A DNA stretch of 64,000 nt from Patescibacteria group bacterium. Lineage in GTDB: Bacteria > Patescibacteriota > Microgenomatia > UBA1400 > PJMF01. The stretch is from NCBI GenBank assembly GCA_041747555.1, contig JBGTEY010000010.1:2958-66957 (forward strand), written 5' to 3'. Below are positions 1 through 64,000 of the stretch, piece after piece (the first letter of the stretch is position 1; each line of letters starts with the position of its first letter). The position numbers and the translations under genes were made by a program. The notes beneath the pieces are model-generated. The model saw only the letters and a program-made list of their open reading frames with translations. It did no database searches and had not been told where the DNA came from.

Positions 1-288
1 GTCACCCATCTTTCTGGCAAGAAATCAAGATTGTCGGTTCGAGGGAGCTCTGTGACACCGTACGGAAGAGCACCCCAGGAATATTTCCAGTATGCTGGAG
101 CCATGCCATGGTTGTAGGCGGCGAATTCTTTTGATGCGAATACCATGCCAATGTACCAATACTCATATTTAGACGTTTACTATTTTGATAGTATATACAG
201 ATATGAGGAACTACAAGTACATTTTTTGTAGTTGAAGACCATAAAGCACCATCGAAAATATTGCAATACTATTTACAAAGACATTATC

Positions 289-642
289 ATGCCAAAACAC
301 CCCATCTACACCACCAGCTTCGCCAGCGTCTACCCTCATTACATTGCCAAGGCAGAGAAAAAAGGTCGAACCAAGGCAGAAGTTGATGAAATTATTCGGT
401 GGCTCACCGGACATACTCAGAAGTCACTGGACGCTGAGCTTAAAAAAGAAACTGATTTTGAAACATTTTTTGCAACAGCTCCCAAGATGAACCCGGCTCG
501 CAGATCGATCACGGGTGTTATTTACGGTATCCGGGTCGAGGACATCAAAGAACCTACCATGCAAGAAATTCGCTATCTGGATAAGTTGGTAGATGAGCTG
601 GCGCGGGGGAGGAGCATGGAGAAGATTTTGCGAACTGAGTGA
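289..642 (+). CDS. DUF2200 family protein
   Basis: Track ORF 232..642. Residues [41 protein letters not shown] match the conserved DUF2200 N-terminus. Start placed at in-frame ATG 289 to give the typical ~115 aa length. Confidence 0.6.
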
Positions 643-760
643 TACTTTTGTTAGAATAGTGTAAGAAAACAGTAAGAGAAAAAGCTAATTTAGCACTATA
701 CACCAACCCTTTTCAACTATACAATGGCTATAGAATGATATAAAAGAAAAAAAGGGTTAT

Positions 761-1108
761 ATGACAGAATTCGTAGAACAAGTCAAAGTAAAAGCATCAG
801 GAACAGAAAAAATTGAGTACATCATTTATTACATACTCGGTGCACTCGAGTTGATTCTTGCGTTCCGCTTATTGCTCAAGCTCTTGGGCGCGAGCACTGG
901 CAGCGGATTTGTGCGGGCAATCTATGGTATTTCCTCGATATTTGTGATGCCATTTCAGGGCATATTTCGAACAGCAGTTGCGCAGGGTGCAGAAACTGCG
1001 TCGGTGTTTGAGCCGGCCACACTGGTTGCGATCATCGTCTACGGCATTGCAGCTTGGGGTCTGGTGAAGTTGATTCGAATTTCTTCGGGTGAGACGCAGC
1101 CGGAATAG
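761..1108 (+). CDS. YggT-family small integral membrane protein
   Basis: 115 aa with two hydrophobic segments and a YGGT-like pattern (ILAFRLLLKLLGAS...FVMPF). Confidence 0.45.
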   Translation: MTEFVEQVKVKASGTEKIEYIIYYILGALELILAFRLLLKLLGASTGSGFVRAIYGISSIFVMPFQGIFRTAVAQGAETASVFEPATLVAIIVYGIAAWGLVKLIRISSGETQPE

Positions 1109-1155
1109 AAAATAGTTTAGCAGTCTGTTAGGATGCACTTATAGAGTGCATTCCT

Positions 1156-1584
1156 ATGACCAAAGGCATCAACTACATCGGCGTTTCCGTTTCTTTTTTC
1201 TGTCATGATGGTAAGGGGAATTATTTGTTCAGCAAACGAAGTAAAAACTGTCGTGATGAGCATGGTCGCTGGGATCCGGGTGGTGGTGGAGTGGAGTTTG
1301 GCGAACGCGTAGAAGAAGTCCTCAAAAAAGAAATCAAAGAAGAATACTGTGCCGATATCCTAGAAAAAGAATTTCTTGGGTTTCGTGACGTGCACCGCAC
1401 CCATGATGGCCAACAGACCCACTGGGTGACGTTGGATTACAAAGTGTTGCTTGATCCAACGCAGGTTAAGAACGGCGAGCCACATAAATTTGATGAGCTG
1501 GCGTGGTTTCGGCTCGATGCGTTACCCGAGCCGATGCATTCCCAGTTTGGGTTGGCGGTGGAGCAGTATGGGGATAAGTTGTAG
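1156..1584 (+). CDS. NUDIX hydrolase
   Basis: Nudix box GGGVEFGERVEEVLKKEIKEE (Gx5Ex7REUxEExGU). Confidence 0.75.
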   Translation: MTKGINYIGVSVSFFCHDGKGNYLFSKRSKNCRDEHGRWDPGGGGVEFGERVEEVLKKEIKEEYCADILEKEFLGFRDVHRTHDGQQTHWVTLDYKVLLDPTQVKNGEPHKFDELAWFRLDALPEPMHSQFGLAVEQYGDKL

Positions 1585-1586
1585 AC

Positions 1587-2645
1587 TCAGCCTTTGTCCT
1601 CTGCAAACGACGCCTTCATATCAATCACAAACCGCTTCGACATCATCTTATTGGTCAAAGAATCCCAAGCCTTATTAATATCTTCCATCGGAATAATCTC
1701 AATTTCTGGTAAAATTCCATGCTCCGCGCTGTACTCGAGCATTTCTTGGGTTTCTTTGATGCCGCCGATGCCAGAGCCTGCAATAGATTTTTGACCGTTT
1801 ATGACACTCCCGGAGTGATATCCAGGCATTGGCTCGATTGGCCCAACCAAGCACAGGGTGCCATGTACATTTAGCAATCCTAGATATGGGGTTACATCAT
1901 GGGCTTTTGGAATGGTGTCGAGGATAAAATCAAACTTGTGAGCAGCTTTTTCCATGTCTTTTTTAGAAGAAGAAACGATTACGCCAGTTGCGCCATAGGA
2001 TTTAGCAGTATCAGCCTTATCTGCAGATGAAGTGATCACCCAGACCTCTGCACCCATCGCCTTTGCATATTTCACTGCCATGTGCCCAAGGCCACCAAGC
2101 CCAGCCACGGCCACGGTCATGCCTGGCCCAACTTTCCAGCGACGAAGCGGTGAATAGGTGGTGATGCCCGCACACAGTAATGGAGCAGCTTCTGCCAGAT
2201 CGAGTGATTCTGGTAAATGCAAGACAAAATGCTCTGGGACGACAATTAAAGTAGAGTAGCCGCCTTTGGTATCGGTGCCATCGACAGGGTCTTTGGAGCT
2301 GTAAGTCCACACGGTAGCATCGAAACATGCATTCTCATACCCACGCTCACACGCGCCGCACTCGCCACAGCTATTGACCATGCAGCCAACCCCAACGCGG
2401 TCACCGACTTTAAAATTTTTCACGTCTTTACCCACGCGAGTCACAAATCCCACAATCTCATGCCCGGGAACACACGGATACTCAACCTCACCCCAATCAC
2501 CATGGGCTGTGTGGATGTCGCTGTGACAAACGCCACAGTAATGAACTTCTATTTCGACGTCGGTGGCGGTTGGTTCGCGGCGGTCAAATTCGTGGTAGGT
2601 AAGAGGTTTATCAGCGGCAGGCGCTGCGAAGGATTTGGTTTTCAT
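1587..2645 (-). CDS. Zn-dependent NAD(P)-linked alcohol dehydrogenase (MDR superfamily, cinnamyl-ADH/YahK-like)
   Basis: Catalytic-Zn motif CGVCHSD...GHEIVG, structural-Zn Cys cluster CGECGACERGYENAC, and Rossmann motif VAGLGGLGHMAV. Convergent with the NUDIX gene at a 2-bp gap. Confidence 0.85.
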   Translation of the reverse strand: MKTKSFAAPAADKPLTYHEFDRREPTATDVEIEVHYCGVCHSDIHTAHGDWGEVEYPCVPGHEIVGFVTRVGKDVKNFKVGDRVGVGCMVNSCGECGACERGYENACFDATVWTYSSKDPVDGTDTKGGYSTLIVVPEHFVLHLPESLDLAEAAPLLCAGITTYSPLRRWKVGPGMTVAVAGLGGLGHMAVKYAKAMGAEVWVITSSADKADTAKSYGATGVIVSSSKKDMEKAAHKFDFILDTIPKAHDVTPYLGLLNVHGTLCLVGPIEPMPGYHSGSVINGQKSIAGSGIGGIKETQEMLEYSAEHGILPEIEIIPMEDINKAWDSLTNKMMSKRFVIDMKASFAEDKG

Positions 2646-2739
2646 AATTTTATTATCTCATGGGGGTGGGGTTTTGCAAGGGAGTTGAAAGGAAGCGTTG
2701 ATATAGTTTGGTATCGCAATGTATCATTGCTTGCGGTAT

Positions 2740-2824
2740 GTTACATTAGAGTTGACATTATATGAATAATAGTTTACATTAGAGTTTACATTAAGATTAA
2801 TTATATTACATTAAGGATTACAAT
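2740..2824. promoter_or_regulatory. Array of T(T/G)ACATTA direct repeats in a divergent promoter
   Basis: TTACATTA or TGACATTA at 2741, 2753, 2774, 2786 and 2806, plus a degenerate TTACAAT at 2818. They are organised as two 21-22 bp units GTTACATTAGAGTTGACATTA and GTTTACATTAGAGTTTACATTA. The array lies between the ADH start (2645, minus strand) and the regulator start (2829, plus strand). Confidence 0.5.
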
Positions 2825-2828
2825 AAAC

Positions 2829-3851
2829 ATGACAATCAAATCACTAATTCTAAAAATTGCAGACAAGAAAAAAAAGATGCAAACCTCAGATATCCAGAGG
2901 AAAACTAACGAATATACGAGACAGTATATCGTGCAAAACTTAAAGGAGCTCACGAACAGTGGGCAATTGGTCAGGTTTGGAGCGGGTGCAGGAACGTTTT
3001 ATACACTGCCAGAAAATGTAATGTCTCTGAATAATAAATTAAAAAAAAGACTAAAGAACAAAAACCTAAAGGAGCACGAAATATACTTTCATTTTGAACA
3101 GAAACTTCATTTGAAGGAAACACTTGACGAAAACGTATATAGTATTTTTACTTATGCATTCTCAGAAATGTTAAATAATGCAATTGAGCACTCCGAATCA
3201 GAGAATATCGAAGTGAGTTATTTTGATAGTAAAAAAAATATATCTTTTGAGATTAGAGACTTCGGCATTGGTGCATTCAAAAATGTACAGCATAAGCATA
3301 AGTTGAAATCAGAGCTAGAGGCCATTCAAGATATACTTAAAGGTAAGACAACCACGAATCCCAAAGCCCATTCTGGTCAAGGAATTTTCTTTACTTCAAA
3401 AATTGCTGATTTATTTATTCTCGAGAGTTATGGGTATCGGTTGAGAATCGATAATGGAATCCCAGATACCTTTATCGAGAAGGTATCACCAAGTGCTAGA
3501 GGCACTAAAGTAAATTTTACTATCAGCGCAAATTCTGAAAAGCATTTAAGTGATGTTTTTTCAGCCTATCAGACAGATCCCGATGGGTATGACTTCGATA
3601 AAACCAGAATTCTAGTTAAGCTATACACATTAGGAACTGTGTATGTGTCTCGGTCTCAGGCAAGGAGAATACTAGCTAGTTTGGAAAAATATAAACATAT
3701 TGTTCTTGATTTTCAAAATGTACCAACGATAGGACAAGCGTTTGCCGACGAGATTTTCAGAGTCTTTCAAACCAGACACCCCGATATAGTTATTGAGCCC
3801 GTTAATATGGTAGAAACAGTGGAATTCATGGTTAAGCGAGTTGATAGGTAG
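2829..3851 (+). CDS. Putative one-polypeptide regulator: N-terminal winged-helix-like segment + GHKL (RsbW/SpoIIAB-like) ATP-binding domain + C-terminal STAS-like (DUF4325) domain
   Basis: N-box EMLNNAIEH, G1 box IRDFGIGA and G2-like GQGIFFTSKIAD. C-terminal SRSQARRILASLEKYKHIVLDFQNVPTIGQAFADEIFRVF resembles the DUF4325 STAS-like domain. Confidence 0.5.
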   Translation: MTIKSLILKIADKKKKMQTSDIQRKTNEYTRQYIVQNLKELTNSGQLVRFGAGAGTFYTLPENVMSLNNKLKKRLKNKNLKEHEIYFHFEQKLHLKETLDENVYSIFTYAFSEMLNNAIEHSESENIEVSYFDSKKNISFEIRDFGIGAFKNVQHKHKLKSELEAIQDILKGKTTTNPKAHSGQGIFFTSKIADLFILESYGYRLRIDNGIPDTFIEKVSPSARGTKVNFTISANSEKHLSDVFSAYQTDPDGYDFDKTRILVKLYTLGTVYVSRSQARRILASLEKYKHIVLDFQNVPTIGQAFADEIFRVFQTRHPDIVIEPVNMVETVEFMVKRVDR

Positions 3852-3925
3852 GGTGCGCGTGGAACTCAGTCCAATGCTCCAGCATTGCAATTCGAATCTA
3901 ATCGGTCCTCTGCTACAATATATTC

Positions 3926-4345
3926 ATGAAATTCCTCAACGCAGACCAAGAACTCGTAGAGTACGACGGCTCTCCCATAACCTGGAGAGTTTCAGCATAT
4001 GCACTTATTGAAAAAGATGGCGAAATTTTCATCATAAAAAATAAAACAGAAAAATTGTACGACATCGTGGGTGGTGGCGTTGAAATTGGCGAAACCATTG
4101 ACGAAGCCCTGCAGAGAGAATGTTTAGAAGAAGGTGGCATCACTATCCAGACTGGCAAGTTGCTGCACGCCCATGTTGATTGGTTTTATCACAAGAGCGG
4201 GACGTTTTTTCAGACGTGTCAGCTATTTTATAGAGCGACCATACAAGAATACTTAGATGCACCCACTGATGATGCTATGGAATGGCGGGGATTTGTTCCC
4301 GTGTCTGAGATTGGCAAAACATATCGATTGCCACCAATTGTATAA
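3926..4345 (+). CDS. NUDIX hydrolase
   Basis: Nudix box GGGVEIGETIDEALQRECLEEGG. Confidence 0.7.
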   Translation: MKFLNADQELVEYDGSPITWRVSAYALIEKDGEIFIIKNKTEKLYDIVGGGVEIGETIDEALQRECLEEGGITIQTGKLLHAHVDWFYHKSGTFFQTCQLFYRATIQEYLDAPTDDAMEWRGFVPVSEIGKTYRLPPIV

Positions 4346-4377
4346 CAAGTCATTGCAGAAAATACATAGGAGAAATC

Positions 4378-4983
4378 ATGCCAAAAGCACCAAAAAACCC
4401 AAGTAAGCCAATCGAGCGCGCAGAAATGAGGCAGACGCTCACCGCAGAAGAATGTCAGATGATCCTCAAAAAACTCCAGAATCGTTTTGATGCAAACATG
4501 CAGCGACACAAGGGCATGACGTGGTCCAGCGTTCATGAAAAACTTAAAAAACACCCCAAGAAATTACTCACACTCGAGGCAATGGAACGCTCAGGCGGTG
4601 AACCTGATGTGGTGGTGCTCAAAGGTGAATCTGACAAAGTAATTTTCATAGACTGCTCCCCAGAAAGCCCAAAAGGCCGCAGGAGCACCTGCTTTGATCC
4701 AGAATCACTCAAATCCAGAAAAGAACACAAGCCAAACGCCAGCGCGGTTGGCATGGCGAAAGCTATGGGTATTGAAATCCTCACAGAGCAGCAGTACAGA
4801 CAACTACAAGAAGTCGGGGAGTTTGATCTCAAGACCTCTAGTTGGGTTCAGACTCCTGCTGCCATCAGAAAGCTTGGTGGAGCGCTGTTTTGTGACCGGC
4901 GGTATGATGCGGTTTTTATGTATCATAATGGCGCGGAGTCGTATTATGGATCGAGAGGGTTTCGGGGGATGGTGCGGGTTTGA
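4378..4983 (+). CDS. DUF4256 family protein
   Basis: 201 aa. The pattern ...HKGMTWSSVHEKL...ERSGGEPDVV...CSPESPKGRRSTCFD...EHKPNASAVGMA...SSWVQTP..IRKLGGALFCDRRY...YHNGAESYY is characteristic of DUF4256. Confidence 0.6.
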   Translation: MPKAPKNPSKPIERAEMRQTLTAEECQMILKKLQNRFDANMQRHKGMTWSSVHEKLKKHPKKLLTLEAMERSGGEPDVVVLKGESDKVIFIDCSPESPKGRRSTCFDPESLKSRKEHKPNASAVGMAKAMGIEILTEQQYRQLQEVGEFDLKTSSWVQTPAAIRKLGGALFCDRRYDAVFMYHNGAESYYGSRGFRGMVRV

Positions 4984-5038
4984 GTGAGGTAGACGCGATG
5001 CTTGTCAGTTGGGGTGACGAAAAGTAGCGCTCTAATGA

Positions 5039-5743
5039 TTACATCCTTTTGAAATCTCTAAACACATGTTTTGTTACTTTTGCAATTACGCCCCTGGGCA
5101 TTTGAGGCAATGCTGCGAGTGATTTCAATGCAAACGTTGTTGCTAAAACAACTGCAAGTGAGAGACGATTATGATGCGCGATCTGTCCTTTTTCCCTATC
5201 TTCTTCGATATCAATAAGTGAATCAAATATATTTGCAGCCTGAGCAACGGTGGTGAGCCATTTTTTAATGTTTTCAAACTCGTTTTTGTCGATATCATCT
5301 TCAATGATGCTCAGTAGAAAATCGATTGTTGAGACTGCTTCAGTGAGTGTGCTCTTGGTGAATGATGTTACGCTTTGAGCGTTTTTTACGAGCTCTGTAG
5401 TTTGAAAAAGCTGTATGGCTTTCATTCTAACCTTCTTCGATTTTTCAGGTGGAAAGGAGGCAACATAGTACTTAAGGAAAATTTGCGGGAAAGACATTTG
5501 ATCAATGCTAACTTCTGTTTCAGAAAACAATTGATCGACAAGCGTTGTCGCAACCTGATTGCGCTTTTCATTTGACGGTAGTGCATCAAGTATTTCGTCA
5601 GCTTCCTTAATAGCCATCATGGCATATTGAAGTATTTGTTCAACTTCATGACGTTCAACACTCGGATCTTTACATTCAATTAGCCTAGCAAGGTAGATTC
5701 CTGCATCTCCGTATAGCTTGGTTGGTCGCGTAATTTCGTGCAT
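5039..5743 (-). CDS. Hypothetical protein; weak resemblance to head-to-head trans-isoprenyl diphosphate synthase (squalene/phytoene synthase-like) fold
   Basis: 234 aa. Has D49-EIL-D53 and QAANIFDSLIDIEEDREKGQI (res 168-188, DxxxD at 174-178 and 178-182). Their spacing is like the two Mg-binding DxxxD motifs of CrtM/SQS/PSY (..NIxRDxxEDxxxGRxY). The protein is shorter than canonical members. Confidence 0.45.
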   Translation of the reverse strand: MHEITRPTKLYGDAGIYLARLIECKDPSVERHEVEQILQYAMMAIKEADEILDALPSNEKRNQVATTLVDQLFSETEVSIDQMSFPQIFLKYYVASFPPEKSKKVRMKAIQLFQTTELVKNAQSVTSFTKSTLTEAVSTIDFLLSIIEDDIDKNEFENIKKWLTTVAQAANIFDSLIDIEEDREKGQIAHHNRLSLAVVLATTFALKSLAALPQMPRGVIAKVTKHVFRDFKRM

Positions 5744-5808
5744 GAGGCGTATATATTGATATGTTGGCTCGATCAGTACTTTTTGCTATATAATTATACA
5801 TCAAAACC

Positions 5809-7347
5809 ATGCTAAAGCGCACAATTGAACTAGCTAGAAACACTTTGCAAGCAAAGAATGACTTCCAGGCTCTCAAAATGAGAAGGCCAGTTAATTTTTT
5901 TGAAGTCACTGCATTTGGTTCTCTCATGTCGCTGTCAAAAGACCTACCGGCACCATCAAAAATGGGGATACAACATCTGTATCTGCTTCAAGATTTTATG
6001 GAGCGCCAAAACTTTCGCACTGATGAGGCAGGTATGAGTGAGTCAATCTGGGACCAGCAATGCATTCTAGAGCTCCATGCACTACTGTCTCAGATAGCAG
6101 CTGAGTATGAGAACACACATGGTGACGATGCAGAATCTCGTTTCTCGGTATTTTTTTCAGCTCTACAAGCTTGGTACTGCAGTAATCCGATTATCGAGGA
6201 TTTTATTCATGAAAAACAAGCTCATCCAGATCCAGACCAGTCAGCCATCTTGAACAGGATATCTAACACAGACCCATCAGAAAGAGCAAGTGTTCATAAA
6301 GAGGAAGTAGCCATGCTTTGGATTTCTGCATCATTAGCCGCATTGTATGAGGGGTCGAGTACAGAAATTGAAAGTGCCACTGAATGTACGCATACACTGA
6401 CAATGCTCTATCAAGTTTCTGAAGATTTTGTTAATCTCGAGCGAGATTGGAGGGTGAATAAAAAATCGCTATTCACGTCTGGTTTTGATTCGCTTCAAGA
6501 AGCAAAGCGAGCAGGGCTGAAATTGTTCTTAAAATATTTGCAGAAATACTTTTCTGTGATAGAAAATAATTTTCTAAAGCTTGTTATTGTAGAAGTTTGG
6601 CTTGTGCGTACTATTCACGCGTATTTGGCAGCAAAGAAGTATGGCACTGTCTGGCGTCAAATTGATCGATATCAATCCGCAGATCTAAAGGAGCGGCAAA
6701 TAGGTGGAATGCATTTAGATAATTCTTTACAACTCCCGCTCAAGGGGGGATTGAAGCCACTCATTGCCCAGTCCAAACATTCAGATGTGTATCAGCACGA
6801 GGATGTGGTGATCAAGGTCCCCAAAAAGGCGCGCGAAAGTACACACACGCTTGCTGAAATAGTGGAAGTACCAGAGGGCATGCGAGTTGAGTCAACCAGT
6901 GATGTTTTGATATCAGGGAATGATGCCGAAGGAATGCAAATATCAGTACAGAAAAAAGTTGATGGTTCTACACTGAGAAACATGGGTTTAGAAGGTTTGT
7001 CAGTAGATGCACTGCAGTCACTTCTGCAGCTGAATGCAATCGAGCAGAACTTGCTGCGCGACGGCATGTTCTTTGACTCGGTTGGCAGGGGTTCTGAATC
7101 GAGTGACGGGATGCTCACTAAGGTAAAAATGCTCCTAAATTTGTATGGATACTCCTCTAATATCATGCAATCTCAGGATGGAGAACTAGTTATTATTGAT
7201 GAGGAAGTATATGACAACAAATCCCCATTATTTCGTTTCGTCATCGGGGTGGCACTGAAGCTAAATAGGCTGAAACTATCAGGACTAGCTAAAAAGCAGC
7301 CTAATTTAAAACCAAAATCCCGGCATTCAAAAGCGTCGCAAAACTAA
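5809..7347 (+). CDS. Hypothetical 512-aa protein: helical N-terminal half, C-terminal half with a protein-kinase-like motif order (speculative)
   Basis: Divergent from 5039..5743. C-terminal VVIKVPKK (beta3-Lys-like), LLRDGMFFDS (catalytic-loop-like) and LVIIDEEVYD (DFG-like Asp) occur in kinase order. No confident family assignment. Confidence 0.5.
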   Translation: MLKRTIELARNTLQAKNDFQALKMRRPVNFFEVTAFGSLMSLSKDLPAPSKMGIQHLYLLQDFMERQNFRTDEAGMSESIWDQQCILELHALLSQIAAEYENTHGDDAESRFSVFFSALQAWYCSNPIIEDFIHEKQAHPDPDQSAILNRISNTDPSERASVHKEEVAMLWISASLAALYEGSSTEIESATECTHTLTMLYQVSEDFVNLERDWRVNKKSLFTSGFDSLQEAKRAGLKLFLKYLQKYFSVIENNFLKLVIVEVWLVRTIHAYLAAKKYGTVWRQIDRYQSADLKERQIGGMHLDNSLQLPLKGGLKPLIAQSKHSDVYQHEDVVIKVPKKARESTHTLAEIVEVPEGMRVESTSDVLISGNDAEGMQISVQKKVDGSTLRNMGLEGLSVDALQSLLQLNAIEQNLLRDGMFFDSVGRGSESSDGMLTKVKMLLNLYGYSSNIMQSQDGELVIIDEEVYDNKSPLFRFVIGVALKLNRLKLSGLAKKQPNLKPKSRHSKASQN

Positions 7348-7771
7348 CCCACAGTAAATACGGCACCAAGAGATACGCCGCCCAACGCGACAGTGGATAA
7401 AATTTCTTAATCGTCAACACAATCATCACCCACATCGCGAGGATCACGACCAAAGCCAGCGCAGGTGATTTCAATCCAAAAAAGATCGGACTCCAAATAA
7501 AATTTAATGCCAACTGCGCTGCAAAATACTTGAGCGCGGTTCTATTTTTCTTCTTAGAAGTCCCTTGCTGCCAAACCAAATACAACGATACACCCATCAA
7601 AAAGTACAAAATCGTCCACGCAGGTCCAAACACCCAATTGGGTGGCGCAAAGAATGGTTTGTTGAGGGTGGCGTACCACGTGGGGATGGCGTTGATGGTG
7701 AACGGGGTGCCGAGGATGCCGGTGAGTTGGCAGAGGATTAGAGATGCGAGGAGTTTTTTTGGGTTTTGCAT
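7301..7771 (-). CDS. tspO: TspO/MBR family tryptophan-rich sensory protein
   Basis: 156 aa, 5 TM helices, conserved WYATLNKPFFAPPNWVFGPAWTILY and Trp-rich segments. Its 3' end overlaps the convergent 5809..7347 ORF by 47 bp. Confidence 0.8.
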   Translation of the reverse strand: MQNPKKLLASLILCQLTGILGTPFTINAIPTWYATLNKPFFAPPNWVFGPAWTILYFLMGVSLYLVWQQGTSKKKNRTALKYFAAQLALNFIWSPIFFGLKSPALALVVILAMWVMIVLTIKKFYPLSRWAAYLLVPYLLWVSFATLLNAGILVLN

Positions 7772-7844
7772 TGGTGTTAGTATGATGAAATTTTAGGTGG
7801 TGCGCAATGGAGTGTTGGCTAGTAGTTGATGATATGATTCAAGA

Positions 7845-8351
7845 ATGACAGAAATATCAAAATCCCACGCCATAAAAACCCTCAACACCGAGTACCAACG
7901 CTGGAACTCTTTTTTATCTAAAGTAGACGACACTACTGCACTCCAGGTTCTCTACGACAACCGACGCCTCAAAGACGAGGTGGCACACCTGTGGGCATGG
8001 CAGGTGTTGTCAGTTGCGCGGTTGAAGGCGGTGATTGAGGATACTGATCCTGATTTTTCTGAAATTATTAAGGATGATTTTGTACCTGAGAATGATGAGG
8101 AATGGGATGCGTTTAATGAATTAGTTTTTGTCACCTATCACGCAAAATCATGGAATGAAATCTATCAAGATTGGCAGGAGAATTATCAGAACTTCATGTC
8201 TCTGGCAGAAGAAATTTCTGAGGAGGTGTATTTAGAGCCAGGGTTGTTTGCATGGATGGGTGGGCAGGCGTTGATTGATGTGTTGTATGGGTCGGCGGGG
8301 CATCATGGGGGGCATTGGGGGAGTGTGGAGAAGATGAAGGGGTTAAAGTAG
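7845..8351 (+). CDS. DinB/YfiT-like four-helix-bundle protein (tentative)
   Basis: 168 aa, helical, with a C-terminal His cluster GHHGGHWGS reminiscent of the DinB_2 HxxHHRGQ motif. Low-confidence assignment. It sits 28 bp upstream of the MazG-like gene. Confidence 0.3.
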   Translation: MTEISKSHAIKTLNTEYQRWNSFLSKVDDTTALQVLYDNRRLKDEVAHLWAWQVLSVARLKAVIEDTDPDFSEIIKDDFVPENDEEWDAFNELVFVTYHAKSWNEIYQDWQENYQNFMSLAEEISEEVYLEPGLFAWMGGQALIDVLYGSAGHHGGHWGSVEKMKGLK

Positions 8352-8379
8352 CCTGTTTTTGATACAATACTACTCAAGA

Positions 8380-8709
8380 ATGAAAAAAATACTCCAAAAG
8401 TTACTTGAGTTTAGGGAACAACGTGATTGGCATCAATTTAATACACCTCAAAATATAGTAAAATCGATTGTTCTTGAAGCTGCGGAGTTACTCGAGGTCT
8501 TTCAATGGAAAATTAATGAGAAAATTGATTCCGAGGAAAAAGAAAAGATAGCAGAGGAAATGGCAGATATTTTCAACTGGTTGATCCTCCTTTCCCATGA
8601 CTTAAACATTGATATTCAAAAAGAGGCTCTAAAAAAAATAAAGCAAAATGCTGAAAAGTATCCAGTCAATAAATCAAAAGGTAGTCCCAAGAAATATACA
8701 CGCTTATGA
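8380..8709 (+). CDS. MazG-like nucleotide pyrophosphohydrolase (small all-alpha NTP-PPase)
   Basis: LEFREQRDWHQFNTPQNIVKSIVLEAAELLEVFQW...EEMADIFNWLILL matches the MazG-like/YpjD-type signature. The track ORF begins at TTG 8359; ATG 8380 is preferred. The stop overlaps the next start as ATGA (8706-8709). Confidence 0.6.
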   Translation: MKKILQKLLEFREQRDWHQFNTPQNIVKSIVLEAAELLEVFQWKINEKIDSEEKEKIAEEMADIFNWLILLSHDLNIDIQKEALKKIKQNAEKYPVNKSKGSPKKYTRL

Positions 8710-10577
8710 TCGTTTACCAATCTACAAAGAAGCAGTTTTTAGTTGATGCGGCAAACGGGATTGAAGACATGATCCTTGATAAGGTTTCTGCAAACCTAGG
8801 GATGCGTGTTCAAGAAAATGGCAGTGAGTACAATTCCTGGAAAAACTCACTCGGCAACTACATGTTTCATGTGATGAATGATGAGGCAATTGCTGATGAT
8901 GTGAATGTTGCGGTTGAATACTCGATTCCTCGTACAAAAAATAGGATAGACTTTATTATTACTGGACTTGATGAAAACAACGAAGAAAAGGTAATTATTA
9001 TTGAGCTCAAGCAATGGTCTGAGGTTGGAGTAACGAACAAAGATGCAATTGTATCAACTCGGTTTCAGCATGGAGTAACTGAAACTAATCACCCCTCATA
9101 TCAAGCTTGGTCCTATTCAACATTACTTAATAATTTTAATGAAGTTGTCTATTTAGAGAATATCGATTTAATTCCGTGCGCATACCTACATAATCATCAG
9201 GATGATAATACCGTCACCAATGATATTTATAAGGAGTACTTGGTAAAAGCACCCCTTTTTTGTAAAGGTGAAAAAGAAAAGCTCCAAAAATTTATAACCA
9301 AATATGTAAAAAGTGGTGGAAGTAAGGATCTTCTCTATCGAATTGATTCCGGAAATGTAAGGCCAAGTAAAGAATTGGCTGATAGTCTTGCATCTATGAT
9401 GCTTGGAAATAAAGAATTTGTGCTCATTGATGATCAAAAGTTGGTTTACGAGACTGCTTTGGATCTTATTAGAAAAAATGAAGATACACAGAAACAGGTG
9501 TTTATTATTGAAGGTGGTCCAGGAACGGGAAAGTCAGTAGTAGCAATCAATTTGCTTGTAACTGCTATTCAAAACAAACTGAATGCGCACTACGTTACAA
9601 AAAACGCTGCGCCAAGAGCAGTTTTCGAGGCAAAGCTCACTGGGTCAATGACTAAGACAAAAATTCATAGCCTTTTCCAATCGTCGGGGGCATACATACA
9701 TGCAGAGCAAAATGAAATTGACGTTCTGATTGTGGATGAAGCTCATCGATTGAATGAGAAAGGTGGTATATTTAGCAATCTTGGTGAAAATCAAATCAAA
9801 GAACTAATTTATGCCGCCAAGACTTCTATATTTTTCATAGATGAAGATCAAAGGGTAACGTGGAAAGATATTGGTGAAAGCAGCGCAATAGAAGTGTGGG
9901 CTAGAAAATTGGGTGCAAACGTAAATCGGGCGAAATTGGAATCTCAATTTAGATGTAACGGCTCTGATGGATACCTAGCATGGCTTGATCATGTGCTTGA
10001 AATAAAGGAAACTGCAAATACCTCGCTACGAGGTATTTCATACGATTTTCGCGTTTTTGATTCGCCAACAGAAATGCGTAATGCTGTAATCTCAAAAAAT
10101 ACAAAAAATAAAGCTCGAATTCTAGCTGGTTATTGTTGGGACTGGGTCAGTAAAAGAGATAAGTCTTTGGCAGATATTGAATTTCCTGAATTTGATTTTT
10201 CCATGCAGTGGAATTTAACTGATGATGGCTATACGTATGTAATAGCTCCAAATTCAATAAATCAAGTGGGATGTATCCATACCGCACAGGGGCTCGAGCT
10301 TGAATATGTTGGTGTAATTATAGGTAAGGATTTATCGATAAGGAACTCGAGGGTGGTCACGGATCCTAGTGGAAGGGCAAAAACTGACAAATCACTCCAT
10401 GGCTACAAAAGAGATTTAAAGGCAGGTATCGAGGGTACTGAGGCAAAAGCTGATCTTTTGATAAAAAATACATATAGAACTTTGATGACGAGGGGAATGA
10501 AGGGATGTTTTATTTTTTCTGAGGATGAAGAGACGAGAGAATACTTTAGGAGTAGAATTGGTAAATTTTTTATCTGA
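8706..10577 (+). CDS. DUF2075-family ATPase/helicase-like protein with N-terminal PD-(D/E)xK-like nuclease motif
   Basis: 623 aa. N-terminal RIDFIITGLDENNEEKVIIIELKQW has the D...ExK spacing of the restriction-endonuclease fold. Walker A IIEGGPGTGKSVV and Walker B VLIVDEAHRL are present. The overall layout is that of DUF2075 proteins. Confidence 0.7.
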   Translation: MIVYQSTKKQFLVDAANGIEDMILDKVSANLGMRVQENGSEYNSWKNSLGNYMFHVMNDEAIADDVNVAVEYSIPRTKNRIDFIITGLDENNEEKVIIIELKQWSEVGVTNKDAIVSTRFQHGVTETNHPSYQAWSYSTLLNNFNEVVYLENIDLIPCAYLHNHQDDNTVTNDIYKEYLVKAPLFCKGEKEKLQKFITKYVKSGGSKDLLYRIDSGNVRPSKELADSLASMMLGNKEFVLIDDQKLVYETALDLIRKNEDTQKQVFIIEGGPGTGKSVVAINLLVTAIQNKLNAHYVTKNAAPRAVFEAKLTGSMTKTKIHSLFQSSGAYIHAEQNEIDVLIVDEAHRLNEKGGIFSNLGENQIKELIYAAKTSIFFIDEDQRVTWKDIGESSAIEVWARKLGANVNRAKLESQFRCNGSDGYLAWLDHVLEIKETANTSLRGISYDFRVFDSPTEMRNAVISKNTKNKARILAGYCWDWVSKRDKSLADIEFPEFDFSMQWNLTDDGYTYVIAPNSINQVGCIHTAQGLELEYVGVIIGKDLSIRNSRVVTDPSGRAKTDKSLHGYKRDLKAGIEGTEAKADLLIKNTYRTLMTRGMKGCFIFSEDEETREYFRSRIGKFFI

Positions 10578-10597
10578 TAGCTAAAGAATAATTCCCT

Positions 10598-11083
10598 ATG
10601 CATTCCCACCAATATTTTACCACTTACAAAACCCTCCCCAGCCCCAAACTCATCGAAGCAATCTGCAACCTCGTCTTCACCGACAACCGCGCCATGCCTG
10701 CGCATTACACCAGCAACGGTGGGACGCAGTCGTTTTGTGTTGATTTTGATGGCATTCAGGAGGACGACGAGTATCAAATGGCGTCGGTGGCATTTTATCA
10801 AGTGCATGACTATATGGAAGATGCGGACAATCTTTCTGACTCAGATCGGGCAATGATCATACGGTGTGGTGAGGATTTGATGATTAGCTCCTATATCTTG
10901 CATACTCTTGAGAGAGTAGAGGTGCTCGAAGAAGTAATCGAGTGGCTCACCCAAGCAAATCTTGAGGGCTGGCCCGTTGAGGAAGGCGCAGAGCGAGTGT
11001 TTGGGACGGAGTCTGCACGGAAATGGTTTGCGTTTTGTGTGGAGTATGGTGGGGAAGTGGCTACAAAGGCTCGTTCAATCTAA
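10598..11083 (+). CDS. Hypothetical acidic protein (161 aa)
   Basis: Starts 20 bp after the DUF2075 stop on the same strand. Strongly acidic. No recognisable motif. Confidence 0.45.
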   Translation: MHSHQYFTTYKTLPSPKLIEAICNLVFTDNRAMPAHYTSNGGTQSFCVDFDGIQEDDEYQMASVAFYQVHDYMEDADNLSDSDRAMIIRCGEDLMISSYILHTLERVEVLEEVIEWLTQANLEGWPVEEGAERVFGTESARKWFAFCVEYGGEVATKARSI

Positions 11084-11154
11084 AGCATCCGGAGCGCCTG
11101 CGATCCATACAAAGATTTTGTTATCAGAGAAAAGTGTGTGTTTGGCGTTGTGCA

Positions 11155-11373
11155 CTACCTGCTCCGTTCCGCCTTTTCAACTTCGCCGGCAACGTCAACT
11201 TCTTGCACCTCATTATCATCCCCATCTTGATACAGCCCGACTTCTTCGACCTGTTCATCAATCGAATCGTCTGATTCTGGATTGGTCATGTGACCGCTAA
11301 CACTTTCTTCATCGTGCTCTTGTGGTGTTTCTAGTTCTTCTTCAGTAATGGTGCTTGCAGGTGTCTGTTGCAT
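11155..11373 (-). CDS. Hypothetical very acidic small protein (72 aa)
   Basis: Only ORF in the 436-bp gap 11084..11519. About 40% Asp/Glu. Could be non-coding. Confidence 0.25.
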   Translation of the reverse strand: MQQTPASTITEEELETPQEHDEESVSGHMTNPESDDSIDEQVEEVGLYQDGDDNEVQEVDVAGEVEKAERSR

Positions 11374-11519
11374 GGCTTCCTTTCTTGTATTAGTACTTGG
11401 TTTGTACTATGGAGGAGTCAGGTCAGTATTTTGCGTACTGAGTGTAAGCATTTTGTAAGGAGTCATTTGTATACTAAAAATTCTTACAGAAATCATACAC
11501 ACAGCTCATCTCAACATTA

Positions 11520-12779
11520 TTGAAAAAAGACATACTAGTTTTCATGAACACCACAAACACCCAAACCACTGGCACGCTTTTTACATCCCTTCTTGGCGCA
11601 GAAATTTCACCAGAGCAAGAAAATGACCACTTTCTTCTCAGCCTCTACGTCCCCAATGACAGCTCTAAATTGCAGGTTAGCCAGGTTATCAAATCCCATA
11701 TTTCCCGGGCATTCAAATCTCAAGAATCAACCAAAGATTTCATGCGCGTTGCAGATGCAATTACCGAAGTGTTTGAAAAACACGTGCACGACACGCCAGA
11801 GCTTTTGGAAGGCATGGCATTCTTTACCCCCTTCCAACTGACCACTGATCGTCCAGAGGATATCCGTGAAAAAATCGTGTCTGAGATGATTTTTATCAAA
11901 CTCCACAGCGCACCACAACCAAATGCAACGATTGGCACAATATATAATCTTGACCAGCTGGCATTCATCACCCAGCGGCAATTTTATGCGCATGTGCTCC
12001 ACGTGACCAGAAATGAAGCTGATGTCTATCAATACGACACGCAAAGTTTTGAGAAAATATTCACTATTGAGAACCCTTATTTAGTAGACAAAGAAAAAGA
12101 ACATCTAGAATTTTATGGACCAAGTCAAGGAAAGCGAGTCGTACATGGTACAGGGAGCAATAAGCTTTCTAAGCGCGAAGACAAAGAAAACGAGCAATTT
12201 CTGAAGCGTGTCATCGAATCATTTGAAAAAAAAGTCCCGGTCACCGACCAGCACGAGCTCCTGTTCGTCTACTACTCAGAAAACTTTGAAGATCACATCA
12301 AGGACGCAGTAGATGCACTCGACAAAAAACGCAAAAACCTCCACTGCATCCTCATCGACAAAAATCACCCTACGGCCAGCGAGCTCAAAAAGGCAACCAC
12401 ACAAGAGCTCAAAAACCATCGCAACAAAGCAACGGACACCGTACTCAATGCACTAAAAAATAACCGCAGTACCTTTGCAGTTGGCTGGAACGACGTCACC
12501 AAAGCCAGTCGCCACGGCATGATTGAAGCACTCATTATCAAGGTTGGCGCAGAACAAGAGGGGTACCTCCTAGAAGACTACCTCTACAGCTACCCAATCA
12601 TGGGATCAAGCAAGGTGGACTCTCTGTATCGGCACTTGGTGCGAGCTACGATCCAGAGTGGGGGAGAAATATATCTCATTGATAAGGGTCTGCAGAAAAA
12701 AAATCCGTTACATGACATAGAAGTCGCTGCGCTCATACCGAGCCATGCTGATTTTCTCAATATCACAGATTCTGATTAA
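11520..12779 (+). CDS. eRF1/Pelota-like three-domain protein (bacterial release-factor-like, baeRF-type), GGQ motif absent
   Basis: VHGTGSNKLSKREDKENEQFLKRVIESF aligns with eRF1 central-domain [29 protein letters not shown] with GGQ replaced. LLFVYYSENF matches GLVLAGSADF. FAVGWNDVTKASRHGMIEALIIKVG matches eRF1 domain-3 [20 protein letters not shown]. The track ORF starts at TTG 11520; an alternative ATG is at 11544. Confidence 0.5.
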   Translation: MKKDILVFMNTTNTQTTGTLFTSLLGAEISPEQENDHFLLSLYVPNDSSKLQVSQVIKSHISRAFKSQESTKDFMRVADAITEVFEKHVHDTPELLEGMAFFTPFQLTTDRPEDIREKIVSEMIFIKLHSAPQPNATIGTIYNLDQLAFITQRQFYAHVLHVTRNEADVYQYDTQSFEKIFTIENPYLVDKEKEHLEFYGPSQGKRVVHGTGSNKLSKREDKENEQFLKRVIESFEKKVPVTDQHELLFVYYSENFEDHIKDAVDALDKKRKNLHCILIDKNHPTASELKKATTQELKNHRNKATDTVLNALKNNRSTFAVGWNDVTKASRHGMIEALIIKVGAEQEGYLLEDYLYSYPIMGSSKVDSLYRHLVRATIQSGGEIYLIDKGLQKKNPLHDIEVAALIPSHADFLNITDSD

Positions 12780-12858
12780 GCACGTGATTTTGCAAGAGCA
12801 CATACATACATCAATCGCAGGAATTGACTAGGTATTTTGCATTATTTTGGAAATCTAA

Positions 12859-15381
12859 TTACAAACTCGTAATCAGTATGTAATTCAACTTAGCATTCAC
12901 GGCACCGCGATCAGTCAAAACCGTAATTCTGCCATCCTGCACATTTACAATGCCTGCGTAATAGTCAAAATTATCTTGGCTATCATCAGTAAACGTAATA
13001 TTCTCCACGCGCAAGTGGTTGAGTGAGTCGGTAAAGCTAGCGTCACCAGCCATGATTGTCACTTGATACGTGCCATTGGGAACCGCAATTTCCCAGGTAT
13101 ACCTACCACCAAGTTGCATATGAATTAGCGTATTGCGCAGGAGTGATTCGTTGGAGGTTCTTTCTCTGGTAGCTGATTCTATATTTGAATTCCAGCCGTA
13201 TGTTTGACCATTTCTGACACCATACACCTGACCGTAATCAGGTAGATAGCCACTGGGTATCGAAGCTGTTTGTGGTTGGAAATTGATTTTAATTTCATTA
13301 ATTGTTGTCGGTGGAGTGACGGGCGCAGAGGTGGGTGTAGATATGGGGCTCGGCTGGGTTCCTATCACCGGACTTGGGCGAACTCTCGCAGAGGGTTGCG
13401 GTGTGAGCGCGGGACTTGGGTTGGTTGGAGTTGATGGTGTTGACGGCGTTGGAACAGGCGCCGAAGCTGTATTCATCTCGAATGCACCTATGTTTGGATT
13501 TTGACCGCGCGTTCGACCCAGAATATCTTGGGTTGGAGCAAGATCTGGATTGGCTGCATCGATGACGGTGCTAGAGTTCGGTTCACCGTAAAAACTCACT
13601 ATGTCAGAAAAGACGTCAGAAATTGCTGCCCTGGCTATTGCTCCTGAGCGGACAGCGCGAAAGGTACTGCCGTTCCAGGTGGGTGTAATAATTGTCGATA
13701 CATCGGGTAAATCAGGATTAACAACAACGCGAGTTGCGTCCTCTGTGTATTGTGCCAAGAAGCTATTCACCACGGGGATGGGATTTCCTCCATTCCAAAA
13801 TACATTGTTAGTCAGAAGTCTGTTTGAGGTGATGCCGCTACTGTCAGCTTGCGCAAAATACGCAGGACTTCCATCTTCTGACCCCATGGTACCGGTTGGA
13901 TCAGACCAAATATTATTGGCGATAGTGACGTTGTTGTTTGGATAGTTTTGTGAAAAACTTTGTGTTTTGAGGCGATAGCCGTAGTGTCTGCTTGGCAAAT
14001 TGCCCGTAATGGTATTGTTGCGGAACATGAAATTGTTGACACCTTCAAGTTCGAAGAGCGCTTTGGTTATACCTGTGCCATTTCCGATAAATAAATTGTT
14101 TTCTACTAATCCATGATTGAGCACATAGGATAGCGTGTCTTCTGCGCCAAATTGGAGCCAAGGAATTTGGGTGCCGGTGGTGCTGTAGTTGAAGAAAATA
14201 TTCTCAGAAATCGTAATTGAGTTAGAGCCAACGATAGTATCGCAATTTGAGCCCGTTGGATCGCACGTATCTAGCCTGGAGCCAGGACTTGAGCTACTGG
14301 AATTGACCGCAAACGTGTTGCCATTGGGGTGGGGGACAACCACAGAGCCCGACTGATTAGTGAGTCCAGCTCGGTTTATTTCTGGGACCCCGAGACTACT
14401 ATCTTTTACCACAATATACCCAGCTGGTTCGGCATTTTTTGCAAAATCATTAAAGAAAATATTCTTGTTTATTTTTACGTTGAAAACACTATTCACATCA
14501 ATAAATTCTTCTGTGGTTCCATTATTCGCTGTAGAGCCTGCCTGATTATTTTTGGTGGCTTGATTGTAGAAAAGATTGCCGGTGATATTGATATCGCCGC
14601 CATTTTGAATCTTGATGTGGTCGTTGCAATAGCTGTCGTGAATGATGTTATTTTCAAAGGTGATTTGACCAGAATAATCGGTGCCGTTGGGGTAGAGCTT
14701 GGAATTTGCATCGTAGTAGACGTTGTCTGGTCCTCGTTTTGCACCAAATGGGCCACCAGGGTCACTCGAATCATTTACCTGAATAATGTATGCAGAACTA
14801 TTGCTTGGATCGCATGAGGGGATTGGTTCGATGTGTTTAAGCTCTAAATCTGCAATGCGAAGGTTGTAGGCATTATTTAATCGAAGTACGATGCCAGTAT
14901 TTTGCAGAACTGCTTTATATGGAGTAGCTGCGGTTACGGTTACGGGGTATTGAAAATGTTTATCTATAATTTGTTGTTCACCTGTGTACACACCATCGGT
15001 GAAGATAATTGCGTCACCTGCCTGACTTCCAATTCCGGGGAGGCTCAGGGCAGTTTTAAGTGATTTGCAAGGTTGGGAGCTGGTGCAGGGTGATGAATCA
15101 TTTCCATTGGGAGCAAGGTAAAAACTTCTGGTGATAACTTGAGCTGCAGGCGCGGCTTGAGATTCAGGCTCGGTCCGTGTGGAGATATTTGCGACACTGA
15201 GGCCGACTGCGCCAAGAATGATTAACACCGGTATCAGTGTTTTTGCTAAACGAGCGGCGTTACTTTGACGAGGTCTTCTGGGAGCAGTATCAGGCGACGG
15301 ATACGTTGAACTGGATTGCGCCGAAGCGAACGAATCATTGGTGTGAGGAGACGACAGTCGTTCTGATGGATTAGTCTGCAT
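12859..15381 (-). CDS. Large membrane-anchored surface protein with right-handed parallel beta-helix (pectate-lyase-like) region, Pro/Thr/Ser-rich linker and C-terminal globular domain
   Basis: 840 aa. N-terminal charged tail plus one TM (LIPVLIILGAVGLSV). Asn-rich repeats of the form NN..I.N / GN.F.N. A PT linker (PVPTPSTPSTPTNPSP...TPTSAPVTPPTT) precedes a ~190-aa C-terminal domain. Confidence 0.6.
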   Translation of the reverse strand: MQTNPSERLSSPHTNDSFASAQSSSTYPSPDTAPRRPRQSNAARLAKTLIPVLIILGAVGLSVANISTRTEPESQAAPAAQVITRSFYLAPNGNDSSPCTSSQPCKSLKTALSLPGIGSQAGDAIIFTDGVYTGEQQIIDKHFQYPVTVTAATPYKAVLQNTGIVLRLNNAYNLRIADLELKHIEPIPSCDPSNSSAYIIQVNDSSDPGGPFGAKRGPDNVYYDANSKLYPNGTDYSGQITFENNIIHDSYCNDHIKIQNGGDINITGNLFYNQATKNNQAGSTANNGTTEEFIDVNSVFNVKINKNIFFNDFAKNAEPAGYIVVKDSSLGVPEINRAGLTNQSGSVVVPHPNGNTFAVNSSSSSPGSRLDTCDPTGSNCDTIVGSNSITISENIFFNYSTTGTQIPWLQFGAEDTLSYVLNHGLVENNLFIGNGTGITKALFELEGVNNFMFRNNTITGNLPSRHYGYRLKTQSFSQNYPNNNVTIANNIWSDPTGTMGSEDGSPAYFAQADSSGITSNRLLTNNVFWNGGNPIPVVNSFLAQYTEDATRVVVNPDLPDVSTIITPTWNGSTFRAVRSGAIARAAISDVFSDIVSFYGEPNSSTVIDAANPDLAPTQDILGRTRGQNPNIGAFEMNTASAPVPTPSTPSTPTNPSPALTPQPSARVRPSPVIGTQPSPISTPTSAPVTPPTTINEIKINFQPQTASIPSGYLPDYGQVYGVRNGQTYGWNSNIESATRERTSNESLLRNTLIHMQLGGRYTWEIAVPNGTYQVTIMAGDASFTDSLNHLRVENITFTDDSQDNFDYYAGIVNVQDGRITVLTDRGAVNAKLNYILITSL

Positions 15382-15452
15382 GTGACTTCAGTCTGACGGA
15401 GATCTGGGGGTGTGTCAAGTTGCTGAGTGCAATGTAGTTGTTATAGTAATTT

Positions 15453-16007
15453 ATGAGGTATACTATCGGGATGAAAAAAGATGGGGTAGAGGCAATTGGT
15501 GCATTAGAAAATCACACTGAAACAAAGAGTGTGTTAAATAAAACTAATTTGGCTGTCCTATACACGCTTATATCTGTGACAGTATCAACCTATTATTACA
15601 CTCAAGTTCCCGAGTTAAGGAGCGCTGAATTACAAGGCATCTTAACACCGTTTGAAGAGCGAGCGCTGCACTATTTTCTAAATTATATTGGCAACCATGT
15701 TGCCACGTTCAATTGGATGATGCTCGGGGTAATCATTGATTCTGCCATAACCATTATTCAAACAAAAATTGATCAACACAGTGATTTAGCAAAAGCCATT
15801 AGCATAGCTCAAATTATAATTCCGTATGTCGTACTAACACTTCTGTTTATAGCAAATGTCGATACAGAATATCTTCAGTTGCTCCCGGTTAGTTTCGGTT
15901 CACCACACCTCTATGATATTCCGGCGGGTGTATTCGGCATGCTGTCTGGCGCTCTTTTGTTGGAAGAGTACCGATCCAAGGTGTTGTCACGGATTCATTC
16001 CAAATAA
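15453..16007 (+). CDS. Hypothetical membrane protein
   Basis: 184 aa with ~4 hydrophobic helices. No motif recognised. Confidence 0.4.
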   Translation: MRYTIGMKKDGVEAIGALENHTETKSVLNKTNLAVLYTLISVTVSTYYYTQVPELRSAELQGILTPFEERALHYFLNYIGNHVATFNWMMLGVIIDSAITIIQTKIDQHSDLAKAISIAQIIIPYVVLTLLFIANVDTEYLQLLPVSFGSPHLYDIPAGVFGMLSGALLLEEYRSKVLSRIHSK

Positions 16008-16141
16008 CCGTGTTTTTAGACCAGGTAATTAATCACGTACGCACCAGCAATCAAAGAAACTAGCGAGCCACCAGCCAAAACTGCTGATTTGGTGACGATC
16101 CATCACAAATTGAGACATGACTGGATGCTATAATCAGCACT

Positions 16142-16603
16142 ATGATCACAGACATTGAAAACGTCATTCGACAGTATCTCCCAACCGTTATTCATCTTTC
16201 TTTGGCTACGACCAGAGACTCACAACCATGGATTTGTGAAGTGCATTACGTGTTTGATGATGATTTGAACCTTTATTTTCGGTCGAAGCCATCGAGAAGG
16301 CATAGTTTAGAGATCGCAGACAACAATAGAGTGGCGGGAAACATAGTCGCGCAACACGTAGTGGGCGAGAAACCCAGAGGTGTTTATTTTGAAGGTGTTG
16401 CGGAGTTGCTTGAGAATGTGGATGAGCGCTCGGTCGCATATACACTGTACTGTGATCGATTTGGGACGACGGAAGAAATTCTCACCGATGCAAAAAAAGA
16501 AGACGGTCATAAATTTTACAAAATTTCAGTTTCAAAGTATTATCTTTTTGACAAAAAAGAGTCTGATCCAAGTCAGAAGTATGAACTGAATTGGCAGAGG
16601 TAA
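16142..16603 (+). CDS. Pyridoxamine 5'-phosphate oxidase-like FMN-binding split-barrel protein (YhbP/UPF0306-like)
   Basis: HLSLATTRDSQPWICEVHYVFDDDLNLYFRSKPSRRHSLEIADNNRVAGNIV is typical of the PNPOx-like split barrel. Confidence 0.55.
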   Translation: MITDIENVIRQYLPTVIHLSLATTRDSQPWICEVHYVFDDDLNLYFRSKPSRRHSLEIADNNRVAGNIVAQHVVGEKPRGVYFEGVAELLENVDERSVAYTLYCDRFGTTEEILTDAKKEDGHKFYKISVSKYYLFDKKESDPSQKYELNWQR

Positions 16604-16675
16604 TAGGGAAATATGCTCCTGAACTTTTGTTTTTAAAAACTAGTTCCAAGATGAACTCATTCACACTTGAATATC

Positions 16676-17794
16676 TCAAATGTTGTACACATCCTTCGTG
16701 AGTGTTGCTAAGACATTTTTTTTAGAAAATGATGATTTGAAGGTTGTATCGAGCGTATATTTTTTTGTATAGCTTGGTACGTTCTGGCAACAATCAGAAA
16801 TTTTCTCAGCCAATAATCGTGTATTATTTTGTTTAAACTTGAGGTGAGGAAGCGAAGACGATTCTACAATTTCGGACAGCGCCGATGCGTCAGCAACAAG
16901 CACGGGAATTCCAGATAGTGCTGCCTGCAGGGTAGTGATGCTCTGCACTTCAACATTTGACGGCATCACGAAAAAATCAGTGTTACAAAATAAATCGGCC
17001 TTTTTCTTTTCATGGACTGTTCCGAGAATGGTGACTGATGTTTCGCAACCTAATTTTTTGGCGAGTGATTGTAGTTTTTGGCGCTGATTTTTTAGATTTC
17101 TGCCTGCAATGGTCAGATGTTTATTTTTTTGTTGAACGAGCGACCAGCCCTTGATGAGTAATTTTAAATTTTTATCTGGGTCGAGTCTGCCGAAGAATAA
17201 GAAATGTACCGTTTTTGATTCAGAGGTGACATGCCTTGGTTTTTGATATTTTTCTATCCAGAAAGGTACTCGAATGATGGCGGGCTTGAGACGTAATTTT
17301 TTTAATTCCTGAATAATAAAATGTGAGGGTGCGATAATCACGTCACTTGGTTGTAAAAACCATTTCCAGTACATCCATCCCAATTTGGTCAGTAGTTTGG
17401 TGTAGTAGCGTGAAAATGGCAGATATTTTGCTAAAAAATTAGGGATTCCGTGCACGGTAATTACAAGTTTTGTATTTGAGTGCATCGCCCATGCACGTGC
17501 CCAAAACCCTAAAAAACTTGGCGAGTGAATATGCACCACGTCTGGATTAAACTGTTCTATTTGTTTTCGAATAGCATAAAATTGCAAGGGAATGACGGTA
17601 TCAAGTCGAAATGGATTTTTGATACCTTTGACCGGTATGGTGTCTTTAGTGTGGGGGACAGATTTGTGAAACGGTGCGAGTATTTTGACCGAATGATCGA
17701 GATTTTTGAGCTCAAAAGCGTACTCTGAAACAACTGTGGTCACACCACTGATGGTGGGGAGGTAGCTGTCGGTGACGAGGAGGATTTTTGCCAT
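16676..17794 (-). CDS. Glycosyltransferase family 4 (GT-B, Glycos_transf_1)
   Basis: N-terminal LLVTDSYLPTISGV. C-terminal FFGRLDPDKNLKLLIKG...GIPVLVADASALSEIVE, the E-x7-E/retaining GT4 signature region. Confidence 0.8.
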   Translation of the reverse strand: MAKILLVTDSYLPTISGVTTVVSEYAFELKNLDHSVKILAPFHKSVPHTKDTIPVKGIKNPFRLDTVIPLQFYAIRKQIEQFNPDVVHIHSPSFLGFWARAWAMHSNTKLVITVHGIPNFLAKYLPFSRYYTKLLTKLGWMYWKWFLQPSDVIIAPSHFIIQELKKLRLKPAIIRVPFWIEKYQKPRHVTSESKTVHFLFFGRLDPDKNLKLLIKGWSLVQQKNKHLTIAGRNLKNQRQKLQSLAKKLGCETSVTILGTVHEKKKADLFCNTDFFVMPSNVEVQSITTLQAALSGIPVLVADASALSEIVESSSLPHLKFKQNNTRLLAEKISDCCQNVPSYTKKYTLDTTFKSSFSKKNVLATLTKDVYNI

Positions 17795-17886
17795 TTTGGT
17801 GTGGATTCTCGGAGCCGTGTTTTTTAACTACGCACTCTGCAATAGTATACAGTTTTTGAATATGAAACGAGAGGAATCCTATTTTT

Positions 17887-18858
17887 TTAGGATGATTTTT
17901 CTGAAGTGTCGCCAACCAACTCATATTCTAGAGGGTCAATATCACCCAGTCCGAGTGCGAGATTGGCAATAGTGCCACTAATTTCAGCTTTCGTAAATGG
18001 ATCTAAGGCGGGGTCACTGCTTGCAACGGGGAATAGGCGAAGTTCAATACCTGGAGGGAACAAATCTTTGACTTGTTTCAAGCGGAAAAACCGAACTGCT
18101 TGTGTGGACATTACCACAGTAATTACTGCATCTTTAGTGATGAATCCGTCAGGATTTTCTTCTGATTGAAGATGTTTTTGAATATAGTCTGCAAGTGGTT
18201 GGAGCTGTGTAACAGTGTCTTTTACTGTATAGGGTCGGATAATTCTAACAAGTTCTTTCGGAACAAATGACTTTGCTGATCGAAGTACGTTAAATAAATC
18301 TTTTCCTTCTAGCTGAGTACCTACATACACTATTTTCTGGCCAGAATCTTCTAGAGCTTGACGAACTTCAGCACGCAAGGCATTCAAAGTAGAATTTAGC
18401 CAGCTAAGATACGGTTTTTCTGTAAAAGCAGAAAAGTCTCGTCCAGCAGCTACCCCAGCTCTCATAATAGAAAGTATTGCAGCTGCGTCACTTTGAATTC
18501 GATCAGAAAATCTACTCCACCATTCTGGTCCAAAGAAATTTCCTTTTCTTGGTTCGGCATATGTGCCTCCTGCTGCTGACAACACAATGGTGAGATGCTG
18601 TCTTTTTGCATCTTCCTCTGTAATATTCCATCGTTCTGGATTTCTTGCGGCAGCTTCAATTGCATATGCCTCTTTAAGACAGTTTGAAATTATTTTTTGA
18701 ATTGTTTCGTCGTCAGGTTTTTTAAAATTTGGATGAGACTCAATGCGCTTAAAAGTGCCTTTTAATAAGGCATTTATTTCTTCATGGGTCGGCAAGTCTT
18801 CAGTTTGGATACTTGGACTTGTTGGGTGAAATCTGTCTAAAGTTTCTTTTAATTGCAT
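17887..18858 (-). CDS. Hypothetical protein with possible YdcF/DUF218-like C-terminal region
   Basis: LTIVLSAAGG...VITVVMSTQAVRFFRL...LFPV resembles DUF218 motifs (IVVLGGG..., VTS..H..RA..F). Tentative. Confidence 0.35.
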   Translation of the reverse strand: MQLKETLDRFHPTSPSIQTEDLPTHEEINALLKGTFKRIESHPNFKKPDDETIQKIISNCLKEAYAIEAAARNPERWNITEEDAKRQHLTIVLSAAGGTYAEPRKGNFFGPEWWSRFSDRIQSDAAAILSIMRAGVAAGRDFSAFTEKPYLSWLNSTLNALRAEVRQALEDSGQKIVYVGTQLEGKDLFNVLRSAKSFVPKELVRIIRPYTVKDTVTQLQPLADYIQKHLQSEENPDGFITKDAVITVVMSTQAVRFFRLKQVKDLFPPGIELRLFPVASSDPALDPFTKAEISGTIANLALGLGDIDPLEYELVGDTSEKSS

Positions 18859-18908
18859 CCTAATATTATATCATATAGGGTCAAATAGATTCAGAATTAT
18901 GGATGTGC

Positions 18909-19307
18909 TTAATTATTCAGCCCAGCTTCAATCAACTCCAAAAGCACTTTTTCATCAACATCCTCAAGTTTTTTTATATACAAGCAACCAACACCACGTT
19001 TGTGTGGGCCTAATTTCTTGAGCAATGTTTCGAATGTATCGAGATCGCAGGTGAGGTAGAGGCTTAATTTGCCTTTTCTTGCTGCAAAGCCGATCGGAAA
19101 CCAATCGAGTTCTTTGCCGCTGGCGTACTTGAGGTGGGTTGAGCCGAAACCGATGATTGAGTCGCCCCAGATGGTGGGTTGGGCGCCGCTTGCGGCGCCC
19201 ATCATCTCCACCAGCTTCTCAGCATCTGCACGCTGAGTAGTATCAGAGATTGACGCAATATATTCTTTTACAGATTTTTTTGTTGGTTTGGTTTTGAGTT
19301 CAGCCAT
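18909..19307 (-). CDS. DUF1801 (YdhG-like) domain protein
   Basis: 132 aa. KSVKEYIASISDTTQRADAEKLVEMMGAASGAQPTIWGDSIIGFGSTHLKYASGKELDWFPIGFAARKGKLSLYL is typical of DUF1801. Confidence 0.6.
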   Translation of the reverse strand: MAELKTKPTKKSVKEYIASISDTTQRADAEKLVEMMGAASGAQPTIWGDSIIGFGSTHLKYASGKELDWFPIGFAARKGKLSLYLTCDLDTFETLLKKLGPHKRGVGCLYIKKLEDVDEKVLLELIEAGLNN

Positions 19308-19379
19308 GCGGTAAAGACATCATACCATTTGCGCGTAGGGAGATGGTATTTACGCAGATTTGTTGGTGAGGGCTGCTAT

Positions 19380-20126
19380 TTATCGTCCTCTAAACCGCTC
19401 ATTAACTTCATGATACAGGTCAAAATTACCTCCTGCATCAGTCCAAAAACCTTCAACAGGTCCATGGGTGAGTGTTCCAGCTTCTAGAAATGCTTTGTAC
19501 ATACTCTGTGCAGGCAATTCGCTTTCTGCTGGATAGAGTTTTTCTAGTAATTCAAAATGAGAATAAGGGAAGCAGACCATGCCTAATTCAATAAATCCGG
19601 GCTCATGGCGAGATTTGTCTTTTTCCATAACGGTGGTAACTGCACGATCCTCATTTGTTTCGAGCAAGCCATACCCTGCGGTGTCATCCATATGTGCAGT
19701 AATAATGAGGGCACCATCTGCTTGGGCATCATACTGCTCAACGGCTTCCACAATTCCATTTTCAATCAACACATCAGGAGCGACTACCACAATACGGTCA
19801 TCAGGATTGGCAATTTGCTTTGCTTGTTTGATAGCGTATGGCATTCCCCAGCTTTCTTCAGGGTGATATGCATAGCTAATCGAAACACCAAATTCACTTC
19901 CATCACCTAAATATCTCAAGTAGGCTGCTGCATCTCGACTATTTATAACAACTGCAATGTTGGTGATTCCTGCATTTTTGAGCAAATCGATGCCATGAGC
20001 GATCATTGGTTTGTCACCAACGGGAAGAAGTGGTTTGCCAACCACATGGGTAAGTGGTCTGAGACGAGTGCCGTGTCCGCCAGCAAGAATGATGCCGGTG
20101 TAGGAGTGTTTGAGGTTTGGGGTCAT
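19380..20126 (-). CDS. Sugar-phosphate nucleotidyltransferase (RmlA/GalU-like NTP_transferase)
   Basis: N-terminal GIILAGGHGTRLRPLTHVVGKPLLPV signature of sugar-1-phosphate nucleotidyltransferases. Confidence 0.75.
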   Translation of the reverse strand: MTPNLKHSYTGIILAGGHGTRLRPLTHVVGKPLLPVGDKPMIAHGIDLLKNAGITNIAVVINSRDAAAYLRYLGDGSEFGVSISYAYHPEESWGMPYAIKQAKQIANPDDRIVVVAPDVLIENGIVEAVEQYDAQADGALIITAHMDDTAGYGLLETNEDRAVTTVMEKDKSRHEPGFIELGMVCFPYSHFELLEKLYPAESELPAQSMYKAFLEAGTLTHGPVEGFWTDAGGNFDLYHEVNERFRGR

Positions 20127-20154
20127 GATGATTCCTTTTGTATTTATCTTGATT

Positions 20155-21093
20155 CTACTCTATCTCATCTTCTTTATTCCAGTCAATTTGAGTGAAGAAA
20201 GTCATGGTTGCAACTGCAAGGAGACCTATGCCTGGTAAGACAATCTCATAATCTCTTTCGCCATTTTTTGCTAGCCACGCTTCAATCTTGGGTGGTTCTC
20301 CCACAAACACAAATCGGGTTTTTCTTCCTAATTCATGAGCTTTGTCAGCCATGGGAATGTCAGATGTGCTATCACCGAATGCAGTAACTTCTTCTGCATC
20401 AACGCCTTGAGTTTCTTTGAACCATTTGAGTGCGCGTTCCATGCCCAATTGCTTGCCAAGATCTTTGTGGTGTACAACCAGTGCAATTCCAGCGTCCAGA
20501 ATGATGAAATCATCGATGCCGCGAGATTTAAACATATCTTCAATTAAAATTTGAGCCTTTTTCTTTGCAGCCTCAGCTGGTTTTGATCCTCGCTTGACAA
20601 CAGACTCGTCAATTTGTGGTGCGTGATAGACTTGTTTTATTTCACCGACGAACATTGCAGGATCTGCAATTAAGAGCTCATCAATCTCTGCACGGATGTC
20701 GTCTGGGAGTGGCACCACGTTGTCTGCAATGGTTTGGACTTCATCACCATCTTCATTATAGGTAATTTGGAATGCGCCCATTTCTGCATATGCAACGATA
20801 TTTTGGAGCGCCTCCAGGTTTCCTGATGCTTGTAGGGAGCTCTTGATTGGTCTTAAGATGTGGTCAGTTATCCAAGCGACGTTTCTACCGGTATTAATCG
20901 CGATTGGTTGGCCAGCAATAAGTTGTTTAGTTAAAATGTCTAAAATTTCTGGCACCATGTCCAGATTATCATCAGTGAGTACTCCATCGGCGTCAAAAAC
21001 ATAGAAAGGTTTTGGGACTTGTTTTTCAGCTTGTGCATCGTCGACTTCAGGTGGTGTATATATTTCCATCCCTTCACTTGATATGAGACTCAT
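20155..21093 (-). CDS. HAD-superfamily hydrolase/phosphatase
   Basis: Motif I FYVFDADGVLTDD. Motif IV-like FGDSTSDIPMADKA. Contiguous with the nucleotidyltransferase and GT4 genes on the same strand. Confidence 0.55.
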   Translation of the reverse strand: MSLISSEGMEIYTPPEVDDAQAEKQVPKPFYVFDADGVLTDDNLDMVPEILDILTKQLIAGQPIAINTGRNVAWITDHILRPIKSSLQASGNLEALQNIVAYAEMGAFQITYNEDGDEVQTIADNVVPLPDDIRAEIDELLIADPAMFVGEIKQVYHAPQIDESVVKRGSKPAEAAKKKAQILIEDMFKSRGIDDFIILDAGIALVVHHKDLGKQLGMERALKWFKETQGVDAEEVTAFGDSTSDIPMADKAHELGRKTRFVFVGEPPKIEAWLAKNGERDYEIVLPGIGLLAVATMTFFTQIDWNKEDEIE

Positions 21094-21250
21094 AATTTCC
21101 TTATGTATTGATAGTATCGGTATTATAGTATACGTTAATAGTAATATTATATATCACTTAACCTAATTTAGGAATACCAATTATAAGTGGAGGACCAGAA
21201 GTAAAAGTTTGGTACAATTGGGGCACAATCGCAAGAAACTAGGAGCATGT

Positions 21251-21976
21251 ATGAACATTCAAAACGTTATCATTGAGAGTGTTGCAGGTTATTCTCTCCG
21301 AGCAACAATTCTCAAATCAGAAAATCACTCTGGCAAACGCCCCGCAATTCTCTGTATCCACGGCTGGACCAGCCAAATGGCACGGTATGAGTCTCGAGTG
21401 AAGCCTATGGTTGAAATGGGATTTACTGTGGTACTGTTTGATCTTCGCGGTCACGGTGAAACTGGCGGTACTCTGTCAGACTTTTCAATCAGCGACCACT
21501 TTGAGGATTGTAAAGCAGCATACGATTTCATGATTATGCTGGACCATATTGACACAGACAATATCTCACTCATAGGTTTAAGCTACGGTGGATATTTAGC
21601 AACGCTGCTGACTTCAGAACGAAAAGTGCATCACCTCATGCTGAGTGTCCCAGCGCTCTACACTGACGATATTTTTGACCTTCCTGACAAGCAAGTTGGT
21701 CCTCACACAACCGAGTATAGGAAGTATCCTCACACACCAGACGACAACAAGGCATTGGCAGCGTTACATGATTTTTCGGGAGATGTTTTTTTGTTAGAAG
21801 TTGAACACGATGAGTTTTTAAGCCCACAAGTTATGAAAAGTTACCGCGCAGCTGCACAACCTGGGGTTCAGTACACCATGATTGAAGGTGCTGATCATAA
21901 TATGAAAAATCCTGGCGTGAATGAGAAACGGATTCGAATTTGGTCGGAATGGTTTAAACAATTTGCTAAGGAGTAA
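21251..21976 (+). CDS. Alpha/beta-fold hydrolase
   Basis: HGW oxyanion region AILCIHGWTS. Nucleophile elbow GLSYGGYLA. His near the C-terminus (GADHNM). The track ORF starts at TTG 21209; ATG 21251 is preceded by AGGAG at about 21238. Confidence 0.7.
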   Translation: MNIQNVIIESVAGYSLRATILKSENHSGKRPAILCIHGWTSQMARYESRVKPMVEMGFTVVLFDLRGHGETGGTLSDFSISDHFEDCKAAYDFMIMLDHIDTDNISLIGLSYGGYLATLLTSERKVHHLMLSVPALYTDDIFDLPDKQVGPHTTEYRKYPHTPDDNKALAALHDFSGDVFLLEVEHDEFLSPQVMKSYRAAAQPGVQYTMIEGADHNMKNPGVNEKRIRIWSEWFKQFAKE

Positions 21977-21998
21977 GAGATATGTTCAAATTGCAATT

Positions 21999-24758
21999 TT
22001 AATCGTTTATTTTTACTTCTTCAAATTGTAATTCTGCACCAATGGTTCGCTCATAGTACTCAATCATGACGGTGTGCTCACCCGCGGTCAGTTCTTGCTC
22101 CACTTCATAATACGTCGTTCCTTGATCTTTCCACTGATCAATGACGAGCTCGCCATCAACATACAGTCGAATTCCGTCATCGCCCCCGAGTGTGAATCGA
22201 TACGTTCCTGCTTCGTAAGTTTCTGTTTTAAGTGCCCTCAGTGAGAAATAATCATTGGAAACGAGCTGATGTGGTGATCCAAGGCCCCAGCTAAACGCAA
22301 TTTCGGGGTGAATATCTGCATAAATTGGTTCGCCGTTGAGGGTAATATTGTTAAAATACTCAACCAAAAAGTCACCGGAATCAACTATAACGGGCTCTTC
22401 TTCTATTGTCGGAGCAATAGTGAGCATGGCAGTAGCGCCATATTGTCGCTCGTAGTATTCCATTTTGATTACATGTGTACCAGCTTCGAGCTCCAGATCA
22501 ACGACATACGTAGTTTTGGGTTGATCTATCCATTTATCTATGACTAGTTCATCGTCAACGTATAGTCGCACGCCATCATCTGCAGAAACCATAAAGCTGT
22601 ATGTACCTGCGTCAAATTCTTGATTTTTAACCCAGCGAGCCGAGAAGTAATCCTTGGTTATGCTGGGATCTGGAGCGTCGAGTCCCCAGTCGTGTTGGAT
22701 TTCTGTTTCAAATCGTTCGAGCGCAGGCGTTCCCGTCAAACTCATGTTATTGAAGTACGTTGCAGTAAATTGATCAGTGGGAGTTGGAGGGTCTGTGGGT
22801 TCTGGTTCTTCTTCACCGGGATCAGTTTCATCAAGTGATGACCAATCGAGCGCAGCAAACGCACCGACTTGGTTCTCGTAATACTCCATGGTAATTGTGT
22901 GAACGCCATCGAGGTCTGCGTCATGCGTGTAGGTTGTTGGTCCTTGGTCAATCCACTTATCAATAACTGTTTCACCATCTATAAGTAGGCGTACACCATC
23001 ATCAGCGGTGACAGAGAAGCGATGTGATCCTGGCTCAAATGTGAACTGGCCTTGCCAGCGAGCAGAGAATCCATCGTTAGTAATTCCTGGCGCGGGTGAG
23101 CCGTATCCCCAATTGTTTTGAATTTCTGGATCAATACGGGTTACTGCTGGATCACCATTGAGTGACGTATTGTTAAAATATTCTGCTAAAAATCCAGCAT
23201 CGAGGGGAATATCTGTGGTTGGCACTTCTGGATCTTCATCGTCACCAGGAGGTGTGTCTGTGGTTTCAGACCAGCTCAATATGGCAGTCGAACCGACGTA
23301 GCGTTCATAATATTCCATTTTAATTTCATGTTCACCGCCAAGATCTCTGGTTGCGGTGTACGTTGTTGCACCTTGATCTTTCCACTGATCTATCACAAGT
23401 TCACCGTCTATATAGAGCCGGACTCCATCATCTGCAGTTACTGAAAATGTGTATGTCCCTGGGTCAAAGGAGAAATTTCCTGTCCAACGTGCGGAATAAA
23501 AGTCAGAGTTCACTGAGGCGTGAGGTGAAGCATACCCAAGTTCATAATTGATAGTATTTTCTTCTCGAGTAACGACTGGCACACCAGAGAGATCAATATT
23601 GTTGAAGTACTGAGCGGTAAAGACACTGGTAGCAGGTGGAACAGGATCGGGATCTGGTTCAGGACTTGGATCAGGGTCGGGTTCGCCGTCACCGGGATCT
23701 TCAGGAAGGGTTCCGCCGGTTACGGCAGTAATTGCCTCTGCCCATTTTTGGCCCATGGCGTCATAGCCTTCAGCCGTAGGATGATAATTGTCAGCTAAGT
23801 CTGCACTGGTCAAAACAGTGTGCATATCGACGTAATGAACCTTTTTGCCTTGGTCGCGTAAGTTCTGTACAACGCCAGGAATAGCTTGATTAAAAATCTC
23901 AACTTGTTGTTGCATGCTGGAATCTTGAATTGGAATCAGCGAAGCGACCAGAATATCAGTATCGGGCAATTCAGTAGTGATTGCTTGTATAAGGTTTGAA
24001 AGTCTGTTTGGTGCTTGAGCTAGATTGTAATTGAGGCGAATATCATTGGTTCCAGCAAGTAGCAATACTTGATCTGGCTGATGAACCTTGAGCCAAGGCA
24101 TCATGTTGGCATGAATTTCATCAATACGCCATCCGGGGTGTCCTTCATGGTCGCGATCAGTGAGTCCTGCAGGGCCATTTTGGAGTGTTCCGACTAGATT
24201 AATGTCTGGTAGAAGTGTTTTTAAGTTTGTTCGATAGCCACCAGGAACGTTATTGCCATGTGTATTTGAATCACCGAGCGGCATTATTCTTAAGCCAGTT
24301 GCAGAGTCTGGAGAAACTAGTTCCCAGCTCAACGCTGCAGTAGCACCACCACTTTTCTCATAGTATTCGAGAACAATAGTGTGTTCGCCTGAATCGAGAT
24401 CAATCATGGTTTGATTGAGTGTCGAACCTTGATCAACCCACCGATCAATCAATAGTTCACCATTCACCCAAAGCCTGACGCCATCATCAGAAAACGTAGA
24501 AAAAAGATATCTACCACTCTCTAGCTCAAAATCACCGGTCCATCGTGCAGAGAAGTTGTCATTATTGATAGAAGGATCAGGACTCCCGACTCCCCACTCA
24601 TTTTGAATGGTTGTCTCAATTCTGGTAAGGACGGGTTCACCCGTTAAAGTTGTGTTGTTGAAGTACTCAGCAGTGAAGTCATTTGCCGCGTGTACTTGAC
24701 CAGGTACAGTGAGGATTGTGACCGCCAAAAAAGATAGTACTGTATTTTTAAGTTTCAT
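21999..24758 (-). CDS. Secreted multidomain protein: five PA14 domains with an SGNH/GDSL hydrolase domain inserted between the first and second
   Basis: 919 aa with a signal peptide. Five repeats of the form YFNN..L.G.P.......I...WG.GSP.......FSARW.G.F.F..G.Y.F....DDGVRL..DGELVID.W.DQG match PA14. Between PA14-1 and PA14-2 lie LRIMPLGDSNTHG (block I), LLAGTNDI (block III) and DNYHPTAEGY (block V) of SGNH esterases. Confidence 0.75.
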   Translation of the reverse strand: MKLKNTVLSFLAVTILTVPGQVHAANDFTAEYFNNTTLTGEPVLTRIETTIQNEWGVGSPDPSINNDNFSARWTGDFELESGRYLFSTFSDDGVRLWVNGELLIDRWVDQGSTLNQTMIDLDSGEHTIVLEYYEKSGGATAALSWELVSPDSATGLRIMPLGDSNTHGNNVPGGYRTNLKTLLPDINLVGTLQNGPAGLTDRDHEGHPGWRIDEIHANMMPWLKVHQPDQVLLLAGTNDIRLNYNLAQAPNRLSNLIQAITTELPDTDILVASLIPIQDSSMQQQVEIFNQAIPGVVQNLRDQGKKVHYVDMHTVLTSADLADNYHPTAEGYDAMGQKWAEAITAVTGGTLPEDPGDGEPDPDPSPEPDPDPVPPATSVFTAQYFNNIDLSGVPVVTREENTINYELGYASPHASVNSDFYSARWTGNFSFDPGTYTFSVTADDGVRLYIDGELVIDQWKDQGATTYTATRDLGGEHEIKMEYYERYVGSTAILSWSETTDTPPGDDEDPEVPTTDIPLDAGFLAEYFNNTSLNGDPAVTRIDPEIQNNWGYGSPAPGITNDGFSARWQGQFTFEPGSHRFSVTADDGVRLLIDGETVIDKWIDQGPTTYTHDADLDGVHTITMEYYENQVGAFAALDWSSLDETDPGEEEPEPTDPPTPTDQFTATYFNNMSLTGTPALERFETEIQHDWGLDAPDPSITKDYFSARWVKNQEFDAGTYSFMVSADDGVRLYVDDELVIDKWIDQPKTTYVVDLELEAGTHVIKMEYYERQYGATAMLTIAPTIEEEPVIVDSGDFLVEYFNNITLNGEPIYADIHPEIAFSWGLGSPHQLVSNDYFSLRALKTETYEAGTYRFTLGGDDGIRLYVDGELVIDQWKDQGTTYYEVEQELTAGEHTVMIEYYERTIGAELQFEEVKIND

Positions 24759-24838
24759 ATGTTTGAGTGTATTACTAATTGTATCACGATCTCCTTACAT
24801 TTCATGTTAAAATACCAGATTGGAAAACTAAGTCCATC

Positions 24839-26299
24839 ATGAGTAACGAAACGATCATAAATTTCACCAACGTCACCTTTGAATACGGCTTTAACAAGCA
24901 GATTCTAGAGGAAGTTAATTTTACCGTACGCCGCGGCATGAAGGTAGCTCTGATGGGTCAAAATGGTGCGGGCAAAAGCACTATTTTTAAGCTCATCACT
25001 GGGGTTCTTACTCCCAAATTTGGTGCAGTTTCTGTTAAAAAAGACGCAACTGTGGCAACAGCGCATCAAGTTATCACTCCAGAAGAACGCGAACAGACAG
25101 TTGAGAAATTTTTTGACAATATCCTAAATGAAGAATCTCATATATTGCAAAAGAAAATGAGTGGGGCACTCAATGCAGTACAACTTGATGTGGAGAGCGA
25201 TAAAATTATTGATAAACTATCCGGCGGACAACAAGCTCGATTGCTACTCGCCGCAGCACTCATCCAAGAGCCAGATATTTTGCTGCTCGACGAGCCAACT
25301 AATAATCTCGATGCCGACGGCATTGCGCACTTGATGGTATTTTTGATGTCGTATCCCAAGACCGTGCTTGTTATTTCGCATGATGCAGATTTCTTAAATA
25401 CCTTTACTGATGGCGTGCTCTATTTAGATGGCCATACCAAAGTAGTCGAACAGTACATTGGCGACTACTACGACGTGGTTGAGCAAATTTCGGCCAGAAT
25501 TGAGAAAGAAAACAGTAAAAACGCCAGAATGGCCAAAGAAATTCAAGAAAATAAAGAAAAAATCAACTATTTTGCGCATAAAGGTGGAAAAATGCGCTTA
25601 GTTGCCAAAAAAATGAAAGAAAAAGTCGAAGCCTACGAGAGTGAAAAAATCGTCGTTAGAAAAGAAGATAAAACAATCCGCTCATTCACCATCCCCGTCC
25701 AAAAGGACATTCCAAGCACGGTCATGAAAATTGATTCATTTACGGTCTTGCAAAAAGGTGAAGAAGTTACCAAAACAGCACGCATTTTACTCGGAAAAAA
25801 CCAACACCTGCTCATCAAGGGCCCAAATGGTATCGGAAAAACTACGTTAATCGAATCACTCGCGCGCGGCACTGCGCCTGGAGCAGAAATTTCTCCAGGA
25901 GTGAATGTGGGGTACTATCGTCAGGATTTCTCAACGCTAAATTACGAGCACACGGTGCATGAATCACTGGTTGAGGCGATGCTCCTTGGTGATGGGAGCG
26001 GTTCTGAAGAATTGCTGCGATCGGTGGCAGCAGGATTTTTGATTGACAAACACATTATTTCTACAGAAATTTATGCACTCTCTGAAGGTCAAAAGGGTTT
26101 GGTGAGTTTTGCAAGATTGGTGCTCCAAAAACCAGGTCTTTTAATACTCGATGAGCCAACAAATCATATTAATTTCCGTCATTTGCCAATTATTGCCGAG
26201 GCGTTAGATGAGTATGGGGGAACAATGATTCTCGTCTCCCACGTTGATTCTTTCGTGGAAAAAATACGAATCGACACTGTGCTTGATTTAGCGCGCTAA
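24839..26299 (+). CDS. ABC-F family ATPase (two tandem ABC domains, no TM domain)
   Basis: Domain 1: GQNGAGKST, LSGGQQARL, LLLDEPTNNLD. Domain 2: GPNGIGKTT, LSEGQKG, LILDEPTNHI. The track ORF starts at TTG 24779; the ATG at 24839 (MSNETIINFTNVTF) is preferred. Confidence 0.85.
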   Translation: MSNETIINFTNVTFEYGFNKQILEEVNFTVRRGMKVALMGQNGAGKSTIFKLITGVLTPKFGAVSVKKDATVATAHQVITPEEREQTVEKFFDNILNEESHILQKKMSGALNAVQLDVESDKIIDKLSGGQQARLLLAAALIQEPDILLLDEPTNNLDADGIAHLMVFLMSYPKTVLVISHDADFLNTFTDGVLYLDGHTKVVEQYIGDYYDVVEQISARIEKENSKNARMAKEIQENKEKINYFAHKGGKMRLVAKKMKEKVEAYESEKIVVRKEDKTIRSFTIPVQKDIPSTVMKIDSFTVLQKGEEVTKTARILLGKNQHLLIKGPNGIGKTTLIESLARGTAPGAEISPGVNVGYYRQDFSTLNYEHTVHESLVEAMLLGDGSGSEELLRSVAAGFLIDKHIISTEIYALSEGQKGLVSFARLVLQKPGLLILDEPTNHINFRHLPIIAEALDEYGGTMILVSHVDSFVEKIRIDTVLDLAR

Positions 26300-26575
26300 A
26301 ATTACCTACTAGGTTTTCGTGGAATGTGAATTTTAACCGACCGTGTATTGCGTTGGTTGAAGCCTTGGTTTTGGGGGGAGAGTGCAGTTAATGCAGGATT
26401 CTTAGCAAATACTTGCTTAGCGGTTGGTGATTTTTTTCGTTTCTTTTTTGACAGGGTGGTCCTTTGGCTCGTGTGCTCTAAATTTAGTCTATACATTCAT
26501 TATACAGGTATGGGTCAAATATGCATTTCAACTAGTCCAGTTTTCCAGAAATTGATACAATGAAGCTTAGACATT

Positions 26576-27253
26576 TTGAAAATCGCATCTATGACCATCT
26601 CACAATTCATCCTTACTAAACTCCTCCCTAAGAAAATGCTCTTTATCCGCCTGATACAGATCACATATGGGCTAGGAATAACGGTTCTTATCACCACTAT
26701 TTTTCATCCAGATGGAAGAAAAATCTGGAGTGAACTAGGCACAAATTCAGGTAAAGCAGCAATCTTGGTGCTTGGTATCACCTTGCTTCCTGGCATGATC
26801 AAGCGGTTTCAGCTCAAGGGCGTGCTCACTGCAGCGCAAGTTTTTATTATGAGTATTCGTCGGGCGCTCGGCGTATTGGTATATTACTTGGTGGTTCTGC
26901 ACTTGATCTGGGTTAAAATTTTACCTGCGTTTCACTATGATCTCGATCTTTTAAGATATTCTAATTATGAGTTGATGGGCCTTATTGCTTTATTGCTTTT
27001 GACACCCATGGCACTGACGTCGAATGATTTTGCAGTCAGAAAACTGGGTAAACACTGGAAACGAATTCACAGCGCGGTATATGTAGTAATTTGGTTTATT
27101 TTCTTGCACGTCTTGCTGATGGAAGGGAGTGTGAAAATGATCCTGATTGCCGGTGTGCTTGGTACTCTAGAAATTGCATCCTGGATTGTGTTTTTTAGAA
27201 CACCTCAAAAAGCAGTTGCTCAACAGGAGACTCCGCAACAACCTCAGGGTTAA
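26576..27253 (+). CDS. Membrane protein with ferric-reductase-like (MsrQ/YedZ-like) transmembrane domain (tentative)
   Basis: 6 TM segments. ALTSNDFAVRKLGKHWKRIHSAVYVVIWFIFLHV resembles the His-containing helix pair of ferric-reductase-type heme-binding domains. Confidence 0.4.
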   Translation: MKIASMTISQFILTKLLPKKMLFIRLIQITYGLGITVLITTIFHPDGRKIWSELGTNSGKAAILVLGITLLPGMIKRFQLKGVLTAAQVFIMSIRRALGVLVYYLVVLHLIWVKILPAFHYDLDLLRYSNYELMGLIALLLLTPMALTSNDFAVRKLGKHWKRIHSAVYVVIWFIFLHVLLMEGSVKMILIAGVLGTLEIASWIVFFRTPQKAVAQQETPQQPQG

Positions 27254-28461
27254 TCTACAAAACTAAGAGCAATTCCCGTTTTATCAGCCCGACCGGTTCT
27301 GCCGATACGATGGATATAGTCTTCGTATGATTCAGGAAGATCAAAATTAATCACGTGTGAAACGTTATCAATATCAAGTCCTCTTGAAGCAATATCAGTA
27401 GCCAGGAGCACATCAACATTGTTTTTCTTAAACGCAGTTAATGCGCGTTGACGCTGCTGTTGGCTCTTATTGCCATGGATTGCCGCAACTCTGATACCAC
27501 GATCTTGCAAGATTTGAGCGAGTTTATTAAGGCTGTGTTTGGTTCTTCCGAACACGAGTACTTTTTCAAACTCATCTCTCAAAAGTAGATCAGAAAGGAC
27601 GTCAATTTTTGATTGACCCTTCATTCTGACCACATCTTGGGTGATGTTGTCGGTGGTTGTTTCTCGTTTAATCTCAATTTGAACTGGATTTCTTAAGAAA
27701 CTAGCAACGATGCTGTCCATTTTTTTAGGAATGGTTGCAGAGAAGAAGAGTGACTGTCTCTGATCGGGAAGTCGTTCCACAACATATCTGATGTCGTGAA
27801 TAAAGCCCATATCGAGCATTTGGTCAACTTCATCAAGGACGATGGTTGTGAAATCATTGTATGAAAGGATTCCACGTTTGTGCAAATCAATCAAACGACC
27901 AGGAGTTCCAATCACAAAGTCAGGTTTTCGTCTGATTCCAGAAATTTGTCTATTGATTGGAACACCACCAATACACAGTGCTGAGTTCATCTGCATTTGA
28001 TGGGTGAATGAATCTAACTCATCTCTGATTTGAACTGCAAGCTCTCTAGTAGGGGCCATGACCAGCACGCGCTTTTCATCTTGTCTGTATGTTGTGTGAA
28101 TGAGTGGCAAAAGGAACGCGGCTGTTTTACCAGTACCTGTTCTTGCAACTCCAAGCATGTCTCTACCCTCGAGGAGCGGTTGAATTGCTTGATCTTGAAT
28201 TGCTGTTGGATTGGTATAGCCTTTATCTTGAATTGCTTTGAGCAACTGAGGATGAAAATTAAAATCTTCAAATGAATTTTCCGGTGAAAATACGGGAATA
28301 TCAGTTGGGGTTGCTGCTTTATTTATGAGCAGTGTTGGGTCAAAGGATGGGCGACTCTTGCCGCGTCTTCCACCACGAAATCCACCACCACCCCCGCCAC
28401 GAAAACGGTTGTTATTTGATTTATACGAATTATTGCCACGCGAATTATTGCGATATGCCAT
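27250..28461 (-). CDS. DEAD-box ATP-dependent RNA helicase with N-terminal Arg/Gly-rich tail
   Basis: Q motif, Walker A ARTGTGKTAAF, DEVD, SAT, and HRIGRTGR. N-terminal tail FRGGGGGGFRGGRRGK. Confidence 0.9.
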   Translation of the reverse strand: MAYRNNSRGNNSYKSNNNRFRGGGGGGFRGGRRGKSRPSFDPTLLINKAATPTDIPVFSPENSFEDFNFHPQLLKAIQDKGYTNPTAIQDQAIQPLLEGRDMLGVARTGTGKTAAFLLPLIHTTYRQDEKRVLVMAPTRELAVQIRDELDSFTHQMQMNSALCIGGVPINRQISGIRRKPDFVIGTPGRLIDLHKRGILSYNDFTTIVLDEVDQMLDMGFIHDIRYVVERLPDQRQSLFFSATIPKKMDSIVASFLRNPVQIEIKRETTTDNITQDVVRMKGQSKIDVLSDLLLRDEFEKVLVFGRTKHSLNKLAQILQDRGIRVAAIHGNKSQQQRQRALTAFKKNNVDVLLATDIASRGLDIDNVSHVINFDLPESYEDYIHRIGRTGRADKTGIALSFVD

Positions 28462-28653
28462 ATATACTTTCTTTTACTCAATGGGTAAAAGTCGTATATT
28501 TGAAAAATTCTTTAGGGGAAATTTAAAAATGTGTTGCTTGAACCGATTGGTTTTTAATTAGATGTGGATTATAGCACAAAATAAACTACCTGTATATACC
28601 ATAATCTAAATTATAGGATTTATATGAAAACGAGGATGATATTTTGCCAAAAG

Positions 28654-30486
28654 CTAGCGCTTGAGCGCGCGAGTGATGTCTTGCTTGCGTAGTCTCAAGA
28701 AGTTCGGTGTAACCTCAAGCATTTCATCTTCACTAATCAAGGTTAAAAATTGTTCGAGTGATGGCTTAAATGCTGGGGTAATGGTGACTGAGCCATCAGA
28801 TCCTGATGCGCGCATGTTGGTTAGCTTTTTGCCTTTGGTTAAGTTCATGACCATGTCTTCTGAGCGGGTGTTAAGTGCCACAACTTGACCTGCATACATT
28901 TCTTCTCCGGGAGAGACGAGAAGTTGACTGCGTTGTTGAGCCTTATCTATAGAATAAGCAGTCGCATTGCCTGTTTCTTGGGCAACAACTGCACCGCCAC
29001 GACTGGTTTCTGCGCGCTGAGCGAGTGGTCTGAACTCTAAAAATATAGAATTAAGAATGCCTTCTCCAGATGTGGTTGTCATAAGTTCTGTTCTAAAACC
29101 AATCAAGTTGGCGGTTGAGATTTCGTACTCGAATCGCACAGAAGATGGTAGTTTAATCATGTTGGTGAGCATTGCTAAGCGTTTTGCCATGCCGCTGGTG
29201 ATAGCGCCGGTGTATTCTTCTGGGACTTCGATTGTAACTTGTTCCCAAGGTTCGTGTGTTTTATCACCGATGTTCTTGAGCACGACTTGAGGGCGAGACA
29301 CTGAAAATTCATAGCCTTCTCGACGCATCGTTTCAATGAGGACGGCGATGTGCATTTCACCTCTTCCTATAATAGTGAGGCTTTCACCGGTATCTCCTGG
29401 TTCCATGCGGAGTCCGACGTTGGTCTCGAGTTCTTTGGTGAGACGATCTCGGAGCTGTCTTGAGGTTGAGTAGGTTGCATCTTTGCCAGAAAATGGTGAG
29501 GTATTGACCGAAAATTTCATTTTAACGGTTGGTTCGCTGATGTTGAGTGAGGGGAGTGCGGCTGTTTGGTCTGGATTGGTGATGGTTTGGCCAATACCCG
29601 GGCTTTTGAGACCTGCGATGGCGATGATTTCTCCTGGTCCTGCGAGATCAATTTCTTTTCGTTGGAGTCCGTGATAGTTGAAAAGATACTCAACCGTTGC
29701 GGTTTGAGCTTTGCTGCTGTCTGGGTTGAGAACCGCAATGCGTTGGCCTTTTTTGACCGTTCCTTGAGAAACACGGCCGATTGCTAGGGCACCGATGTGT
29801 TGGTCAGCATCTAAAGAAGTGATTTGAATTTGGAGCGGGAGGGTTTCATCGCCGGTTGGGGCTGGAATGTGGGAAATAATTGTTTCAAAAAGTGGGATTA
29901 GTGAGTCGCTATCGGTGATGGTGAGTGAATTGTCGGTTTGTGATTCTGTTTTGGTGCCGACGACGCCGTCGATTCCTCTGGCGACGAGTACAGGAAAGTC
30001 GAGTTGTGACTCATCTGTTGCTGATTCCAAGAAAAGATCGGTGATTTCTGATTCAACGTCCTCGAGTCTTTGATTTTTCTTGTCAACTTTGTTGATGATG
30101 ACAATGCATTTGAGACCGAGTTTGAGCGCGAGTTTGAGAACGAATTTGGTTTGTGAGAGGACGCCTTCTGCAGCGTCTACGAGTAAAATGCAGCCGTCTG
30201 CCATGTTAAGCACGCGCTCGACTTCACCAGAAAAATCTGCGTGGCCAGGAGTGTCAAGAATATTGATTTTGTAGTCTTTCCAGAACACTGCGGTGTTTTT
30301 GGCAACAATGGTGACGCCGCGCTCTCGTTCGAGATCGTTGCTGTCCATGATTGTAGTTTGGTCATTTTCTTTTTGATGTTCTGCAAAGGTTGCGGTTTGC
30401 TTCAGCATTCCGTCGAGAAGTGTCGTTTTCCCGTGGTCCACGTGAGCGATAATGGCAATGTTGCGAATGGTTTCTTTTTGTAACAT
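28654..30486 (-). CDS. typA: Translational GTPase TypA/BipA
   Basis: AIIAHVDHGKTTL, DTPGHADF, NKVDK. 610 aa with EF-G-like domain order and a BipA-specific C-terminus. Confidence 0.9.
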   Translation of the reverse strand: MLQKETIRNIAIIAHVDHGKTTLLDGMLKQTATFAEHQKENDQTTIMDSNDLERERGVTIVAKNTAVFWKDYKINILDTPGHADFSGEVERVLNMADGCILLVDAAEGVLSQTKFVLKLALKLGLKCIVIINKVDKKNQRLEDVESEITDLFLESATDESQLDFPVLVARGIDGVVGTKTESQTDNSLTITDSDSLIPLFETIISHIPAPTGDETLPLQIQITSLDADQHIGALAIGRVSQGTVKKGQRIAVLNPDSSKAQTATVEYLFNYHGLQRKEIDLAGPGEIIAIAGLKSPGIGQTITNPDQTAALPSLNISEPTVKMKFSVNTSPFSGKDATYSTSRQLRDRLTKELETNVGLRMEPGDTGESLTIIGRGEMHIAVLIETMRREGYEFSVSRPQVVLKNIGDKTHEPWEQVTIEVPEEYTGAITSGMAKRLAMLTNMIKLPSSVRFEYEISTANLIGFRTELMTTTSGEGILNSIFLEFRPLAQRAETSRGGAVVAQETGNATAYSIDKAQQRSQLLVSPGEEMYAGQVVALNTRSEDMVMNLTKGKKLTNMRASGSDGSVTITPAFKPSLEQFLTLISEDEMLEVTPNFLRLRKQDITRALKR

Positions 30487-30686
30487 GATGTGGATTTCTA
30501 GCTATTCACCCGTTCTTTTTTGGCCTATGTACAGGCACGAAGAAGTTATTGTAAATGAAATACCCAAAATCACAAGTATCTAGTTGGGTGTGACCAAAAA
30601 TGCTCAACAAATTCTCAATCTGGGTTGGTATTCTAATTAATCTGGTTTCTGAGCATTTTTTGGTAGGATTAGAGGGTTTTTTTTCT

Positions 30687-31445
30687 ATGAATAAATTTTT
30701 AACCACTACACTACTTATACTACTTGTATACATCGGGTTTAGAGCGAGTCCTCTTTCGCAAAATACTGAGATTTCTGGCGCTCCACCGTATGGCGAACCA
30801 GAAAGCGCCGTTCCCGCTGGTGACGCTAATTCATGGCGAACAAATTGGGTGCGTCCGGACAAACCTCCTACGGTAGGAATTCAAGTTGGGCACTTGAAGA
30901 ACAGTGAATTACCCGAGGAACTCTCAAGGTTGATTGGAAATACTGGAGCGCAGGGTGGTGGCAAAACAGAAGCTGAAGTAAACTTCGAAATTGCCGAGTT
31001 ATTGGCTGCTCAACTTGAAGAAAAAGGAATCACGGTTGATATTATCCCTGCGACCGTGCCGCCTGATTACTGGGCAGATGTCTTTGTGGCAATTCATGCG
31101 GATGGGAGTGAAGATGTTCGCACGAGTGGTTTTAAAATTGCTGCACCTTGGAGGGATTTGAGTGGTGATGCCGGTGAGCTCGTGAGTAAGATGGAGACGT
31201 TGTATGCAGAATCAACTAATCTCCCAAAGGATCCAAACATCACCAGAAATATGCGTGGGTACTACGCCTTTGCCTGGTGGCGGTACGATCACTCGATCCA
31301 TCCCATGACGACGGCGATGATTGTTGAGACGGGGTTTTTGACTAGTGCGCATGATCGACAGATTATTGTTGGGCAGCCAGAAAGGTCTGCGACACCCATT
31401 GCAGAAGCAATTGTGTGGTATTTGAATAAAGAAGCCATATTATAA
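30687..31445 (+). CDS. N-acetylmuramoyl-L-alanine amidase (Amidase_3 family), secreted
   Basis: ADVFVAIHADGSED and AMIVETGFLTSAHD match Amidase_3 zinc-ligand regions. Signal peptide MNKFLTTTLLILLVYIG. A longer ATG start at 30600 is also possible. Confidence 0.6.
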   Translation: MNKFLTTTLLILLVYIGFRASPLSQNTEISGAPPYGEPESAVPAGDANSWRTNWVRPDKPPTVGIQVGHLKNSELPEELSRLIGNTGAQGGGKTEAEVNFEIAELLAAQLEEKGITVDIIPATVPPDYWADVFVAIHADGSEDVRTSGFKIAAPWRDLSGDAGELVSKMETLYAESTNLPKDPNITRNMRGYYAFAWWRYDHSIHPMTTAMIVETGFLTSAHDRQIIVGQPERSATPIAEAIVWYLNKEAIL

Positions 31446-31473
31446 AGTTTTCCACGAAAATGGGATGTGACTA

Positions 31474-32238
31474 CTAGCCTAAATCTGAGAGCTCGGACAG
31501 TTCGATGCAATCTTGTTGGGTAAATGGTCCATTTGCGGTGCGGGTAATTGACCAAGTCGTGGCGGGGATGCCGATTTTATGTGCAATGTCTTGCGTTAGT
31601 TGTCTGATGTAGGTTCCAGAAGAGACCGTTACTTGGTGGCGAGTAATAATACGTTTTTCTGGTCCTGAGAGTGTTTCCTTCCAGTTTTGTAAAATTTCTT
31701 CTTGGCGAAACGCACCTTCAATTTTGCGAACTGAGTGCTGCTGAGTACTGAGAATTGCGTCCCCGTCCAATTCTTCAGTCATGTCAGCAGAAATAGCACT
31801 GAGTGAAACGTTACGAGATTTTTTGGGAATTTCGGTACCGATTTTAGCGTGGTCGTACGCTGAAGCTCCAGAAAATCTCCGGGCAGAAAAATTGGGAATT
31901 TGTTGTGAATAGGTTTTGGGAAAAGCGGCGCACGTTTGGAGGAGTGCGGGTTTGAGCGCTTCTGGTGAGGGAGTTTTGGCAAGGAAATTTGTGATCAAAC
32001 CAAGTGCGTCCCCCGAATCAGTTTCAACTCCCCAAAGAATTGAAAAGCGATATGATTTTTTCCAGTCAGAGAGATGTTCTTTGACAAATCTGTCATTTCC
32101 TGAGAGTAATACCAGCACACCTTCTGCCATTGGATCGAGCGTGCCAGTGTGGGTTGTTTTTTCATCCAGAAGTTGACTTGCGCGTGCGGCAAGTTGATGT
32201 GAGGATTCGCCAATTGGTTGCCACAGCGAAAAGATCAT
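31474..32238 (-). CDS. truB: tRNA pseudouridine(55) synthase TruB
   Basis: Catalytic-Asp motif GTLDPMAEGVLVLL and the downstream TruB core. Confidence 0.8.
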   Translation of the reverse strand: MIFSLWQPIGESSHQLAARASQLLDEKTTHTGTLDPMAEGVLVLLSGNDRFVKEHLSDWKKSYRFSILWGVETDSGDALGLITNFLAKTPSPEALKPALLQTCAAFPKTYSQQIPNFSARRFSGASAYDHAKIGTEIPKKSRNVSLSAISADMTEELDGDAILSTQQHSVRKIEGAFRQEEILQNWKETLSGPEKRIITRHQVTVSSGTYIRQLTQDIAHKIGIPATTWSITRTANGPFTQQDCIELSELSDLG

Positions 32239-32711
32239 GAACGGTCAGATTGTTTGATGGGCCCAGCAGTTGCAGGAGATGGTTTTGTAAACAATCGCCG
32301 CAGTATTTTAGTAACAAATGGTTGCAAACTAAAATGTCGCGCCTCTTCAAATGTCGCGAGTATTAGAAAAATAAAAGCATACATAATATTTAGATTGATG
32401 TAGCCAGTTTTTGGGGGAAATGATGCAAGGTAGAACAGGAGCATCATAAGAATGCCACACACTGCGGTGAAGCTCAAAAAGACTCCAAAAATCAATGCAA
32501 TCCCAATGCCAATTTCACCAAAAATAACTAGAAAATCAACAAGATTATTTCCTGCCATTGCACTGAAGTACTGCGAAAATGGTCCACTCGATGCCTCCAA
32601 AAAGCCAGTCGCAGAAAAATCAGAAAGTAATTTATCAATTCCAGATGTTAGAAAAAGAAGTCCAAAGGCGATGCGGGTGCTGACTAATACAACTGTTTTG
32701 GTGGGTTGCAT
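32235..32711 (-). CDS. DoxX family membrane protein
   Basis: 158 aa, 4 TM, DoxX-like. ATGA overlap with truB (32235-32238). Confidence 0.55.
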   Translation of the reverse strand: MQPTKTVVLVSTRIAFGLLFLTSGIDKLLSDFSATGFLEASSGPFSQYFSAMAGNNLVDFLVIFGEIGIGIALIFGVFLSFTAVCGILMMLLFYLASFPPKTGYINLNIMYAFIFLILATFEEARHFSLQPFVTKILRRLFTKPSPATAGPIKQSDRS

Positions 32712-32817
32712 GTTGCAAGTGTATCAGATTCTCGAGAAATGAAAATAAAGACTTGTTTGGAATGCTGTTTCGTGGCAAACTACGGCTGGTAGTAGTAATA
32801 AAAATTAAGGAAATCTT

Positions 32818-33279
32818 ATGACAAAATTATTCATGAGTACACTGCTTATTGTGATCGCAAGTGTAGCTTTGGCGGCATGTACACCAGAGCCAACGGTTAC
32901 GGATTCAGCTATGGAAGGTGTGCCTTCCACCGAAGAAGTTATGGAGAACACTGAAGAACTTGGTGACGAAGCTATGGAAGCAGTCGTTGCACTAGAAGTC
33001 ACCATGGATACCGGTGAATTCTTTTTTGCGCCAAACACACTCGAGGTTGAACCTGGTCAAACTGTTGAGTTGACGTTAACAAATTCAGAAGGTGAAATGC
33101 CTCATGATTTTGTGATCGACGAGCTCAATGTTCAGTCTGCAGAAATTGAGATGGGCGAGGAAACAGTCGTTACCTTCACTGTCCCCGAGACAGCCGCAGG
33201 AGAAACATATGAATTCTACTGTAGTGTCGGTGAACACCGTGAAAATGGCATGGTTGGAACACTTGTCGTTGCAGAGTAA
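32818..33279 (+). CDS. Cupredoxin (plastocyanin/amicyanin-like type-1 copper protein), lipoprotein
   Basis: Lipobox LAAC. Ligand pattern HDFVID ... YCSVGEHRENGM (His, Cys, His, Met). An AAGGAA ribosome-binding site lies upstream. Confidence 0.7.
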   Translation: MTKLFMSTLLIVIASVALAACTPEPTVTDSAMEGVPSTEEVMENTEELGDEAMEAVVALEVTMDTGEFFFAPNTLEVEPGQTVELTLTNSEGEMPHDFVIDELNVQSAEIEMGEETVVTFTVPETAAGETYEFYCSVGEHRENGMVGTLVVAE

Positions 33280-33303
33280 GTAGAATACTTTGAAAACAAA
33301 GCA

Positions 33304-33335
33304 GGGGGCGGATCTGTGTACACAGATCCGCCCCC
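33304..33335. terminator. Bidirectional rho-independent terminator hairpin
   Basis: Perfect 15-bp stem GGGGGCGGATCTGTG / CACAGATCCGCCCCC with a 2-nt loop. Lies between convergent genes (cupredoxin ends 33279, minus-strand gene ends 33371). A/T-rich flanks. Confidence 0.6.
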
Positions 33336-33370
33336 TATCTATAAAGTTATCCCTCAACTAATTAAAAAAC

Positions 33371-33835
33371 TTAAACCTCCAGTACTCTATTTTTCTGATG
33401 GCTCATCACAACTAGTCCCTGAACAATATCCAAAACTAGTGCTAGTGCGACTACCACCATCCATGAGCTTACGCCCAATCCAAACTGCTCAGCAAATCGT
33501 GACACAACCCAGATTCCACCAACATTAATCGCAAAATACGCGATCATCCACTCCATACTTGACAGCTTAGCTGCTTTTCTTGATTCATAATAATGCAAAA
33601 ATGGTGCCGCAAACGCCACAATCAGTGAAAGTGACCCTACCGCATGGAGTAGTGCCCACCCTCTGCTTATAGTATTGGTTCCTAGTACAACAGCTTCTGG
33701 AAACCACACATTGGCGAAGTGAACAACCAGACTATTTGTGACAAACAGTGCTAGAAACAGCAAAACCAGCATCATTCCACCTGTTGCACCACCTGGAACG
33801 ATTTTGTTTTCATTATTACTTTTTTTGACTGACAT
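33371..33835 (-). CDS. Hypothetical membrane protein
   Basis: 154 aa with 4 predicted TM helices. Confidence 0.4.
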   Translation of the reverse strand: MSVKKSNNENKIVPGGATGGMMLVLLFLALFVTNSLVVHFANVWFPEAVVLGTNTISRGWALLHAVGSLSLIVAFAAPFLHYYESRKAAKLSSMEWMIAYFAINVGGIWVVSRFAEQFGLGVSSWMVVVALALVLDIVQGLVVMSHQKNRVLEV

Positions 33836-33927
33836 ATGCTCCTATTTTGTTTATAAATTTTCCCTGTTGCCAGTATACCCAAAATTCCAGTACTATGGAA
33901 AGTACGTAAAAACGCAAAGGCTACCAT

Positions 33928-35529
33928 ATGTCATCACCATCGAGCGCTGCACACAATACTGCAGAAAAAAATTCATCAGGCGAAAATAAAGAAGTTCTCA
34001 AAGTGGGAACCAAAAAGGTTCGCCTATTTAATAGAACATTTTCACTGCAAGTTTTTGTGGTTGGATTACTACTGCTCTTAGTGGTAGGTGTAGTTGGAAC
34101 GAGCTATATAATCAATTTCTCATCAACAGATAACAGAAGCCAAGCGCAAAGTCGCGGCGGCAGAGTCGCAGAAGGCGGCCGAGGCGGGGGTGAAGGCACA
34201 GATCCACGCGGTGGTCAGGGCGACCGTGGTGATACTGGCAGGCCAGGCAGACCAGGGAGTGGTGGTGGTTCGACACCACCCCCAGTAGGCACACCTCCCT
34301 CTTCTCCAGCTCCGACAGGTACTCCCACACCAACAGGAACTCCACCAGCAGGTGGTCGACCTGGTGGTGGCACAGGAGGTATTCAACCCTACGCAGGGGC
34401 TCCGGAGTGCGACGAGTCACTCCACAACGCCACTCAATGGCATGGACTTTGGAACTACGACGTCGGGTGTCACTATGATCATGAGCACAAAATGAATCCT
34501 AATGACTTAAATGATATTTTTGGAACTCAAATGTTCGAATGGGCGGGCGGTCAAACCATTTCATACCCTTGGCAAACCTACGCAGGAGCGGGGGTGAACT
34601 TTGAAAGCTACTTGCCAGGAACATGTACCGAGAACACCTGTAAGCATGAAGGATACAAATGGCTCTACTTCAGAGACAGAACATCCCCTGAGCAGATCAG
34701 TGGCGCGTTACTCCTCGGCGCACACGCCATAACCGATGCGCGTGTTCAATATCACGCAATTGGTGGTGAACTTGGCGCTTTAACGAGAACACACAGTGTC
34801 TCTGTGGAAGTAAAATCTTGTTACCACGGTATTGTGAGTGATGAAACCTGTGGAATTTATAAAGGCGCAGGTTGGCTCGATATGGGTCGATTAAATTATC
34901 CTGCGCGAGGAGTCTATCAACCGCTTCCAGGAGATCCACCTGAGTTTGCAAACACTGGTGCCGAACTTGCTCCGTACAGAATCCATGCAACCGGCAAGAA
35001 TAGCCTAGACTCTTGGCAGAGTGAAGGAAATGTGTACAACTACCTGCCAACTGATCCTAATGGACTATTCAGGCTCCGTGTTGGATACGGCGTGCACTTC
35101 CTGCAAGGAGAAAGTGTTGGCGAAACCAACCCACTCAACGCTGATGCAGCCACAAGTGAGACGCATTTCTGGTGTCTTGATAAAGCTACTGGTAAATACA
35201 CCTGCACCAATAATAATAGCGCTGCAGCATTATTTCGAACTTGGGTATCTATTCCACAATCACTTGATGGATCAATCTATGATGAGGATGGAACAAGAAA
35301 TGGCTATTTCACATTTCACGGATACACCAATCGATACGGTGATATAGTAGACAACTGTGCATCAGTCGGACTCGACTGTGTTCCGGTAGTTGCAGAAAAC
35401 TTCCCAATCGGAGGTTGCCAAAACCAAGACGGCATCTGTAAATCTGCCTACAGAGGAAGCACAGAGCAAGACGGCTGGGATGCCGATATCTCACCAGAGG
35501 GTGAGTGGTGGATAGGCTATCCTAACTAA
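33928..35529 (+). CDS. Membrane-anchored secreted protein with collagen-like Gly/Arg-rich and Pro/Thr-rich low-complexity segment and ~370-aa globular domain
   Basis: N-terminal TM (VFVVGLLLLLVVGVVG). GGRVAEGGRGGGEGTDPRGGQGDRGDTGRPGRPGSGGG followed by PPVGTPPSSPAPTGTPTPTGTPP. Cys-rich C-terminal domain. Confidence 0.5.
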   Translation: MSSPSSAAHNTAEKNSSGENKEVLKVGTKKVRLFNRTFSLQVFVVGLLLLLVVGVVGTSYIINFSSTDNRSQAQSRGGRVAEGGRGGGEGTDPRGGQGDRGDTGRPGRPGSGGGSTPPPVGTPPSSPAPTGTPTPTGTPPAGGRPGGGTGGIQPYAGAPECDESLHNATQWHGLWNYDVGCHYDHEHKMNPNDLNDIFGTQMFEWAGGQTISYPWQTYAGAGVNFESYLPGTCTENTCKHEGYKWLYFRDRTSPEQISGALLLGAHAITDARVQYHAIGGELGALTRTHSVSVEVKSCYHGIVSDETCGIYKGAGWLDMGRLNYPARGVYQPLPGDPPEFANTGAELAPYRIHATGKNSLDSWQSEGNVYNYLPTDPNGLFRLRVGYGVHFLQGESVGETNPLNADAATSETHFWCLDKATGKYTCTNNNSAAALFRTWVSIPQSLDGSIYDEDGTRNGYFTFHGYTNRYGDIVDNCASVGLDCVPVVAENFPIGGCQNQDGICKSAYRGSTEQDGWDADISPEGEWWIGYPN

Positions 35530-35569
35530 ACCTCTCAGTTTCGACAGAGAGCGTTTCACAACGTAGTTA

Positions 35570-35606
35570 AAAAACCCTGGCTTGAGAAAAACAAGCCAGG
35601 GTTTTT
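35570..35606. terminator. Bidirectional rho-independent terminator
   Basis: AAAAA-CCCTGGCTTG-agaaaaa-CAAGCCAGGG-TTTTT between convergent genes (ends at 35529 and 35665). Confidence 0.55.
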
Positions 35607-35664
35607 GGTATGAAAATCTACTCAAAGAAGCACAAGACGAAAGCAAACGCGAATAAGTATAGAC

Positions 35665-36195
35665 TTAGAAAGAATTTTTTAGATACGAAGTATCTTTATC
35701 AAGCTGCTTGAGCACTGTTTCTTTGGCCTCATCAAGATCTTCTTGATGAACTACGGCAACTTCTTGTGCCAGAAATCGGAGCGCTTTTTTGAATAGTTGT
35801 TGCTTTCTTAATGAAAATTTACAATCAGGGTGTTGCTTGTGCATCCAGAGTTGTTTGGCAAGCGTTGCGACTTCTTCCAGATCATTTCCTTTGAGTGTTT
35901 CTGTGGCAGTTCGAACATTGATAATTTCTTCCTGGTCGCCTGGACTGTTAAGGATAGAGAAAATTTCTTTGAGCTTCTTCTTTGTGACTGGTTTTCGTTT
36001 ATTTGTGGATTCAATGTTATCAATTGGAATTGAACACATTATTGTTTTTGATTTGGTAGTTGTGAAGAGTGGGCGAAAATATACGTATTGTTTGCTATCA
36101 CCTTTGCCGTTTTTTTTGTCACGAATTTCTACAATCTCATGAGCCTTGCCGTTACTGATTAGTACGTCACCTGCTGAAAGTGAAAGTGAGCTCAT
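35665..36195 (-). CDS. CarD/CdnL-family RNA-polymerase-binding regulator
   Basis: N-terminal SAGDVLISNGKAHEIVEIRDKKN...KQYVYFRPLF...TIMCSIPIDNIES..RKPVTKKKLKEIFSIL matches the CarD_CdnL_TRCF domain. Start placed at ATG 36195 (MSSLSL...); the track ORF extends to 36327. Confidence 0.55.
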   Translation of the reverse strand: MSSLSLSAGDVLISNGKAHEIVEIRDKKNGKGDSKQYVYFRPLFTTTKSKTIMCSIPIDNIESTNKRKPVTKKKLKEIFSILNSPGDQEEIINVRTATETLKGNDLEEVATLAKQLWMHKQHPDCKFSLRKQQLFKKALRFLAQEVAVVHQEDLDEAKETVLKQLDKDTSYLKNSF

Positions 36196-36413
36196 GAAAT
36201 CCTCCTTGTTTTGTCTGATTTTAGCGTCATATGCCAAAAGTGTAAGTGCATTCATCCTAGCAGAATACAGGCCCTTTTTCAAGGCTACGAGGCGCTCTCC
36301 GCTTGACAATAGGTGTTTGATTCGCATAGAGTGTGGGAACTGGTTACCAGTGAAAACTGTTCACGCAGACTGGTGCCATCTGTATAAGTAGTATTTTTCT
36401 AAAGGAGGCACAT

Positions 36414-36656
36414 ATGCCCAAAAAAATCTTATTATTCTCTGGACTACTCATGTCTATGTTCGTACTCAGTGCATGCACACCAGAAACTGCAGAAACTACA
36501 CCTGAACCAGCTGTGATGGAAGAAACAGTACCTGCAAATGATGCAATGGTAGATGACACTGCACCTGCTGATGAAGAAATGATTCGAGATCTCACGAATG
36601 AAGGTGAGCCAGAAGGTGGCGGAACAGATGACGCTATGATGGAGGATGAATATTAA
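36414..36656 (+). CDS. Small acidic Met/Asp/Glu-rich lipoprotein
   Basis: Lipobox LSAC, strong AGGAGG ribosome-binding site 6 nt upstream. 80 aa, with a Met- and Asp-rich tail (possible metal binding, speculative). Confidence 0.5.
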   Translation: MPKKILLFSGLLMSMFVLSACTPETAETTPEPAVMEETVPANDAMVDDTAPADEEMIRDLTNEGEPEGGGTDDAMMEDEY

Positions 36657-36748
36657 AATGCAATAGGTTGTTGCGATTCGCGTTGCAGCCGATTTGTAAG
36701 CAAAATGTAAGGTGCTTTGCGTAAAATAAAGTACATGAGGGGGAGAGC

Positions 36749-38500
36749 ATGGTCATTTTAACAATCTTCGCGTTTTTAGCAGGGATTGTGACCGTACTCT
36801 CTCCCTGCATTTTGCCCGTACTACCCATAGTTTTATCTGGATCTGTGGGGGAGGGTAAACGGAGGCCGCTCGGAGTTGTAACTGGTTTTGTTTTAAGTTT
36901 TACCTTTTTTACCCTATTTTTATCGAGTATCGTGCAGGCGACTGGCATATCCGCTGGTGCACTGAGGTCATTCTCTGTTGTAGTGATTATTGGTTTTGGA
37001 TTGAGCTTGGTAATACCGCAGGTACAGGCAGTACTTGAGCGGTTTTTTACATTTTTTAGTCGATTTAGTCCGCGAGGTTCACATGAAGGTTTTTCGGGGG
37101 GTGTGTTTGTTGGTTTGAGCCTTGGTCTTATCTGGACACCGTGTGTGGGTCCTATATTGGCATCAGTGATTTCGCTGGCAATTACGGGTTCAGTTTCTGG
37201 ATCTGCAGCGATCATCACGCTTGCGTATGCAATAGGTACAGCACTACCGATGCTTGCAATCGCTCGAGGTGGCAGACAATTATTAAACAAAGCGCCATTT
37301 CTTGTTCAAAACACTGGCACCATTCAAAAAGCATTTGGCGTACTCATGATCGTGACAGGGTTAGCAATTCATTTTAATGTCGATCGACAGTTCCAAACAT
37401 GGATTCTTGATCGTTTTCCAAATTATGGCACCGGTCTTACTAGACTTGAAGAAATTGACCTTGTAACCAACCAACTTGATTCACTTGGTGCAGGAAATGA
37501 CATGGACGCTGGCGGCAAACCTATGTTTTCACTCCTTGAGGAAAATATCTATCCACCAGCTCCAGAACTTATTGGTGGCACGCAGTGGATTAATTCGGAG
37601 CCATTGACGCTTGCAAATGAATTGAGCGGCAAGGTGGTGCTCATCGATTTTTGGACATACTCGTGTATTAATTGCATTCGCACCTTTCCGTACGTCACTG
37701 AGTGGTATGAAAAATACAAGGACCAGGGGTTTGTAATCATCGGCGTGCATTCACCAGAATTTGAATTTGAAAAAGACACACAAAATGTACTCGAAGCCAT
37801 GGCAGATTATGGAATTGAGTATCCGGTTGTGCAGGACAATGAATTTAAAATCTGGCGTGCATACCAAAATCGCTACTGGCCAGCACATTATTTAATCGAT
37901 AAGCAAGGTAACGTTCGTTATACTCATTTTGGCGAAGGAAAATATTTAGAAACCGAAAATAAAATCCGCGAACTTCTCGGTGAAACTGCCATTAGCGATC
38001 AAGCTGAAGATGAAGTTTCAACAGCGCGCCGTCGCCAAACTCCAGAGATTTACCTCGGCTATAAGCGAGCAGCGCACTACACAAGTGAAAATAGCATTGC
38101 AGAAGACCAAGTTGATGAGTACCAGTTTTCAAACACCTTAGCTGACGACGACGTAGGGATTTCTGGCGCTTGGTTGGTCGAGGCAGAGCGAATTAGTGCT
38201 CAAGAGCAGGATGCGACACTGAGCGGCAACTTTTTAGGTCAAAAATTCCATTTAGTACTGAGTCCAGACGATAATTTTTCAACAGGTTCAGAGGGTACGC
38301 AAACCGTTCAAATCCTTCTGAATGGTCAGCCTGTTCCCCTCGAGTACCAGACACAAGATATGAATGAAGAGGGGAGAATTGTCATTGATCGGCCACGAAA
38401 ATACGATTTGCTCGATTTGGGCGACGACTACGGTAGACACAGAATTGATATTATTTTCGACGAAGGTGTATCTGCGTATGCGTTTACATTTAGTTCCTAA
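36749..38500 (+). CDS. DipZ-like thiol:disulfide oxidoreductase (CcdA/DsbD transmembrane domain + thioredoxin-like domain + C-terminal extension)
   Basis: CcdA motif VLSPCILPVLP. Thioredoxin motif VVLIDFWTYSCINCIRTFP (WxxxCxxC). 583 aa with the same domain order as mycobacterial DipZ. Confidence 0.7.
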   Translation: MVILTIFAFLAGIVTVLSPCILPVLPIVLSGSVGEGKRRPLGVVTGFVLSFTFFTLFLSSIVQATGISAGALRSFSVVVIIGFGLSLVIPQVQAVLERFFTFFSRFSPRGSHEGFSGGVFVGLSLGLIWTPCVGPILASVISLAITGSVSGSAAIITLAYAIGTALPMLAIARGGRQLLNKAPFLVQNTGTIQKAFGVLMIVTGLAIHFNVDRQFQTWILDRFPNYGTGLTRLEEIDLVTNQLDSLGAGNDMDAGGKPMFSLLEENIYPPAPELIGGTQWINSEPLTLANELSGKVVLIDFWTYSCINCIRTFPYVTEWYEKYKDQGFVIIGVHSPEFEFEKDTQNVLEAMADYGIEYPVVQDNEFKIWRAYQNRYWPAHYLIDKQGNVRYTHFGEGKYLETENKIRELLGETAISDQAEDEVSTARRRQTPEIYLGYKRAAHYTSENSIAEDQVDEYQFSNTLADDDVGISGAWLVEAERISAQEQDATLSGNFLGQKFHLVLSPDDNFSTGSEGTQTVQILLNGQPVPLEYQTQDMNEEGRIVIDRPRKYDLLDLGDDYGRHRIDIIFDEGVSAYAFTFSS

Positions 38501-38543
38501 ATTCTCACCTCCCCCGCTCTCCTAATTTCCTACATGCAACTCA

Positions 38544-38571
38544 TTGACATATGCAAGTAAGTTGCATATAA
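38544..38571 (+). promoter_or_regulatory. Sigma70-like promoter (-35 TTGACA, 16 bp, -10 TATAAT) with embedded perfect palindrome ATATGCAA-gtaag-TTGCATAT (putative Fur/Zur box)
   Basis: TTGACA at 38544-38549, palindrome at 38548-38568, TATAAT at 38566-38571. Lies directly upstream of the fur-like gene ATG at 38579. Confidence 0.5.
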
Positions 38572-38578
38572 TAGCTGC

Positions 38579-38990
38579 TATGCAAAAAAATTATGAAGAA
38601 ATTATAAAAAAAGTTGGCCTTAGAGTTACCCCCTCTCGACTAGCTGTTCTGAGAACATTGCACGCGCTTAATTGTCCAATCGACGTTCAGCAGATTGAAG
38701 ACCACCTGCAACAGCAGGGACAAACAGCAGATAAAGTAACTATTTACCGTATTTTAGAAAAATATGAGCAACTCGGCATCGTCAAAACCGTTTTTCTCAA
38801 AGAAGATAAACTCCGCTACGAGCTCAACGACGAGCACCACCACCATTTGGTCTGTAACAATTGCGGTAGTATCCAAGCAATTCATGGCTCTTGGCTTGAG
38901 GCTGCTGAAAAGTACATTGAAAACCAGTATAAATTTGCCGTCAGTGAACACACGCTTGAGTTTTTTGGGATGTGTGCGCGCTGTAAATAA
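38579..38990 (+). CDS. Fur-family metalloregulator (likely Zur)
   Basis: Winged-helix N-terminus. Metal-site residues HHHH and the Cys pairs CNNCG...CARC. Start placed at ATG 38579 because the longer track ORF would begin inside the promoter. Followed 12 bp later by a ZIP transporter. Confidence 0.8.
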
Positions 38991-39001
38991 CTAGGATCAC
39001 C

Positions 39002-39940
39002 ATGTCAGACGTATCTACCTTTCTTCCAATTATTGGTCTTGTTTTATTTGGCAGCGTCGTTGCCTTAATTGGCGGTGTGCTTTTTTTGTACGTCAGGTCT
39101 TTGACCAAAACGCTCACCAGATATTCGGTCCCTTTTGCAGCTGGGGTTTTACTCACCACTGCGCTGGTCGGATTACTACCTGAAGCTACCCATCAAATTG
39201 GCGATGTCGCTTTCATGATCACGCTCTTGGCATTTATTGGTTCTTATCTTTTTGAAAACTTTGCGACAGGCTTGCATCACCATGACGATGGTCATGCTGA
39301 CCATGGTGGACACACTCATGTGCATGCGGTAAAAGAAAGTTCGGTTTGGATGGTACTGGTGGGAGATACCATTCATAATTTTATTGATGGTGTGGCAATC
39401 GCAGCGAGTTATATGGTGAATCCTGGGCTGGGAGTTGTAACTGCTGTCTCAACATTCTTGCATGAAGTTCCCCATGAAATTGGAGATTTTGGAATTCTAC
39501 TCAAAGCAGGGTGGCGTCGTCGATCAATTATTGTGGTAAATATAATTTCCGCACTGTTCTCTGTTGTGGGTGCTGCTGCGGTGCTCTTTATCTTTGCTGA
39601 AATAGAAATAATTGGACATCTTTTAGCAATTGCTGCCGGTATGTTTTTATATCTAGGGTCAAGTGATTTTTTACCCAAAGCACAGGAGGAGTCAAAGATG
39701 ATGAATTCTGTTGCTGCATTTATTCTTGGCACATTGGTGATTATGGGAGTATTTTATGCGGTGCCACATGACCATCCGGAATCAGGAGTTGACTCACATG
39801 GCCATGCTATAGGCGTAGATGAGCACGATGAGGAGGACGACGATGCTCACGAGCAGGAAGAAGACGACCATTCGGATGAAAAGGAAGTTGATCACCAACT
39901 AGAAGATGATCATGCTGATGAGCTTATCGAGCACGATTAA
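39002..39940 (+). CDS. zupT: ZIP-family divalent metal (Zn) transporter with His/Asp/Glu-rich C-terminal tail
   Basis: ZIP signature helices HNFIDGVAIA and HEVPHEIGDF. The C-terminal ~60 aa are rich in H, D and E. Confidence 0.75.
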   Translation: MSDVSTFLPIIGLVLFGSVVALIGGVLFLYVRSLTKTLTRYSVPFAAGVLLTTALVGLLPEATHQIGDVAFMITLLAFIGSYLFENFATGLHHHDDGHADHGGHTHVHAVKESSVWMVLVGDTIHNFIDGVAIAASYMVNPGLGVVTAVSTFLHEVPHEIGDFGILLKAGWRRRSIIVVNIISALFSVVGAAAVLFIFAEIEIIGHLLAIAAGMFLYLGSSDFLPKAQEESKMMNSVAAFILGTLVIMGVFYAVPHDHPESGVDSHGHAIGVDEHDEEDDDAHEQEEDDHSDEKEVDHQLEDDHADELIEHD

Positions 39941-39952
39941 TTAATCGCACAG

Positions 39953-42187
39953 TTAGGCATTTGAATTTACTATTTTTAGGAGTTGATTAAGTTTCTCTGA
40001 TAAGCCTGCTCTATCGCACAATTCGAGAAGCTTAGGATCTGAACCCAGTCGCCTCAGCGCCTGGCTTTCTGAAGATCGAACGGTAAGTAGGTGACTGTTC
40101 GTTTCGCAGTACTGAAAATATGCTTGTAGCACATACTTGAGTTTTGGTTCTACTTCTATTTCGATGGTATGGTGGAGCATGTGTTGAAATGCGTGCATAG
40201 CCATAGCAATGTCAATCAAGCTTTCTGAGGCAGCGAGAATCAACTGACCTGCAGTGGCGTGCCCCACGAAGAGACTCCTCACATGAGTGAACAAATGTAT
40301 TTGGTTTCGATTAGTTCTGAGAATGAGCAGTAGGTCTTCAGCGGATATTGCTGGAGTGAGGATTTGCATCTGCCATCCAGAAATTTGACCGCGAATCTGC
40401 TCAGAAACTTTGGGGTTGGTAAGTATTGAAACAAAATGATTCTGCATCCTCTCCAGAAGATTTGTGTCATTATCAACTGAGTAGTCAGACATTTCACCCA
40501 CGTGTTCGGGAAGGAGTAACTGAATAAGCTGAGCTTCTTCACCAGCATGTAGTTTTTCAGCCCAGGTTGGATCCTCAAGCTCATCAAGCACCGTCTCAAG
40601 CCGTTTGCCTTGGCGATCTTGCCACCACGATTTCTTAAGCTTAACTAAGTTATGAATGAACGGTACTTCTTCTGCCCAGTGTAATTTGTCTGAGTCAAGA
40701 CAGTCATACACAAATGCTTGCTCATCGCTGTCATACACATCAGATAAAATTGTGTAGATTTTATGCTTGTATGCTCCACCCTTACTTTCTAGAAGCGCTA
40801 CCCATAGGTATGTACCCTTAATTTTTTCTGTGAGGAGGTGATGCTCCTTATGAAGATACCTCAGGAGGTAATCAAACCATTGTTCAGATCGACTCGCGGA
40901 CTTCATGAGCTCAGTTAATATGGTCAAAAGCTCCGGAATTTCAGGAAGATGCGTAGTAGTCAGCTGCTTGACGAGCGGCGCATCACTCTCGTATGCCACA
41001 ATTTCGCCAATTATTCTCAATTCATTTGAGCCTAACTTGAAGGCGGTTTGATCGTCACCATCTTCCGCATGCTGTACTTTGGCCTTGTCGGTGGGGTGTA
41101 TGGCATGGAGTAATTGCTGTATTGACGCACTTACTTCAGTGAGTTTGGGTGCCGTTGCCGGTTTGCTTGAACTCCTCGAAACATTTTGAGCATTTTTGTA
41201 CCAATTGAGAGCGATGTTTGCGATCTGACGGGAGGTCTGAGGTGTGCTATCGGCAGGGATTAAGCGCGCGATCCCCTCTGATGCCAGGTTTGCGTGCATG
41301 AGGCACGCTTCATTTGAATGATATTCACTCGTGGCATTTTCAAGCATTTCTAAAACTTTTTCCTGGAACTCAGGAGTTAGTGATTCATCGTCGAGATGCG
41401 CAACGAGTGTCAGGATTGCAAAGAGATTATCCTCTGGTTTTTCGAGGTTTAAAAGTAGCTCTGAAACAATTTTGTCATCGAGCTCGTCTGGCAAAAGATC
41501 TGGATATTTAGAAGTTGCGAGGGCTAGTAATCGGACCGCAGCTTGGGGGAATGGCGCGGAAACTCGTGGACTTGGGGTTGAGTTTAGTATATCGAGTTGA
41601 CCTGCTACGCGGGATCTTTCCCTATTGAGATCATCATCTTTCTCGCCAAGGGTTGTAGCAAAATACTGCAATTGGTCGAGAATGCTTTTGAACGTAGCTT
41701 TCAAATACGAATCATCTACAGTCTGTGTGGTCATGTTTTCAAACACATGGTAGAGATGACTTGCTACGCGTCTTGTTATTGCACGCTGCTGCTGAAGATC
41801 AGGTTCTTGCAATGCAGCGGTGAGTTCGCTGGCAATAGTGGTCAGGTAGATAGGGATATCTATAGTAGAACTCGCCAATAACGCTGCAACTTTTCCAGGA
41901 TCGTATTGGTTTTCTGCGACTGCGGCTTTTGCCAGATCAGTAGTAACGAGTTGTCGTACAGGGGCATTGATTGCGATTATGGTAAGCGCCGCTTCGAGTG
42001 GTCCGGTGTCTACCTCTGGATCAGCAACGAGCAACAATTCATGTAAGTCTTTGGCTACAGCGAGTAAAAAGAGGAAATTCACTGGAATGGAAACTTCAGG
42101 CAGTTCGCTCTCACCCGAAGATTTAAGCGTTGAATCCAAAAGCTTTTGCAATCGTGCGTGTGCATCACCGTCCACCTGAGTTTTCAT
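39953..42187 (-). CDS. Hypothetical large all-helical protein (744 aa)
   Basis: Leu-rich, predicted helical-repeat character. No catalytic motif recognised. Divergent from the two-component system. Confidence 0.5.
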   Translation of the reverse strand: MKTQVDGDAHARLQKLLDSTLKSSGESELPEVSIPVNFLFLLAVAKDLHELLLVADPEVDTGPLEAALTIIAINAPVRQLVTTDLAKAAVAENQYDPGKVAALLASSTIDIPIYLTTIASELTAALQEPDLQQQRAITRRVASHLYHVFENMTTQTVDDSYLKATFKSILDQLQYFATTLGEKDDDLNRERSRVAGQLDILNSTPSPRVSAPFPQAAVRLLALATSKYPDLLPDELDDKIVSELLLNLEKPEDNLFAILTLVAHLDDESLTPEFQEKVLEMLENATSEYHSNEACLMHANLASEGIARLIPADSTPQTSRQIANIALNWYKNAQNVSRSSSKPATAPKLTEVSASIQQLLHAIHPTDKAKVQHAEDGDDQTAFKLGSNELRIIGEIVAYESDAPLVKQLTTTHLPEIPELLTILTELMKSASRSEQWFDYLLRYLHKEHHLLTEKIKGTYLWVALLESKGGAYKHKIYTILSDVYDSDEQAFVYDCLDSDKLHWAEEVPFIHNLVKLKKSWWQDRQGKRLETVLDELEDPTWAEKLHAGEEAQLIQLLLPEHVGEMSDYSVDNDTNLLERMQNHFVSILTNPKVSEQIRGQISGWQMQILTPAISAEDLLLILRTNRNQIHLFTHVRSLFVGHATAGQLILAASESLIDIAMAMHAFQHMLHHTIEIEVEPKLKYVLQAYFQYCETNSHLLTVRSSESQALRRLGSDPKLLELCDRAGLSEKLNQLLKIVNSNA

Positions 42188-42318
42188 ACTATAAGTATAT
42201 CATATCGAGCATAGTAGCTCTCAACAAATTCTCAATTTAGTGAGTACAATAAAGGTACTGACTATGAGCATTTATTGAATAACTCCGTGCAACTACTCAT
42301 GCCACAAATATCGCAATA

Positions 42319-42999
42319 ATGAAAATTTTAGTAATCGAAGACGAACATCGGATTGCAAACTATATAAAAAAAGGTTTGGAGCTGCAACAGCATGTGGTTG
42401 ATGTAGCATATGATGGTGACAGTGGTTTTGACATGGCAAGTGTAGAGAAGTATGACGTCATTCTTCTTGATCTAATGCTGCCAGGAAAAGACGGCATCTC
42501 AATTTGTAAAGATTTGCGGGAGGAAGGCAATCACACACCAATTCTAATGCTCACAGCCAAATCTGCCGTTCCCGATCGAGTGACTGGTTTGGATGCAGGT
42601 GCAGATGATTATCTACCCAAACCTTTTGCCTTCACCGAGCTCTTAGCCCGCGTTAAGGCGCTTGGGAGGCGCCCACAGCAAGTTTCGGACACGACATTGA
42701 CCGCTGGCACGCTAACGCTCAACACCCATACCCAGCAGGTTGAACGAAGCGGTGCACCGATTTCACTTTCTAAAAAGGAATATTCATTGCTTGAATTTTT
42801 CATGAGACATCAAAATCAAATCTTAAGTAAAGATCAGCTTACCGAACAAGTATGGAGTTATGATAGTGATGTTTTACCAAATACAGCTCAAGTGTATGTG
42901 GGATACTTGCGCAATAAAATAGACCGGCCGTTTCCAGACGAGTTACCCCTGTTGCGTACGGTGCGTGGATTTGGGTACAGTTTTGGCGTTGGGAAGTAA
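42319..42999 (+). CDS. OmpR/PhoB-family response regulator
   Basis: Receiver domain (DDxxxxxD..., phospho-acceptor LDLMLPGKDG, K near LMLTAK) plus a C-terminal winged-helix trans_reg_C domain. Confidence 0.9.
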   Translation: MKILVIEDEHRIANYIKKGLELQQHVVDVAYDGDSGFDMASVEKYDVILLDLMLPGKDGISICKDLREEGNHTPILMLTAKSAVPDRVTGLDAGADDYLPKPFAFTELLARVKALGRRPQQVSDTTLTAGTLTLNTHTQQVERSGAPISLSKKEYSLLEFFMRHQNQILSKDQLTEQVWSYDSDVLPNTAQVYVGYLRNKIDRPFPDELPLLRTVRGFGYSFGVGK

Positions 43000-43002
43000 A
43001 AA

Positions 43003-44037
43003 ATGCAGTTATTTCTTTCAGCTCGCTTGCAGTTAACCGCATGGTATTTGTTAATCGTGCTTTTTATTACTGGTTCGGTGAGTGCAATCGTGTATTTTCG
43101 GACGACGTATGTGATTGAGCAGGAATATACACGTATTGAGCAGCGGATCTTGAGCGATTTTCGACGGATTGGGCAGCCTGAAGGTGAGACACCTGTTGAG
43201 CGAATACTGCGTGCTGATCTAGCGTTGGCCAAGAAACAGATTTTTTTGCAACTCTTGGTGGTGAATGGATTAATAGCACTGTTGTTTGCAATTGCTGGTT
43301 ATATTTTATCGGGCAAAACCTTGCGACCGATCCAATCAATCCTAGAAGAACAGCAGCGACTTGTCGCTGATGCTGCGCACGAGCTCAAAACACCCATAAC
43401 AGCGCTCAAGACCTCAATCGAAGTTAATCTTATGGATGCTTCTCTTCCCAAATCCACCAAAAAAATTCTGACAGAAAATTTAGAAGATATTGAATGTCTT
43501 GGAATGCTCACTGAAAGTTTGCTCAAGTTAGCTCGAGTTGAGCATCAGCAGCTTGATCATCAACAAATTGAGTTGTCTCAGCTTACCAAACAAGCAGTCA
43601 AGCAAATTTCACCGCTCGCAACAAAAAAACAGATCGCAATCAAAACACGCGGTATCAAGAAGCAATACCAAGTCTTTGGCGACTATGGCTCTCTCCTGGA
43701 CTTAGAGCTGCTACTTCTTGATAACGCGATCAAGTACAGTCCATCCAATTCAACGGTAACAATATCACTTGCCGAGCATCGCAGAACGATTGAGCTGAGA
43801 GTGGTAGATCAGGGAATGGGCATTCCTCGAGAGCATATTGCACATATTTTTGATCGATTTTATAGAGTCGATAGCTCACGGACTCAATCCAGAACAGGCG
43901 GTTATGGCCTTGGATTAGCGATTGCCAAGAAAATTGTGACACAACACAGGGCGAGCATTCACGTCAAAAGCTCAAGTACTACAGGAACTACTTTTACCGT
44001 TAGTTTCCCCAAGTTTTCCAGGGTAATGATCGAGTAG
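43003..44037 (+). CDS. Sensor histidine kinase (HisKA + HATPase_c), two TM segments
   Basis: H-box AAHELKTPIT. N, G1 and G2 boxes (DQGMGIP, GGYGLGLAI). Confidence 0.85.
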   Translation: MQLFLSARLQLTAWYLLIVLFITGSVSAIVYFRTTYVIEQEYTRIEQRILSDFRRIGQPEGETPVERILRADLALAKKQIFLQLLVVNGLIALLFAIAGYILSGKTLRPIQSILEEQQRLVADAAHELKTPITALKTSIEVNLMDASLPKSTKKILTENLEDIECLGMLTESLLKLARVEHQQLDHQQIELSQLTKQAVKQISPLATKKQIAIKTRGIKKQYQVFGDYGSLLDLELLLLDNAIKYSPSNSTVTISLAEHRRTIELRVVDQGMGIPREHIAHIFDRFYRVDSSRTQSRTGGYGLGLAIAKKIVTQHRASIHVKSSSTTGTTFTVSFPKFSRVMIE

Positions 44038-44136
44038 CCGATACTGTAATTGCTTTTCAATTCTCAATTAATTCTCAAGCTATCGCAGTATTCTAATAGA
44101 CAGTACAAAGTAATCATTCAATGGAAAGGAGGTATC

Positions 44137-44616
44137 ATGAATAAAAAAGTTCTACTGCCAGTTGCAGCCGCAATCATCGCGGGCTCACTGTATGGAGCCG
44201 GACAAGTATCAGCGCACGGCCTAGGAAGCCAAAACAGCACATCCTTGATCCAAACACTTACTCAACGCTTCAACCTCAATGAAGATGAGGTCAAAGCCGT
44301 GTTTGACGAAGTCCGACAACAGCAAGCAGTCCAGAGGCAGACCCACATGGAAAATCGGTTGCAAGTGGCAGTAGATTCAGGAGATCTCACTGAAGAGCAG
44401 CGAGACTCGCTGTTACACCTTAAGGAGGAACATATGGCAGCAATGCAGCAGCTGCGTGATTCTTCAACAGAAATAACGCCCGAACAACGGCAGACGTTGT
44501 TTGAGAAACACCGAGCAGAACTAGAAGCTTGGGCAGAACAAGAAGGCGTATCACTTGATGATGTTGCACCATTTCACGACAGGTTTGGTAGCCACCGTCG
44601 TATGATGAAACAATAA
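44137..44616 (+). CDS. Secreted LTXXQ-motif protein (CpxP/Spy-like periplasmic chaperone family, tentative)
   Basis: Signal peptide MNKKVLLPVAAAIIAGSLYGAGQVSA. Two LTXXQ-type motifs (DLTEEQRD, ITPEQRQ). Strong AGGAGG ribosome-binding site. The track ORF begins earlier at 44050. Confidence 0.5.
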   Translation: MNKKVLLPVAAAIIAGSLYGAGQVSAHGLGSQNSTSLIQTLTQRFNLNEDEVKAVFDEVRQQQAVQRQTHMENRLQVAVDSGDLTEEQRDSLLHLKEEHMAAMQQLRDSSTEITPEQRQTLFEKHRAELEAWAEQEGVSLDDVAPFHDRFGSHRRMMKQ

Positions 44617-44645
44617 CTTATTTAAGCGATACTCCATCAGTATAT

Positions 44646-44682
44646 CAGACACTTTCTTTGCGGAAAGTGTCTGATTTTTTTG
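44646..44682 (+). terminator. Rho-independent terminator
   Basis: CAGACACTTTC-tttgcg-GAAAGTGTCTG followed by ATTTTTTTG, 30 bp after the LTXXQ gene stop. Confidence 0.6.
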
Positions 44683-44727
44683 TCTCTCCGCTAGACAGGT
44701 ATCTCAAAGTATTGATAGTATGGAACC

Positions 44728-45189
44728 ATGCTCATTTCAGAAATTTACCATAAAAATGTCATCACTATTGATCACCACACTACTGTTATCGAAGCTCTCA
44801 AGACGTTCATCAAAAAACGCATAAATGGCTTAATTGTGGTGGATGGTCATGACCACGTCGTGGGTGTGCTCTCAATTCAAGATATCGCAGCAGCAACAAT
44901 TCCGAGTCAGTTTCGACATAATATCCAGATGGCAGCTGCCATGTATCGCAAAGGATTTTTCTCTGAGAATTGTCAAGATATCAAGGACAACACGGTCAAA
45001 ACGATCATGAGAAAAAATTTCACCGCAGTGAATATGGAAGACAACATCATGGCGGTTACCGCTGATTTTCTTAAGAATGACTTATACATCGTGCCAGTAT
45101 TTAAAGAAGGTCAGCTCGTAGGAGTGGTAACGCGTTCTGAAATTAAGAAAGCGCTCGCGTACGGTATGAAATTGCATGGGTATTTTTAA
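44728..45189 (+). CDS. CBS-domain pair protein
   Basis: Two CBS motifs (..VITIDHHTTVIEALKTFIKKRINGLIVVD.. and ..VTRSEIKKAL). Confidence 0.6.
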   Translation: MLISEIYHKNVITIDHHTTVIEALKTFIKKRINGLIVVDGHDHVVGVLSIQDIAAATIPSQFRHNIQMAAAMYRKGFFSENCQDIKDNTVKTIMRKNFTAVNMEDNIMAVTADFLKNDLYIVPVFKEGQLVGVVTRSEIKKALAYGMKLHGYF

Positions 45190-45233
45190 GGTAGTTGCAG
45201 AGCTGTAGTAGCGACTAGTACTTGGATTTGGAT

Positions 45234-46565
45234 ATGGAAGTATACGGATTATCATTTTTTTCACTATTGTCTTTGGTTGTATTGAGTGTGGTGTATTACT
45301 TTTTAATCTCTGAAAAAGTAAATAAAGTAATTGTCTCTATTCTTGGCGCGACGTCGTTGATTTTGATGCAAGTGTTTAAGACCGCCACGCATTCTTCACA
45401 GGAAAATGCATTTTCATTTATTAGCCATAATTTAGATATTTTAGGTTTTGTGATTGGAATGATGGTGTTGGTAGGGATTGTGCGCGAATCGGGAATTTTT
45501 GAGGCGCTGGCAATCTGGCTGGTGCGATTAGTGAAGGGAGAGCCAAAAAAATTATTGGTGGTAATCGGCTATTTGACGCTGGTGATGACCACTTTTTTTT
45601 CTAATATTCCCACGATTCTTATCTTGACGCCAGTGCTAGTTGTATTGATAAAAACATTTAAATTGCCCTATATGCCATACTTTTTTGTATTAGTAGTGAT
45701 GGCAAATTTATCTGGAGCGATGACCCCTATTTCAGATCCAACTACCTACTATCAGGCCAAAACAGTCGGACTCTCATTTGGGGAAGTTATTTCCAATTCA
45801 GGTTTGATTGTATTACTCCTTTCGGTGGTAACCATGGTGTATAGCTTGTTTGTATTCAGAAAGCCATTAGCTGCAGTGAAGGTCAGCGAAAAAGACGTTC
45901 AATTATTTAATCCAAAAGCTGCAATAAAAGATCTCACCATTCTCAAGAAAGGGATGCCAATTTTGCTTGGAGTGATTCTACTAATGATTTTTCGGGAACA
46001 AATTTTCACGCTCACAGGAGTGACTTTGGATAATGCTACTCTAACACTCGGTGGCTCGTTTTTGGCTATGCTCATATTTCATCGCAAACCTGAAAAAGTC
46101 TTCAAAGATTTGATTGATTGGGAAATCATATTCTTCTTTATGGGGTTATTTATCGTAGTCGGTGCACTAGAATTTACAGAAGTAATTGTGCTGCTCGCAG
46201 ATCAATTAGTGACCTTGTCAGGAGGAAACATGACTACGCTCTTGTTCTTGATTACTACGGGCTCTGCGGTGTTATCTACTTTTATTGATAACGTCCCGTA
46301 CAACATAACAATGGTGGGTGCAATTCAGGCAATGTCAGCCTCTGGATTGACGGTGTATCCGCTATGGTGGGCGCTAAATTTAGGAACCTCAATTGGAGGC
46401 GCAGGTTCTCCGATCGCTGCTGCCTGTAATGTGATCGCGTTTAGTCAAGCCGAAAAAGAACACTGGTCGGTAAAATTCTTTCATTTTCTGATACTTTCCA
46501 TGCCATTGGTGCTGATTAATAGTCTTGTTGCCTTTCTAGTTCTGTGGGTTCGGTATATACTATAG
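45234..46565 (+). CDS. Ion-transporter-superfamily permease (ArsB/NhaD / CitMHS-like)
   Basis: ~12 TM polytopic protein with inverted-repeat topology typical of ArsB/NhaD permeases. The track ORF starts at TTG 45222; the ATG at 45234 is preferred. Confidence 0.5.
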   Translation: MEVYGLSFFSLLSLVVLSVVYYFLISEKVNKVIVSILGATSLILMQVFKTATHSSQENAFSFISHNLDILGFVIGMMVLVGIVRESGIFEALAIWLVRLVKGEPKKLLVVIGYLTLVMTTFFSNIPTILILTPVLVVLIKTFKLPYMPYFFVLVVMANLSGAMTPISDPTTYYQAKTVGLSFGEVISNSGLIVLLLSVVTMVYSLFVFRKPLAAVKVSEKDVQLFNPKAAIKDLTILKKGMPILLGVILLMIFREQIFTLTGVTLDNATLTLGGSFLAMLIFHRKPEKVFKDLIDWEIIFFFMGLFIVVGALEFTEVIVLLADQLVTLSGGNMTTLLFLITTGSAVLSTFIDNVPYNITMVGAIQAMSASGLTVYPLWWALNLGTSIGGAGSPIAAACNVIAFSQAEKEHWSVKFFHFLILSMPLVLINSLVAFLVLWVRYIL

Positions 46566-46567
46566 GT

Positions 46568-47185
46568 ATGTTCAGATTTTTCAACAATTGGCGTTGTTTG
46601 GGCTCGAGTGGATCTGCCTCTAGCATGAGTGTTTTGATGAGTTTGGGAATTGTCCTAGCTATGGGATTATTTTCATTATTGCTTCCTACTCCAACAGAGA
46701 ATCCTGATCAACCAAATCCATCTGCGCCAGTCCTTGGAGTAGAGACTGATCAAGCCCGTCCCGTTGAGACTGCATTCGTCACTCGTGTGATTGACGGTGA
46801 CACAATTGTGCTTGAATCTGGTGAGCGAGTTCGCTACATCGGTATGAACACCCCAGAGGACGGGGCTGTCGTTGAGTGCTACGGTACAGCCGCGACAAAA
46901 AGAAACATCGAATTAGTTGAAAATAAAACAGTTACCTTAGTCAAAGATGTTTCTGAAACCGATCGATATGGTCGGCTTTTAAGATACGTATATATTGAAG
47001 ACCAGATGATAAATCGAATTCTCCTGGATGAAGGATTTGCGCAAGTTGCAACCTATCCACCCGATGTTATGCATCAAGAAACCTTCTCTGCAGCGCAAGA
47101 AATTGCCCGCGAGAAAGAGATTGGACTCTGGGGTGGTGATTGTCCAGAGCAGCTTGAAGCTGACGACGATCTCCGCACTCAATAG
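46568..47185 (+). CDS. Membrane-anchored staphylococcal-nuclease-like (thermonuclease/SNase) protein
   Basis: SNase core VTRVIDGDTIVLESGERVRYIGMNTPE...RYGRLLRYVYIEDQMINRILLDEGFAQV. N-terminal TM anchor. Starts 3 bp after the permease stop. The track ORF begins at GTG 46544. Confidence 0.6.
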   Translation: MFRFFNNWRCLGSSGSASSMSVLMSLGIVLAMGLFSLLLPTPTENPDQPNPSAPVLGVETDQARPVETAFVTRVIDGDTIVLESGERVRYIGMNTPEDGAVVECYGTAATKRNIELVENKTVTLVKDVSETDRYGRLLRYVYIEDQMINRILLDEGFAQVATYPPDVMHQETFSAAQEIAREKEIGLWGGDCPEQLEADDDLRTQ

Positions 47186-47211
47186 GTACCAGACATTTTC
47201 CACATACATTC

Positions 47212-48474
47212 ATGAAAAAATATGCTCCCCTTTTGCTCTTAACGTTTGTAAATATCATCGGTTTCACGTTGCTTATTCCCGTTCTCCCAATGGTGGTCAA
47301 ACTCTATGCACCTGGGCCGTGGGAAAGCATTTTTTATGGAGCATTGTTGTCGTCATATGCTCTGTTTCAGTTTATTGGATCGCCGGTATTGGGCGCACTG
47401 AGTGATCGATATGGTCGTCGGCCATTATTGTTTGTCAGTCAATTGGGCACGTCCATTAGTTGGTTAATCTTTGGCGCAGCGTATTTTTTTCCACCAACAA
47501 TGATTTTTGGACTCCAGCTTCCACTGTATATTATTGCATTCTCCAGAGTAGTTGATGGAATTACTGGCGGAAATGTCTCAGTTGCCCAAGCATGGATCGC
47601 CGATGTGGCACGACCTGAAGAAAAAACCAAAGCCTTTGGTGCGATGGGAGCAACGTTTGGATTTGGATTTTTGATTGGTCCAGCGCTTGGCGGACTGACA
47701 GCGTCTAGCCAGTATGGTTTTGCGGGGACTGCGGCGGTTGCATTTTTAATCTCTCTGGTCACACTACTCGTTATTTACTTCATGTTGCCGGAATCTCTCG
47801 CAGAAAAAGACCGCGACACCGAGCTCGAACTGTCATTTTGGAGCGAACTCAATTTTTGGAAAAAAATCATGCAGTTTAGACGATCGCCAGGGGTATTTAA
47901 AATATTGCTGTATCGGCTCTTTTTTGCACTCGTCCTCTCATCGTTTGTGACGATTTTCATTTTGTACATGGATCATCATCTCGGTCTTTCTACTCAAATG
48001 TTGGGGCTGACTCTAAGCGCAATTGGATTATTCTCTATTTTTAATCAAGTCGTGGTTACTCACCGAGTAGTTGTGTGGCTCGGGACGATGAAAACCGTGT
48101 ACTTGAGCTTCTTTTTGGTAGCTTTAGGATCATGTCTGATCCCGATTATTCCGCTTAATCTGTATCATTTTGGCGTCAATATTACTTTAGTCTTATTTAT
48201 GGTCAATTCGTTCTTAATAAATCTAGGCATTTCTTTGGCAAATCCAACATTTAAAACTATCCTCACTAACAAAGTTACCGAACGACAGCAGGGTGTGATA
48301 AATGGTATTGACGAGTCAATCGTGGCTATTGGAAATGCGACGATGCCTATGATTGCCGGGTGGCTCTATACAATATTAGGCGCAAGGGTATTTTTCACCA
48401 ATATTTTCTTACTACTTATACCCTTTGCAATTCTTTGGCTCAGAAAAAGGGGTTGGCTGATTAGAAGGTGGTGA
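47212..48474 (+). CDS. MFS transporter
   Basis: 12 TM, canonical MFS loop motif GALSDRYGRRPLL. Confidence 0.8.
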   Translation: MKKYAPLLLLTFVNIIGFTLLIPVLPMVVKLYAPGPWESIFYGALLSSYALFQFIGSPVLGALSDRYGRRPLLFVSQLGTSISWLIFGAAYFFPPTMIFGLQLPLYIIAFSRVVDGITGGNVSVAQAWIADVARPEEKTKAFGAMGATFGFGFLIGPALGGLTASSQYGFAGTAAVAFLISLVTLLVIYFMLPESLAEKDRDTELELSFWSELNFWKKIMQFRRSPGVFKILLYRLFFALVLSSFVTIFILYMDHHLGLSTQMLGLTLSAIGLFSIFNQVVVTHRVVVWLGTMKTVYLSFFLVALGSCLIPIIPLNLYHFGVNITLVLFMVNSFLINLGISLANPTFKTILTNKVTERQQGVINGIDESIVAIGNATMPMIAGWLYTILGARVFFTNIFLLLIPFAILWLRKRGWLIRRW

Positions 48475-48535
48475 GATATTGGATTCAGGAAGATTGAAGT
48501 CAATAACAATCAAGTTCACAACTTTAATTGTGACA

Positions 48536-48568
48536 TAAAAAAACCCAGAGCACTGCCCTGGGTTTTTT
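48536..48568. terminator. Bidirectional rho-independent terminator
   Basis: A-run, then CCCAGAGC-act-GCCCTGGG, then T-run. Lies between the convergent MFS (ends 48474) and DsbA-like (ends 48586) genes. Confidence 0.55.
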
Positions 48569-48585
48569 GTTTCTTACTCAGTTAA

Positions 48586-49356
48586 TTAGAGATATTTCTC
48601 AATAGTAACCTTGATTTGTTCGAAGGGAAGTGCTCCTGGTATTAATTCCTGGACACCGTCTTCGGTAACAATGAATGTACCTGGTGTACCGCTCACGCCA
48701 GCTGTTGTGCCAGCAGCCATTTGCTCCTGAACTTTTCCAGCCATGATGTCGTTATCGATACAGCCTTGAACGTTATCTGGATTTGCACCGGCTTCTTCAC
48801 CGAGGCTAGCCAGATCTTCAAGCGGGAAACCTGTACCACTTGCTGTGGTTCGCTCGAAGTATAGGTCGACAAATTTCCAGAATGCTTCGTCGCCTGCATC
48901 TGCACCTACACACTCTGCAGCTTCAGCAGCTTTTTGTGCATACTGATGGAATGAAAGAGGGTAGTGTCTCATTACCCATTTGACGTCGCCATCATATTCT
49001 TCCATAACCTGTAGCATCGTTTCATGATGTCTTTGACAGAATGGACATTCTAAATCTGAATACTCAACAAGTGTAATCTTTGCATCATCAGCTCCGCGAG
49101 AGTATTCATTCTCATCGACTGGTGGCATCTGTGCAATTTGATCAGCTGTTGGACCTGCTGGTGCAGTTGGTTGTTGGCCAGCTGCTGTGGGTGCGCCGGC
49201 AGTGCCTGCACCACTTCCAAGGAGTTGATTTTCTGTCCAGAGGGAACCAGCAAAGGCGCCTCCAACAAAAAATACTCCAACCAAGAGTATCAGTCCAAAA
49301 TTATTGTTTATAAATGAGAGCACGCTACTCAGCGAAAACGGGTTTTCTTGTGCCAT
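48586..49356 (-). CDS. DsbA-family thiol:disulfide oxidoreductase (membrane-anchored, BdbD-like)
   Basis: CPFC active site inside a thioredoxin fold. N-terminal TM anchor and Ala/Pro/Thr-rich linker. Confidence 0.7.
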   Translation of the reverse strand: MAQENPFSLSSVLSFINNNFGLILLVGVFFVGGAFAGSLWTENQLLGSGAGTAGAPTAAGQQPTAPAGPTADQIAQMPPVDENEYSRGADDAKITLVEYSDLECPFCQRHHETMLQVMEEYDGDVKWVMRHYPLSFHQYAQKAAEAAECVGADAGDEAFWKFVDLYFERTTASGTGFPLEDLASLGEEAGANPDNVQGCIDNDIMAGKVQEQMAAGTTAGVSGTPGTFIVTEDGVQELIPGALPFEQIKVTIEKYL

Positions 49357-49408
49357 AAATCCTCCTTTACTACTACGATTCGTAGTATTTAATACTTTGT
49401 ATTGAGTG

Positions 49409-50278
49409 TCAAGTGTCAGGCGTTTCTGCCGGACTAAAGTTCTTATTTTCAGTCATGGTTCCTCTGCCCATGCAGGTTGAAATACAGTCTCTTAGTGTGC
49501 ACGAGGCAGGTTGTTTTTGCACAATCTGTGCTTGAACGGGTTGTAATAAATGCCAACTATACACCACTGTCCAGAAGATACCAACTACGAGTGAGGTGAG
49601 GATTTTGAGGGGTGCAATACGGAGTTGGCTAGACTTTAGGTTGCGATGAGAAGTCAATCTATTGCGAGAATTATTAATGTCTGCAAAGTGTGCACCAACC
49701 AATGGAAATTGATCACTCGAGGTAATTGTATCCAATGCCTGCTGTACGTAGCGAGACGTCCCTTGTTTTTTGATTACAAATTGATCTGCTGCGTGCTCTG
49801 CGGAAGCTTTGATATGGACTTCAATATCGTGGAAGAAAGGTACTACAACACGAATGCCTCTAATTCCAAGTAAAAGTATTGCAATTCTTGAGTCGTGATT
49901 TTGCAGATGATGGAGCTCGTGGAGGAACACAGCTTCTAATTGGTTATTGCTGAGCGCATTAATCAAGCCTGTCGACAAATAAACCTTAGGTTGAATAATT
50001 CCGGCAGTGAATGCGGCATGGGATGGTTGGGGGAGTTGGATAATTTTGTGAGTAGGGAAATCATGTTTTTTGCAGAGTGAGATAAGGCGTGCATCGAGTT
50101 TTGCTTTTGGCTTCTTGTATAAGTACATTCCAACTGCAAGTGCTGTTAGTACTGCCCAAACTGCATATCCAAACACCGCAATTCCACCCAATCGTTGTAG
50201 TGCAACAATCCAAATATCTGACTCGATGATCATCAGTCCGACTGCCGCGCATGAAGAAATAAAGTCATTTGGGGTCAT
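49409..50278 (-). CDS. BlaR1/MecR1-type M56 peptidase domain membrane protein (no C-terminal sensor domain)
   Basis: Zn-metalloprotease motif FLHELHHLQNHD within a 4-TM M56 domain. Only 289 aa, so the penicillin-binding sensor domain is absent. Confidence 0.7.
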   Translation of the reverse strand: MTPNDFISSCAAVGLMIIESDIWIVALQRLGGIAVFGYAVWAVLTALAVGMYLYKKPKAKLDARLISLCKKHDFPTHKIIQLPQPSHAAFTAGIIQPKVYLSTGLINALSNNQLEAVFLHELHHLQNHDSRIAILLLGIRGIRVVVPFFHDIEVHIKASAEHAADQFVIKKQGTSRYVQQALDTITSSDQFPLVGAHFADINNSRNRLTSHRNLKSSQLRIAPLKILTSLVVGIFWTVVYSWHLLQPVQAQIVQKQPASCTLRDCISTCMGRGTMTENKNFSPAETPDT

Positions 50279-50281
50279 GGC

Positions 50282-50638
50282 TTATGTATCATTCTTTAAT
50301 TCAAATTCACTTTGGAATCGCGCAGTTTCTTTGGTAAATGCAACAACGGCCTCATGGCCATATTTAGAAACGAATTGATCGACGGTTTGTTTTACCATAT
50401 TTCTTACAAAACTGTCTTTATTGGTGGCAGGTTGATAGACATGATGTCTGCCTTCTTTGGTGCGAGTAACCACACCTTTTCTGCTCAATCTTCTGAGAAC
50501 GGTGAGAACCGTGGTGTAGGCAACCTTTTTATACTTCAAAATTAAGTTCTGCTGTATAGCATGTACAGTTGCAGGTTGCTGCCAAATGATTTCCATAACG
50601 GCTTGTTCGAGCTGTCCAAGTGAGGGTGAGATGGGCAT
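50282..50638 (-). CDS. BlaI/MecI/CopY-family transcriptional repressor
   Basis: Winged-helix Penicillinase_R domain (QLEQAVMEIIWQQ...VLTVLRRLSRKGVVTRTKEGRHHVYQP). Lies 3 bp upstream of the M56 gene. Confidence 0.75.
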   Translation of the reverse strand: MPISPSLGQLEQAVMEIIWQQPATVHAIQQNLILKYKKVAYTTVLTVLRRLSRKGVVTRTKEGRHHVYQPATNKDSFVRNMVKQTVDQFVSKYGHEAVVAFTKETARFQSEFELKNDT

Positions 50639-50675
50639 ATGAAATTAGTATAGCATGGTGAAATGGGTTGAAAAT

Positions 50676-50942
50676 TTAGCTCAATTGTAAAAATTGAAGT
50701 AACGAAGCACGAAGTCTCTTTCCCACTGCTGAATCCGGCATTCCCAGCTCATCCAGAGTTGCTTCAACTTCAGTTTCAGAAAGCTGAATATCCATCTGAA
50801 ATTCGGGTGCATTTGTGACGACAGTAGCTTCTGAGCTGTCCGACAACCGTATGGCCAAAAGCTGTAAATCCGCACGTTTCTCAGCAATCTCAGTAAGCAG
50901 TGTCAGTTCCGCTTTTGATAATCGAACAATTCCACGTTTCAT
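50676..50942 (-). CDS. Hypothetical protein (88 aa)
   Basis: First ORF of the minus-strand run preceding blaI. No motif recognised. Confidence 0.4.
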   Translation of the reverse strand: MKRGIVRLSKAELTLLTEIAEKRADLQLLAIRLSDSSEATVVTNAPEFQMDIQLSETEVEATLDELGMPDSAVGKRLRASLLQFLQLS

Positions 50943-50953
50943 ATAAATCTCCG

Positions 50954-50973
50954 TATGCTAGGATTAGCATACA
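50954..50973. promoter_or_regulatory. Perfect inverted repeat GTATGCTA-ggat-TAGCATAC in divergent promoter region
   Basis: Located between the 88-aa gene start (50942, minus strand) and the pgi coding region. It overlaps the first ATG of the pgi track ORF (50955); a second in-frame ATG lies at 50979. Confidence 0.35.
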
Positions 50974-52241
50974 ACAGTATGCAAGCTTTAATCACCTATT
51001 CAACAAAATTTTTGTATAAAGATGTCGCTGATGGTCTCTTTATTACCCAGGAAATTCAAGATCAAACTGCAGATCAGTGCACGAGTGCTATCACGGTAGT
51101 AGAGTCACGATTGTTGAGTCGCGAGTATCCTTTTATTGAAGTTCTTCGAGATGAGGATCTCATAGCAGAAGCCAAATCCGTTTTTGAGCAAATTTCTTGG
51201 GCAGAGACGATGGTCGTAATTGGCATAGGCGGCTCAAATTTGGGCGGAATTGCACTCCAGGGAGTTTTTGGAAGTGAGTCTGCACCGATGGAGGTTATTT
51301 TTCATGGTGATTCCCCCGATCCGGTGGCAATTGATCGTGTGTTGGCTCGGATTTCACTAGAAAAATCTGTTTTTGTAATTATTTCAAAATCAGGTCAGAC
51401 AGTTGAGACTATGGCGCAGTATGCGTTTTTCCGTTCTAAGTATAAAAATTCAGATACTTGGCAAAAGCATTTTGTGTTTATTACCGATCCCGAGGACGGC
51501 ATATTGCGTACCGAGGCGCAAGAGCATGGAGTGACCACCCTTCCTGTATCCCCCGGTGTTGGCGGGCGTTTTTCTGTCCTTACGCCAGTTGGATATCTGC
51601 CTGCGCTCGGTATGGGAATTAATATAGACCAACTTAGAACTGGCGCGCTCAAATTTGCTGAAGATAGTGAAATGAGATCAATTTCGCAACAGATTGCCAC
51701 AACCCAATTTCAATTATTTAAACAAAACTGCAAGGTCGTCGCCTGCATGCCTTATGCCACTCAACTCGATGAATTTGCCCGATGGTTCAGGCAATTATGG
51801 GCAGAGTCTTTGGGTAAAAATGGGACAGGTATATTGCCGGTTCAATCAAGTGGTCCTGCAGATCAGCACTCGCAGCTGCAATTTTATAATGAAGGAAGCA
51901 AAATGCTGTCGGTGTTGTTTCTGACCGTCAGAGATTTGCAAACTGATCATCAATTAACTGAAATCGAGCAGCCAGAGTTAGAGCACCTCAATGGCTGGAA
52001 AATGAGTCAAATTCTTGAAATTGAGCAATCGTCTACCGCGCAGTCTCTGCATAACAATAATACTCCGTCAGCAACGATTCAACTCGACCGCGTCACACCA
52101 GAATCCATAGGGCATTTATTTATGCTTTTTGAACTTGCAGTCGTGTATTTAGCAGAGCTTTTGCAGGTGAATGCGTTTGATCAGCCTGGGGTTGAGGAGA
52201 GTAAAGTATTGATACAGAGGTCATTAAGAAGTAATCGATGA
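50955..52241 (+). CDS. pgi: Glucose-6-phosphate isomerase (short bacterial/archaeal-type PGI)
   Basis: SIS-domain motifs VVIGIGGSNLG and ISKSGQTVET. C-terminal catalytic region. The true start may be ATG 50979. Confidence 0.75.
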   Translation: MLGLAYNSMQALITYSTKFLYKDVADGLFITQEIQDQTADQCTSAITVVESRLLSREYPFIEVLRDEDLIAEAKSVFEQISWAETMVVIGIGGSNLGGIALQGVFGSESAPMEVIFHGDSPDPVAIDRVLARISLEKSVFVIISKSGQTVETMAQYAFFRSKYKNSDTWQKHFVFITDPEDGILRTEAQEHGVTTLPVSPGVGGRFSVLTPVGYLPALGMGINIDQLRTGALKFAEDSEMRSISQQIATTQFQLFKQNCKVVACMPYATQLDEFARWFRQLWAESLGKNGTGILPVQSSGPADQHSQLQFYNEGSKMLSVLFLTVRDLQTDHQLTEIEQPELEHLNGWKMSQILEIEQSSTAQSLHNNNTPSATIQLDRVTPESIGHLFMLFELAVVYLAELLQVNAFDQPGVEESKVLIQRSLRSNR

Positions 52242-52356
52242 GGAGTGTATCCTTTAATATAATCCGGTGGTGGGCTCATTTCTTTTCAGAGACTTATTCA
52301 ATGAAGCAGAATCTCAGTAAAAAAGCGCTCGAAAAGTACGTATCATCTCAAAAAAA

Positions 52357-52749
52357 CTACTGAAGGTACGTGTTTACGATCCAAACGGTCACCGCAGAAA
52401 CCGAGGCTCCCAGCACACTTCCCCAAATCATGTCCACGATCGTTACCAAAAGTGGCCAGTCCTTGAGCGTAGCCAGATTAGTAAGGTCGTACGTGGCGTA
52501 GGTCACTAGACCAAAAAATGCACCATAAATCAATGCATTTCTAATTGATTCTGTTTCTACCGCAGGTGCAATTACGAAGAAACTCAACGCAGCTATAAAG
52601 AGCGCATAAAATACCAGTGCAGCTGCCCAGTTCACATCTGCCCTCAATAGATGTCCTATTTGAGCTGCATAAAATTGGCGAGCAACCAAGCCCAACCAAA
52701 TCATGTCAATTATAAAAAAAGTGGTAAGTGCCACAAGGTAGATTTTCAT
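52357..52749 (-). CDS. DUF2177 family membrane protein
   Basis: MKIYLVALTTFFIIDMIWLGLVARQFY... is typical of DUF2177. The track ORF extends to TTG 52785; ATG 52749 is preferred. Confidence 0.5.
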   Translation of the reverse strand: MKIYLVALTTFFIIDMIWLGLVARQFYAAQIGHLLRADVNWAAALVFYALFIAALSFFVIAPAVETESIRNALIYGAFFGLVTYATYDLTNLATLKDWPLLVTIVDMIWGSVLGASVSAVTVWIVNTYLQ

Positions 52750-52871
52750 ACACTTCAGTATATCAGTAAGCGGGTCACGATCCAAATCAAACTAGATATA
52801 GTATAATCCCATAAATATTCATTTTGTTGTTATTGTGATATAATTGTACTCAGTAATTACTATTTTTTTAT

Positions 52872-53450
52872 ATGTCGAAACAGACTCCAGAGAGACCTTC
52901 AAATCACGCAGTAGAAACAGTGGCAGCTGTAGAATTTGGCGAGCCACAGACAGAAGCCTTGAGACTTTCGCTCGCAATTTATAACGCAATTAAAGCAACA
53001 ACAGATGCTATCAGTATTCTAATAGATCAAAAAACTGCGATTCTAAGTAAAGTTGACAGCGCGAGTGTAGCAGCAGCTGATGAATCAGACCTAGCATTAT
53101 TTGCTCAATTAGATGGTCCAGAAATGAAGGTTGTGAATAGAATTGACCGACTCATTACCTTTTTTAAAAATCATATAAACATACTTACAGAGGTATATGG
53201 CGAATTCGTTGGTGACAGTATGGTTAGTGAAGAGGAAGAGATTTGGGATCAACCAGAAGATGAAGTAGCAAACCAGTCGAGTGCAGCTACTGAAAAAATC
53301 AGGGCCACACTTTCTAACTACGCAGACGTATTTGAAGTTGAACTTCAGCATTATGCTGAAAGATATGGTGATTTTCCAGAAGAAGTAGTTGCATTGCTTC
53401 CACAAATGAGTCCAAATGTGGAATCTAATGATATGGAACAAGCTCAATAA
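52872..53450 (+). CDS. Hypothetical acidic protein (192 aa)
   Basis: No recognisable motif. Its 3' end overlaps the convergent SulP gene by 7 bp. Confidence 0.4.
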   Translation: MSKQTPERPSNHAVETVAAVEFGEPQTEALRLSLAIYNAIKATTDAISILIDQKTAILSKVDSASVAAADESDLALFAQLDGPEMKVVNRIDRLITFFKNHINILTEVYGEFVGDSMVSEEEEIWDQPEDEVANQSSAATEKIRATLSNYADVFEVELQHYAERYGDFPEEVVALLPQMSPNVESNDMEQAQ

Positions 53451-55123
53451 TTAGTAGAAAGCTCTCGTTCCACAAACAAAACTGCCTGGTTTGCCCGTTC
53501 AAAGACATGTTCGTCTCCAATAACTGAGATGGCTTTTGACTCAACCATCATTGTGACTAAATTCCGTCGCAATCCAGTCAACAGCACCGTAATATCCGAT
53601 CGCCGCAAATCAAACACCAACGCTTCAAGTTCATCAATTGCAGTCGAGTCCATAAAATTGACATGCTCAGCAAATAGCAGCACATAATTAACGTCATCAT
53701 AAACTTTGGTAGCGCGCTCGATTTGTTCGCGGATTGACTCCGCATTGGTAAAGAGCAAGTTGTGGTCAAACAGTACCGCTAGTATTTTATCGCTGACTTT
53801 AGATTTTTTAAGCTTGATTCCATGAATTTTTAGCTGCTCCTTGTCTGAACACAAAAATGTTTGAATCGATGGCTTAGACACTCGGTGCGCAAATACCAGC
53901 AAAGATAAACTAACTCCAACCACAATTCCATAATCAATCGTTGGCGCAAATGCAATTGTGGCAACAAATGTTCCCACAGCCACTGCGCCGTCGTGGACGT
54001 GTGTTCTGAGCAGAGTGATAATTTCTCTAAAGGTTACTAGGTCGATCACTGCAATAATAATCACCGCGGCCAAAGTAGCATGAGGTAAGTAATATAAAAA
54101 CCCAGTAAAAAATGCCAGAGTAATTCCAATCGTCAGTGCCGTCGCAATCGCTGCCAAATTAGTCTTGGCACCACTAGCAAAACTGAGTGCAGAGCGAGAA
54201 AATGAACCAGCAACTGGATATCCACCACTGAATCCCGAAGTCAAGTTACTCAAGCCCTGACCAACCAAGAGCTGATTAGGGTCAACTCGAGTGCCTGTTT
54301 TTCTAGCCAGACTTTTTGCAATCGTTACTGCTTCCATAAATGCTACTAAAGCAATAACCAACGCAGGCAACAGTAAGCCACGCACATCTACACCAGTGAG
54401 CTCGGGCACACTGAGAGATGGAAGACCAGCAGGAACTGCTCCAACCACGCCACCCGCATACCCGGTTACCCAGCTAAAAATTGTAGCAGCTGCTAGGACT
54501 ATCAAGGTAGTTGGCATTTTGACCGCAATTCTTTTTCCTACATAGAGTGCAATAAAAGAAAGTAGTCCCATCCAAAAACTGGTGAGATTAATTTGATGCA
54601 TCTCTGGCAAAACTTTGAGAAATCCAAGAAGAATGTGTGAGCTATCTGACAACTCAATCGATAAAATCTTAGGCACTTGATGGAGCGCAATAATCAGCGC
54701 TGCAGCATTAGTGAATCCGAGCATGACTGGATGGGACACAAGTCTGATGAGTTTGCCGGCTTTGGCAATACCTAAGAAAAGCTGGATACCTCCTACCAAA
54801 AATGCCAAAACTATAGCTCCAGCAATAAACTGCGCGGTTCCTGCAGTAGCAACTTCACTGAGTGTGGTAAACACCAAGAGTGAGACAATAACCACTGGGC
54901 CAGTTGATAAGTACAGCGACGAACCCCAAATTGCTGCAATGAGCACTGGTAGAAAACTAGCATACAAACCAACTTCGGGTGGAAGCCCTGCCATTTGCGC
55001 ATAGGCAAGGGCTTGGGGTACTAAAATGATCGCCACACTGACACCGGCTAGAATATCTTGCTTCCAGGTTTTTTTGGCCAATGGAATCCACGAGTTGAAC
55101 GGATTGAGTGGTAGGGCAGACAC
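53444..55123 (-). CDS. SulP-family anion permease with C-terminal STAS domain
   Basis: Sulfate_transp core (GVSVAIILVPQALAYAQMAGLPPEVGLY...) and a C-terminal STAS domain. Confidence 0.8.
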   Translation of the reverse strand: MSALPLNPFNSWIPLAKKTWKQDILAGVSVAIILVPQALAYAQMAGLPPEVGLYASFLPVLIAAIWGSSLYLSTGPVVIVSLLVFTTLSEVATAGTAQFIAGAIVLAFLVGGIQLFLGIAKAGKLIRLVSHPVMLGFTNAAALIIALHQVPKILSIELSDSSHILLGFLKVLPEMHQINLTSFWMGLLSFIALYVGKRIAVKMPTTLIVLAAATIFSWVTGYAGGVVGAVPAGLPSLSVPELTGVDVRGLLLPALVIALVAFMEAVTIAKSLARKTGTRVDPNQLLVGQGLSNLTSGFSGGYPVAGSFSRSALSFASGAKTNLAAIATALTIGITLAFFTGFLYYLPHATLAAVIIIAVIDLVTFREIITLLRTHVHDGAVAVGTFVATIAFAPTIDYGIVVGVSLSLLVFAHRVSKPSIQTFLCSDKEQLKIHGIKLKKSKVSDKILAVLFDHNLLFTNAESIREQIERATKVYDDVNYVLLFAEHVNFMDSTAIDELEALVFDLRRSDITVLLTGLRRNLVTMMVESKAISVIGDEHVFERANQAVLFVERELSTNY

Positions 55124-55205
55124 CTATGTAATGTAACACAAATACCTTCATGTCATCACTTCCACTGTACGTGATGAGTACCGGGACGGTATACTTATCA
55201 AACGT

Positions 55206-57368
55206 ATGCCTGCCGCCCATCACTTACGACCATTATTTCAACCGCTTTCTGTGGCAGTTGTTGGAGCATCCAGAGAAGAGAAAAAATTAGGTCACATTAT
55301 TGTTCGAAATATCATTGAATCAGGCTTTGAAGGCAAAGTATTTCCCGTTAATCCCAAAGCAGAGGCCGTTCGTGGATTGTCCTGCTATCCAGAATATAGT
55401 GCTCTGCCAGAGACCCCTGATTTGGCAATAATAGCCATCCCTGCAGCATTTATTCTCAAGACGCTTGAGCAAATTTCTAAAAAAGGTACCAAGCACGTGG
55501 TCATTCTCAGTGCTGGGTTTAAAGAAATCGGTGATGAAGGGATCAAATTAGAAGCTGAAATTGTGGAGTATGCCAGTAAAAAAGGCATGTATATCCTGGG
55601 TCCCAATTGCCTCGGGTTTGTAACTGCGCGACATCCAATCAATGCGACATTTGGTCAAGGTATTGAAAATACCGGCAACTTGCGGTTTATTTCTCAGTCA
55701 GGTGCGATTGCGACGAGTATTTTTGATTGGTCGGCGTTCACAGGTGTGGGATTTAGTGATTTTGTAACTTTAGGAAATAAGGCAGTATTAGCTGAGCACG
55801 ATATTCTTGAATACTGGTTGCACGAAACACCACTTGGGAGTTCTGACGCTGAACTACAAGGCTATCATCCTGTTGGTCTTTATCTGGAATCAATCACCGA
55901 TGGTAAAAAATTCTTAGAACTTGCGCAAAAAATTACCAAAAATAGCCCCATGTTCATGATCAAGCCAGGCAAATCCGATGCAGCCAAAAAAGCAATGCAG
56001 TCACACACGGGTTCCCTTGCAGGTGATGATGTAGTTCTCAGCCAAGCGCTTGATGAAGTTGGAGTGATTCGTTGTGAAGGTCTCGAGGATGTATTTGATT
56101 TATCAAGACTTTTTGCCTGGACCAAAGCACCCACTGGCCCGAGAATTGCAGTCATCTCAAATGCAGGAGGACCGGCTGTCATGAGTAGCGACATCATTGC
56201 GGCAGAAGGCCTTGAGCTTGCAGAGATAGACGCTGCCACGCATCGCAAACTTGAAAAACACTTACCGAGAGCTGCAAGTCTTGTCAATCCAATTGACGTG
56301 TTGGGAGACGCACTCGCGGATCGATACGAACAGGCAATTGATACTATTTTTGATGAAGCATCGGTTGATGCGGTTCTAGTCCTGCTCACTCCTCAGGTCA
56401 TGACCCAGATTGAAGAAACAGCTTCAGTGATTGCTCGACTTGCAAAAAAACACCCCAAACCAATTATTTGCTCTTTCATGGGTGGCAGCCAGATTCTAAA
56501 AGGTGAAGAGATTCTCAATGCGGCGCACATTCCGTCATTCAGATTTCCAGAGAGAGCAATCCGCGCACTGGGCAAAATGTGGTGGTGGCAAAACTGGAGA
56601 ACAGAGCAAGAATTTGCACCAGCTAAAAAAATCACCTCAGCGCCAACCAAAAACCTAACGACAAATCACATCAGCAAGATCCTCAAAACCGCACAAAAAC
56701 AAAAAAGAACTACACTCGATAATTTTGAAACCAATACCATCCTTGATATTCTTGGGCTGAATACACCACACACGGCTGTCGTCAAATCTTTTGAAGAAGC
56801 CGAGCTCTTTACCAAAAACGTGGGCGCGCCGGTGGTGCTTAAACTCTCAGCACCAGGATTACTCCACAAAGCAGACGTTGGTGGCGTCATTGCAGGCATA
56901 CGAACCAGAGATGAGTTGAAAAAGGCATTCTCTAGATTAGAAACAGCTTCAAAAAAACTTTCAAAAAAACAGGATTTTTCGATCCAAATTCAAATTCAGC
57001 AACAGGTTGAATCGGGAATCGAAGTGCTGGTGGGAATTAAGAGAGATCCAACCTTTGGCTCAATAGTTTTAATCGGCGCAGGTGGCTCACTAGCTGAAAT
57101 GGTTGGAGATACGCAAATTACGCTTGCGCCCAAAAATTCTTCAGAACTAAAAAGACTACTTGGAAGCACCAAAATTGGCACACTTCTCTCTGGCTACAGA
57201 GGGAGTAAGGCATACGCAATCGATCAATTACTCGAGGTAATTGTCCAGCTCCAATCGCTACTTCACCACGATCAGCTCAGCGAATTTGAAATCAATCCGG
57301 TGATCGTCACCAAAGATACCGCTTGGGTGGTGGACGGTAAAGCAGTGCTGTCATCTACTGACAGTTAG
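55206..57368 (+). CDS. Acetyl-CoA synthetase (ADP-forming), fused alpha+beta (NDP-forming acyl-CoA synthetase family)
   Basis: N-terminal CoA-binding Rossmann region (VAVVGAS...). Catalytic-His region of the succinyl-CoA-synthetase-like domain. C-terminal ATP-grasp region. 720 aa. Confidence 0.8.
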   Translation: MPAAHHLRPLFQPLSVAVVGASREEKKLGHIIVRNIIESGFEGKVFPVNPKAEAVRGLSCYPEYSALPETPDLAIIAIPAAFILKTLEQISKKGTKHVVILSAGFKEIGDEGIKLEAEIVEYASKKGMYILGPNCLGFVTARHPINATFGQGIENTGNLRFISQSGAIATSIFDWSAFTGVGFSDFVTLGNKAVLAEHDILEYWLHETPLGSSDAELQGYHPVGLYLESITDGKKFLELAQKITKNSPMFMIKPGKSDAAKKAMQSHTGSLAGDDVVLSQALDEVGVIRCEGLEDVFDLSRLFAWTKAPTGPRIAVISNAGGPAVMSSDIIAAEGLELAEIDAATHRKLEKHLPRAASLVNPIDVLGDALADRYEQAIDTIFDEASVDAVLVLLTPQVMTQIEETASVIARLAKKHPKPIICSFMGGSQILKGEEILNAAHIPSFRFPERAIRALGKMWWWQNWRTEQEFAPAKKITSAPTKNLTTNHISKILKTAQKQKRTTLDNFETNTILDILGLNTPHTAVVKSFEEAELFTKNVGAPVVLKLSAPGLLHKADVGGVIAGIRTRDELKKAFSRLETASKKLSKKQDFSIQIQIQQQVESGIEVLVGIKRDPTFGSIVLIGAGGSLAEMVGDTQITLAPKNSSELKRLLGSTKIGTLLSGYRGSKAYAIDQLLEVIVQLQSLLHHDQLSEFEINPVIVTKDTAWVVDGKAVLSSTDS

Positions 57369-57392
57369 AGTGCGATCTGATAAAGTATCCGT

Positions 57393-57878
57393 ATGCAACC
57401 AACAACTCAAGATGTCGTTGTGATCTACGCCTCTACTTCAGGTAATACTGAAGCAGTCATTGAGACCGTTGTTGCCGTCTGGAAAGACCGTGGATTGAAC
57501 ACATCAGTGCATCGTGCTGAGCAAGTTGATATTGGATTGATCGATCGTGCTACTTTTTTTCTCCTGGCCACGTCTACATGGGAACATGGAGTAATCAACC
57601 CATTTTTTAAGCCAGTCTACACAGCACTTTCAGAAAAAATGTTAGTAGGAAAATACGCAGCCTTTATCGGCACGGGTGACACTCGATATGAGCCGGTTTT
57701 ATTTTGCGGTGGCATGAATTCACTGCGTGAACGATGGCTCGAGCGAGGGGGTCAAGAAATAGGTCCTCCTCTCAAAATTAACGGAGAGCCGTATCAACAA
57801 TTGCGAACAAGAGTAACCGACTGGGCAGTGGCAGAAGAACTAAAATTTAAAGAAATTATGGCAGTACACACCTCATGA
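57393..57878 (+). CDS. Flavodoxin-like protein
   Basis: FMN-binding loop VVIYASTSGNTEAV. ~160 aa. ATGA-coupled to the korA-like gene (57875-57878). Confidence 0.6.
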   Translation: MQPTTQDVVVIYASTSGNTEAVIETVVAVWKDRGLNTSVHRAEQVDIGLIDRATFFLLATSTWEHGVINPFFKPVYTALSEKMLVGKYAAFIGTGDTRYEPVLFCGGMNSLRERWLERGGQEIGPPLKINGEPYQQLRTRVTDWAVAEELKFKEIMAVHTS

Positions 57879-59650
57879 AGCAAACCCCCCTCACTACCAA
57901 CCGACTGCAGAGACTAGTCATTAAGGCAGCAGGAGAGTCAGGGCAAGGCGTCAACTCTGTCGGTGAAGTCTTTGCCAAGTCAATCAAAGAAAGTGGGCTC
58001 TATACCTTTGGATACAGAGAGTATCCATCTCTCATCAAAGGCGGCTGGGCATCACATCAAATTGATATTTCTTCGACTCCAATTAATAGCTCGTCGTCGC
58101 ACTGCGATATCTTGATGTGCCTGAGTCGAGTTTCTGTAAAAGCGTACATGACTACTGTTCGTCCTGGCGGCACGATCGTGCACGCGATCCCTAAATTATT
58201 TTTTACCGAAGAAGAAAAGACATTTCTTGAACAAAATCAAATTGCGGTCAAGCACGTTCCAGCCGCAAAAATTGCCATAGAAACAGGCGGTATGTCTGTA
58301 ATGGCAAACACAGTGCTCGTTGGAGTTGTGTGGCGCATGATGGGTTTGGAACTTAAACCAGTTGAAGCAGTTATTGCCAGCACATTTGCAAAAAAACCAG
58401 ACGTCATTGAGCCTAATGTTGCTTGCTTACGAGCGGGTCACACATTCGATATAGGAGAATTTCAGTTGAAAGGTCCAGTATTTACGTTTGATCCCACACT
58501 GGAATCCACAATGCTCATCACTGGGAATCACGCCCTCTCGCTCGGAGCTGTTGCGGCTGGTGTGAGAGTATTTTACGCCTACCCAATGACGCCTAGCAGT
58601 TCAATTTTGTCCTATTTAGCAAGTATTTACCATAAAACTGGCATGGTGGTAAAGCAAATTGAGGACGAAATCACGGTTGCACAAATGGGTTTAGGATCAA
58701 TGTTTGCGGGAACTCGCGCCCTAGTTGCTACATCTGGTGGAGGATTTGATTTGATGACAGAGACAGTATCGCTGTCTGGAATGACAGAGACTCCATTCGT
58801 TTGTATTTTGGCGCAGCGGCCAGGTCCTGCGACTGGTTTGCCAACCTGGACGAGCGCGAGTGATTTAAATATTGCGGTGTACGCTGGACATGGTGAATAC
58901 ACTCGATTGGTTGTGGCGGGAAGCGATCTATCCTCGTGCTACACACTTATCCAAAAAGCTTTTAATTTCGCAGAAAAATATCAAATTCCTGTGATTGTGC
59001 TCACTGAGAAACAAATAGCCGAGTCACTTTTCCAACTCAGAGATTTTCCCAAGGATGAGCCAATCGAGCGACATTTTGTGCCAGAACAAGAGCGGTCGGC
59101 GCTCGTAAGTAGTGACAGGTTTGCTTTAACAGAATCAGGAGTATCCAAGCGATGGGCTCCTGACATGGCAGAAGCTACTTATGACGCAAATAGCGACGAA
59201 CACCTCGAGGATGGTAGTTTGACTGAAGACGCAGAACCCTCGCAAGCAATGTACGAAAAGCGTCTCAGAAAAGCCAACACGCTCAAAATGGAACTCCCTG
59301 AACCAGAATTTTACGGATTAAAAGATGCAGTGATGACCTTTGTGGGTTGGGGAAGTGTCAAGCACGCCGTAATTGACGCCCTTGCACTCTGGAATACAGA
59401 ACGACCTGACATGACGTGCAACTATCTGCACTATGAATATCTCTGGCCGTTGAGAACTGACACCTTTAAGGAATTAATTGCTCAAAATCAACCCATGGTC
59501 TTGATCGAGCAAAATGCATTTGGTCAATTAGGAGCGCTTCTCACCCAGGAAACGGGCTATATGTTTAAAGAAAAACTGCTTAAATACGACGGAAGACCAT
59601 TTTTTGTTGAAGACTTGATTGGATTTTTGGAAGAGAGGAGTTCGTCATGA
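57875..59650 (+). CDS. korA: 2-oxoacid:ferredoxin/flavodoxin oxidoreductase, alpha subunit (gamma-alpha fused, KorA/PorA-like)
   Basis: N-terminal gamma-like domain, then POR_N/transketolase-like alpha domain (GYPMTPSSSIL...ATSGGGFDLMTE). Confidence 0.8.
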   Translation: MKQTPLTTNRLQRLVIKAAGESGQGVNSVGEVFAKSIKESGLYTFGYREYPSLIKGGWASHQIDISSTPINSSSSHCDILMCLSRVSVKAYMTTVRPGGTIVHAIPKLFFTEEEKTFLEQNQIAVKHVPAAKIAIETGGMSVMANTVLVGVVWRMMGLELKPVEAVIASTFAKKPDVIEPNVACLRAGHTFDIGEFQLKGPVFTFDPTLESTMLITGNHALSLGAVAAGVRVFYAYPMTPSSSILSYLASIYHKTGMVVKQIEDEITVAQMGLGSMFAGTRALVATSGGGFDLMTETVSLSGMTETPFVCILAQRPGPATGLPTWTSASDLNIAVYAGHGEYTRLVVAGSDLSSCYTLIQKAFNFAEKYQIPVIVLTEKQIAESLFQLRDFPKDEPIERHFVPEQERSALVSSDRFALTESGVSKRWAPDMAEATYDANSDEHLEDGSLTEDAEPSQAMYEKRLRKANTLKMELPEPEFYGLKDAVMTFVGWGSVKHAVIDALALWNTERPDMTCNYLHYEYLWPLRTDTFKELIAQNQPMVLIEQNAFGQLGALLTQETGYMFKEKLLKYDGRPFFVEDLIGFLEERSSS

Positions 59651-60543
59651 GTTGCACCCACGCATGTCAAACTGGCGCACCTAAAATTGCAGATTACTTT
59701 TCTAAAAATATTTATACTTGGTGCACTAATTGTGGTAATTATGGAATTCATGGAGCACTTAAACGAGCGCTCGTTGCGCAAAAAATCCCCCCTTGCAAGG
59801 CGGTTTTATGTTTTGACATCGGGTGTAATGGTAACGGTTCTGACAAAATAGACGGCTATCGTTTTCACGGTCTCCATGGTCGTATAATTTCATTTGCAAG
59901 TGGGGTGGCTGTAGCTAACTCCAATTTGATGGTCGTGGCGTCTGCTGGGGATGGCGCAACTTTTGGAGAAGGGATTGGACATTTAATTCATGGAATTCGA
60001 GGGAATTATAATATTACGTTTTTGTTTCATAATAATTTGAATTATGGCCTGACCAAGGGTCAAGCCTCTCCTACCACCAAGCCAGGAACAGGCATGAACT
60101 CATCTCCAGACGGCATTAATTCTGAACCAGTGCATCCAATGAGATTGGTGTTGGCGCTTAATCCAACGTTTGCAGCAAGAAGTTTCTCTGGTGACGTCAA
60201 ACATCTAGATCATGTTCTACAGCGAGCCATGTTGCATCGGGGGTTTAGTTTTGTAGAAATTTTGCAAAGTTGTCCCACCTATAATAAGCAAACTCCGCAT
60301 GAATGGTATCAAGAACGCGTTTTTGATGTCGGTAGCTTAGAAAACTATGACGCGAGTTCTCTGACTTCAGCCATGCAAGTATCGGCTGATTTAGAAGAAA
60401 AAGTAGCTGTAGGCGTACTGTATCAAGATAAAAGTCGTAGGCCATTTATTGAAAATCAAGCAAATAGAATGGAATACACAACTACTGTAGTAGAAGAAGT
60501 ACTCCCATTTGACATTGCAGAACTTGCAAATACATTTCGATAG
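59647..60543 (+). CDS. korB: 2-oxoacid:ferredoxin oxidoreductase, beta subunit (TPP-binding)
   Basis: TPP motif GDGATFGEGIGHLIHG...NNLNYGLTKGQ. N-terminal Cys cluster. ATGA-coupled to korA. Confidence 0.8.
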   Translation: MSCTHACQTGAPKIADYFSKNIYTWCTNCGNYGIHGALKRALVAQKIPPCKAVLCFDIGCNGNGSDKIDGYRFHGLHGRIISFASGVAVANSNLMVVASAGDGATFGEGIGHLIHGIRGNYNITFLFHNNLNYGLTKGQASPTTKPGTGMNSSPDGINSEPVHPMRLVLALNPTFAARSFSGDVKHLDHVLQRAMLHRGFSFVEILQSCPTYNKQTPHEWYQERVFDVGSLENYDASSLTSAMQVSADLEEKVAVGVLYQDKSRRPFIENQANRMEYTTTVVEEVLPFDIAELANTFR

Positions 60544-60564
60544 CAGACCGTTTACAATAAAACT

Positions 60565-61350
60565 ATGAACCAAATCCAGCAAGTGCCTGCCCGGCAAGAA
60601 ATACCAGAATTAGATCCTCACGAGCTTGAACTCCCTCCCATTGCGCAACAATCCTATTTTGACGACGTGCCAGCAGAAGATTTGCAATCGGTGCCGTTTC
60701 CTCGTAAAGCACTTTTTGCAATCTTGATAGCGCTTGGGTTATTTGTGCTATTTGGTGGATGGTGGTGGTATGAGCAGCAGCAACCGACTCAAACCGTGAT
60801 TCAAGACTTCCAACTCGAGGATCAAAGTGATCTTGGTGATGAAGAATTTACTGAGAACGGTAATCAAATGGAACTAGAAAATGGGATGCTGACTGAGCCA
60901 GTAGAAATATTTACAATCCCCGCTGACTCGAGATGGGAAGATAATCGCTGGCGTTTTGAACTGACTCAAGTGCACTTAGCACCACAGGTGTCTGATTTGA
61001 TAGAAGAAAATGGAGAAGTCTTCGCAGACAATAATTACCTCGTATTCGAAATCACCGTCACAGATACTAGAGATGTGGGTGAGTCCCGCATTGTGTTGGC
61101 GCATGATTATGTGAATATTCGAAGAGAAAGTAGAAATGAGACGCCACTTGGTGAAAATTATCTCTCGCTCTTTCCGGGACAATCTGATACCGTCTTCGTA
61201 ATTTTTCGAGTACCTCAAGATGAATTAACCTTTTTAGGATTGACCGGAATATTATCTAATCCATACCTTGTAGAGATTGATACTTCAGATCCAGCAGCCC
61301 TGCAGCGGGTTGGCTTACTGCTCAAAGAAGAAGGGTATGTTGAAAACTAA
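60565..61350 (+). CDS. Membrane-anchored DUF4352-like (Ig-like) domain protein
   Basis: Acidic N-terminus, one TM (ALFAILIALGLFVLFGGWWW). C-terminal NNYLVFEITVTDTRDVGESRIVLAHDYVNI...SDTVFVIFRVPQDE matches the DUF4352 pattern. Confidence 0.45.
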   Translation: MNQIQQVPARQEIPELDPHELELPPIAQQSYFDDVPAEDLQSVPFPRKALFAILIALGLFVLFGGWWWYEQQQPTQTVIQDFQLEDQSDLGDEEFTENGNQMELENGMLTEPVEIFTIPADSRWEDNRWRFELTQVHLAPQVSDLIEENGEVFADNNYLVFEITVTDTRDVGESRIVLAHDYVNIRRESRNETPLGENYLSLFPGQSDTVFVIFRVPQDELTFLGLTGILSNPYLVEIDTSDPAALQRVGLLLKEEGYVEN

Positions 61351-61395
61351 CTCATGTCTTCGAATTGAAAGAGTTTCATAGTATAGTGCGTTCAT

Positions 61396-62262
61396 ATGCC
61401 GGATAAATTTGCAGCTACTTGGGTATCTCATTCATCAATGTCAGATTTTTTACAGTGTCCGCGGGCATATTACTTAAAGAACGTGTACAAAGATCCCAAT
61501 ACAGGCCACAAAGTTCAAATTGTTTCACCTGCACTTGCGCTCGGTTCGGCTGTGCATGAAGTTATCGAGGCACTCTCAGAGACACCTACAGACAAGCGTT
61601 TCTCAAAATCTCTTATCGAGCAATTCGAAGTAGTCTGGAAAAAACACAAGGGCAAGCGCGGTGGTTTCCATGATCAAGCTCAAGAAGACCAGTATAAGGA
61701 GCAAGGACATGAGATGCTTCGCAGAGTCATGAAGAATCCTGGTCCACTCAAAAATCTGGCGGTCAAGATTAAGGCGGACCTCCCACAATACTGGTTGTCA
61801 GAGAATGACGAAATCATACTGTGTGGAAAGATCGACTGGCTTGAATATTTCCCCGATCGGGATTCAGTCCACATCATTGACTTCAAGACAAGCAAGCGCA
61901 AAGATGCCAATTCAACGCTTCAATTACCAATTTACAACCTACTCGCCAGCAATACTCAGCGCCGAAAAGTAGAAAAAGCCAGCTACTGGTTTCTTCGTCT
62001 TGAGGATGAACCAGAAGAGCAAGTATTGCCTGACCTCTCAGATGCTCACGAACAAATTCTAACTATTGCCAAGCAAGTTAAGCTCGCCAGAAAGCTCGAG
62101 CGTTTTCCGTGTTCGCAAGGAACGGGCTGTTTTGCCTGTCGTCCGATGGAAGAAATTTTGGCAGGAAATGCAGAACTTGTCGGTGAAAACGACTTTCGGC
62201 AAGATATGTATATTCTAAATTCACCCATAGATGAGGAAAAAATGAGCAGTGAAATTTTATAA
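61396..62262 (+). CDS. Cas4/RecB-like PD-(D/E)xK nuclease with four-Cys (Fe-S) cluster, solitary
   Basis: N-terminal Cys (LQCPRAYYL). D (IDWLEY), D-x-K (IIDFKTSK) and QxxxY (LQLPIYNLL). Three C-terminal Cys (CSQGTGCFAC). No cas genes in the window. Confidence 0.6.
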   Translation: MPDKFAATWVSHSSMSDFLQCPRAYYLKNVYKDPNTGHKVQIVSPALALGSAVHEVIEALSETPTDKRFSKSLIEQFEVVWKKHKGKRGGFHDQAQEDQYKEQGHEMLRRVMKNPGPLKNLAVKIKADLPQYWLSENDEIILCGKIDWLEYFPDRDSVHIIDFKTSKRKDANSTLQLPIYNLLASNTQRRKVEKASYWFLRLEDEPEEQVLPDLSDAHEQILTIAKQVKLARKLERFPCSQGTGCFACRPMEEILAGNAELVGENDFRQDMYILNSPIDEEKMSSEIL

Positions 62263-62322
62263 ACCTACAAGGCAAAATTGCCCTTTACATTTACTTTAAA
62301 ATCTGAGCATAATGGATAACAT

Positions 62323-63075
62323 ATGAAATACGCTAAATACCTCTCCTCATTTTTTGTGGGTGCCTTCATCTTCCTTGCACTTGCCTCTAATGCACATGCC
62401 GCACAACTTAATGAAGCCTACCTTAGGTTAGACAGAATGAAGGCATCGACAACCACAGGTGGTACCGTTTGTGCAAAAATCGCAACGACTGCTAGCACAG
62501 ATGCCAAACTGCTCGTTACGTTTCCTACTGGCTTTACCGTTAATACCACTGCAGGCAATTGGACTGTCACAACCACTAACCTCCCAGATGGTGCAACCGC
62601 TATGCCTGGAATCAGCACTGCTACTGCAGCTAGCGGACAAATAGTGACGTTTCCGATCACAGACATCAGTTCTGACACTACACTCTACTGCTTCAACTTC
62701 ACCGGCACGGATACCCTGACGACACCAGGCGCAGGTAGCGATCTAACAGGCACTATTGCAACAACAACCTCAGCGGATGCCGCAATTGATAGTGGAGCAT
62801 ATGCGACCTCAATCATCTCAGATGATCAGATTTCTGTAACCGCTACAGTGCCTTCTACCTTCACATTGGCATTGTCAGCAAACAGTCAAGCACTTGGTAC
62901 ACTCAGCACGGGTTCAGTCACTTCAGGGTCTGGAGTAGATGTCACCGTGACCACAAACGCTGGAAATGGATGGATTGGATGGGTCTTAAGCGCCAACCAA
63001 GCACTTGACTCGACAGCAACAGGTGCATCAATTGCTACCTCTGGAACTGTCGATAACTCACCCACAACACTCTGA
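62323..63075 (+). CDS. Secreted Thr/Ser/Ala-rich surface protein
   Basis: Signal peptide with AHA cleavage site. >30% Thr+Ser, beta-rich. Followed by a terminator. Confidence 0.5.
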   Translation: MKYAKYLSSFFVGAFIFLALASNAHAAQLNEAYLRLDRMKASTTTGGTVCAKIATTASTDAKLLVTFPTGFTVNTTAGNWTVTTTNLPDGATAMPGISTATAASGQIVTFPITDISSDTTLYCFNFTGTDTLTTPGAGSDLTGTIATTTSADAAIDSGAYATSIISDDQISVTATVPSTFTLALSANSQALGTLSTGSVTSGSGVDVTVTTNAGNGWIGWVLSANQALDSTATGASIATSGTVDNSPTTL

Positions 63076-63101
63076 GACCGTTCAAAAACGGTCACCTTTT
63101 T
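63076..63101 (+). terminator. Rho-independent terminator
   Basis: GACCGTT-caaa-AACGGTC (perfect 7-bp stem) followed by ACCTTTTT, immediately after the stop at 63073-63075. Confidence 0.55.
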
Positions 63102-63168
63102 CACCTAGTTTAGATTGGTAAATCGTTCCCAATTAGTGTTTTGACTCAGTCAAACGTATGATTGAGGG

Positions 63169-64000
63169 ATGAAAAACAATCCAATATGCCCCAAATGTAG
63201 AAATAAATCGTGGAAGAAAGGAAAACGCCACGGCAAAATTAAGTACCAATGTCAAACCTGTAAACACTGGTTTCAAGTCAATCGTAGTCGAGAAAAGATT
63301 GAACCAAAAAAGTTATTAATTCAACATTTAAGTGGCATTTCATTTCGAAATTTGGCCGATTTGCACGATTGCAGTGTCGGCACAGCATACAATCGGGTCG
63401 AACAAGGACTTAAAAAGCTTCCAACCTGTATTGACGTCACTCGGTGGTATTGTCAGAAATTTCAAGGTATTTTATTGGTTGATGGCAAATATGTGAAAGT
63501 CAAGAAAAACACACGAAAAATTCCAGTTTTGTACGGCGTAGACTACAAAACACACGACATTCCACACTATCGCCTGACCAAAGCCGAAGACTATTTAAAC
63601 TGCAAAAAGTACTTTGAATCAATCAAATTAACAGATTACCCACTCCAAGCAATTGTTTGTGATGACAATATCAATATTTATAACGCAGCAAAATATGTGT
63701 TTCCAAATGTAGTTATTCAACTTTGCCATGTTCACTTCTTGAGGAATGTAAAATACTCACTTGATCTAGATACAAACCAATATCACCAACTTTTTTATCC
63801 AGTCTTGAGTAAATTATTAATTGAAAAACGAAGCAAGCAAGACTTTGAAAAGAAGGCAGCGAATCTGGTCAAACAATTTTCAAAAGATGAAGTATGTAGT
63901 AGTATTTTAATTGATTTAGCAAGGAAACAGTCACTTCTGCAAGGCTATCTGCAGCATTGTGGAACTCCCACAACCACAAACTTAATTGAGTCCATGAACT
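63169..64000 (+). mobile_element. Transposase gene (N-terminal zinc ribbon + DDE-type core; IS1595-like or IS1-like), 3' end cut by window edge
   Basis: Not in the ORF track because there is no stop before the window edge. Manual translation from ATG 63169 gives MKNNPICPKCRNKSWKKGKRHGKIKYQCQTCKHWF (CxxC...CxxC). Acidic candidates follow in DDE-like order: LLVDGKYVKVKK, then AIVCDDNINIYNAAKY...HVHFLRN. Terminal inverted repeats not identified. Confidence 0.5.

Follow-up and report, generated by a model that had tools for sequence, protein, structure and literature searches.

Two rare protein families encoded by divergent genes in a Patescibacteria genome, with possible kinship to isoprenoid synthases

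The window, a 64,000-nucleotide stretch of Patescibacteria DNA, contains two divergent genes, 65 bp apart, for proteins of 234 and 512 residues (hereafter the small and large proteins), and both open reading frames exist as an earlier note had described them. A TspO/MBR gene is convergent with the large gene and overlaps its last 47 nt, and genes for a NUDIX hydrolase and a DUF4256 protein lie on the far side of the small gene.

3926-4345, plus strand: NUDIX hydrolase gene, assigned by Pfam
4378-4983, plus strand: DUF4256 gene, assigned by Pfam
5039..5743, minus strand: small gene, an open reading frame for 234 aa; predicted all-helical protein of an orphan family
5786..5805, no strand assigned: conserved 20-nt element CTATATAATTATACATCAAA
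5809-7347, plus strand: large gene, an open reading frame for 512 aa, divergent from the small gene
7301..7771, minus strand: TspO/MBR gene (Pfam TspO_MBR, E = 7e-54)

The order NUDIX–DUF4256–small–large–TspO is common to the window and a second Microgenomates MAG (L001), in which the 47-bp overlap of the large and TspO genes is identical. Both the small and the large gene are real, with conserved synteny and ω values of ~0.1; for the small gene and its orthologue, dN was 0.275 and dS was saturated. Between the two loci, the small and large genes retain 58-62% identity, compared to 81-83% for the flanking TspO and DUF4256 genes. The 20-nt element in the spacer is also identical in the two loci, whereas the rest of the spacer differs. 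Within this element, the palindrome TATAATTATA forms a –10-like hexamer that can be read on both strands, from which we infer that the element may be a promoter; a consensus promoter scan did not list it. Any functional link to the NUDIX and DUF4256 neighbours would be putative, and a literature search on the DUF names gave nothing useful.

HMM scans of the six-frame ORFs of 17 related loci placed members of the small and large families next to each other only in the window and in L001/L002. A conserved gene pair was thus ruled out, as adjacency is absent in the distant relatives. The functional pair proposed in the earlier note is weakened accordingly, being supported by adjacency in the window organism and a close relative but found nowhere else.

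Both families were previously undescribed and unannotated, and both are rare. Exhaustive phmmer searches recovered 11 representatives of the small family, and the large family has 16, in each case among 1.84 billion; both families occur almost exclusively in ultra-small CPR bacteria. The small family consists of the window protein, its orthologue P0002 (62% identity, syntenic locus), and nine distant relatives with E-values from 4e-18 to 2e-4. A concatenated-profile search of an indexed 5.8-billion database returned the two close proteins alone, and no relative was found in the GTDB genomes searched for related loci. Searches of Pfam, NCBIfam, and the PDB with the 11 small-family members and their consensus gave no significant match, and the large family had no match in Pfam (above threshold), NCBIfam, or the PDB. 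PDB profile searches with the alignments of both families also found nothing, and a PADLOC scan of the two proteins returned nothing significant.

Invariant positions of the small protein cluster in two Asp-rich motifs.

5585..5599, minus strand: motif 1, D49-E-I-L-D53 (family I[KR]xxDxx[LI]D), with D49 and D53 invariant; translation checked
5561-5563, minus strand: R61, invariant in the 11-sequence alignment, after motif 1
5198..5233, minus strand: motif 2, N171-IF-D174-SLI-D178-IEE-D182 (family NxxD[ST]xxDxxxD), with N171, D174, D178, and D182 invariant

The earlier note had located DEILD at residues 49-53 and two further DxxxD stretches and had proposed that these mirror the Asp-rich motifs of the squalene/phytoene-synthase family (SQS/PSY; PF00494; CrtB, CrtM, HpnC/HpnD). 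All of these strings lie exactly where they had been placed. Motif 2 reads NIFDSLIDIEED (residues 171-182), and the key residues of both motifs are invariant in the orthologue and all nine distant relatives. Loss of the Asp motifs among orthologues, which the note had named as a refuting result, was therefore not observed. Across the 11 family members, which share 17-26% identity, the invariant set comprises D49, D53, R61, E117, E135, N171, D174, D178, and D182. In composition-preserving shuffles, two DxxxD motifs at SQS-like positions and spacing arose in 0.9% of cases, and DxxxD combined with NxxDxxxDxxxD in 0.005%.

Comparison with nine real SQS/PSY proteins (278-344 aa) upheld the proposed mirroring in part. 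First, motif positions and spacing match those of real enzymes. Motif 1 is located at residue 46-71 in the small family and 44-60 in the references, and the distance from motif 1 to motif 2 is 121-127 compared to 112-125 residues, so that, as in SQS/PSY enzymes, the first DxxxD of the small protein falls ~50 residues from the N terminus and an N...D...D motif follows ~120 residues on. Second, a Lys or Arg precedes the first Asp by three positions in 8 of the 11 members, as in the RxxDD of SQS/PSY, and the small protein has the R-x-x-D-D/E-x-x-D type of first motif that marks PF00494 at residue ~45-60. Third, SQS/PSY enzymes are all-helical and soluble, as the small protein is predicted to be. 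By contrast, motif 2 has the register N171, +3, +7, +11 where SQS/PSY enzymes have N, +4, +8, and it has no Arg before the Asp and hence lacks the RD of NIxRD. The small protein also has additional invariant residues (E117 and E135-G136) and is ~50-100 aa shorter, entirely at the C terminus, where ~50-70 residues of the canonical fold are missing; a deficit of ~50 aa relative to canonical enzymes, as had been noted, holds against the reference set. No SQS_PSY Pfam match was present in any of the 11 members or the consensus, and no significant sequence or profile match places the small protein in PF00494.

Weak Pfam matches to DUF2600 and UbiA recur on the motif 2 stretch. For DUF2600 (PF10776), the match was seen in one of 11 members at 12.6-12.8 bits, compared to a cut-off of 25 (E ~0.05-0.06). 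DUF2600, the YtpB-type terpene synthase family ('large terpene synthases'), shows that class-I-like terpene synthases can form a family without detectable similarity to the canonical ones, but the match to the small protein is non-significant and covers 50-85 residues, and DUF2600 proteins are ~330 aa in length.

The large protein has two domains, which differ in their distribution and conservation.

5809..6693, plus strand: N-terminal helical domain, residues 1-295, delimited by phmmer and alignment
5992..6027, plus strand: motif A, D62-FM-E65-R66-Q-N68-FRT-D72-E73 (family QDxxERQNxxxDE), with D62, E65, R66, N68, and D72 constant or almost constant across the 16-sequence alignment; translation checked
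6412..6462, plus strand: motif B, Q202-VS-E205-D206-FV-N209-LE-R212-D213-W-R-VN-K218 (family QxSEDFxNxxRDxRVGK), with Q202, D206, R212, and K218 invariant and N209 nearly so
6694..7347, plus strand: C-terminal alpha/beta domain (predicted), residues 296-512, lineage-specific
6814-6816, plus strand: K336, from the C-domain alignment
7159-7161, plus strand: N451, from the C-domain alignment
7198-7200, plus strand: D464, from the C-domain alignment

Although the large protein had been considered unassignable, and its C-terminal domain indeed has no family or PDB match, its first 295 residues are an independent conserved domain. In the exhaustive phmmer search, P0005-P0021 match only residues ~25-295, and in most relatives this domain is a stand-alone family of ~300 aa. 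The ω value was 0.08 for the N-terminal domain and 0.15 for the C-terminal domain. BLASTP and hhalign comparisons (P = 0.22-0.43) ruled out paralogy between the N-terminal domain and the small protein.

The N-terminal domain is the better isoprenoid-synthase-like candidate. Like trans-polyprenyl diphosphate synthases (PF00348; IspA, IspB, CrtE), it is ~300 aa in length and predicted to be all-helical, and in motif B, Q202 would correspond to the Gln of FQ, E205-D206 to DD, N209 to the third Asp, and RVGK-x-T to GKxT. The polyprenyl_synt model of Pfam matched the motif B stretch in 3 of 16 members with E-values of 0.02-0.09, at 12.4-14.6 bits compared to the PF00348 gathering cut-off of 27. Unlike these synthases, the large protein is fused to an unrelated C-terminal domain, and relatives carry other N-terminal extensions. 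The FARM DDx2-4D is absent from the N-terminal domain, where QDxxERQNxxxDE is conserved instead; hhalign did not place this motif on the FARM. At the level of sequence, the replacement of DD..D by ED..N and the missing canonical FARM count against an isoprenoid-synthase assignment.

Profile-profile comparisons with hhalign, for which P values of 0.02-0.03 are stated before correction for four tests, suggest a link between each protein and a synthase family. For the small family, SQS/PSY gave the top score of 12 families tried (22.5, P = 0.03), with the two first motifs superposed at an equal distance from the N terminus and motif 2 unaligned; the best unrelated control, CrtI, scored 20.7. For the N-terminal domain, polyprenyl synthases scored 24.3 over 67 columns (P = 0.02), whereas ten unrelated families reached 12.4-16.0 and reversed profiles 10-12, and QxSEDFxN...RVGKxT aligned column for column with FQxxDDxxD...GKxT. 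The positive control, SQS against polyprenyl synthases, was itself weak (P = 0.003), and the test therefore has little power in either direction. For neither protein did any isoprenoid-synthase family give a statistically significant match, and Pfam scores were far below gathering thresholds. AlphaFold2 was run on both proteins with two-sequence alignments and gave an all-helical model with nine helices for the small protein (pLDDT 40.8) and a model at pLDDT 41.4 for the large protein, both unusable; Foldseek matches of the low-confidence small model (E > 0.5, TM <= 0.35) and of the large model were noise.

The C-terminal domain, found only in P0003, P0004, and P0005, had been read as kinase-like from the order of three strings. 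VVIKVPKK (333-340), LLRDGMFFDS (415-424), and LVIIDEEVYD (460-469) are present as reported, but the reading itself has no support. On the one hand, K336, N451, and D464 are invariant in the three close sequences, and the order VxK ... N-x12-D-x-E resembles that of protein-kinase-like and APH/choline-kinase proteins. PKA and APH have the same canonical N-to-D spacing of 13 residues. In addition, the IIDEE string resembles the IDxE of small-molecule kinases, and the low-confidence model has a beta-rich N-terminal part followed by helices, an order compatible with a small bilobal fold. On the other hand, searches with the domain, its consensus, and a three-sequence profile found no match to a kinase or any other family or structure in Pfam or the PDB at E <= 10. 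A regular-expression search found no HxDxxxxN catalytic loop, the residue five before N451 is Tyr, Phe, or Val and thus unconserved, there is no Gly-rich loop, and only 48 residues follow the DFG-like D464. Moreover, an hhK...N x11-14 D order occurred in 19% of shuffles of the domain and therefore carries little information on its own. Whatever the outcome for the fold, the label 'kinase' should not be propagated for this protein.

The wider genomic context provides further hints. Pfam scans of 29 ORFs detected no isoprenoid pathway in the window, as had been claimed, and SQS/PSY and polyprenyl-synthase HMMs found nothing there; most Microgenomates carry the mevalonate pathway (PMC6107057). 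In L010, the gene of a distant small-family member has a TspO gene 4 kb away and is ATGA-coupled to a flavoprotein gene. This flavoprotein aligned with lycopene cyclase CrtY over its full length (314 columns, P = 0.005) and matched the geranylgeranyl-reductase superfamily (E = 4e-6). A small member in L011 and a large member in L003 are flanked by homologous GT-C glycosyltransferases, enzymes whose donors are polyprenyl-phosphate sugars. The TspO, CrtY-like flavoprotein, and GT-C genes hint at isoprenoid lipids. The remaining relatives sit among unrelated genes in scattered contexts, and the associations are few and individually weak. Adjacency of crtB and tspO is a documented arrangement (PMC10604819) and occurs in Thalassococcus. 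The window resembles the crtB-tspO (crtK) carotenoid clusters of purple bacteria in having TspO close to a head-to-head-synthase-like gene, and the CrtY-like flavoprotein of L010 likewise recalls carotenoid clusters. The window differs in that its TspO gene converges on and overlaps the large gene, instead of following a bona fide CrtB, and in that it contains no other crt genes.

Our preferred reading, held tentatively and with somewhat less than even confidence, is that the two proteins are separate, undescribed, soluble, all-helical enzymes related to isoprenoid synthases, which act on a lipid or isoprenoid metabolite and do not form an obligate pair. From the motifs we infer that metal and diphosphate binding, an isoprenoid-synthase fold, and a substrate of this kind are plausible for both. 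Each protein would present two helices that carry the invariant Asp/Glu/Asn residues along with Arg/Lys, and layouts of this kind typically hold a diphosphate group together with a cluster of Mg2+ ions. The small protein would most likely be a minimal and strongly diverged relative of squalene/phytoene-type head-to-head synthases, with D49/D53 (and R61) on one side of a cleft and N171/D174/D178/D182 on the other, where a prenyl diphosphate would be ionised or condensed. The first 295 residues of the large protein, unrelated in sequence to the small protein, would most likely derive from trans-polyprenyl-diphosphate synthases, the first motif having changed to QDxxERQNxxxDE and the second, QxSEDFxN...RVGK, resembling a SARM. 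Its C-terminal 215 residues may be a young, lineage-specific alpha/beta addition; they lack the catalytic base of kinases and would at most bind a ligand or nucleotide. The shared putative promoter region and the TspO neighbour make it probable that, in this lineage, both proteins have one metabolite in common, a lipid or an isoprenoid, on which they act.

A different assignment, unlikely but credible, is that both are Mg2+-dependent all-alpha enzymes acting on nucleotides or other di- or triphosphates, such as MazG/dUTPase-like NTP pyrophosphatases or a new class, with convergent acidic metal-phosphate helices accounting for the synthase likeness. The invariant residues argue for metal and phosphate binding only, and every isoprenoid-family link is sub-significant. 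NUDIX genes also recur nearby, in the window and L001, one gene from the small-family gene in L012 (with Glucosamine_iso between), and at 4 kb in L006. The C-terminal domain of the window protein is possibly nucleotide-binding, and the large-family member P0015 is extended at its N terminus by a stretch containing the nucleotidyltransferase-like string GGxxRD...DxD, but this string has no Pfam or PDB support, and the extension was rejected as a nucleotidyltransferase. Moreover, neither protein matches MazG, dUTPase, HD, or any other family of nucleotide hydrolases, even though a MazG-like gene elsewhere in the window was readily recognised by Pfam; His is absent from the invariant set; and the best profile alignments fall on isoprenoid-synthase motifs, not on the ten control families.

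Less likely still, both could be non-catalytic helical proteins, with conserved charged residues needed for folding or binding; they might be scaffolds, regulators, or partners of TspO that bind a lipid or other ligand. The absence of detectable homology to any enzyme, evolution faster than that of the flanking genes, the scattered contexts of relatives, and a nonsense codon in one homologue are consistent with such a role. Against it stand the ω values and the nine invariant, mostly acidic positions at i, i+3/4, and i+7/8 on two helices at ~20% identity, a metal-site signature. The model of the earlier note, an obligate pair whose 512-aa member is an active protein-kinase-like enzyme that regulates or assists a minimal terpenoid synthase, is very improbable. 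The divergent layout, partly conserved spacer, synteny in two genomes, and kinase-like residue spacing that favour it are outweighed by the kinase searches described above, by a C-terminal domain confined to three proteins, one of which (in L003) is encoded without a small-family gene on a 5.7-kb contig (only ~1.1 kb upstream and 3.1 kb downstream), and by the lack of adjacency beyond the window and its close relative.

The lipid and cell-envelope metabolism of ultra-small CPR bacteria is poorly understood, and these organisms are generally thought incapable of building their own membrane lipids. If the preferred isoprenoid-synthase assignment is correct, the two families would represent new and very divergent branches of the isoprenoid-synthase superfamily, the 234-aa enzyme could set the lower size limit for a working class I scaffold, and the locus would offer a concrete, clonable handle on the isoprenoid products that CPR bacteria make from the mevalonate pathway. 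A more elaborate form of this assignment, which we regard as improbable, is that CPR bacteria possess two undescribed class-I-type prenyl-diphosphate families, namely the smallest known head-to-head-like enzyme (~235 aa, with a novel metal-binding NxxDxxxDxxxD helix) and a polyprenyl-synthase-derived domain with rewired motifs, fused to a catalytically dead kinase-like or nucleotide-sensing module, and that the two families, together with TspO, synthesise or modify an atypical isoprenoid lipid. If the fold assignment is wrong, both families would be clean, conserved, metal-site-like orphan enzymes that are worth a structure.

The nonsense codon mentioned above was present in two assemblies. 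Recoding of the stop codon in L004 was ruled out; the stop is a TAG at the position of a conserved Trp codon.

The two genes under study are divergently transcribed, with 65 bp between them:

5039-5743, minus strand: small gene, 234-aa ORF
5809-7347, plus strand: large gene, 512-aa ORF

Both are real genes, as orthologous proteins are encoded in the same arrangement at L001, a syntenic locus in the Microgenomates MAG GCA_049289655.1, where a 234-aa protein shares 62% identity with the small protein and a 513-aa protein shares 58% identity with the large protein. The gene order NUDIX, DUF4256, small gene, large gene, TspO is common to both loci, and the convergent 3' ends of the large gene and TspO overlap by 47 bp (window 7301-7347), a length that is equal in L001. 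For the large gene, dN/dS was 0.11 (0.08 for the N-domain, residues 1-295, and 0.15 for the C-domain, residues 296-512); for the small gene, dN was 0.275 and dS was saturated. Translation placed every sequence string quoted in the earlier note at the residue numbers claimed for it.

Both proteins are orphans. Neither reached threshold in Pfam, NCBIfam or PADLOC, neither had a sequence match in the PDB, and an indexed search of 5.8 billion proteins returned the L001 pair as the sole matches. With a concatenate of the two proteins as query, phmmer was run exhaustively against 1.84 billion cluster representatives. The small protein had nine distant relatives there (190-270 aa, E 4e-18 to 2e-4), and fourteen further sequences, mostly stand-alone and about 300 aa long, were related to the large protein over residues ~25-295. 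Only one of the latter, P0005 (501 aa, 38% identity), included the C-terminal part. The large protein is therefore bipartite, its conserved N-terminal domain being followed by a C-terminal domain known in only three proteins. Members of the two families had no significant Pfam family match, profiles of both families found nothing among PDB sequences, and the families showed no detectable relatedness to each other. Two N-domain relatives carry differing extensions, one of 150 residues in P0010 and one at residues 1-270 of P0015 (L027 271-1947), where GGVARD…DVD has the look of a nucleotidyltransferase signature without Pfam or PDB support. In the small-family homologue P0011 (L004 7986-7988, also L005), TAG replaces the TGG codon of the family's conserved Trp, and two independent assemblies agree on this; either P0011 has become a pseudogene or its product begins at the next Met and lacks the N-terminal part.

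Conserved residues in each family resemble those of a metal-diphosphate site. Mg2+/diphosphate sites are typically marked by acidic residues at i, i+3/4 and i+7/8 along a pair of helices, accompanied by Arg or Lys. In the small family (11 sequences, 17-26% identical to the query save for the 62% orthologue), Asp49, Asp53, Arg61, Glu117, Glu135, Asn171, Asp174, Asp178 and Asp182 were invariant and Gly136 nearly so, defining the motifs I[KR]xxDxx[LI]D…R and NxxD[ST]xxDxxxD, each towards the C-terminus of a long predicted helix (secondary structure only, from a low-confidence model). Composition shuffles reproduced two DxxxD motifs at these positions in 0.9% of cases and the full pattern in 0.005%. 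In the large N-domain family (16 sequences), Gln202, Asp206, Arg212 and Lys218 were invariant and Arg25, Asp62, Glu65, Arg66, Asn68, Asp72, Trp171, Thr198 and Asn209 nearly invariant, within QDxxERQNxxxDE and QxSEDFxNxxRDxRVGK. We read these acidic and basic helix residues, by analogy, as a putative Mg2+/diphosphate site in both families.

Profile comparisons by hhalign used reference sequences from annotated records. Nine represented squalene/phytoene synthases (CrtB of Pantoea, Paracoccus, Thermus, Streptomyces, Natrialba and Thalassococcus, an unannotated ORF of this type from Nonomuraea, and HpnC and HpnD of Cupriavidus) and seven represented polyprenyl synthases (four annotated polyprenyl synthetases from carotenoid clusters, labelled CrtE, an unannotated Nonomuraea ORF, and E. 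coli IspA and IspB). The positive control, squalene/phytoene against polyprenyl synthases, aligned the second Asp-rich motif region with a score of 30.2 and P of only 0.003, so the comparison has little power with alignments of this depth. The large N-domain matched polyprenyl synthases over 67 columns (score 24.3, P 0.02), placing Gln202 on the Q of FQ, Glu205-Asp206 on DD, Asn209 on the third D, and RVGKxT on GKxT. The small family matched squalene/phytoene synthases (22.5, P 0.03), with motif 1 falling on RxxDDxxD at equal N-terminal distance. Reversed profiles scored 10-18; ten unrelated real families scored 12.4-16.0 against the large N-domain, so that match stands out, and 8.5-20.7 against the small family, so that match ranks top only just. 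Motif positions are similar in the small family and squalene/phytoene synthases (motif 1 at residues 46-71 and 44-60, respectively; motif 1-to-motif 2 spacing 121-127 and 112-125), but the register of motif 2 is N, +3, +7, +11 in the former and N, +4, +8 in the latter, and the final 50-100 residues of these enzymes have no counterpart in the small protein. Likewise, the large N-domain has no first Asp-rich motif and has ED..N where polyprenyl synthases have DD..D. Weak Pfam matches (DUF2600, UbiA, polyprenyl_synt) all fell on the conserved motifs and none was significant. AlphaFold2 models from two-sequence alignments had pLDDT values of 40.8 (small) and 41.4 (large), and fold searches with them gave only noise.

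The earlier note had proposed that the small protein resembles squalene/phytoene synthases. The part of that reading built on the Asp motifs withstood the note's own refuting condition, as the motifs are invariant across the family, and has gained modest support; comparison with the synthase family gave no significant match. The large N-domain, which that note missed, is the stronger isoprenoid-synthase-like candidate. Tentatively, and at somewhat short of an even chance, the genes encode two independent, highly divergent putative class-I-type Mg2+/diphosphate enzymes, co-located beside TspO in this lineage. If the isoprenoid-synthase fold does not hold, they represent two orphan enzyme families.

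Genomic context offers hints that are individually weak and together lean towards isoprenoid or lipid chemistry. First, TspO is the immediate neighbour of the large gene in the window and L001, and lies downstream (10394-10900), 4 kb from a small-family gene, in L010; in a Thalassococcus plasmid it directly follows the phytoene synthase gene. Originally called crtK, TspO is encoded amid the crt genes of Rhodobacter (PMC10604819). Second, in L010 a gene for a 433-aa flavoprotein (4369-6431 region) ends in an ATGA overlap with the small-family gene, which is thus translationally coupled to it. This flavoprotein aligned with lycopene cyclase CrtY over 314 columns (P = 0.005; P = 0.46 with CrtI), matched a CrtY HMM at E = 0.004, and matched the geranylgeranyl-reductase superfamily at E = 4e-6, far below cut-off. 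Third, mutually homologous GT-C membrane glycosyltransferases (E = 4e-25; PMT_2, ArnT-like and GtrII matches), enzymes that use polyprenyl-phosphate-linked sugars, flank a small-family member and a full-length large-family member:

L011 3-1595: GT-C glycosyltransferase, beside the small member
L003 3346-5064: GT-C glycosyltransferase, beside the large member

Finally, NUDIX genes recur near family members, and radical SAM genes, with MoaA-like and TatD-associated rSAM as best NCBIfam matches, lie beside two different large-family members:

L003 1-960: radical SAM gene
L006 9427-10902: radical SAM gene

In line with the earlier note, which saw no isoprenoid pathway in the window, no canonical isoprenoid genes occurred among the 29 window ORFs scanned. 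The mevalonate pathway is present in most Microgenomates (PMC6107057). The small gene has a HATPase_c plus DUF4325 (STAS-like) gene about 1.2 kb away, at 2829-3851. This neighbour recurs: a homologue (HMM E about 1e-205) lies at L004 6296-7336, about 700 bp from the distant small-family gene there.

An obligate two-component system is not supported. HMMs of the small family, large family and C-domain, run against six-frame ORFs of the window and 17 relatives' loci, found the two families adjacent only in the window and L001/L002. Within up to ±8 kb, or to contig ends where contigs were shorter, distant small-family genes (L004, L010-L013) had no large-family neighbour and distant large-family genes (L003, L006-L009, L024-L027) no small-family neighbour. 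Within this lineage co-regulation is plausible, as the genes share the 65-bp spacer and its conserved 20-nt element, CTATATAATTATACATCAAA (5786-5805), which is identical in the window and L001, lies directly upstream of the large gene's ATG, and contains the perfect palindrome TATAATTATA, which can be read as a -10 hexamer on either strand. The large gene has no evident Shine-Dalgarno sequence and may therefore be nearly leaderless.

For the C-domain, which the earlier note had called kinase-like, the evidence against a kinase is stronger than that for it: Lys336, Asn451 and Asp464 are invariant (among only three close sequences, with 13 residues from Asn to Asp), but the motif order arises in 19% of shuffles, HxDxxxxN is missing from the domain with Tyr, Phe or Val at the catalytic-Asp position, only 48 residues follow Asp464, and the domain, its consensus and its profile matched no kinase family or structure at E <= 10. 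We treat it as a lineage-specific alpha/beta module, not assigned to the kinase fold.

Three consecutive genes directly follow TspO and may form a small anti-phage defence islet:

7845-8351, plus strand: DinB/DUF1706-like gene
8359-8709, plus strand: MazG-like gene
8706-10577, plus strand: Schlafen-group-3 helicase gene, with PADLOC matches to PDC-S41, Nhi and AbiO (E 4e-14 to 1e-12)

Window positions 1-64000 yielded neither a tRNA gene nor an Rfam family at gathering threshold, and large ORFs without a Pfam match include 11520-12779, 12859-15381, 17887-18858 and 33928-35529. At 21999-24758, a 919-aa protein with five PA14 domain matches and a GDSL lipase/esterase domain is predicted to be a large surface or secreted enzyme, unusual for a reduced genome.

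Follow-up and report, generated by a model that had tools for sequence, protein, structure and literature searches.

A DCTPP1-type pyrophosphohydrolase gene overlapping a nuclease-like DUF2075 helicase gene: a conserved two-gene cassette and candidate defence module in a Patescibacteria group bacterium

The window, a stretch of 64,000 nucleotides from a Patescibacteria group bacterium, contains four consecutive open reading frames on the same strand (ORF1 to ORF4; Table 1). Direct reading of the sequence confirmed the layout given in the initial annotation, with spacers of 28 bp between ORF1 and ORF2 and 20 bp between ORF3 and ORF4, and an ATGA stop/start overlap that points to translational coupling of ORF2 and ORF3. 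The start of ORF2 was placed at an ATG (8380); a TTG further upstream, at 8359, likewise lies in the open frame. The common strand and the short spacers across all four ORFs had suggested a single operon of a DinB-like protein, a MazG-like protein, a nuclease-ATPase and an acidic immunity-like protein. This four-gene arrangement is already contradicted by our data and we regard it as highly improbable, since homologues of ORF1 and ORF4 were found beside the pair in 0 of 163 related loci (80 from genomes, 80 from metagenomes and the 3 closest relatives). Blastn against these closest relatives (L081-L083), whose proteins are 81-86% identical to the pair, aligned the window only from 8350/8380 to 10558/10573, and a shift in GC content coincides with the ends of this similarity (8350 and 10573), the values being 0.33 and 0.375 within the cassette, whereas ORF1 and ORF4 on either side have 0.456 and 0.497. 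The unit is therefore two genes: ORF2 and ORF3 alone belong together, and ORF1 and ORF4 are flanking genes.

Table 1. Features of the locus, numbered from the first nucleotide of the window
Feature	Position	Strand	Basis
ORF1, 168 aa, borderline DUF1706, outside the conserved module	7845..8351	+	Profile search
Conserved two-gene cassette, ORF2 and ORF3	8350..10577	+	Blastn limits and GC shift
ORF2, 109 aa, all-alpha MazG-like dNTP pyrophosphohydrolase, DCTPP1/RS21-C6 type	8380..8709	+	PF12643, PDB matches
ORF2 predicted metal ligands	E33 8476-8478; E36 8485-8487; E60 8557-8559; D63 8566-8568	+	Alignment
ATGA stop/start overlap, ORF2-ORF3 (translational coupling)	8706..8709	+	Read from sequence
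ORF3, 623 aa, N-terminal nuclease-like domain and DUF2075/Schlafen-group-3-type SF1 helicase ATPase	8706..10577	+	PF09848, PADLOC
ORF3 N-terminal domain, aa 1-245, putative NERD/HsdR-N-like PD-(D/E)xK nuclease	8706..9440	+	Motifs, weak profile hits
ORF3 N-terminal motif residues	E71 8916-8918; D82 8949-8951; E100-L-K102 9003-9011	+	Alignments
ORF3 H129-P-S-Y-Q133-x-x-x-Y137 motif	9090-9116	+	Alignments
ORF3 Walker A GGPGTGKS, aa 270-277	9513..9536	+	Conserved in alignments
ORF3 Walker B/helicase motif II DEAHR, aa 344-348	9735..9749	+	Conserved in alignments
ORF4, 161 aa, acidic, no family, outside the conserved module	10598..11083	+	Profile and homologue searches

The sole family match of ORF1 was to DUF1706, which we take to be a DinB/ClbS-like family, and the assignment is borderline because the score of 25.6 bits barely exceeds the cutoff of 24.2; the DinB-like identity first proposed for ORF1 thus holds by a narrow margin, and its membership of the module does not. 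ORF4 is indeed a small acidic protein (pI 4.42), for which nothing was found in Pfam, NCBIfam, PADLOC or PHROG. Among 5.8 billion proteins it had only 9 homologues, none of them near a DUF2075 gene, and two adjoin Macro or ADP-ribosylglycohydrolase (ADP_ribosyl_GH) genes, which leaves the suggestion of an immunity protein unsupported and argues further against a four-gene operon.

ORF2 matches the MazG-like family PF12643 (E 3.7e-15; 56.4 bits, cutoff 27) and the pyrophosphatase family phrog_3301 (4e-15), in agreement with the MazG-like signature noticed initially. More specifically it is of the DCTPP1/RS21-C6 type, a relationship that had been missed: it aligns almost end to end with the DCTPP1 structures 6sqw/2a3q (9e-18), with a further PDB match to 4qgp (7e-16), and shares with DCTPP1/RS21-C6 and the integron iMazG the ERDWxQFH and ExxE...ExxD motifs with all four metal ligands kept. 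These residues (E33, E36, E60 and D63) align with the E-x-x-E and E-x-x-D of mouse DCTPP1/RS21-C6, where we take their counterparts to be numbered E63, E66, E95 and D98, and they are 99-100% conserved among 69 partner sequences. ORF2 differs from DCTPP1/RS21-C6 in its length, 109 aa versus 170, and in being the obligate neighbour of a nuclease-helicase gene. From these alignments it is predicted to be a catalytically intact (d)NTP pyrophosphohydrolase of the DCTPP1/RS21-C6 type, its presumed substrate being assigned by homology to DCTPP1 only.

ORF3 contains the segments RIDFIITG...IIIELKQW, GGPGTGKS and LIVDEAHRL. Residues 263-607 match the SLFN-g3_helicase (DUF2075) family PF09848 over the whole profile (1-354 of 354; 1.5e-101, 340.6 bits), and the Walker A and Walker B motifs originally described are both present and conserved, being invariant among 24 close homologues (alignment A1); in a set of 82 sequences Walker A is at least 95% conserved and DEAHR is conserved too. 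Foldseek searches with a modest model of ORF3 (pLDDT 65, TM ~0.3) returned RecD2, Dda, SLFN11 and Upf1 with E values of 1e-8 to 1e-6, the match to human SLFN11 (7zel) having an E value of 6.9e-8. PF09848 is likewise the C-terminal helicase domain of human SLFN11, SLFN5 and SLFN13, but ORF3 is without the Schlafen N-terminal tRNase core, its own N-terminal domain being unrelated, and it is the tRNase nuclease core and not the helicase that defines the bacterial 'Schlafen' defence proteins (PMC13056530). More than 8000 homologues of ORF3 were found, and identity to the best 120 is 60% or more along the entire protein. A C-terminal LexA/UmuD-type S24 peptidase, complete with a GDSM serine, a lysine and a Cys-Gly site, is present in about 40% of homologues (at least 31 of 80); ORF3 of the window is the short form without this domain.

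The N-terminal domain of ORF3 carries the D...ExK motif that had been read as a nuclease signature, and alignments bear out its conservation. E71, D82, E100 and K102 are invariant in the 24 close homologues and at least 95% conserved in the 82 sequences, and in 27 diverse members (22-53% identity) the invariant set comprises E71, R80, D82, E100, K102, W104, H129, P130 and Y137. The four acidic and lysine positions fall on predicted strands 67-73, 80-88 and 94-102, following a helix at 40-57. The domain forms 1424 representative clusters, and in almost all cases it makes up the N-terminal part of a protein of ~620 or ~790 aa. Profile searches gave ORF3 of the window no match to any family of the PD-(D/E)xK clan, and the matches among the 27 relatives were sub-threshold: NERD in 5 (best 5e-4, 20.7 bits versus a cutoff of 22.1), PDDEXK_9 in 2, HSDR_N_2 in 1 and DUF2726 in 1. 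A known defence protein discussed below, Nhi-like, matches HSDR_N at 7e-5. Structure searches did not confirm a PD-(D/E)xK fold, so that of the original nuclease proposal the motif stands and the fold stays putative, suggested by motifs and weak profile hits.

How tightly the two genes are linked could be assessed from both sides. Starting from DUF2075, a MazG-like neighbour on the same strand was present in 68 (phmmer) or 69 (HMM) of 80 species-representative loci; of the 11 that have none, at least 3 end at a contig edge, and the partner is kept in ~89% of assessable loci, which argues for a two-gene unit. The -4 overlap seen here recurs in 15 related loci, and most others have a gap of at most 21 nt. 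Starting from the MazG-like side, the adjacent gene is DUF2075 in 44 of 74 assessable metagenome loci and GIY-YIG-DUF2075 in a further 3 (47/74); 30 of 74 MazG-like relatives stand alone, some in housekeeping contexts. The DUF2075 partners belong to at least three clades and occur in both gene orders. Pairwise identities within the ORF2 and ORF3 families are correlated across 69 loci (r 0.56, Mantel p 0.001). The linkage is thus far above chance, and the pair is conserved, co-inherited, intact and spread across phyla. Of the two computable findings that the initial annotation had named as counter-evidence, DUF2075 homologues unlinked to MazG-like genes and an unconserved N-terminal D...ExK motif, neither was observed. 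GTDB species genomes yielded at least 584 loci, at 52-75% identity, from a wide range of bacterial phyla as well as some archaea; plasmids carry the pair too. It is rare on viral contigs (9 hits in 2.9 million, 2-3 of them full-length).

The surroundings of related loci point towards the conflict or defence role first suggested. Recurrent neighbours within 6 kb are PLD-ResIII-DUF3427 (13 loci), HNH_2 (9), RhuM/Fic (7), AbiE (6) and SRA (2), and by raw count ~30 of 80 loci have such type IV restriction, HNH, SRA, AbiE or RhuM-Fic neighbours; adjacency of DUF2075 and DUF3427 was noted previously (PMC6765204). Among 120 neighbouring ORFs PADLOC identified 6 mREase_IV members (best 4.6e-234), 8 PbeA, PDC-S05 and PDC-S23. 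Profile searches of the window's own neighbourhood revealed no obvious defence island.

In PADLOC ORF3 itself matched PDC-S41 (4.1e-14, aa 3-318) and, over the P-loop region only, Nhi (3e-13) and AbiO (1e-12). The Nhi-like protein of B. cereus FSL H8-0482 (Millman supplement) matches PDC-S41 at 8.8e-76, which identifies this PADLOC family as Millman's validated Nhi-like; the score of ORF3 is weak by comparison, 49.8 bits versus 253.6 for the true Nhi-like protein. The two proteins align collinearly by hhalign (41-351 versus 41-318, E 4.9e-4) with a probability of only 32%, and BLASTP recovers just the P-loop region (E 0.008). Both nevertheless have an N-terminal nuclease-like domain with E...D...ExK...QxxxY followed by a DUF2075 ATPase. 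We identify ORF3 as a remote homologue of Nhi-like with this shared architecture, so the predicted effector is of a known kind. Nhi-like protects against phages as a single-gene system (10.1101/2022.05.11.491447), and phages escape it by loss of a DNA methylase (10.1101/2022.08.27.505566), a connection to DNA modification that has its parallel here in the type IV restriction neighbours. It differs from the ORF3 clade, which has a conserved pyrophosphatase partner and often a C-terminal S24 peptidase; as Nhi-like works alone, the partner may be dispensable for defence. The similarity to Nhi of S. epidermidis (SERP2475; Bari et al. 2022) is confined to the P-loop region. Nhi also joins a nuclease and a DUF2075 SF1 helicase in one polypeptide, but its N-terminal domain (PD-(D/E)xK) is a different one, it ends in a glyoxalase-like domain and it is not reported to have a MazG partner; the PADLOC Nhi model covers only aa 235-418 of ORF3 (profile 178-331 of 470, 47 bits) and so does not extend across both the nuclease and the helicase part. 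Where the initial annotation knew of no named system of this kind, the kinship of the effector with Nhi-like had been overlooked, while the pairing of a DCTPP1-like enzyme with a nuclease-helicase is probably an undescribed defence variant, distantly related to Nhi-like.

Taken as a whole, these comparative data lead us to favour, with a probability of about 0.6, a reading of the cassette as a horizontally acquired two-gene module directed against phages or other mobile elements. Other explanations have to be weighed against it. An unlikely one is a toxin-antitoxin or abortive infection system, in which ORF3 would be a self-targeting toxin restrained by ORF2, enzymatically or by binding, so as to stabilise mobile elements or kill infected cells. 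In its favour, the mazG gene of E. coli lies in the mazEFG operon. The 4-nt overlap between a short first gene and a long second one, the co-inheritance of both genes and their occurrence on plasmids would also fit, as would the toxicity of one S. aureus Nhi homologue on expression (10.1101/776245). Against this, the near-invariance of the ORF2 catalytic residues argues for chemistry over mere binding, ~10% of close homologues are without a partner yet intact, B. subtilis tolerates Nhi-like alone, and several clades have the two genes in the opposite order. We give rather low odds also to a role in genome maintenance, with a damage-responsive helicase-nuclease acting at stalled forks or damaged DNA beside a house-cleaning pyrophosphatase, much like SLFN11 and DCTPP1 in animals. 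The S24 peptidases of the long homologues, the resemblance of ORF2 to pool-sanitising DCTPP1-type enzymes, the MazG-like relatives in housekeeping contexts and the adjoining ORF1, with its borderline match to the presumed DinB/ClbS-like family DUF1706, are consistent with such a role; however, ORF1 is not conserved beside the pair, the surrounding genes are of the restriction, Abi and Fic kinds and not repair genes, ORF3 has a validated defence protein among its homologues, and the patchy cross-phylum spread and plasmid carriage are unlike those of core repair genes.

It is very unlikely, in our estimation, that nucleotide depletion is the effector step, with ORF3 serving only as the sensor and ATPase that activates ORF2, and ORF2 halting phage replication by exhausting dCTP or other dNTPs. 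ORF2 does appear to be an intact dNTP pyrophosphatase, and defence by depletion of dNTPs is well established, as in the dCTP deaminase and dGTPase systems (10.1101/2022.08.27.505566). These and E. coli mazEFG likewise place a nucleotide-hydrolysing enzyme inside a conflict module; they belong to other enzyme families, whereas the enzyme here is always paired with a nuclease-helicase. But the residues of the nuclease-like motif in ORF3 do not vary, and other clades carry another nuclease, GIY-YIG, in place of this N-terminal domain, which indicates that a nuclease is under selection. Moreover Nhi immunity requires both nuclease and helicase residues (10.1101/776245), and ORF2 is a constitutive enzyme of 109 aa with no obvious regulatory surface.

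In the defence module that we favour, the effector would be ORF3, whose metal-dependent nuclease-like domain (E71, D82, E100-x-K102, Q133-x3-Y137) is fused to the DUF2075 helicase and may attack invading DNA, probably when it is modified or replicating. The translationally coupled ORF2 upstream would act on the pool of deoxynucleotides, with dCTP or 5-modified dCTP the likeliest substrates. It could thereby deny phages their modified precursors, or it could prevent salvaged modified nucleotides from entering host DNA and turning the host itself into a target. A tentative and rather doubtful proposal is that ORF2, by sanitising the nucleotide pool, confers self-immunity or a further line of attack, destroying 5-modified dCTP that phages make or that is salvaged from DNA broken down by the modification-sensitive nuclease-helicase. 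If it were correct, phages could not assemble protected DNA, nor would the host chromosome ever gain the mark attacked by its own effector. The bacterial strategy would mirror that of phage T4, which combines a dCTPase with nucleases specific for cytosine-containing DNA. The activities of human DCTPP1 and of SLFN11-type helicases would then have an ancient pairing. In the long homologues the likely switch would be self-cleavage of the LexA/UmuD-like S24 peptidase stimulated by RecA filaments, to which these forms would be tied through that domain.

Four same-strand ORFs lie where the initial annotation had placed them, separated by spacers of 28 bp and 20 bp, with ORF2 and ORF3 joined by an ATGA overlap at 8706-8709. 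Its family calls held for ORF2 as MazG-like and for ORF3 as a DUF2075 protein, while the DinB-like call for ORF1 is borderline, its match being to DUF1706, which we take to be a DinB/ClbS-like family. The conserved unit is two genes, ORF2 and ORF3, and not the four-gene operon that had been proposed, and four lines of evidence agree on this point. ORF2 (GC 0.33) and ORF3 (0.375) are poorer in G and C than ORF1 (0.456) and ORF4 (0.497). At the three loci holding the closest relatives of ORF3 (L081-L083; 81-86% amino acid identity) a MazG-like gene lies immediately 5' with an identical overlap, nucleotide similarity to the window is confined to 8350/8380 through 10558/10573, and counterparts of ORF1 and ORF4 are absent. 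Homologues of these two ORFs were likewise found at none of 80 GTDB species-representative loci and none of 80 metagenome loci, and ORF1, having no homologue at related pair loci, was rejected as a member of the module. An alternative in-frame TTG start of ORF2 is open at 8359. Scanning for promoters and terminators yielded no excess of sites over shuffled sequence and placed no terminator between the genes, a search for direct or inverted repeats marking an insertion found none flanking the pair, and Rfam and tRNA scans of the entire window returned no matches. A 25-nt stretch that includes TCAAGAATGA recurs at 80% identity around the starts of ORF1 and ORF2 and may represent a common translation-initiation context; no Shine-Dalgarno-like motif is evident.

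Coordinates of the ORFs, of further features in the window and of features at homologous loci
Feature	Sequence	Position	Strand	Description
ORF1	window	7845-8351	+	168 aa; borderline DUF1706, 25.6 bits (cutoff 24.2)
ORF2	window	8380-8709	+	109 aa from ATG; PF12643 MazG-like, 3.7e-15
ORF3	window	8706-10577	+	623 aa; PF09848 SLFN-g3_helicase/DUF2075, 1.5e-101, aa 263-607
ORF4	window	10598-11083	+	161 aa; pI 4.42, acidic
25-nt stretch, ORF1 start region	window	7832-7856
25-nt stretch, ORF2 start region	window	8367-8391
72-aa ORF	window	11155-11373	-	extremely acidic, no family; just 3' of ORF4
419-aa ORF	window	11520-12779	+	weak sub-cutoff baeRF_family3 / MSMEG_1130 hibernation-factor-like matches
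ORF4 homologue	L176	5001-5489
ORF4 homologue	L177	2132-2608
S24 fusion	L101	4318-6540
S24 fusion	L093	1526-3517
RadC-like JAB gene	L023	5314-5997		PF04002, ~1e-40
RadC-like JAB gene	L046	5295-5993		PF04002, ~1e-40
TPR-repeat protein gene	L086	3629-5647
Gene run with distant ORF3 homologue	L085	3322-7752		homologue full-length, 24.5% identity
Tandem DUF2075 paralogues	L084	6001-9987		53% and 33% identical to ORF3

ORF4 had been suggested to be an immunity-like protein. It has no family match in Pfam, NCBIfam, PADLOC or PHROGs and its family is very rare, with 9 homologues in a collection of 5.8 billion proteins. We examined the loci of two of these: one homologue is flanked by two Macro-domain genes in a phage-like series of small genes, and the other lies immediately 5' of an ADP-ribosylglycohydrolase gene adjoining a type I R-M system. 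This company suggests that the family is linked to ADP-ribosylation conflicts and is therefore separate from the pair; together with the absence of ORF4 from pair loci, it led us to reject an immunity role in the module. The window's own neighbourhood (TspO, DUF4256, unassigned ORFs and a weak baeRF-like match) is no obvious defence island.

The linkage of a MazG-like gene to a DUF2075 gene with the overlap, whose recurrence in related genomes the initial annotation had proposed as a check, was borne out. The ORF3 family comprises more than 8000 proteins below 1e-10, the best 120 of them at least 60% identical along their full length, and at least 584 loci in GTDB (one genome per species; 52-75% identity). 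These span many phyla, among them Patescibacteria, Bacteroidota, several proteobacterial classes, Verrucomicrobiota, Nitrospirota, Desulfobacterota, Elusimicrobiota and Acidobacteriota, as well as one Methanobacterium MAG. Among the 80 best of these at least 584 loci, a same-strand MazG-like gene adjoins the DUF2075 gene in 68 (phmmer) or 69 (HMM); contig ends truncate at least 3 of the 11 MazG-less loci. The identical 4-nt overlap is found at 15 loci and the junction measures at most 21 nt in most of the remainder, with gene order inverted in one Halomonas group. Starting in reverse from MazG-like genes in metagenomes, tblastn detected an adjoining DUF2075 gene in 44 of 74 assessable loci, plus 3 with a GIY-YIG-DUF2075 gene truncated by the contig end. 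At least three clades are represented among the partners: that of ORF3 itself (47-56% identity), a second at 31-37% identity, and a third bearing GIY-YIG in place of the N-terminal domain, some members with a C-terminal S24 peptidase. The other 30 of the 74 MazG-like genes are solitary, and 3 of these sit in a conserved FabB/PurU-type context, so the enzyme family also has housekeeping members. Pairwise identity in one gene tracks that in the other across 69 loci (r 0.56, Mantel p 0.001), and the pair is therefore inherited as a unit. No MazG-DUF2075 fusion protein was found among the homologues retrieved. The DUF2075 gene has plasmid copies in Halomonas, Hymenobacter, Methanosphaera and Halalkalicoccus; the pair is absent from complete E. 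coli genomes. Cultivable hosts that have it include Mucilaginibacter agri (L007), Pedobacter sp. CAN_A7 (L011), Halomonas sp. G11 (L026, a long S24 form) and Variovorax robiniae (L066). It is also present in a 'Microcystis phage' record of 22 kb, and the idea that it is mainly a phage gene was rejected since 2.9 million viral contigs gave 9 matches, only 2-3 of them full-length.

ORF2 aligns over nearly its entire length with mammalian dCTP pyrophosphatase 1 (RS21-C6; 6sqw, 2a3q; 9e-18) and also matches the archaeal pyrophosphatase 4qgp (7e-16). Its residues E33, E36, E60 and D63 occupy the metal-ligand positions of RS21-C6, and conservation of these four is 99-100% across 69 partner sequences; the RDWxQFH and FQW motifs are conserved too, a pattern that indicates selection for catalysis. 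PADLOC returned no match for ORF2.

Across the C-terminal two thirds of ORF3 the DUF2075 SF1 ATPase is complete, its Walker A and Walker B motifs being invariant, and the AF2 model (modest, pLDDT 65) matches RecD2, Dda, SLFN11 and Upf1. The N-terminal 245 residues constitute a domain with 1424 representative clusters. With few exceptions it opens proteins of ~620 aa, or ~790 aa if S24 is fused. The D...ExK motif noticed here at the outset proved conserved: in 27 diverse members (22-53% identity) E71, R80, D82, E100, K102, W104, H129, P130 and Y137 are invariant and Q133 nearly so. E71, D82 and E100-x-K102 fall on three successive predicted strands preceded by a helix, the order seen in the PD-(D/E)xK core; the domain is a putative nuclease of this type. 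The Q-x3-Y further along ORF3 resembles the motif of the RecB family. ORF3 matched no nuclease Pfam model, and PDB sequence searches gave no match for ORF3 or for a diverse N-domain profile. Sub-threshold matches among its relatives are to NERD (5 of 27, best 5e-4), PDDEXK_9, HSDR_N_2 and DUF2726, presumably all members of the PD-(D/E)xK clan. Sister clades bear GIY-YIG in place of this domain, which lends indirect support to a nuclease role. In P0246 (1068 aa), a second SF1 helicase, RecD/Pif1-like by eye, is fused C-terminally to the N-domain-DUF2075 unit.

ORF3 of the window is a short form, devoid of S24. Of 80 close homologues, at least 31 (P0028, P0029 and others) end in an S24 domain of LexA/UmuD type that has a GDSM serine, a lysine and a Cys-Gly site, the last being present in the fusions of the PD-(D/E)xK-type clade. 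These features suggest self-cleavage triggered by RecA filaments as a switch in the long forms. S24 has also been fused independently to GIY-YIG-DUF2075 relatives, the serine motif being GDSM or GESM across fusions.

How new is the module? PADLOC gave ORF3 a weak match to PDC-S41 (4.1e-14, aa 3-318), and Nhi and AbiO matches confined to the P-loop region. We took the Nhi-like reference sequence (B. cereus FSL H8-0482) from the supplement to Millman's paper; this verified protein matches PDC-S41 at 8.8e-76, so that PDC-S41 is Nhi-like, and matches HSDR_N at 7e-5. BLASTP of ORF3 against it aligned the P-loop region alone, and membership of ORF3 in the Nhi family proper was rejected since its PADLOC match to Nhi is limited to that region. 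A profile of the ORF3 clade aligned collinearly with Nhi-like (E 4.9e-4, probability 32%), pairing the E-Y...D...E-x-K segments of the two. The collinear alignment and the shared PDC-S41 match therefore make ORF3 a distant homologue of Nhi-like that shares its architecture but probably lies outside that family at sequence level. Nhi-like protects against phages as a single gene (10.1101/2022.05.11.491447), whereas in the ORF3 clade a DCTPP1-like partner is conserved and S24 is frequently fused. Nhi immunity depends on both nuclease and helicase residues (10.1101/776245), and phages escape Nhi-like by losing a DNA methylase (10.1101/2022.08.27.505566), so that Nhi-like is seemingly sensitised by DNA modification. 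The MazG/DUF2075 pair has no description that we found in the searchable literature and no entry as a two-gene system in PADLOC v2.0.0; DefensePredictor names predicted systems containing MazG, its text nowhere indicating a DUF2075 partner. The candidate "uncharacterised defence-type module" is real, in the form of two genes with an effector of known kind, and its novelty lies in a nuclease-helicase of Nhi-like type whose DCTPP1-like partner is conserved and which is often fused to S24.

The genes around the pair often belong to conflict systems. Genes that recur within 6 kb of it encode PLD-ResIII-DUF3427 helicase-nucleases (13 loci), two HNH_2 families (9), RhuM/Fic (7), AbiEi/AbiEii (6) and SRA (2), together at ~30 of 80 loci, an enrichment to be read as qualitative. 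Adjacency to DUF3427 was previously recorded for the McaZI group (PMC6765204). Among the 120 nearest neighbour ORFs PADLOC identified type IV methyl-directed restriction enzymes (6 members, best 4.6e-234), PbeA (8), PDC-S05 and PDC-S23.

Our results show an intact pair, co-inherited and horizontally mobile, in which a dNTP pyrophosphatase is combined with a nuclease-like helicase and which often lies among restriction and Abi genes. By analogy with Nhi, we infer that ORF3 would degrade or unwind invader DNA, while ORF2 would act on the dNTP pool. ORF2 might clear modified dCTP and so starve phages that build modified DNA; alternatively, it might keep salvaged modified nucleotides out of host DNA. 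Mammalian DCTPP1 prefers 5-modified dCTP, and because of this preference, of the link between Nhi-like and phage methylation and of neighbours that read modified cytosine, removal of modified dCTP is the role we favour, as a speculation with the odds well against it. Less probably than a defence module of this kind, the pair could be a genome-maintenance module or a toxin-antitoxin pair, or nucleotide depletion could itself be the effector step; the four-gene operon has tight same-strand spacing on its side and base composition and comparative loci against it.

The pair is widespread and highly conserved, and an imported defence-type cassette is present in a Patescibacteria (Microgenomates-like) genome. 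If the pair is a defence system, a house-cleaning dNTP pyrophosphatase would join the known immune accessory enzymes, nucleotide-pool control would be connected with nuclease-helicase immunity, and, as a bacterial counterpart, homologues of human DCTPP1 and of the human Schlafen-type helicase would act together. The recurrent LexA-like fusion would provide a testable model of effector activation by RecA filaments.

Several variants of the arrangement were observed. The solitary MazG-like genes of L111, L132 and L148 are 43-45% identical to ORF2 and lie with ketoacyl-synthase-like, alpha/beta-hydrolase-like and PurU-like genes, as identified by eye. In a Saccharibacteria MAG and a Microgenomates MAG a RadC-like gene stands between the MazG-like and DUF2075 genes, giving a three-gene variant. 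A TPR-repeat protein gene adjoins the module at 7 loci (L024, L037, L054, L076, L078 and L080, which form cluster c4, and L086), some of them MazG-less, on the same strand and just 5' where its position was checked; one such protein has a weak TPR-S 'sensor' match, and it may be an optional third component. On B. thuringiensis plasmid pBT62A (L085) the distant ORF3 homologue belongs to a same-strand series of an unrelated MazG-type NTP pyrophosphohydrolase, an HNH endonuclease, the DUF2075 gene and a small HD-domain protein, and here the association with nucleotide hydrolases may have arisen independently. The tandem paralogues on a Hymenobacter canadensis plasmid (L084) lie directly 3' of restriction endonuclease, DNA methyltransferase and DUF4747 genes.

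Follow-up and report, generated by a model that had tools for sequence, protein, structure and literature searches.

The gene analysed here raises the question of what a bacterium with RF1/RF2 might do with a protein that resembles eRF1 and Pelota and carries no GGQ triplet. The gene lies in the window, by which we mean the whole 64-kb stretch of DNA that was analysed. A preliminary description of this DNA had proposed a three-domain eRF1/Pelota fold without GGQ, a proposal borne out by profile alignments, an AlphaFold model and Foldseek comparisons. Our analyses suggested that the protein is probably a bacterial homologue of aeRF1 that lacks catalytic function and is of the Balon type; within the baeRF-1 clade it comes nearest to baeRF family 3, to which prototype Balon belongs, and a role in hibernation is assigned by homology. 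Since the nearest proteins of solved structure are Balons, we regard it as a distant and so far unannotated representative of this known kind and not as something new.

The ORF list contains an intact frame from 11,520 to 12,779 on the forward strand, which codes for 419 amino acids when counted from the in-frame TTG at 11,520. This was the length first given for the protein, and the frame does exist, but the gene is likely to start at the ATG at 11,544, which was selected by two gene callers, gives 411 amino acids in the NCBI and Logan calls (protein P0001) and is also supported over the TTG by the family alignment. A clear Shine-Dalgarno sequence was absent at both codons. The Balon-like gene (baeRF-1/aeRF1 superfamily, 411 aa) is thus placed at 11,544–12,779 (+) from the ORF list, gene calls, homologues, profile, AlphaFold and Foldseek, and the three peptides on which the preliminary description relied, VHGTGSNKLSKREDKENEQFLKRVIESF, LLFVYYSENF and FAVGWNDVTKASRHGMIEALIIKVG, were all found in its translation. 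The protein agrees with 41 of 55 family consensus columns, near the family median of 42, which argues that the gene is not decayed, and its nearest-neighbour identity of 0.28 is inside the family range. Its pI of 5.85 falls within the broad family range, charge and pI being uninformative on lost rRNA binding. The promoter/terminator scan gave nothing beyond shuffled expectation near the gene, and the 64-kb window held no tRNA or Rfam RNA genes.

The AlphaFold model of the window protein adopts a three-domain aeRF1 fold (pLDDT 90, pTM 0.85); because it was built from the family alignment as input, it is blind to structural change specific to this copy. All 43 top Foldseek matches in the PDB were Balon, aRF1/eRF1, Dom34 or Pelota structures, over 330–450 aligned columns. 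Msmeg1130-Balon ranked first (8v9j_z, E 3.5e-20, TM 0.73, 403 columns), followed by Balon of P. urativorans (TM 0.66) and Rv2629 (TM 0.60). The aRF1/eRF1 matches reached E values of 4e-17 to 1e-14 with a poorer global TM (0.41–0.45), and that of Dom34/Pelota was at most 0.42. The domain order is the one that defines the aeRF1 superfamily, namely N (decoding), M (RNase-H-like, with the catalytic-loop position) and C (L7Ae-like eRF1_3). The structure search suggested in the preliminary description therefore returned an eRF1-like fold with Balon as the best match.

Sequence profiles pointed in the same direction. The profile of 92 family homologues matched Balon 8rd8_B among the PDB sequences at E 1.3e-11 over profile positions 61–391 (∼330 residues), and more weakly archaeal Pelota (E 4.5e-4), Msmeg1130 (E 2e-3) and eRF1 (E ∼0.03); the single window sequence found no match among the same sequences. 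The worry that the motif matches first noticed were due to chance is overturned by this match and by the Foldseek match to Balon. The correspondences to eRF1 listed earlier were also reproduced in the profile alignment to eRF1, where the family segment ylvvfySssfe matches the LVLAGSADF region, fvegwedVteaaregkIetLFik matches the domain 3 segment that had been named, and an H-G-T-G loop falls on the eRF1 GGQ loop in a register uncertain by ∼2 residues.

In Pfam the window protein matched baeRF_family3 best (PF18845; residues 150–325, E ∼3.5e-4 to 3.7e-4), a model whose gathering cut-off of 31.5 bits lies above the 21.3 bits obtained; prototype Balon scores 105.7 bits on this model, and 10 of 92 family members match it at E 0.01 or better. 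The best NCBIfam match, the MSMEG_1130 hibernation factor (E 3e-5), likewise scored below its cut-off (23 vs. 480 bits), as did Rv2629 (14.3 vs. 320 bits). At E 0.01 or better, the AOC03_06830 family ribosome hibernation factor was matched by 47 of the 92 members, the MSMEG_1130 family by 25 and the Rv2629 family by 11. The eRF1_3 model of Pfam matched the window protein weakly and is matched by eight family members. For none of the scanned members did the results show a score at or above the cut-off of a Pfam or NCBIfam model.

The N-terminal domain (∼residues 1–135; 11,544–11,948, +), delimited by model secondary structure and column conservation, is the counterpart of the domain that faces the decoding centre. 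Residues Y35-x-P37, K50-S51, G90, F94 and P124 are conserved across the family, the NIKS motif is absent and the tip loop Q-E-S-T-K is not conserved. K50-S51 was considered as a relic of NIKS and dropped, as it lies mid-helix, ∼10 residues before the tip loop equivalent to NIKS. Balon has an N-domain His-Pro motif, which contacts A1492/A1913 (PMC10901736), whereas no conserved one exists in this family: the dipeptide occurs in 13 of 92 members, never in a conserved column, and not at all in the window protein. Residues 1–52 of Balon could not be aligned to the family, so that an equivalent non-HP element may be present, and a profile of the N domain alone gave only chance matches in the PDB, with no stand-alone sequence likeness to Balon.

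The middle domain (∼residues 136–275; 11,949–12,368, +) is RNase-H-like and is the counterpart of the domain facing the PTC, as indicated by the model and by the baeRF_family3 and MSMEG_1130 matches below cut-off. The family motif D-L-D-Q-L reads N-L-D-Q-L here. When the profile is aligned with eRF1, Pelota and Balon, residues 177–206 (12,072–12,161, +) coincide with the GGQ loop of eRF1 and with the lasso loop of Balon, which wraps A2602 in that protein and shares its domain with a bL27 trap (PMC10901736). The loop ends in H201-G-T-G204-S-N and is followed by a helix with a Lys/Arg-rich start; residues 177–202 have a pLDDT of 58 and no secondary structure in the model. Its sequence is variable within the family, although G202 (68%) and G204 (82%) are conserved, and both GGQ and a family-conserved Gln are absent in or near it in the 92-member alignment and the profile alignments. 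The flexible part spans 26–30 residues, a length comparable to that of Balon, since the alignment to Balon shows no more than a 2-residue gap here, just upstream of the loop. The loop of the mycobacterial homologues is ∼14 residues shorter. The protein thus keeps the aeRF1 architecture without NIKS and GGQ, as a Balon-type protein does.

The C-terminal domain (∼residues 276–411; 12,369–12,776, +) is of the eRF1_3/Pelota type (L7Ae-like), as indicated by the weak Pfam match, the profile alignments and the model. It carries an insert at residues 338–358 (12,555–12,617, +; E-G-Y-L-L-E-D-Y-L-Y-S-Y...), recognised from model strands (340–343, 346–348 and 356–358), alignment and conservation (G340 97%, Y341 74%), which matches 'YVGTVGADGSLYAD' of Msmeg1130 in the profile alignment through the pattern G-x-x-x-x-x-x-x-Y. 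Balon has an EF-Tu-binding beta-hairpin in this domain and aeRF1 a zinc ribbon (PMC10901736, PMC6514570), and judged by sequence and model the insert is the predicted counterpart of that hairpin. Two family motifs of this domain are changed. Of the 92 aligned sequences, 77 have the N, 82 the P and 76 the W of the family motif N-I-x-P-W, which is lost in the window protein and replaced by S-L-Y-R-H at residues 360–364 (12,621–12,635, +); prototype Balon itself is without N-I-x-P-W. In the family alignment the terminal L-R-Y is replaced by I398-P399-S400 and an 11-residue tail (12,735–12,776, +). Of the 92 members, 89 keep the C-terminal Arg and three lack it; the residue recurs in Balon (TRY), Msmeg1130 (LRW) and Pelota (LRF), and the Pro codon CCG of the window gene is a single substitution away from the Arg codon CGG. 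A frameshift or sequencing error was considered as the cause of this odd C-terminus and discarded, as alternative frames never restore L-R-Y.

The family comprises ∼137 homologous clusters, which come from Patescibacteria, from Kosmotogaceae/Mesotoga and from a handful of MAGs that carry a Gammaproteobacteria label, and the members with a named source that were looked up are all called "hypothetical protein". An exhaustive HMMER search was needed to reveal it: word-indexed searches returned the window protein alone, with one member added by their profile version, and a genome scan with the single window protein gave nothing, whereas a 10-sequence sub-alignment succeeded. HPF/RaiA adjoins the family gene in 14 of ∼19 assessable loci, directly downstream in 12 and divergently upstream in two, and HSP20 is close by in two loci (L002 and L005). 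Neighbourhoods of this kind, with HPF/RaiA and heat-shock genes, have been published for Balon and baeRF-1 (PMC10901736, PMC6514570), and baeRF-1 proteins usually lack the catalytic Gln and have an insert of two strands where the Pelota domain would otherwise bear its zinc ribbon, with a recurrent HPF neighbourhood (Burroughs and Aravind, 2019; PMC6514570). The insert and the loss of Gln are found in the window protein; the HPF neighbourhood is found at the family loci and not in the window. Indeed, a profile from four neighbouring HPFs detected no HPF/RaiA in the whole 64 kb, nor were HSP20, radical-SAM, PEBP, YtxH-like or BON stress neighbours found there. The earlier statement that there is no partner gene is therefore true within the window, but the family does have one, a short HPF/RaiA. 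Collecting the neighbourhoods of homologues, as had been proposed, yielded HPF as the recurrent partner and, in the gene tables of the loci consulted, no nuclease or ABCE1-like one.

In the window, the Balon-like gene starts ∼440 bp past a 161-aa ORF that follows DUF2075 and ∼940 bp past the DUF2075 gene itself, with a 72-aa acidic ORF between, as described at the outset. This divergent ORF (11,155–11,373, −), a called gene without a Pfam family, encodes a real conserved protein with the motif S-G-H..N-P..D-D....E.V-G-L..E-K-A-E.S-R; it has nine clusters database-wide and homologues within ∼2 kb of Balon-like genes at four loci (L017, L028, L019 and L020). It may possibly be a companion from a stress set, not an established partner. 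No homologues of DUF2075, the MazG-like gene or the 161-aa ORF were found near a family member in 23 other loci searched, and the adjacency of DUF2075 is coincidental.

The preliminary description held that no bacterial eRF1-like family had been characterised experimentally, which is outdated: Balon of P. urativorans, Msmeg1130 and Rv2629 have been solved on ribosomes as hibernation factors (PDB 8rd8, 8rdv, 8rdw, 8v9j, 8v9k and 8v9l), and Balon was reported in 2024 to occupy the ribosomal A site in hibernation (PMC10901736). As these proteins, and not Pelota/Dom34, are the nearest solved relatives of the window protein, hibernation is the likely role, instead of Dom34-like rescue or conflict. 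With Balon (AOC03_06830; 8rd8, 8rdv, 8rdw; baeRF_family3; NF052287) the window protein shares the three-domain fold, the absence of NIKS and GGQ, a flexible loop of comparable length, the C-domain beta-hairpin and, across the family, the linkage to HPF/RaiA and heat-shock genes. They differ in that identity is only ∼13–14%, that Balon keeps the terminal Arg which the window protein lacks, that the family has motifs of its own (Y-x-P, K-S, D-L-D-Q-L, H-G-T-G and N-I-x-P-W), and that its hosts are Patescibacteria and Thermotogota instead of Proteobacteria and Actinobacteria. Msmeg1130 and Rv2629 (8v9j, 8v9l and 8v9k) include the top global structural match, whereas their sequence similarity is marginal. 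By homology with the ribosome complexes solved for Balon, the window protein would move into the A site during stress or stationary phase with no codon being read, and its N domain would lie against the decoding centre. The GGQ-less H-G-T-G loop of the middle domain and the helix with the basic start would be set beside the peptidyl-transferase centre without hydrolysis of peptidyl-tRNA, and the C domain may touch EF-Tu(GDP) through the beta-hairpin insert. The ribosome would thus be silenced and protected, normally jointly with short HPF/RaiA. As there is no adjoining HPF and two C-domain motifs are changed, the EF-Tu or ribosome interface of this copy may differ from that of the family.

Several observations count against a Balon-type reading, namely the scores below cut-off, the N domain unlike that of Balon, the non-conserved His-Pro, the missing HPF and the two lost motifs, and other explanations have to be weighed. 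Likening the protein to Pelota/Dom34, as was done initially, holds for the fold, domain order, M- and C-domain motifs and loss of GGQ; moreover, the family profile matches archaeal Pelota, one member matches the TIGR pelota model at 3.6e-6, and a Dom34-like role was considered for baeRF-1 by Burroughs and Aravind (PMC6514570). A rescue or quality-control factor would occupy the A site of stalled ribosomes for subunit dissociation or mRNA decay and not for storage. We consider this quite improbable, as the Balons are nearer by sequence profile and by fold, and as the tables of called genes consulted for individual loci show no partner that is ABCE1-like, Hbs1-like or a nuclease, the recurrent one being HPF. 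The eRF1 and Pelota/Dom34 proteins further differ in having NIKS or loop-A elements, a zinc ribbon at the position of the hairpin, poorer global superposition (TM from 0.4 or less to 0.45) and partners such as eRF3, Hbs1 or ABCE1, against EF-Tu and HPF on the Balon side. That the protein could be an active release factor of the class-I kind, or a hydrolase of peptidyl-tRNA, is scarcely conceivable: the fold is that of aeRF1, some baeRF-1 families such as family 10 retain a conserved Gln (PMC6514570) and two of the 92 members weakly match baeRF_family10, but GGQ, a conserved Gln and NIKS are all absent and the loop is variable.

It appears very improbable that the protein is part of an anti-phage or conflict system formed with the MazG-like gene and the DUF2075/Schlafen-type helicase gene upstream of it. 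Such a role could draw on the DUF2075 helicase gene ∼0.9 kb away, which itself has weak PADLOC matches (PDC-S41, Nhi and AbiO), and on the proposed origin of baeRF-1 in ribosome-targeting conflicts (PMC6514570), but the linkage does not recur in the 23 other loci, an opposite-strand gene lies between, the window protein has no PADLOC match at E 1 or better, and the idea of a defence module was dropped. A diverged copy uncoupled from HPF, with an altered or partly missing function, is unlikely but a real chance. It might have given up the contact with EF-Tu or turned to another target, and it could be a second paralogue beside a canonical Balon-HPF operon kept elsewhere in the genome. In favour of this reading, HPF is nowhere in the 64 kb, both C-domain motifs are replaced, and 38% of Balon-bearing species carry 2–4 copies (PMC10901736). 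Yet the ORF is intact and otherwise conserved to the usual degree for this family, other members (L007, L009, L011, L012 and L023) also have no adjoining HPF, and N-I-x-P-W is not found in prototype Balon either. It is conceivable, if rather doubtful, that the family from Patescibacteria and Thermotogota forms a Balon lineage apart, with ribosome-contact motifs of its own (no HP; D-L-D-Q-L, H-G-T-G and N-I-x-P-W), normally tied to a short HPF and often located beside an OmpR-type response regulator, from which the window copy would depart as an HPF-independent form with a remodelled C domain that makes no use of EF-Tu and acts with the acidic 72-aa protein.

For the window gene itself, the value of the Balon-type assignment lies mainly in better annotation, and the family offers an operon of a Balon-like gene and a 101-aa HPF that is at hand for structural work. 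The distribution of Balon was reportedly mapped earlier by profile searches of reference proteomes, and Balon-type hibernation is said to have been recognised only in 2024. Patescibacteria are symbionts with tiny genomes and probably slow growth, in which the preservation of ribosomes is plausibly important, and recognising this family would extend Balon-HPF hibernation to Patescibacteria (CPR) and Kosmotogaceae.

The Balon-like protein of the window (P0001) was modelled by AlphaFold on A1, an alignment of 92 homologues, as three domains with high confidence (pLDDT 90, pTM 0.85). The structure search proposed in the preliminary description agreed with its assignment to the eRF1/Pelota fold, the best 43 PDB matches in Foldseek all being Balon, aRF1/eRF1, Dom34 or Pelota. 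Ribosome-bound Msmeg1130-Balon was matched at E 3.5e-20 (TM 0.73, 403 columns), P. urativorans Balon at E about 1e-16 (TM 0.66), Rv2629 with TM 0.60 and eRF1/aRF1 with TM 0.41-0.45. The open reading frame itself is present at 11520..12779 (+), coding 419 aa if TTG is the start, and contains every peptide originally quoted from it. Two public gene calls begin at ATG 11544, giving the 411 aa used here for residue numbers, and the family alignment opens near this Met; no clear Shine-Dalgarno sequence was detected at TTG 11520 or ATG 11544.

Family models searched with P0001 alone remained sub-threshold, namely Pfam baeRF_family3 (E 3.7e-4, 21.3 bits; cut-off 31.5), Pfam eRF1_3 (E 0.07) and the NCBIfam models 'MSMEG_1130 family ribosome hibernation factor' (E 3.3e-5) and 'Rv2629 family ribosome hibernation factor' (E 0.017). 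The single sequence had no match among PDB sequences, and a word-indexed search of 5.8 billion proteins returned only P0001 itself. Exhaustive phmmer comparison with 1.84 billion cluster representatives revealed 137 homologous clusters (106 at E 1e-10 or better), nearly all 380-400 aa long and aligned at full length with 20-31% identity. The A1 profile, made from 92 of the 137, matched P. urativorans Balon in the PDB (8rd8_B, E 1.3e-11, profile positions 61-391), archaeal Pelota (E 4.5e-4), Msmeg1130-Balon (E 2e-3) and eRF1 (E about 0.03-0.1). Counted irrespective of curated cut-offs, 47 of the 92 members matched NCBIfam AOC03_06830, named for the Balon locus tag, while MSMEG_1130 was matched by 25 and Rv2629 by 11. 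Prototype Balon is a strong baeRF_family3 member (105.7 bits), and this score, together with the profile, fold and NCBIfam matches, places P0001, as a distant member, in the Balon part of the bacterial aeRF1 (baeRF-1) radiation. The earlier remark that no such factor is characterised is outdated, the kind being known as baeRF-1 (2019) and Balon (2024). Members were found in Patescibacteria (Shapirobacteria, Saccharibacteria, Dojkabacteria), Kosmotogaceae/Mesotoga and some MAGs labelled Gammaproteobacteria or Pseudomonadales, and the source-given names seen were all 'hypothetical protein' or obvious mis-annotations. MAGs titled 'uncultured Gammaproteobacteria/Pseudomonadales' (loci L016, L017, L019, L020) share Balon-like/HPF/response-regulator clusters with Patescibacteria MAGs; unreliable labelling or a transfer of the cluster may account for this.

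Loss of GGQ, as initially noticed, was confirmed by profile alignments, in which the family H-G-T-G loop (H201-G204) overlies the eRF1 GGQ loop. The HMMER register differed by two residues from the first one, with Gln in neither, and no conserved Gln was found in the loop among A1 members. Loop residues 177-202 are unstructured in the AlphaFold model (pLDDT 58) and precede a long helix with a Lys/Arg-rich start; such a flexible, low-confidence loop would be expected of one ordered by the ribosome. The Balon loop aligns with that of the family with just a 2-residue gap immediately upstream, whereas Msmeg1130 has a 14-residue deletion at this position. A two-strand C-domain insert, G340-Y341...Y348 (G shared by 97% of members, Y by 74%), occupies the position of Balon's EF-Tu-binding hairpin in model and alignment (PMC10901736), where Burroughs and Aravind described a 'degenerate zinc ribbon' (PMC6514570). 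No NIKS was present in the N domain, whose tip loop, Q-E-S-T-K in P0001, varies; K50-S51, conserved but mid-helix, was rejected as an equivalent. The decoding-centre His-Pro motif of Balon was not located, Balon residues 1-52 do not align with A1, and an N-domain-only profile had no PDB match. His-Pro is not conserved in the family, occurring in 13 of 92 members at scattered columns and being absent from P0001.

The neighbourhoods of homologues, suggested earlier as a source of partners, yielded HPF, which adjoins the Balon-like gene in 14 loci of a census of 23 family loci beyond the window's own contig (4 kb flank either side, also for L024). Ribosomal_S30AE (HPF/RaiA, 101-106 aa) is the next gene downstream, in the same orientation, in 12 loci (L002, L003, L005, L006, L008, L013-L017, L021, L022), often 0-20 bp away or overlapping, and divergently upstream in L019 and L020. 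It was not detected within the flanks in L007, L009, L011, L012 and L023, nor within the 4 kb flanks of L024; four loci could not be assessed, L004, L010 and L018 ending near the gene and L028 inside it. In L002 and L005 the Balon-like/HPF pair also has HSP20 next to it. Adjoining HPF and heat-shock genes are exactly the setting published for baeRF-1 (PMC6514570) and Balon (PMC10901736). In addition, an OmpR-type response regulator stands directly beside the pair in eight loci (L002 4389-5072, L005 7510-8178, L013, L017 3189-3887, L019 3246-3914, L020 3240-3908, L022 7365-8054, L028 947-1615); from this recurrence, the hibernation operon may be under two-component control. The closest OmpR-type homologue in the window, at 42319-42999, is 30 kb from P0001 and next to a histidine kinase (43003-44037). 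Beside the response regulator of L002 (5146-5808, -) and L005 (8242-8904, +) lies a 220-aa protein without Pfam family, 40% identical between the two, for which no homologue was found in the window. Another 220-aa protein, at 35665-36327 (-), 24 kb from P0001, has homologues of 26-28% identity in the Patescibacteria-type loci L014 (6989-7549), L015 (6984-7607) and L016 (6335-6964), 1-2 kb downstream of the pair.

No HPF occurs anywhere in the 64-kb window, nor were HSP20, radical-SAM, PEBP, YtxH-like or BON neighbours found there. Overall, P0001 is a normal family member, with 41 of 55 consensus columns matched (family median 42) and a nearest-neighbour identity of 0.28 and pI of 5.85 inside the family range. 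Its mismatches concentrate in the C domain, where S-L-Y-R-H takes the place of the family motif N-I-x-P-W (N 77/92, P 82/92, W 76/92), and I-P-S plus a tail of 11 residues that of the C-terminal L-R-Y. The terminal Arg, kept by 89 of the 92 members, recurs in Balon (TRY), Msmeg1130 (LRW) and Pelota (LRF). A frameshift was rejected, as no alternative reading frame restores L-R-Y; a single substitution would turn the CCG (Pro) codon into CGG (Arg). P0001 is an atypical member, not linked to HPF and remodelled at its C-terminal end, and an altered partner interface is possible because the C domain holds the EF-Tu interface in Balon. A diverged or neofunctionalised copy uncoupled from HPF, to which these changes would belong and the otherwise ordinary conservation would not, is a minor possibility.

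The ORFs around the gene are as first described. Upstream are a MazG-like pyrophosphatase (8359-8709, +), a DUF2075/Schlafen-group-3 helicase (8706-10577, +; Pfam E 1.5e-101) overlapping it by 4 bp, and a 161-aa orphan ORF (10598-11083, +) 21 bp further on. These three genes, possibly a defence-type module, are not related to the Balon-like gene; the helicase weakly matched PADLOC PDC-S41, Nhi and AbiO, and P0001 matched no PADLOC defence model. No counterpart was found near any family member, and the adjacency was therefore treated as coincidental; that P0001 itself is a defence-system component seems very improbable. The acidic 72-aa ORF (11155-11373, -) encodes a conserved small protein with the motif S-G-H..N-P..D-D....E.V-G-L..E-K-A-E.S-R, which has no Pfam family and forms nine clusters, all unnamed, in the 5.8-billion-protein collection. 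Homologues lie in L017 (2736-3035, -), L019 (6771-7118, -), L020 (6744-6998, -), L028 (1758-2051, +) and L027 (525-779, +). Five loci (window, L017, L028, L019, L020) have it about 2 kb or less from a Balon-like gene, with a response regulator in between in L017 and L028 and radical-SAM plus PEBP in L019 and L020. Outside these five it belongs to a cluster with small ORFs, radical-SAM, PEBP and HSP20: L025-L027 carry it with radical-SAM, and L027 has PEBP and HSP20 as well, the stretches covered there containing no Balon-like gene. Given this recurrence, it seems to belong to the same stress-gene set and is a candidate companion of the Balon-like gene. Directly downstream, convergent with P0001, is an 840-aa ORF (12859-15381, -; called 789 aa) that is partly rich in Pro/Ser/Thr and matched no Pfam family significantly. 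The window also encodes a 919-aa protein of no clear function (21999-24758, -), which combines a GDSL lipase/esterase domain with five PA14 domains, and a 512-aa protein without family assignment (5809-7347, +), whose gene shares 47 bp with the 3' end of a TspO/MBR gene convergent to it (7301-7771, -).

The observed features are the homology, the fold, the missing catalytic motif, the hairpin and, across the family, the linkage to HPF; a Balon-type hibernation role for P0001 is, as a whole, fairly probable. Its ribosome binding, binding site, EF-Tu contact and physiology would, by homology, follow those of the solved complexes (PMC10901736). P0001 would enter the A site independently of mRNA; its N domain would lie against the decoding centre, the loop lacking GGQ would come next to the peptidyl-transferase centre but not catalyse peptide release, and the C-domain hairpin would contact EF-Tu(GDP). 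With HPF/RaiA it would silence and protect ribosomes under stress. A Dom34-like rescue factor, to which the Dom34 and Pelota matches would also be suited and the HPF linkage of the family less so, is unlikely, and an active hydrolase, hard to reconcile with a loop free of conserved Gln, is the least credible reading despite the eRF1 fold. What is new here is an unannotated lineage centred on Patescibacteria/Thermotogota, with conserved motifs of its own and a tight operon with HPF, of which P0001 is a member that escapes current family thresholds.
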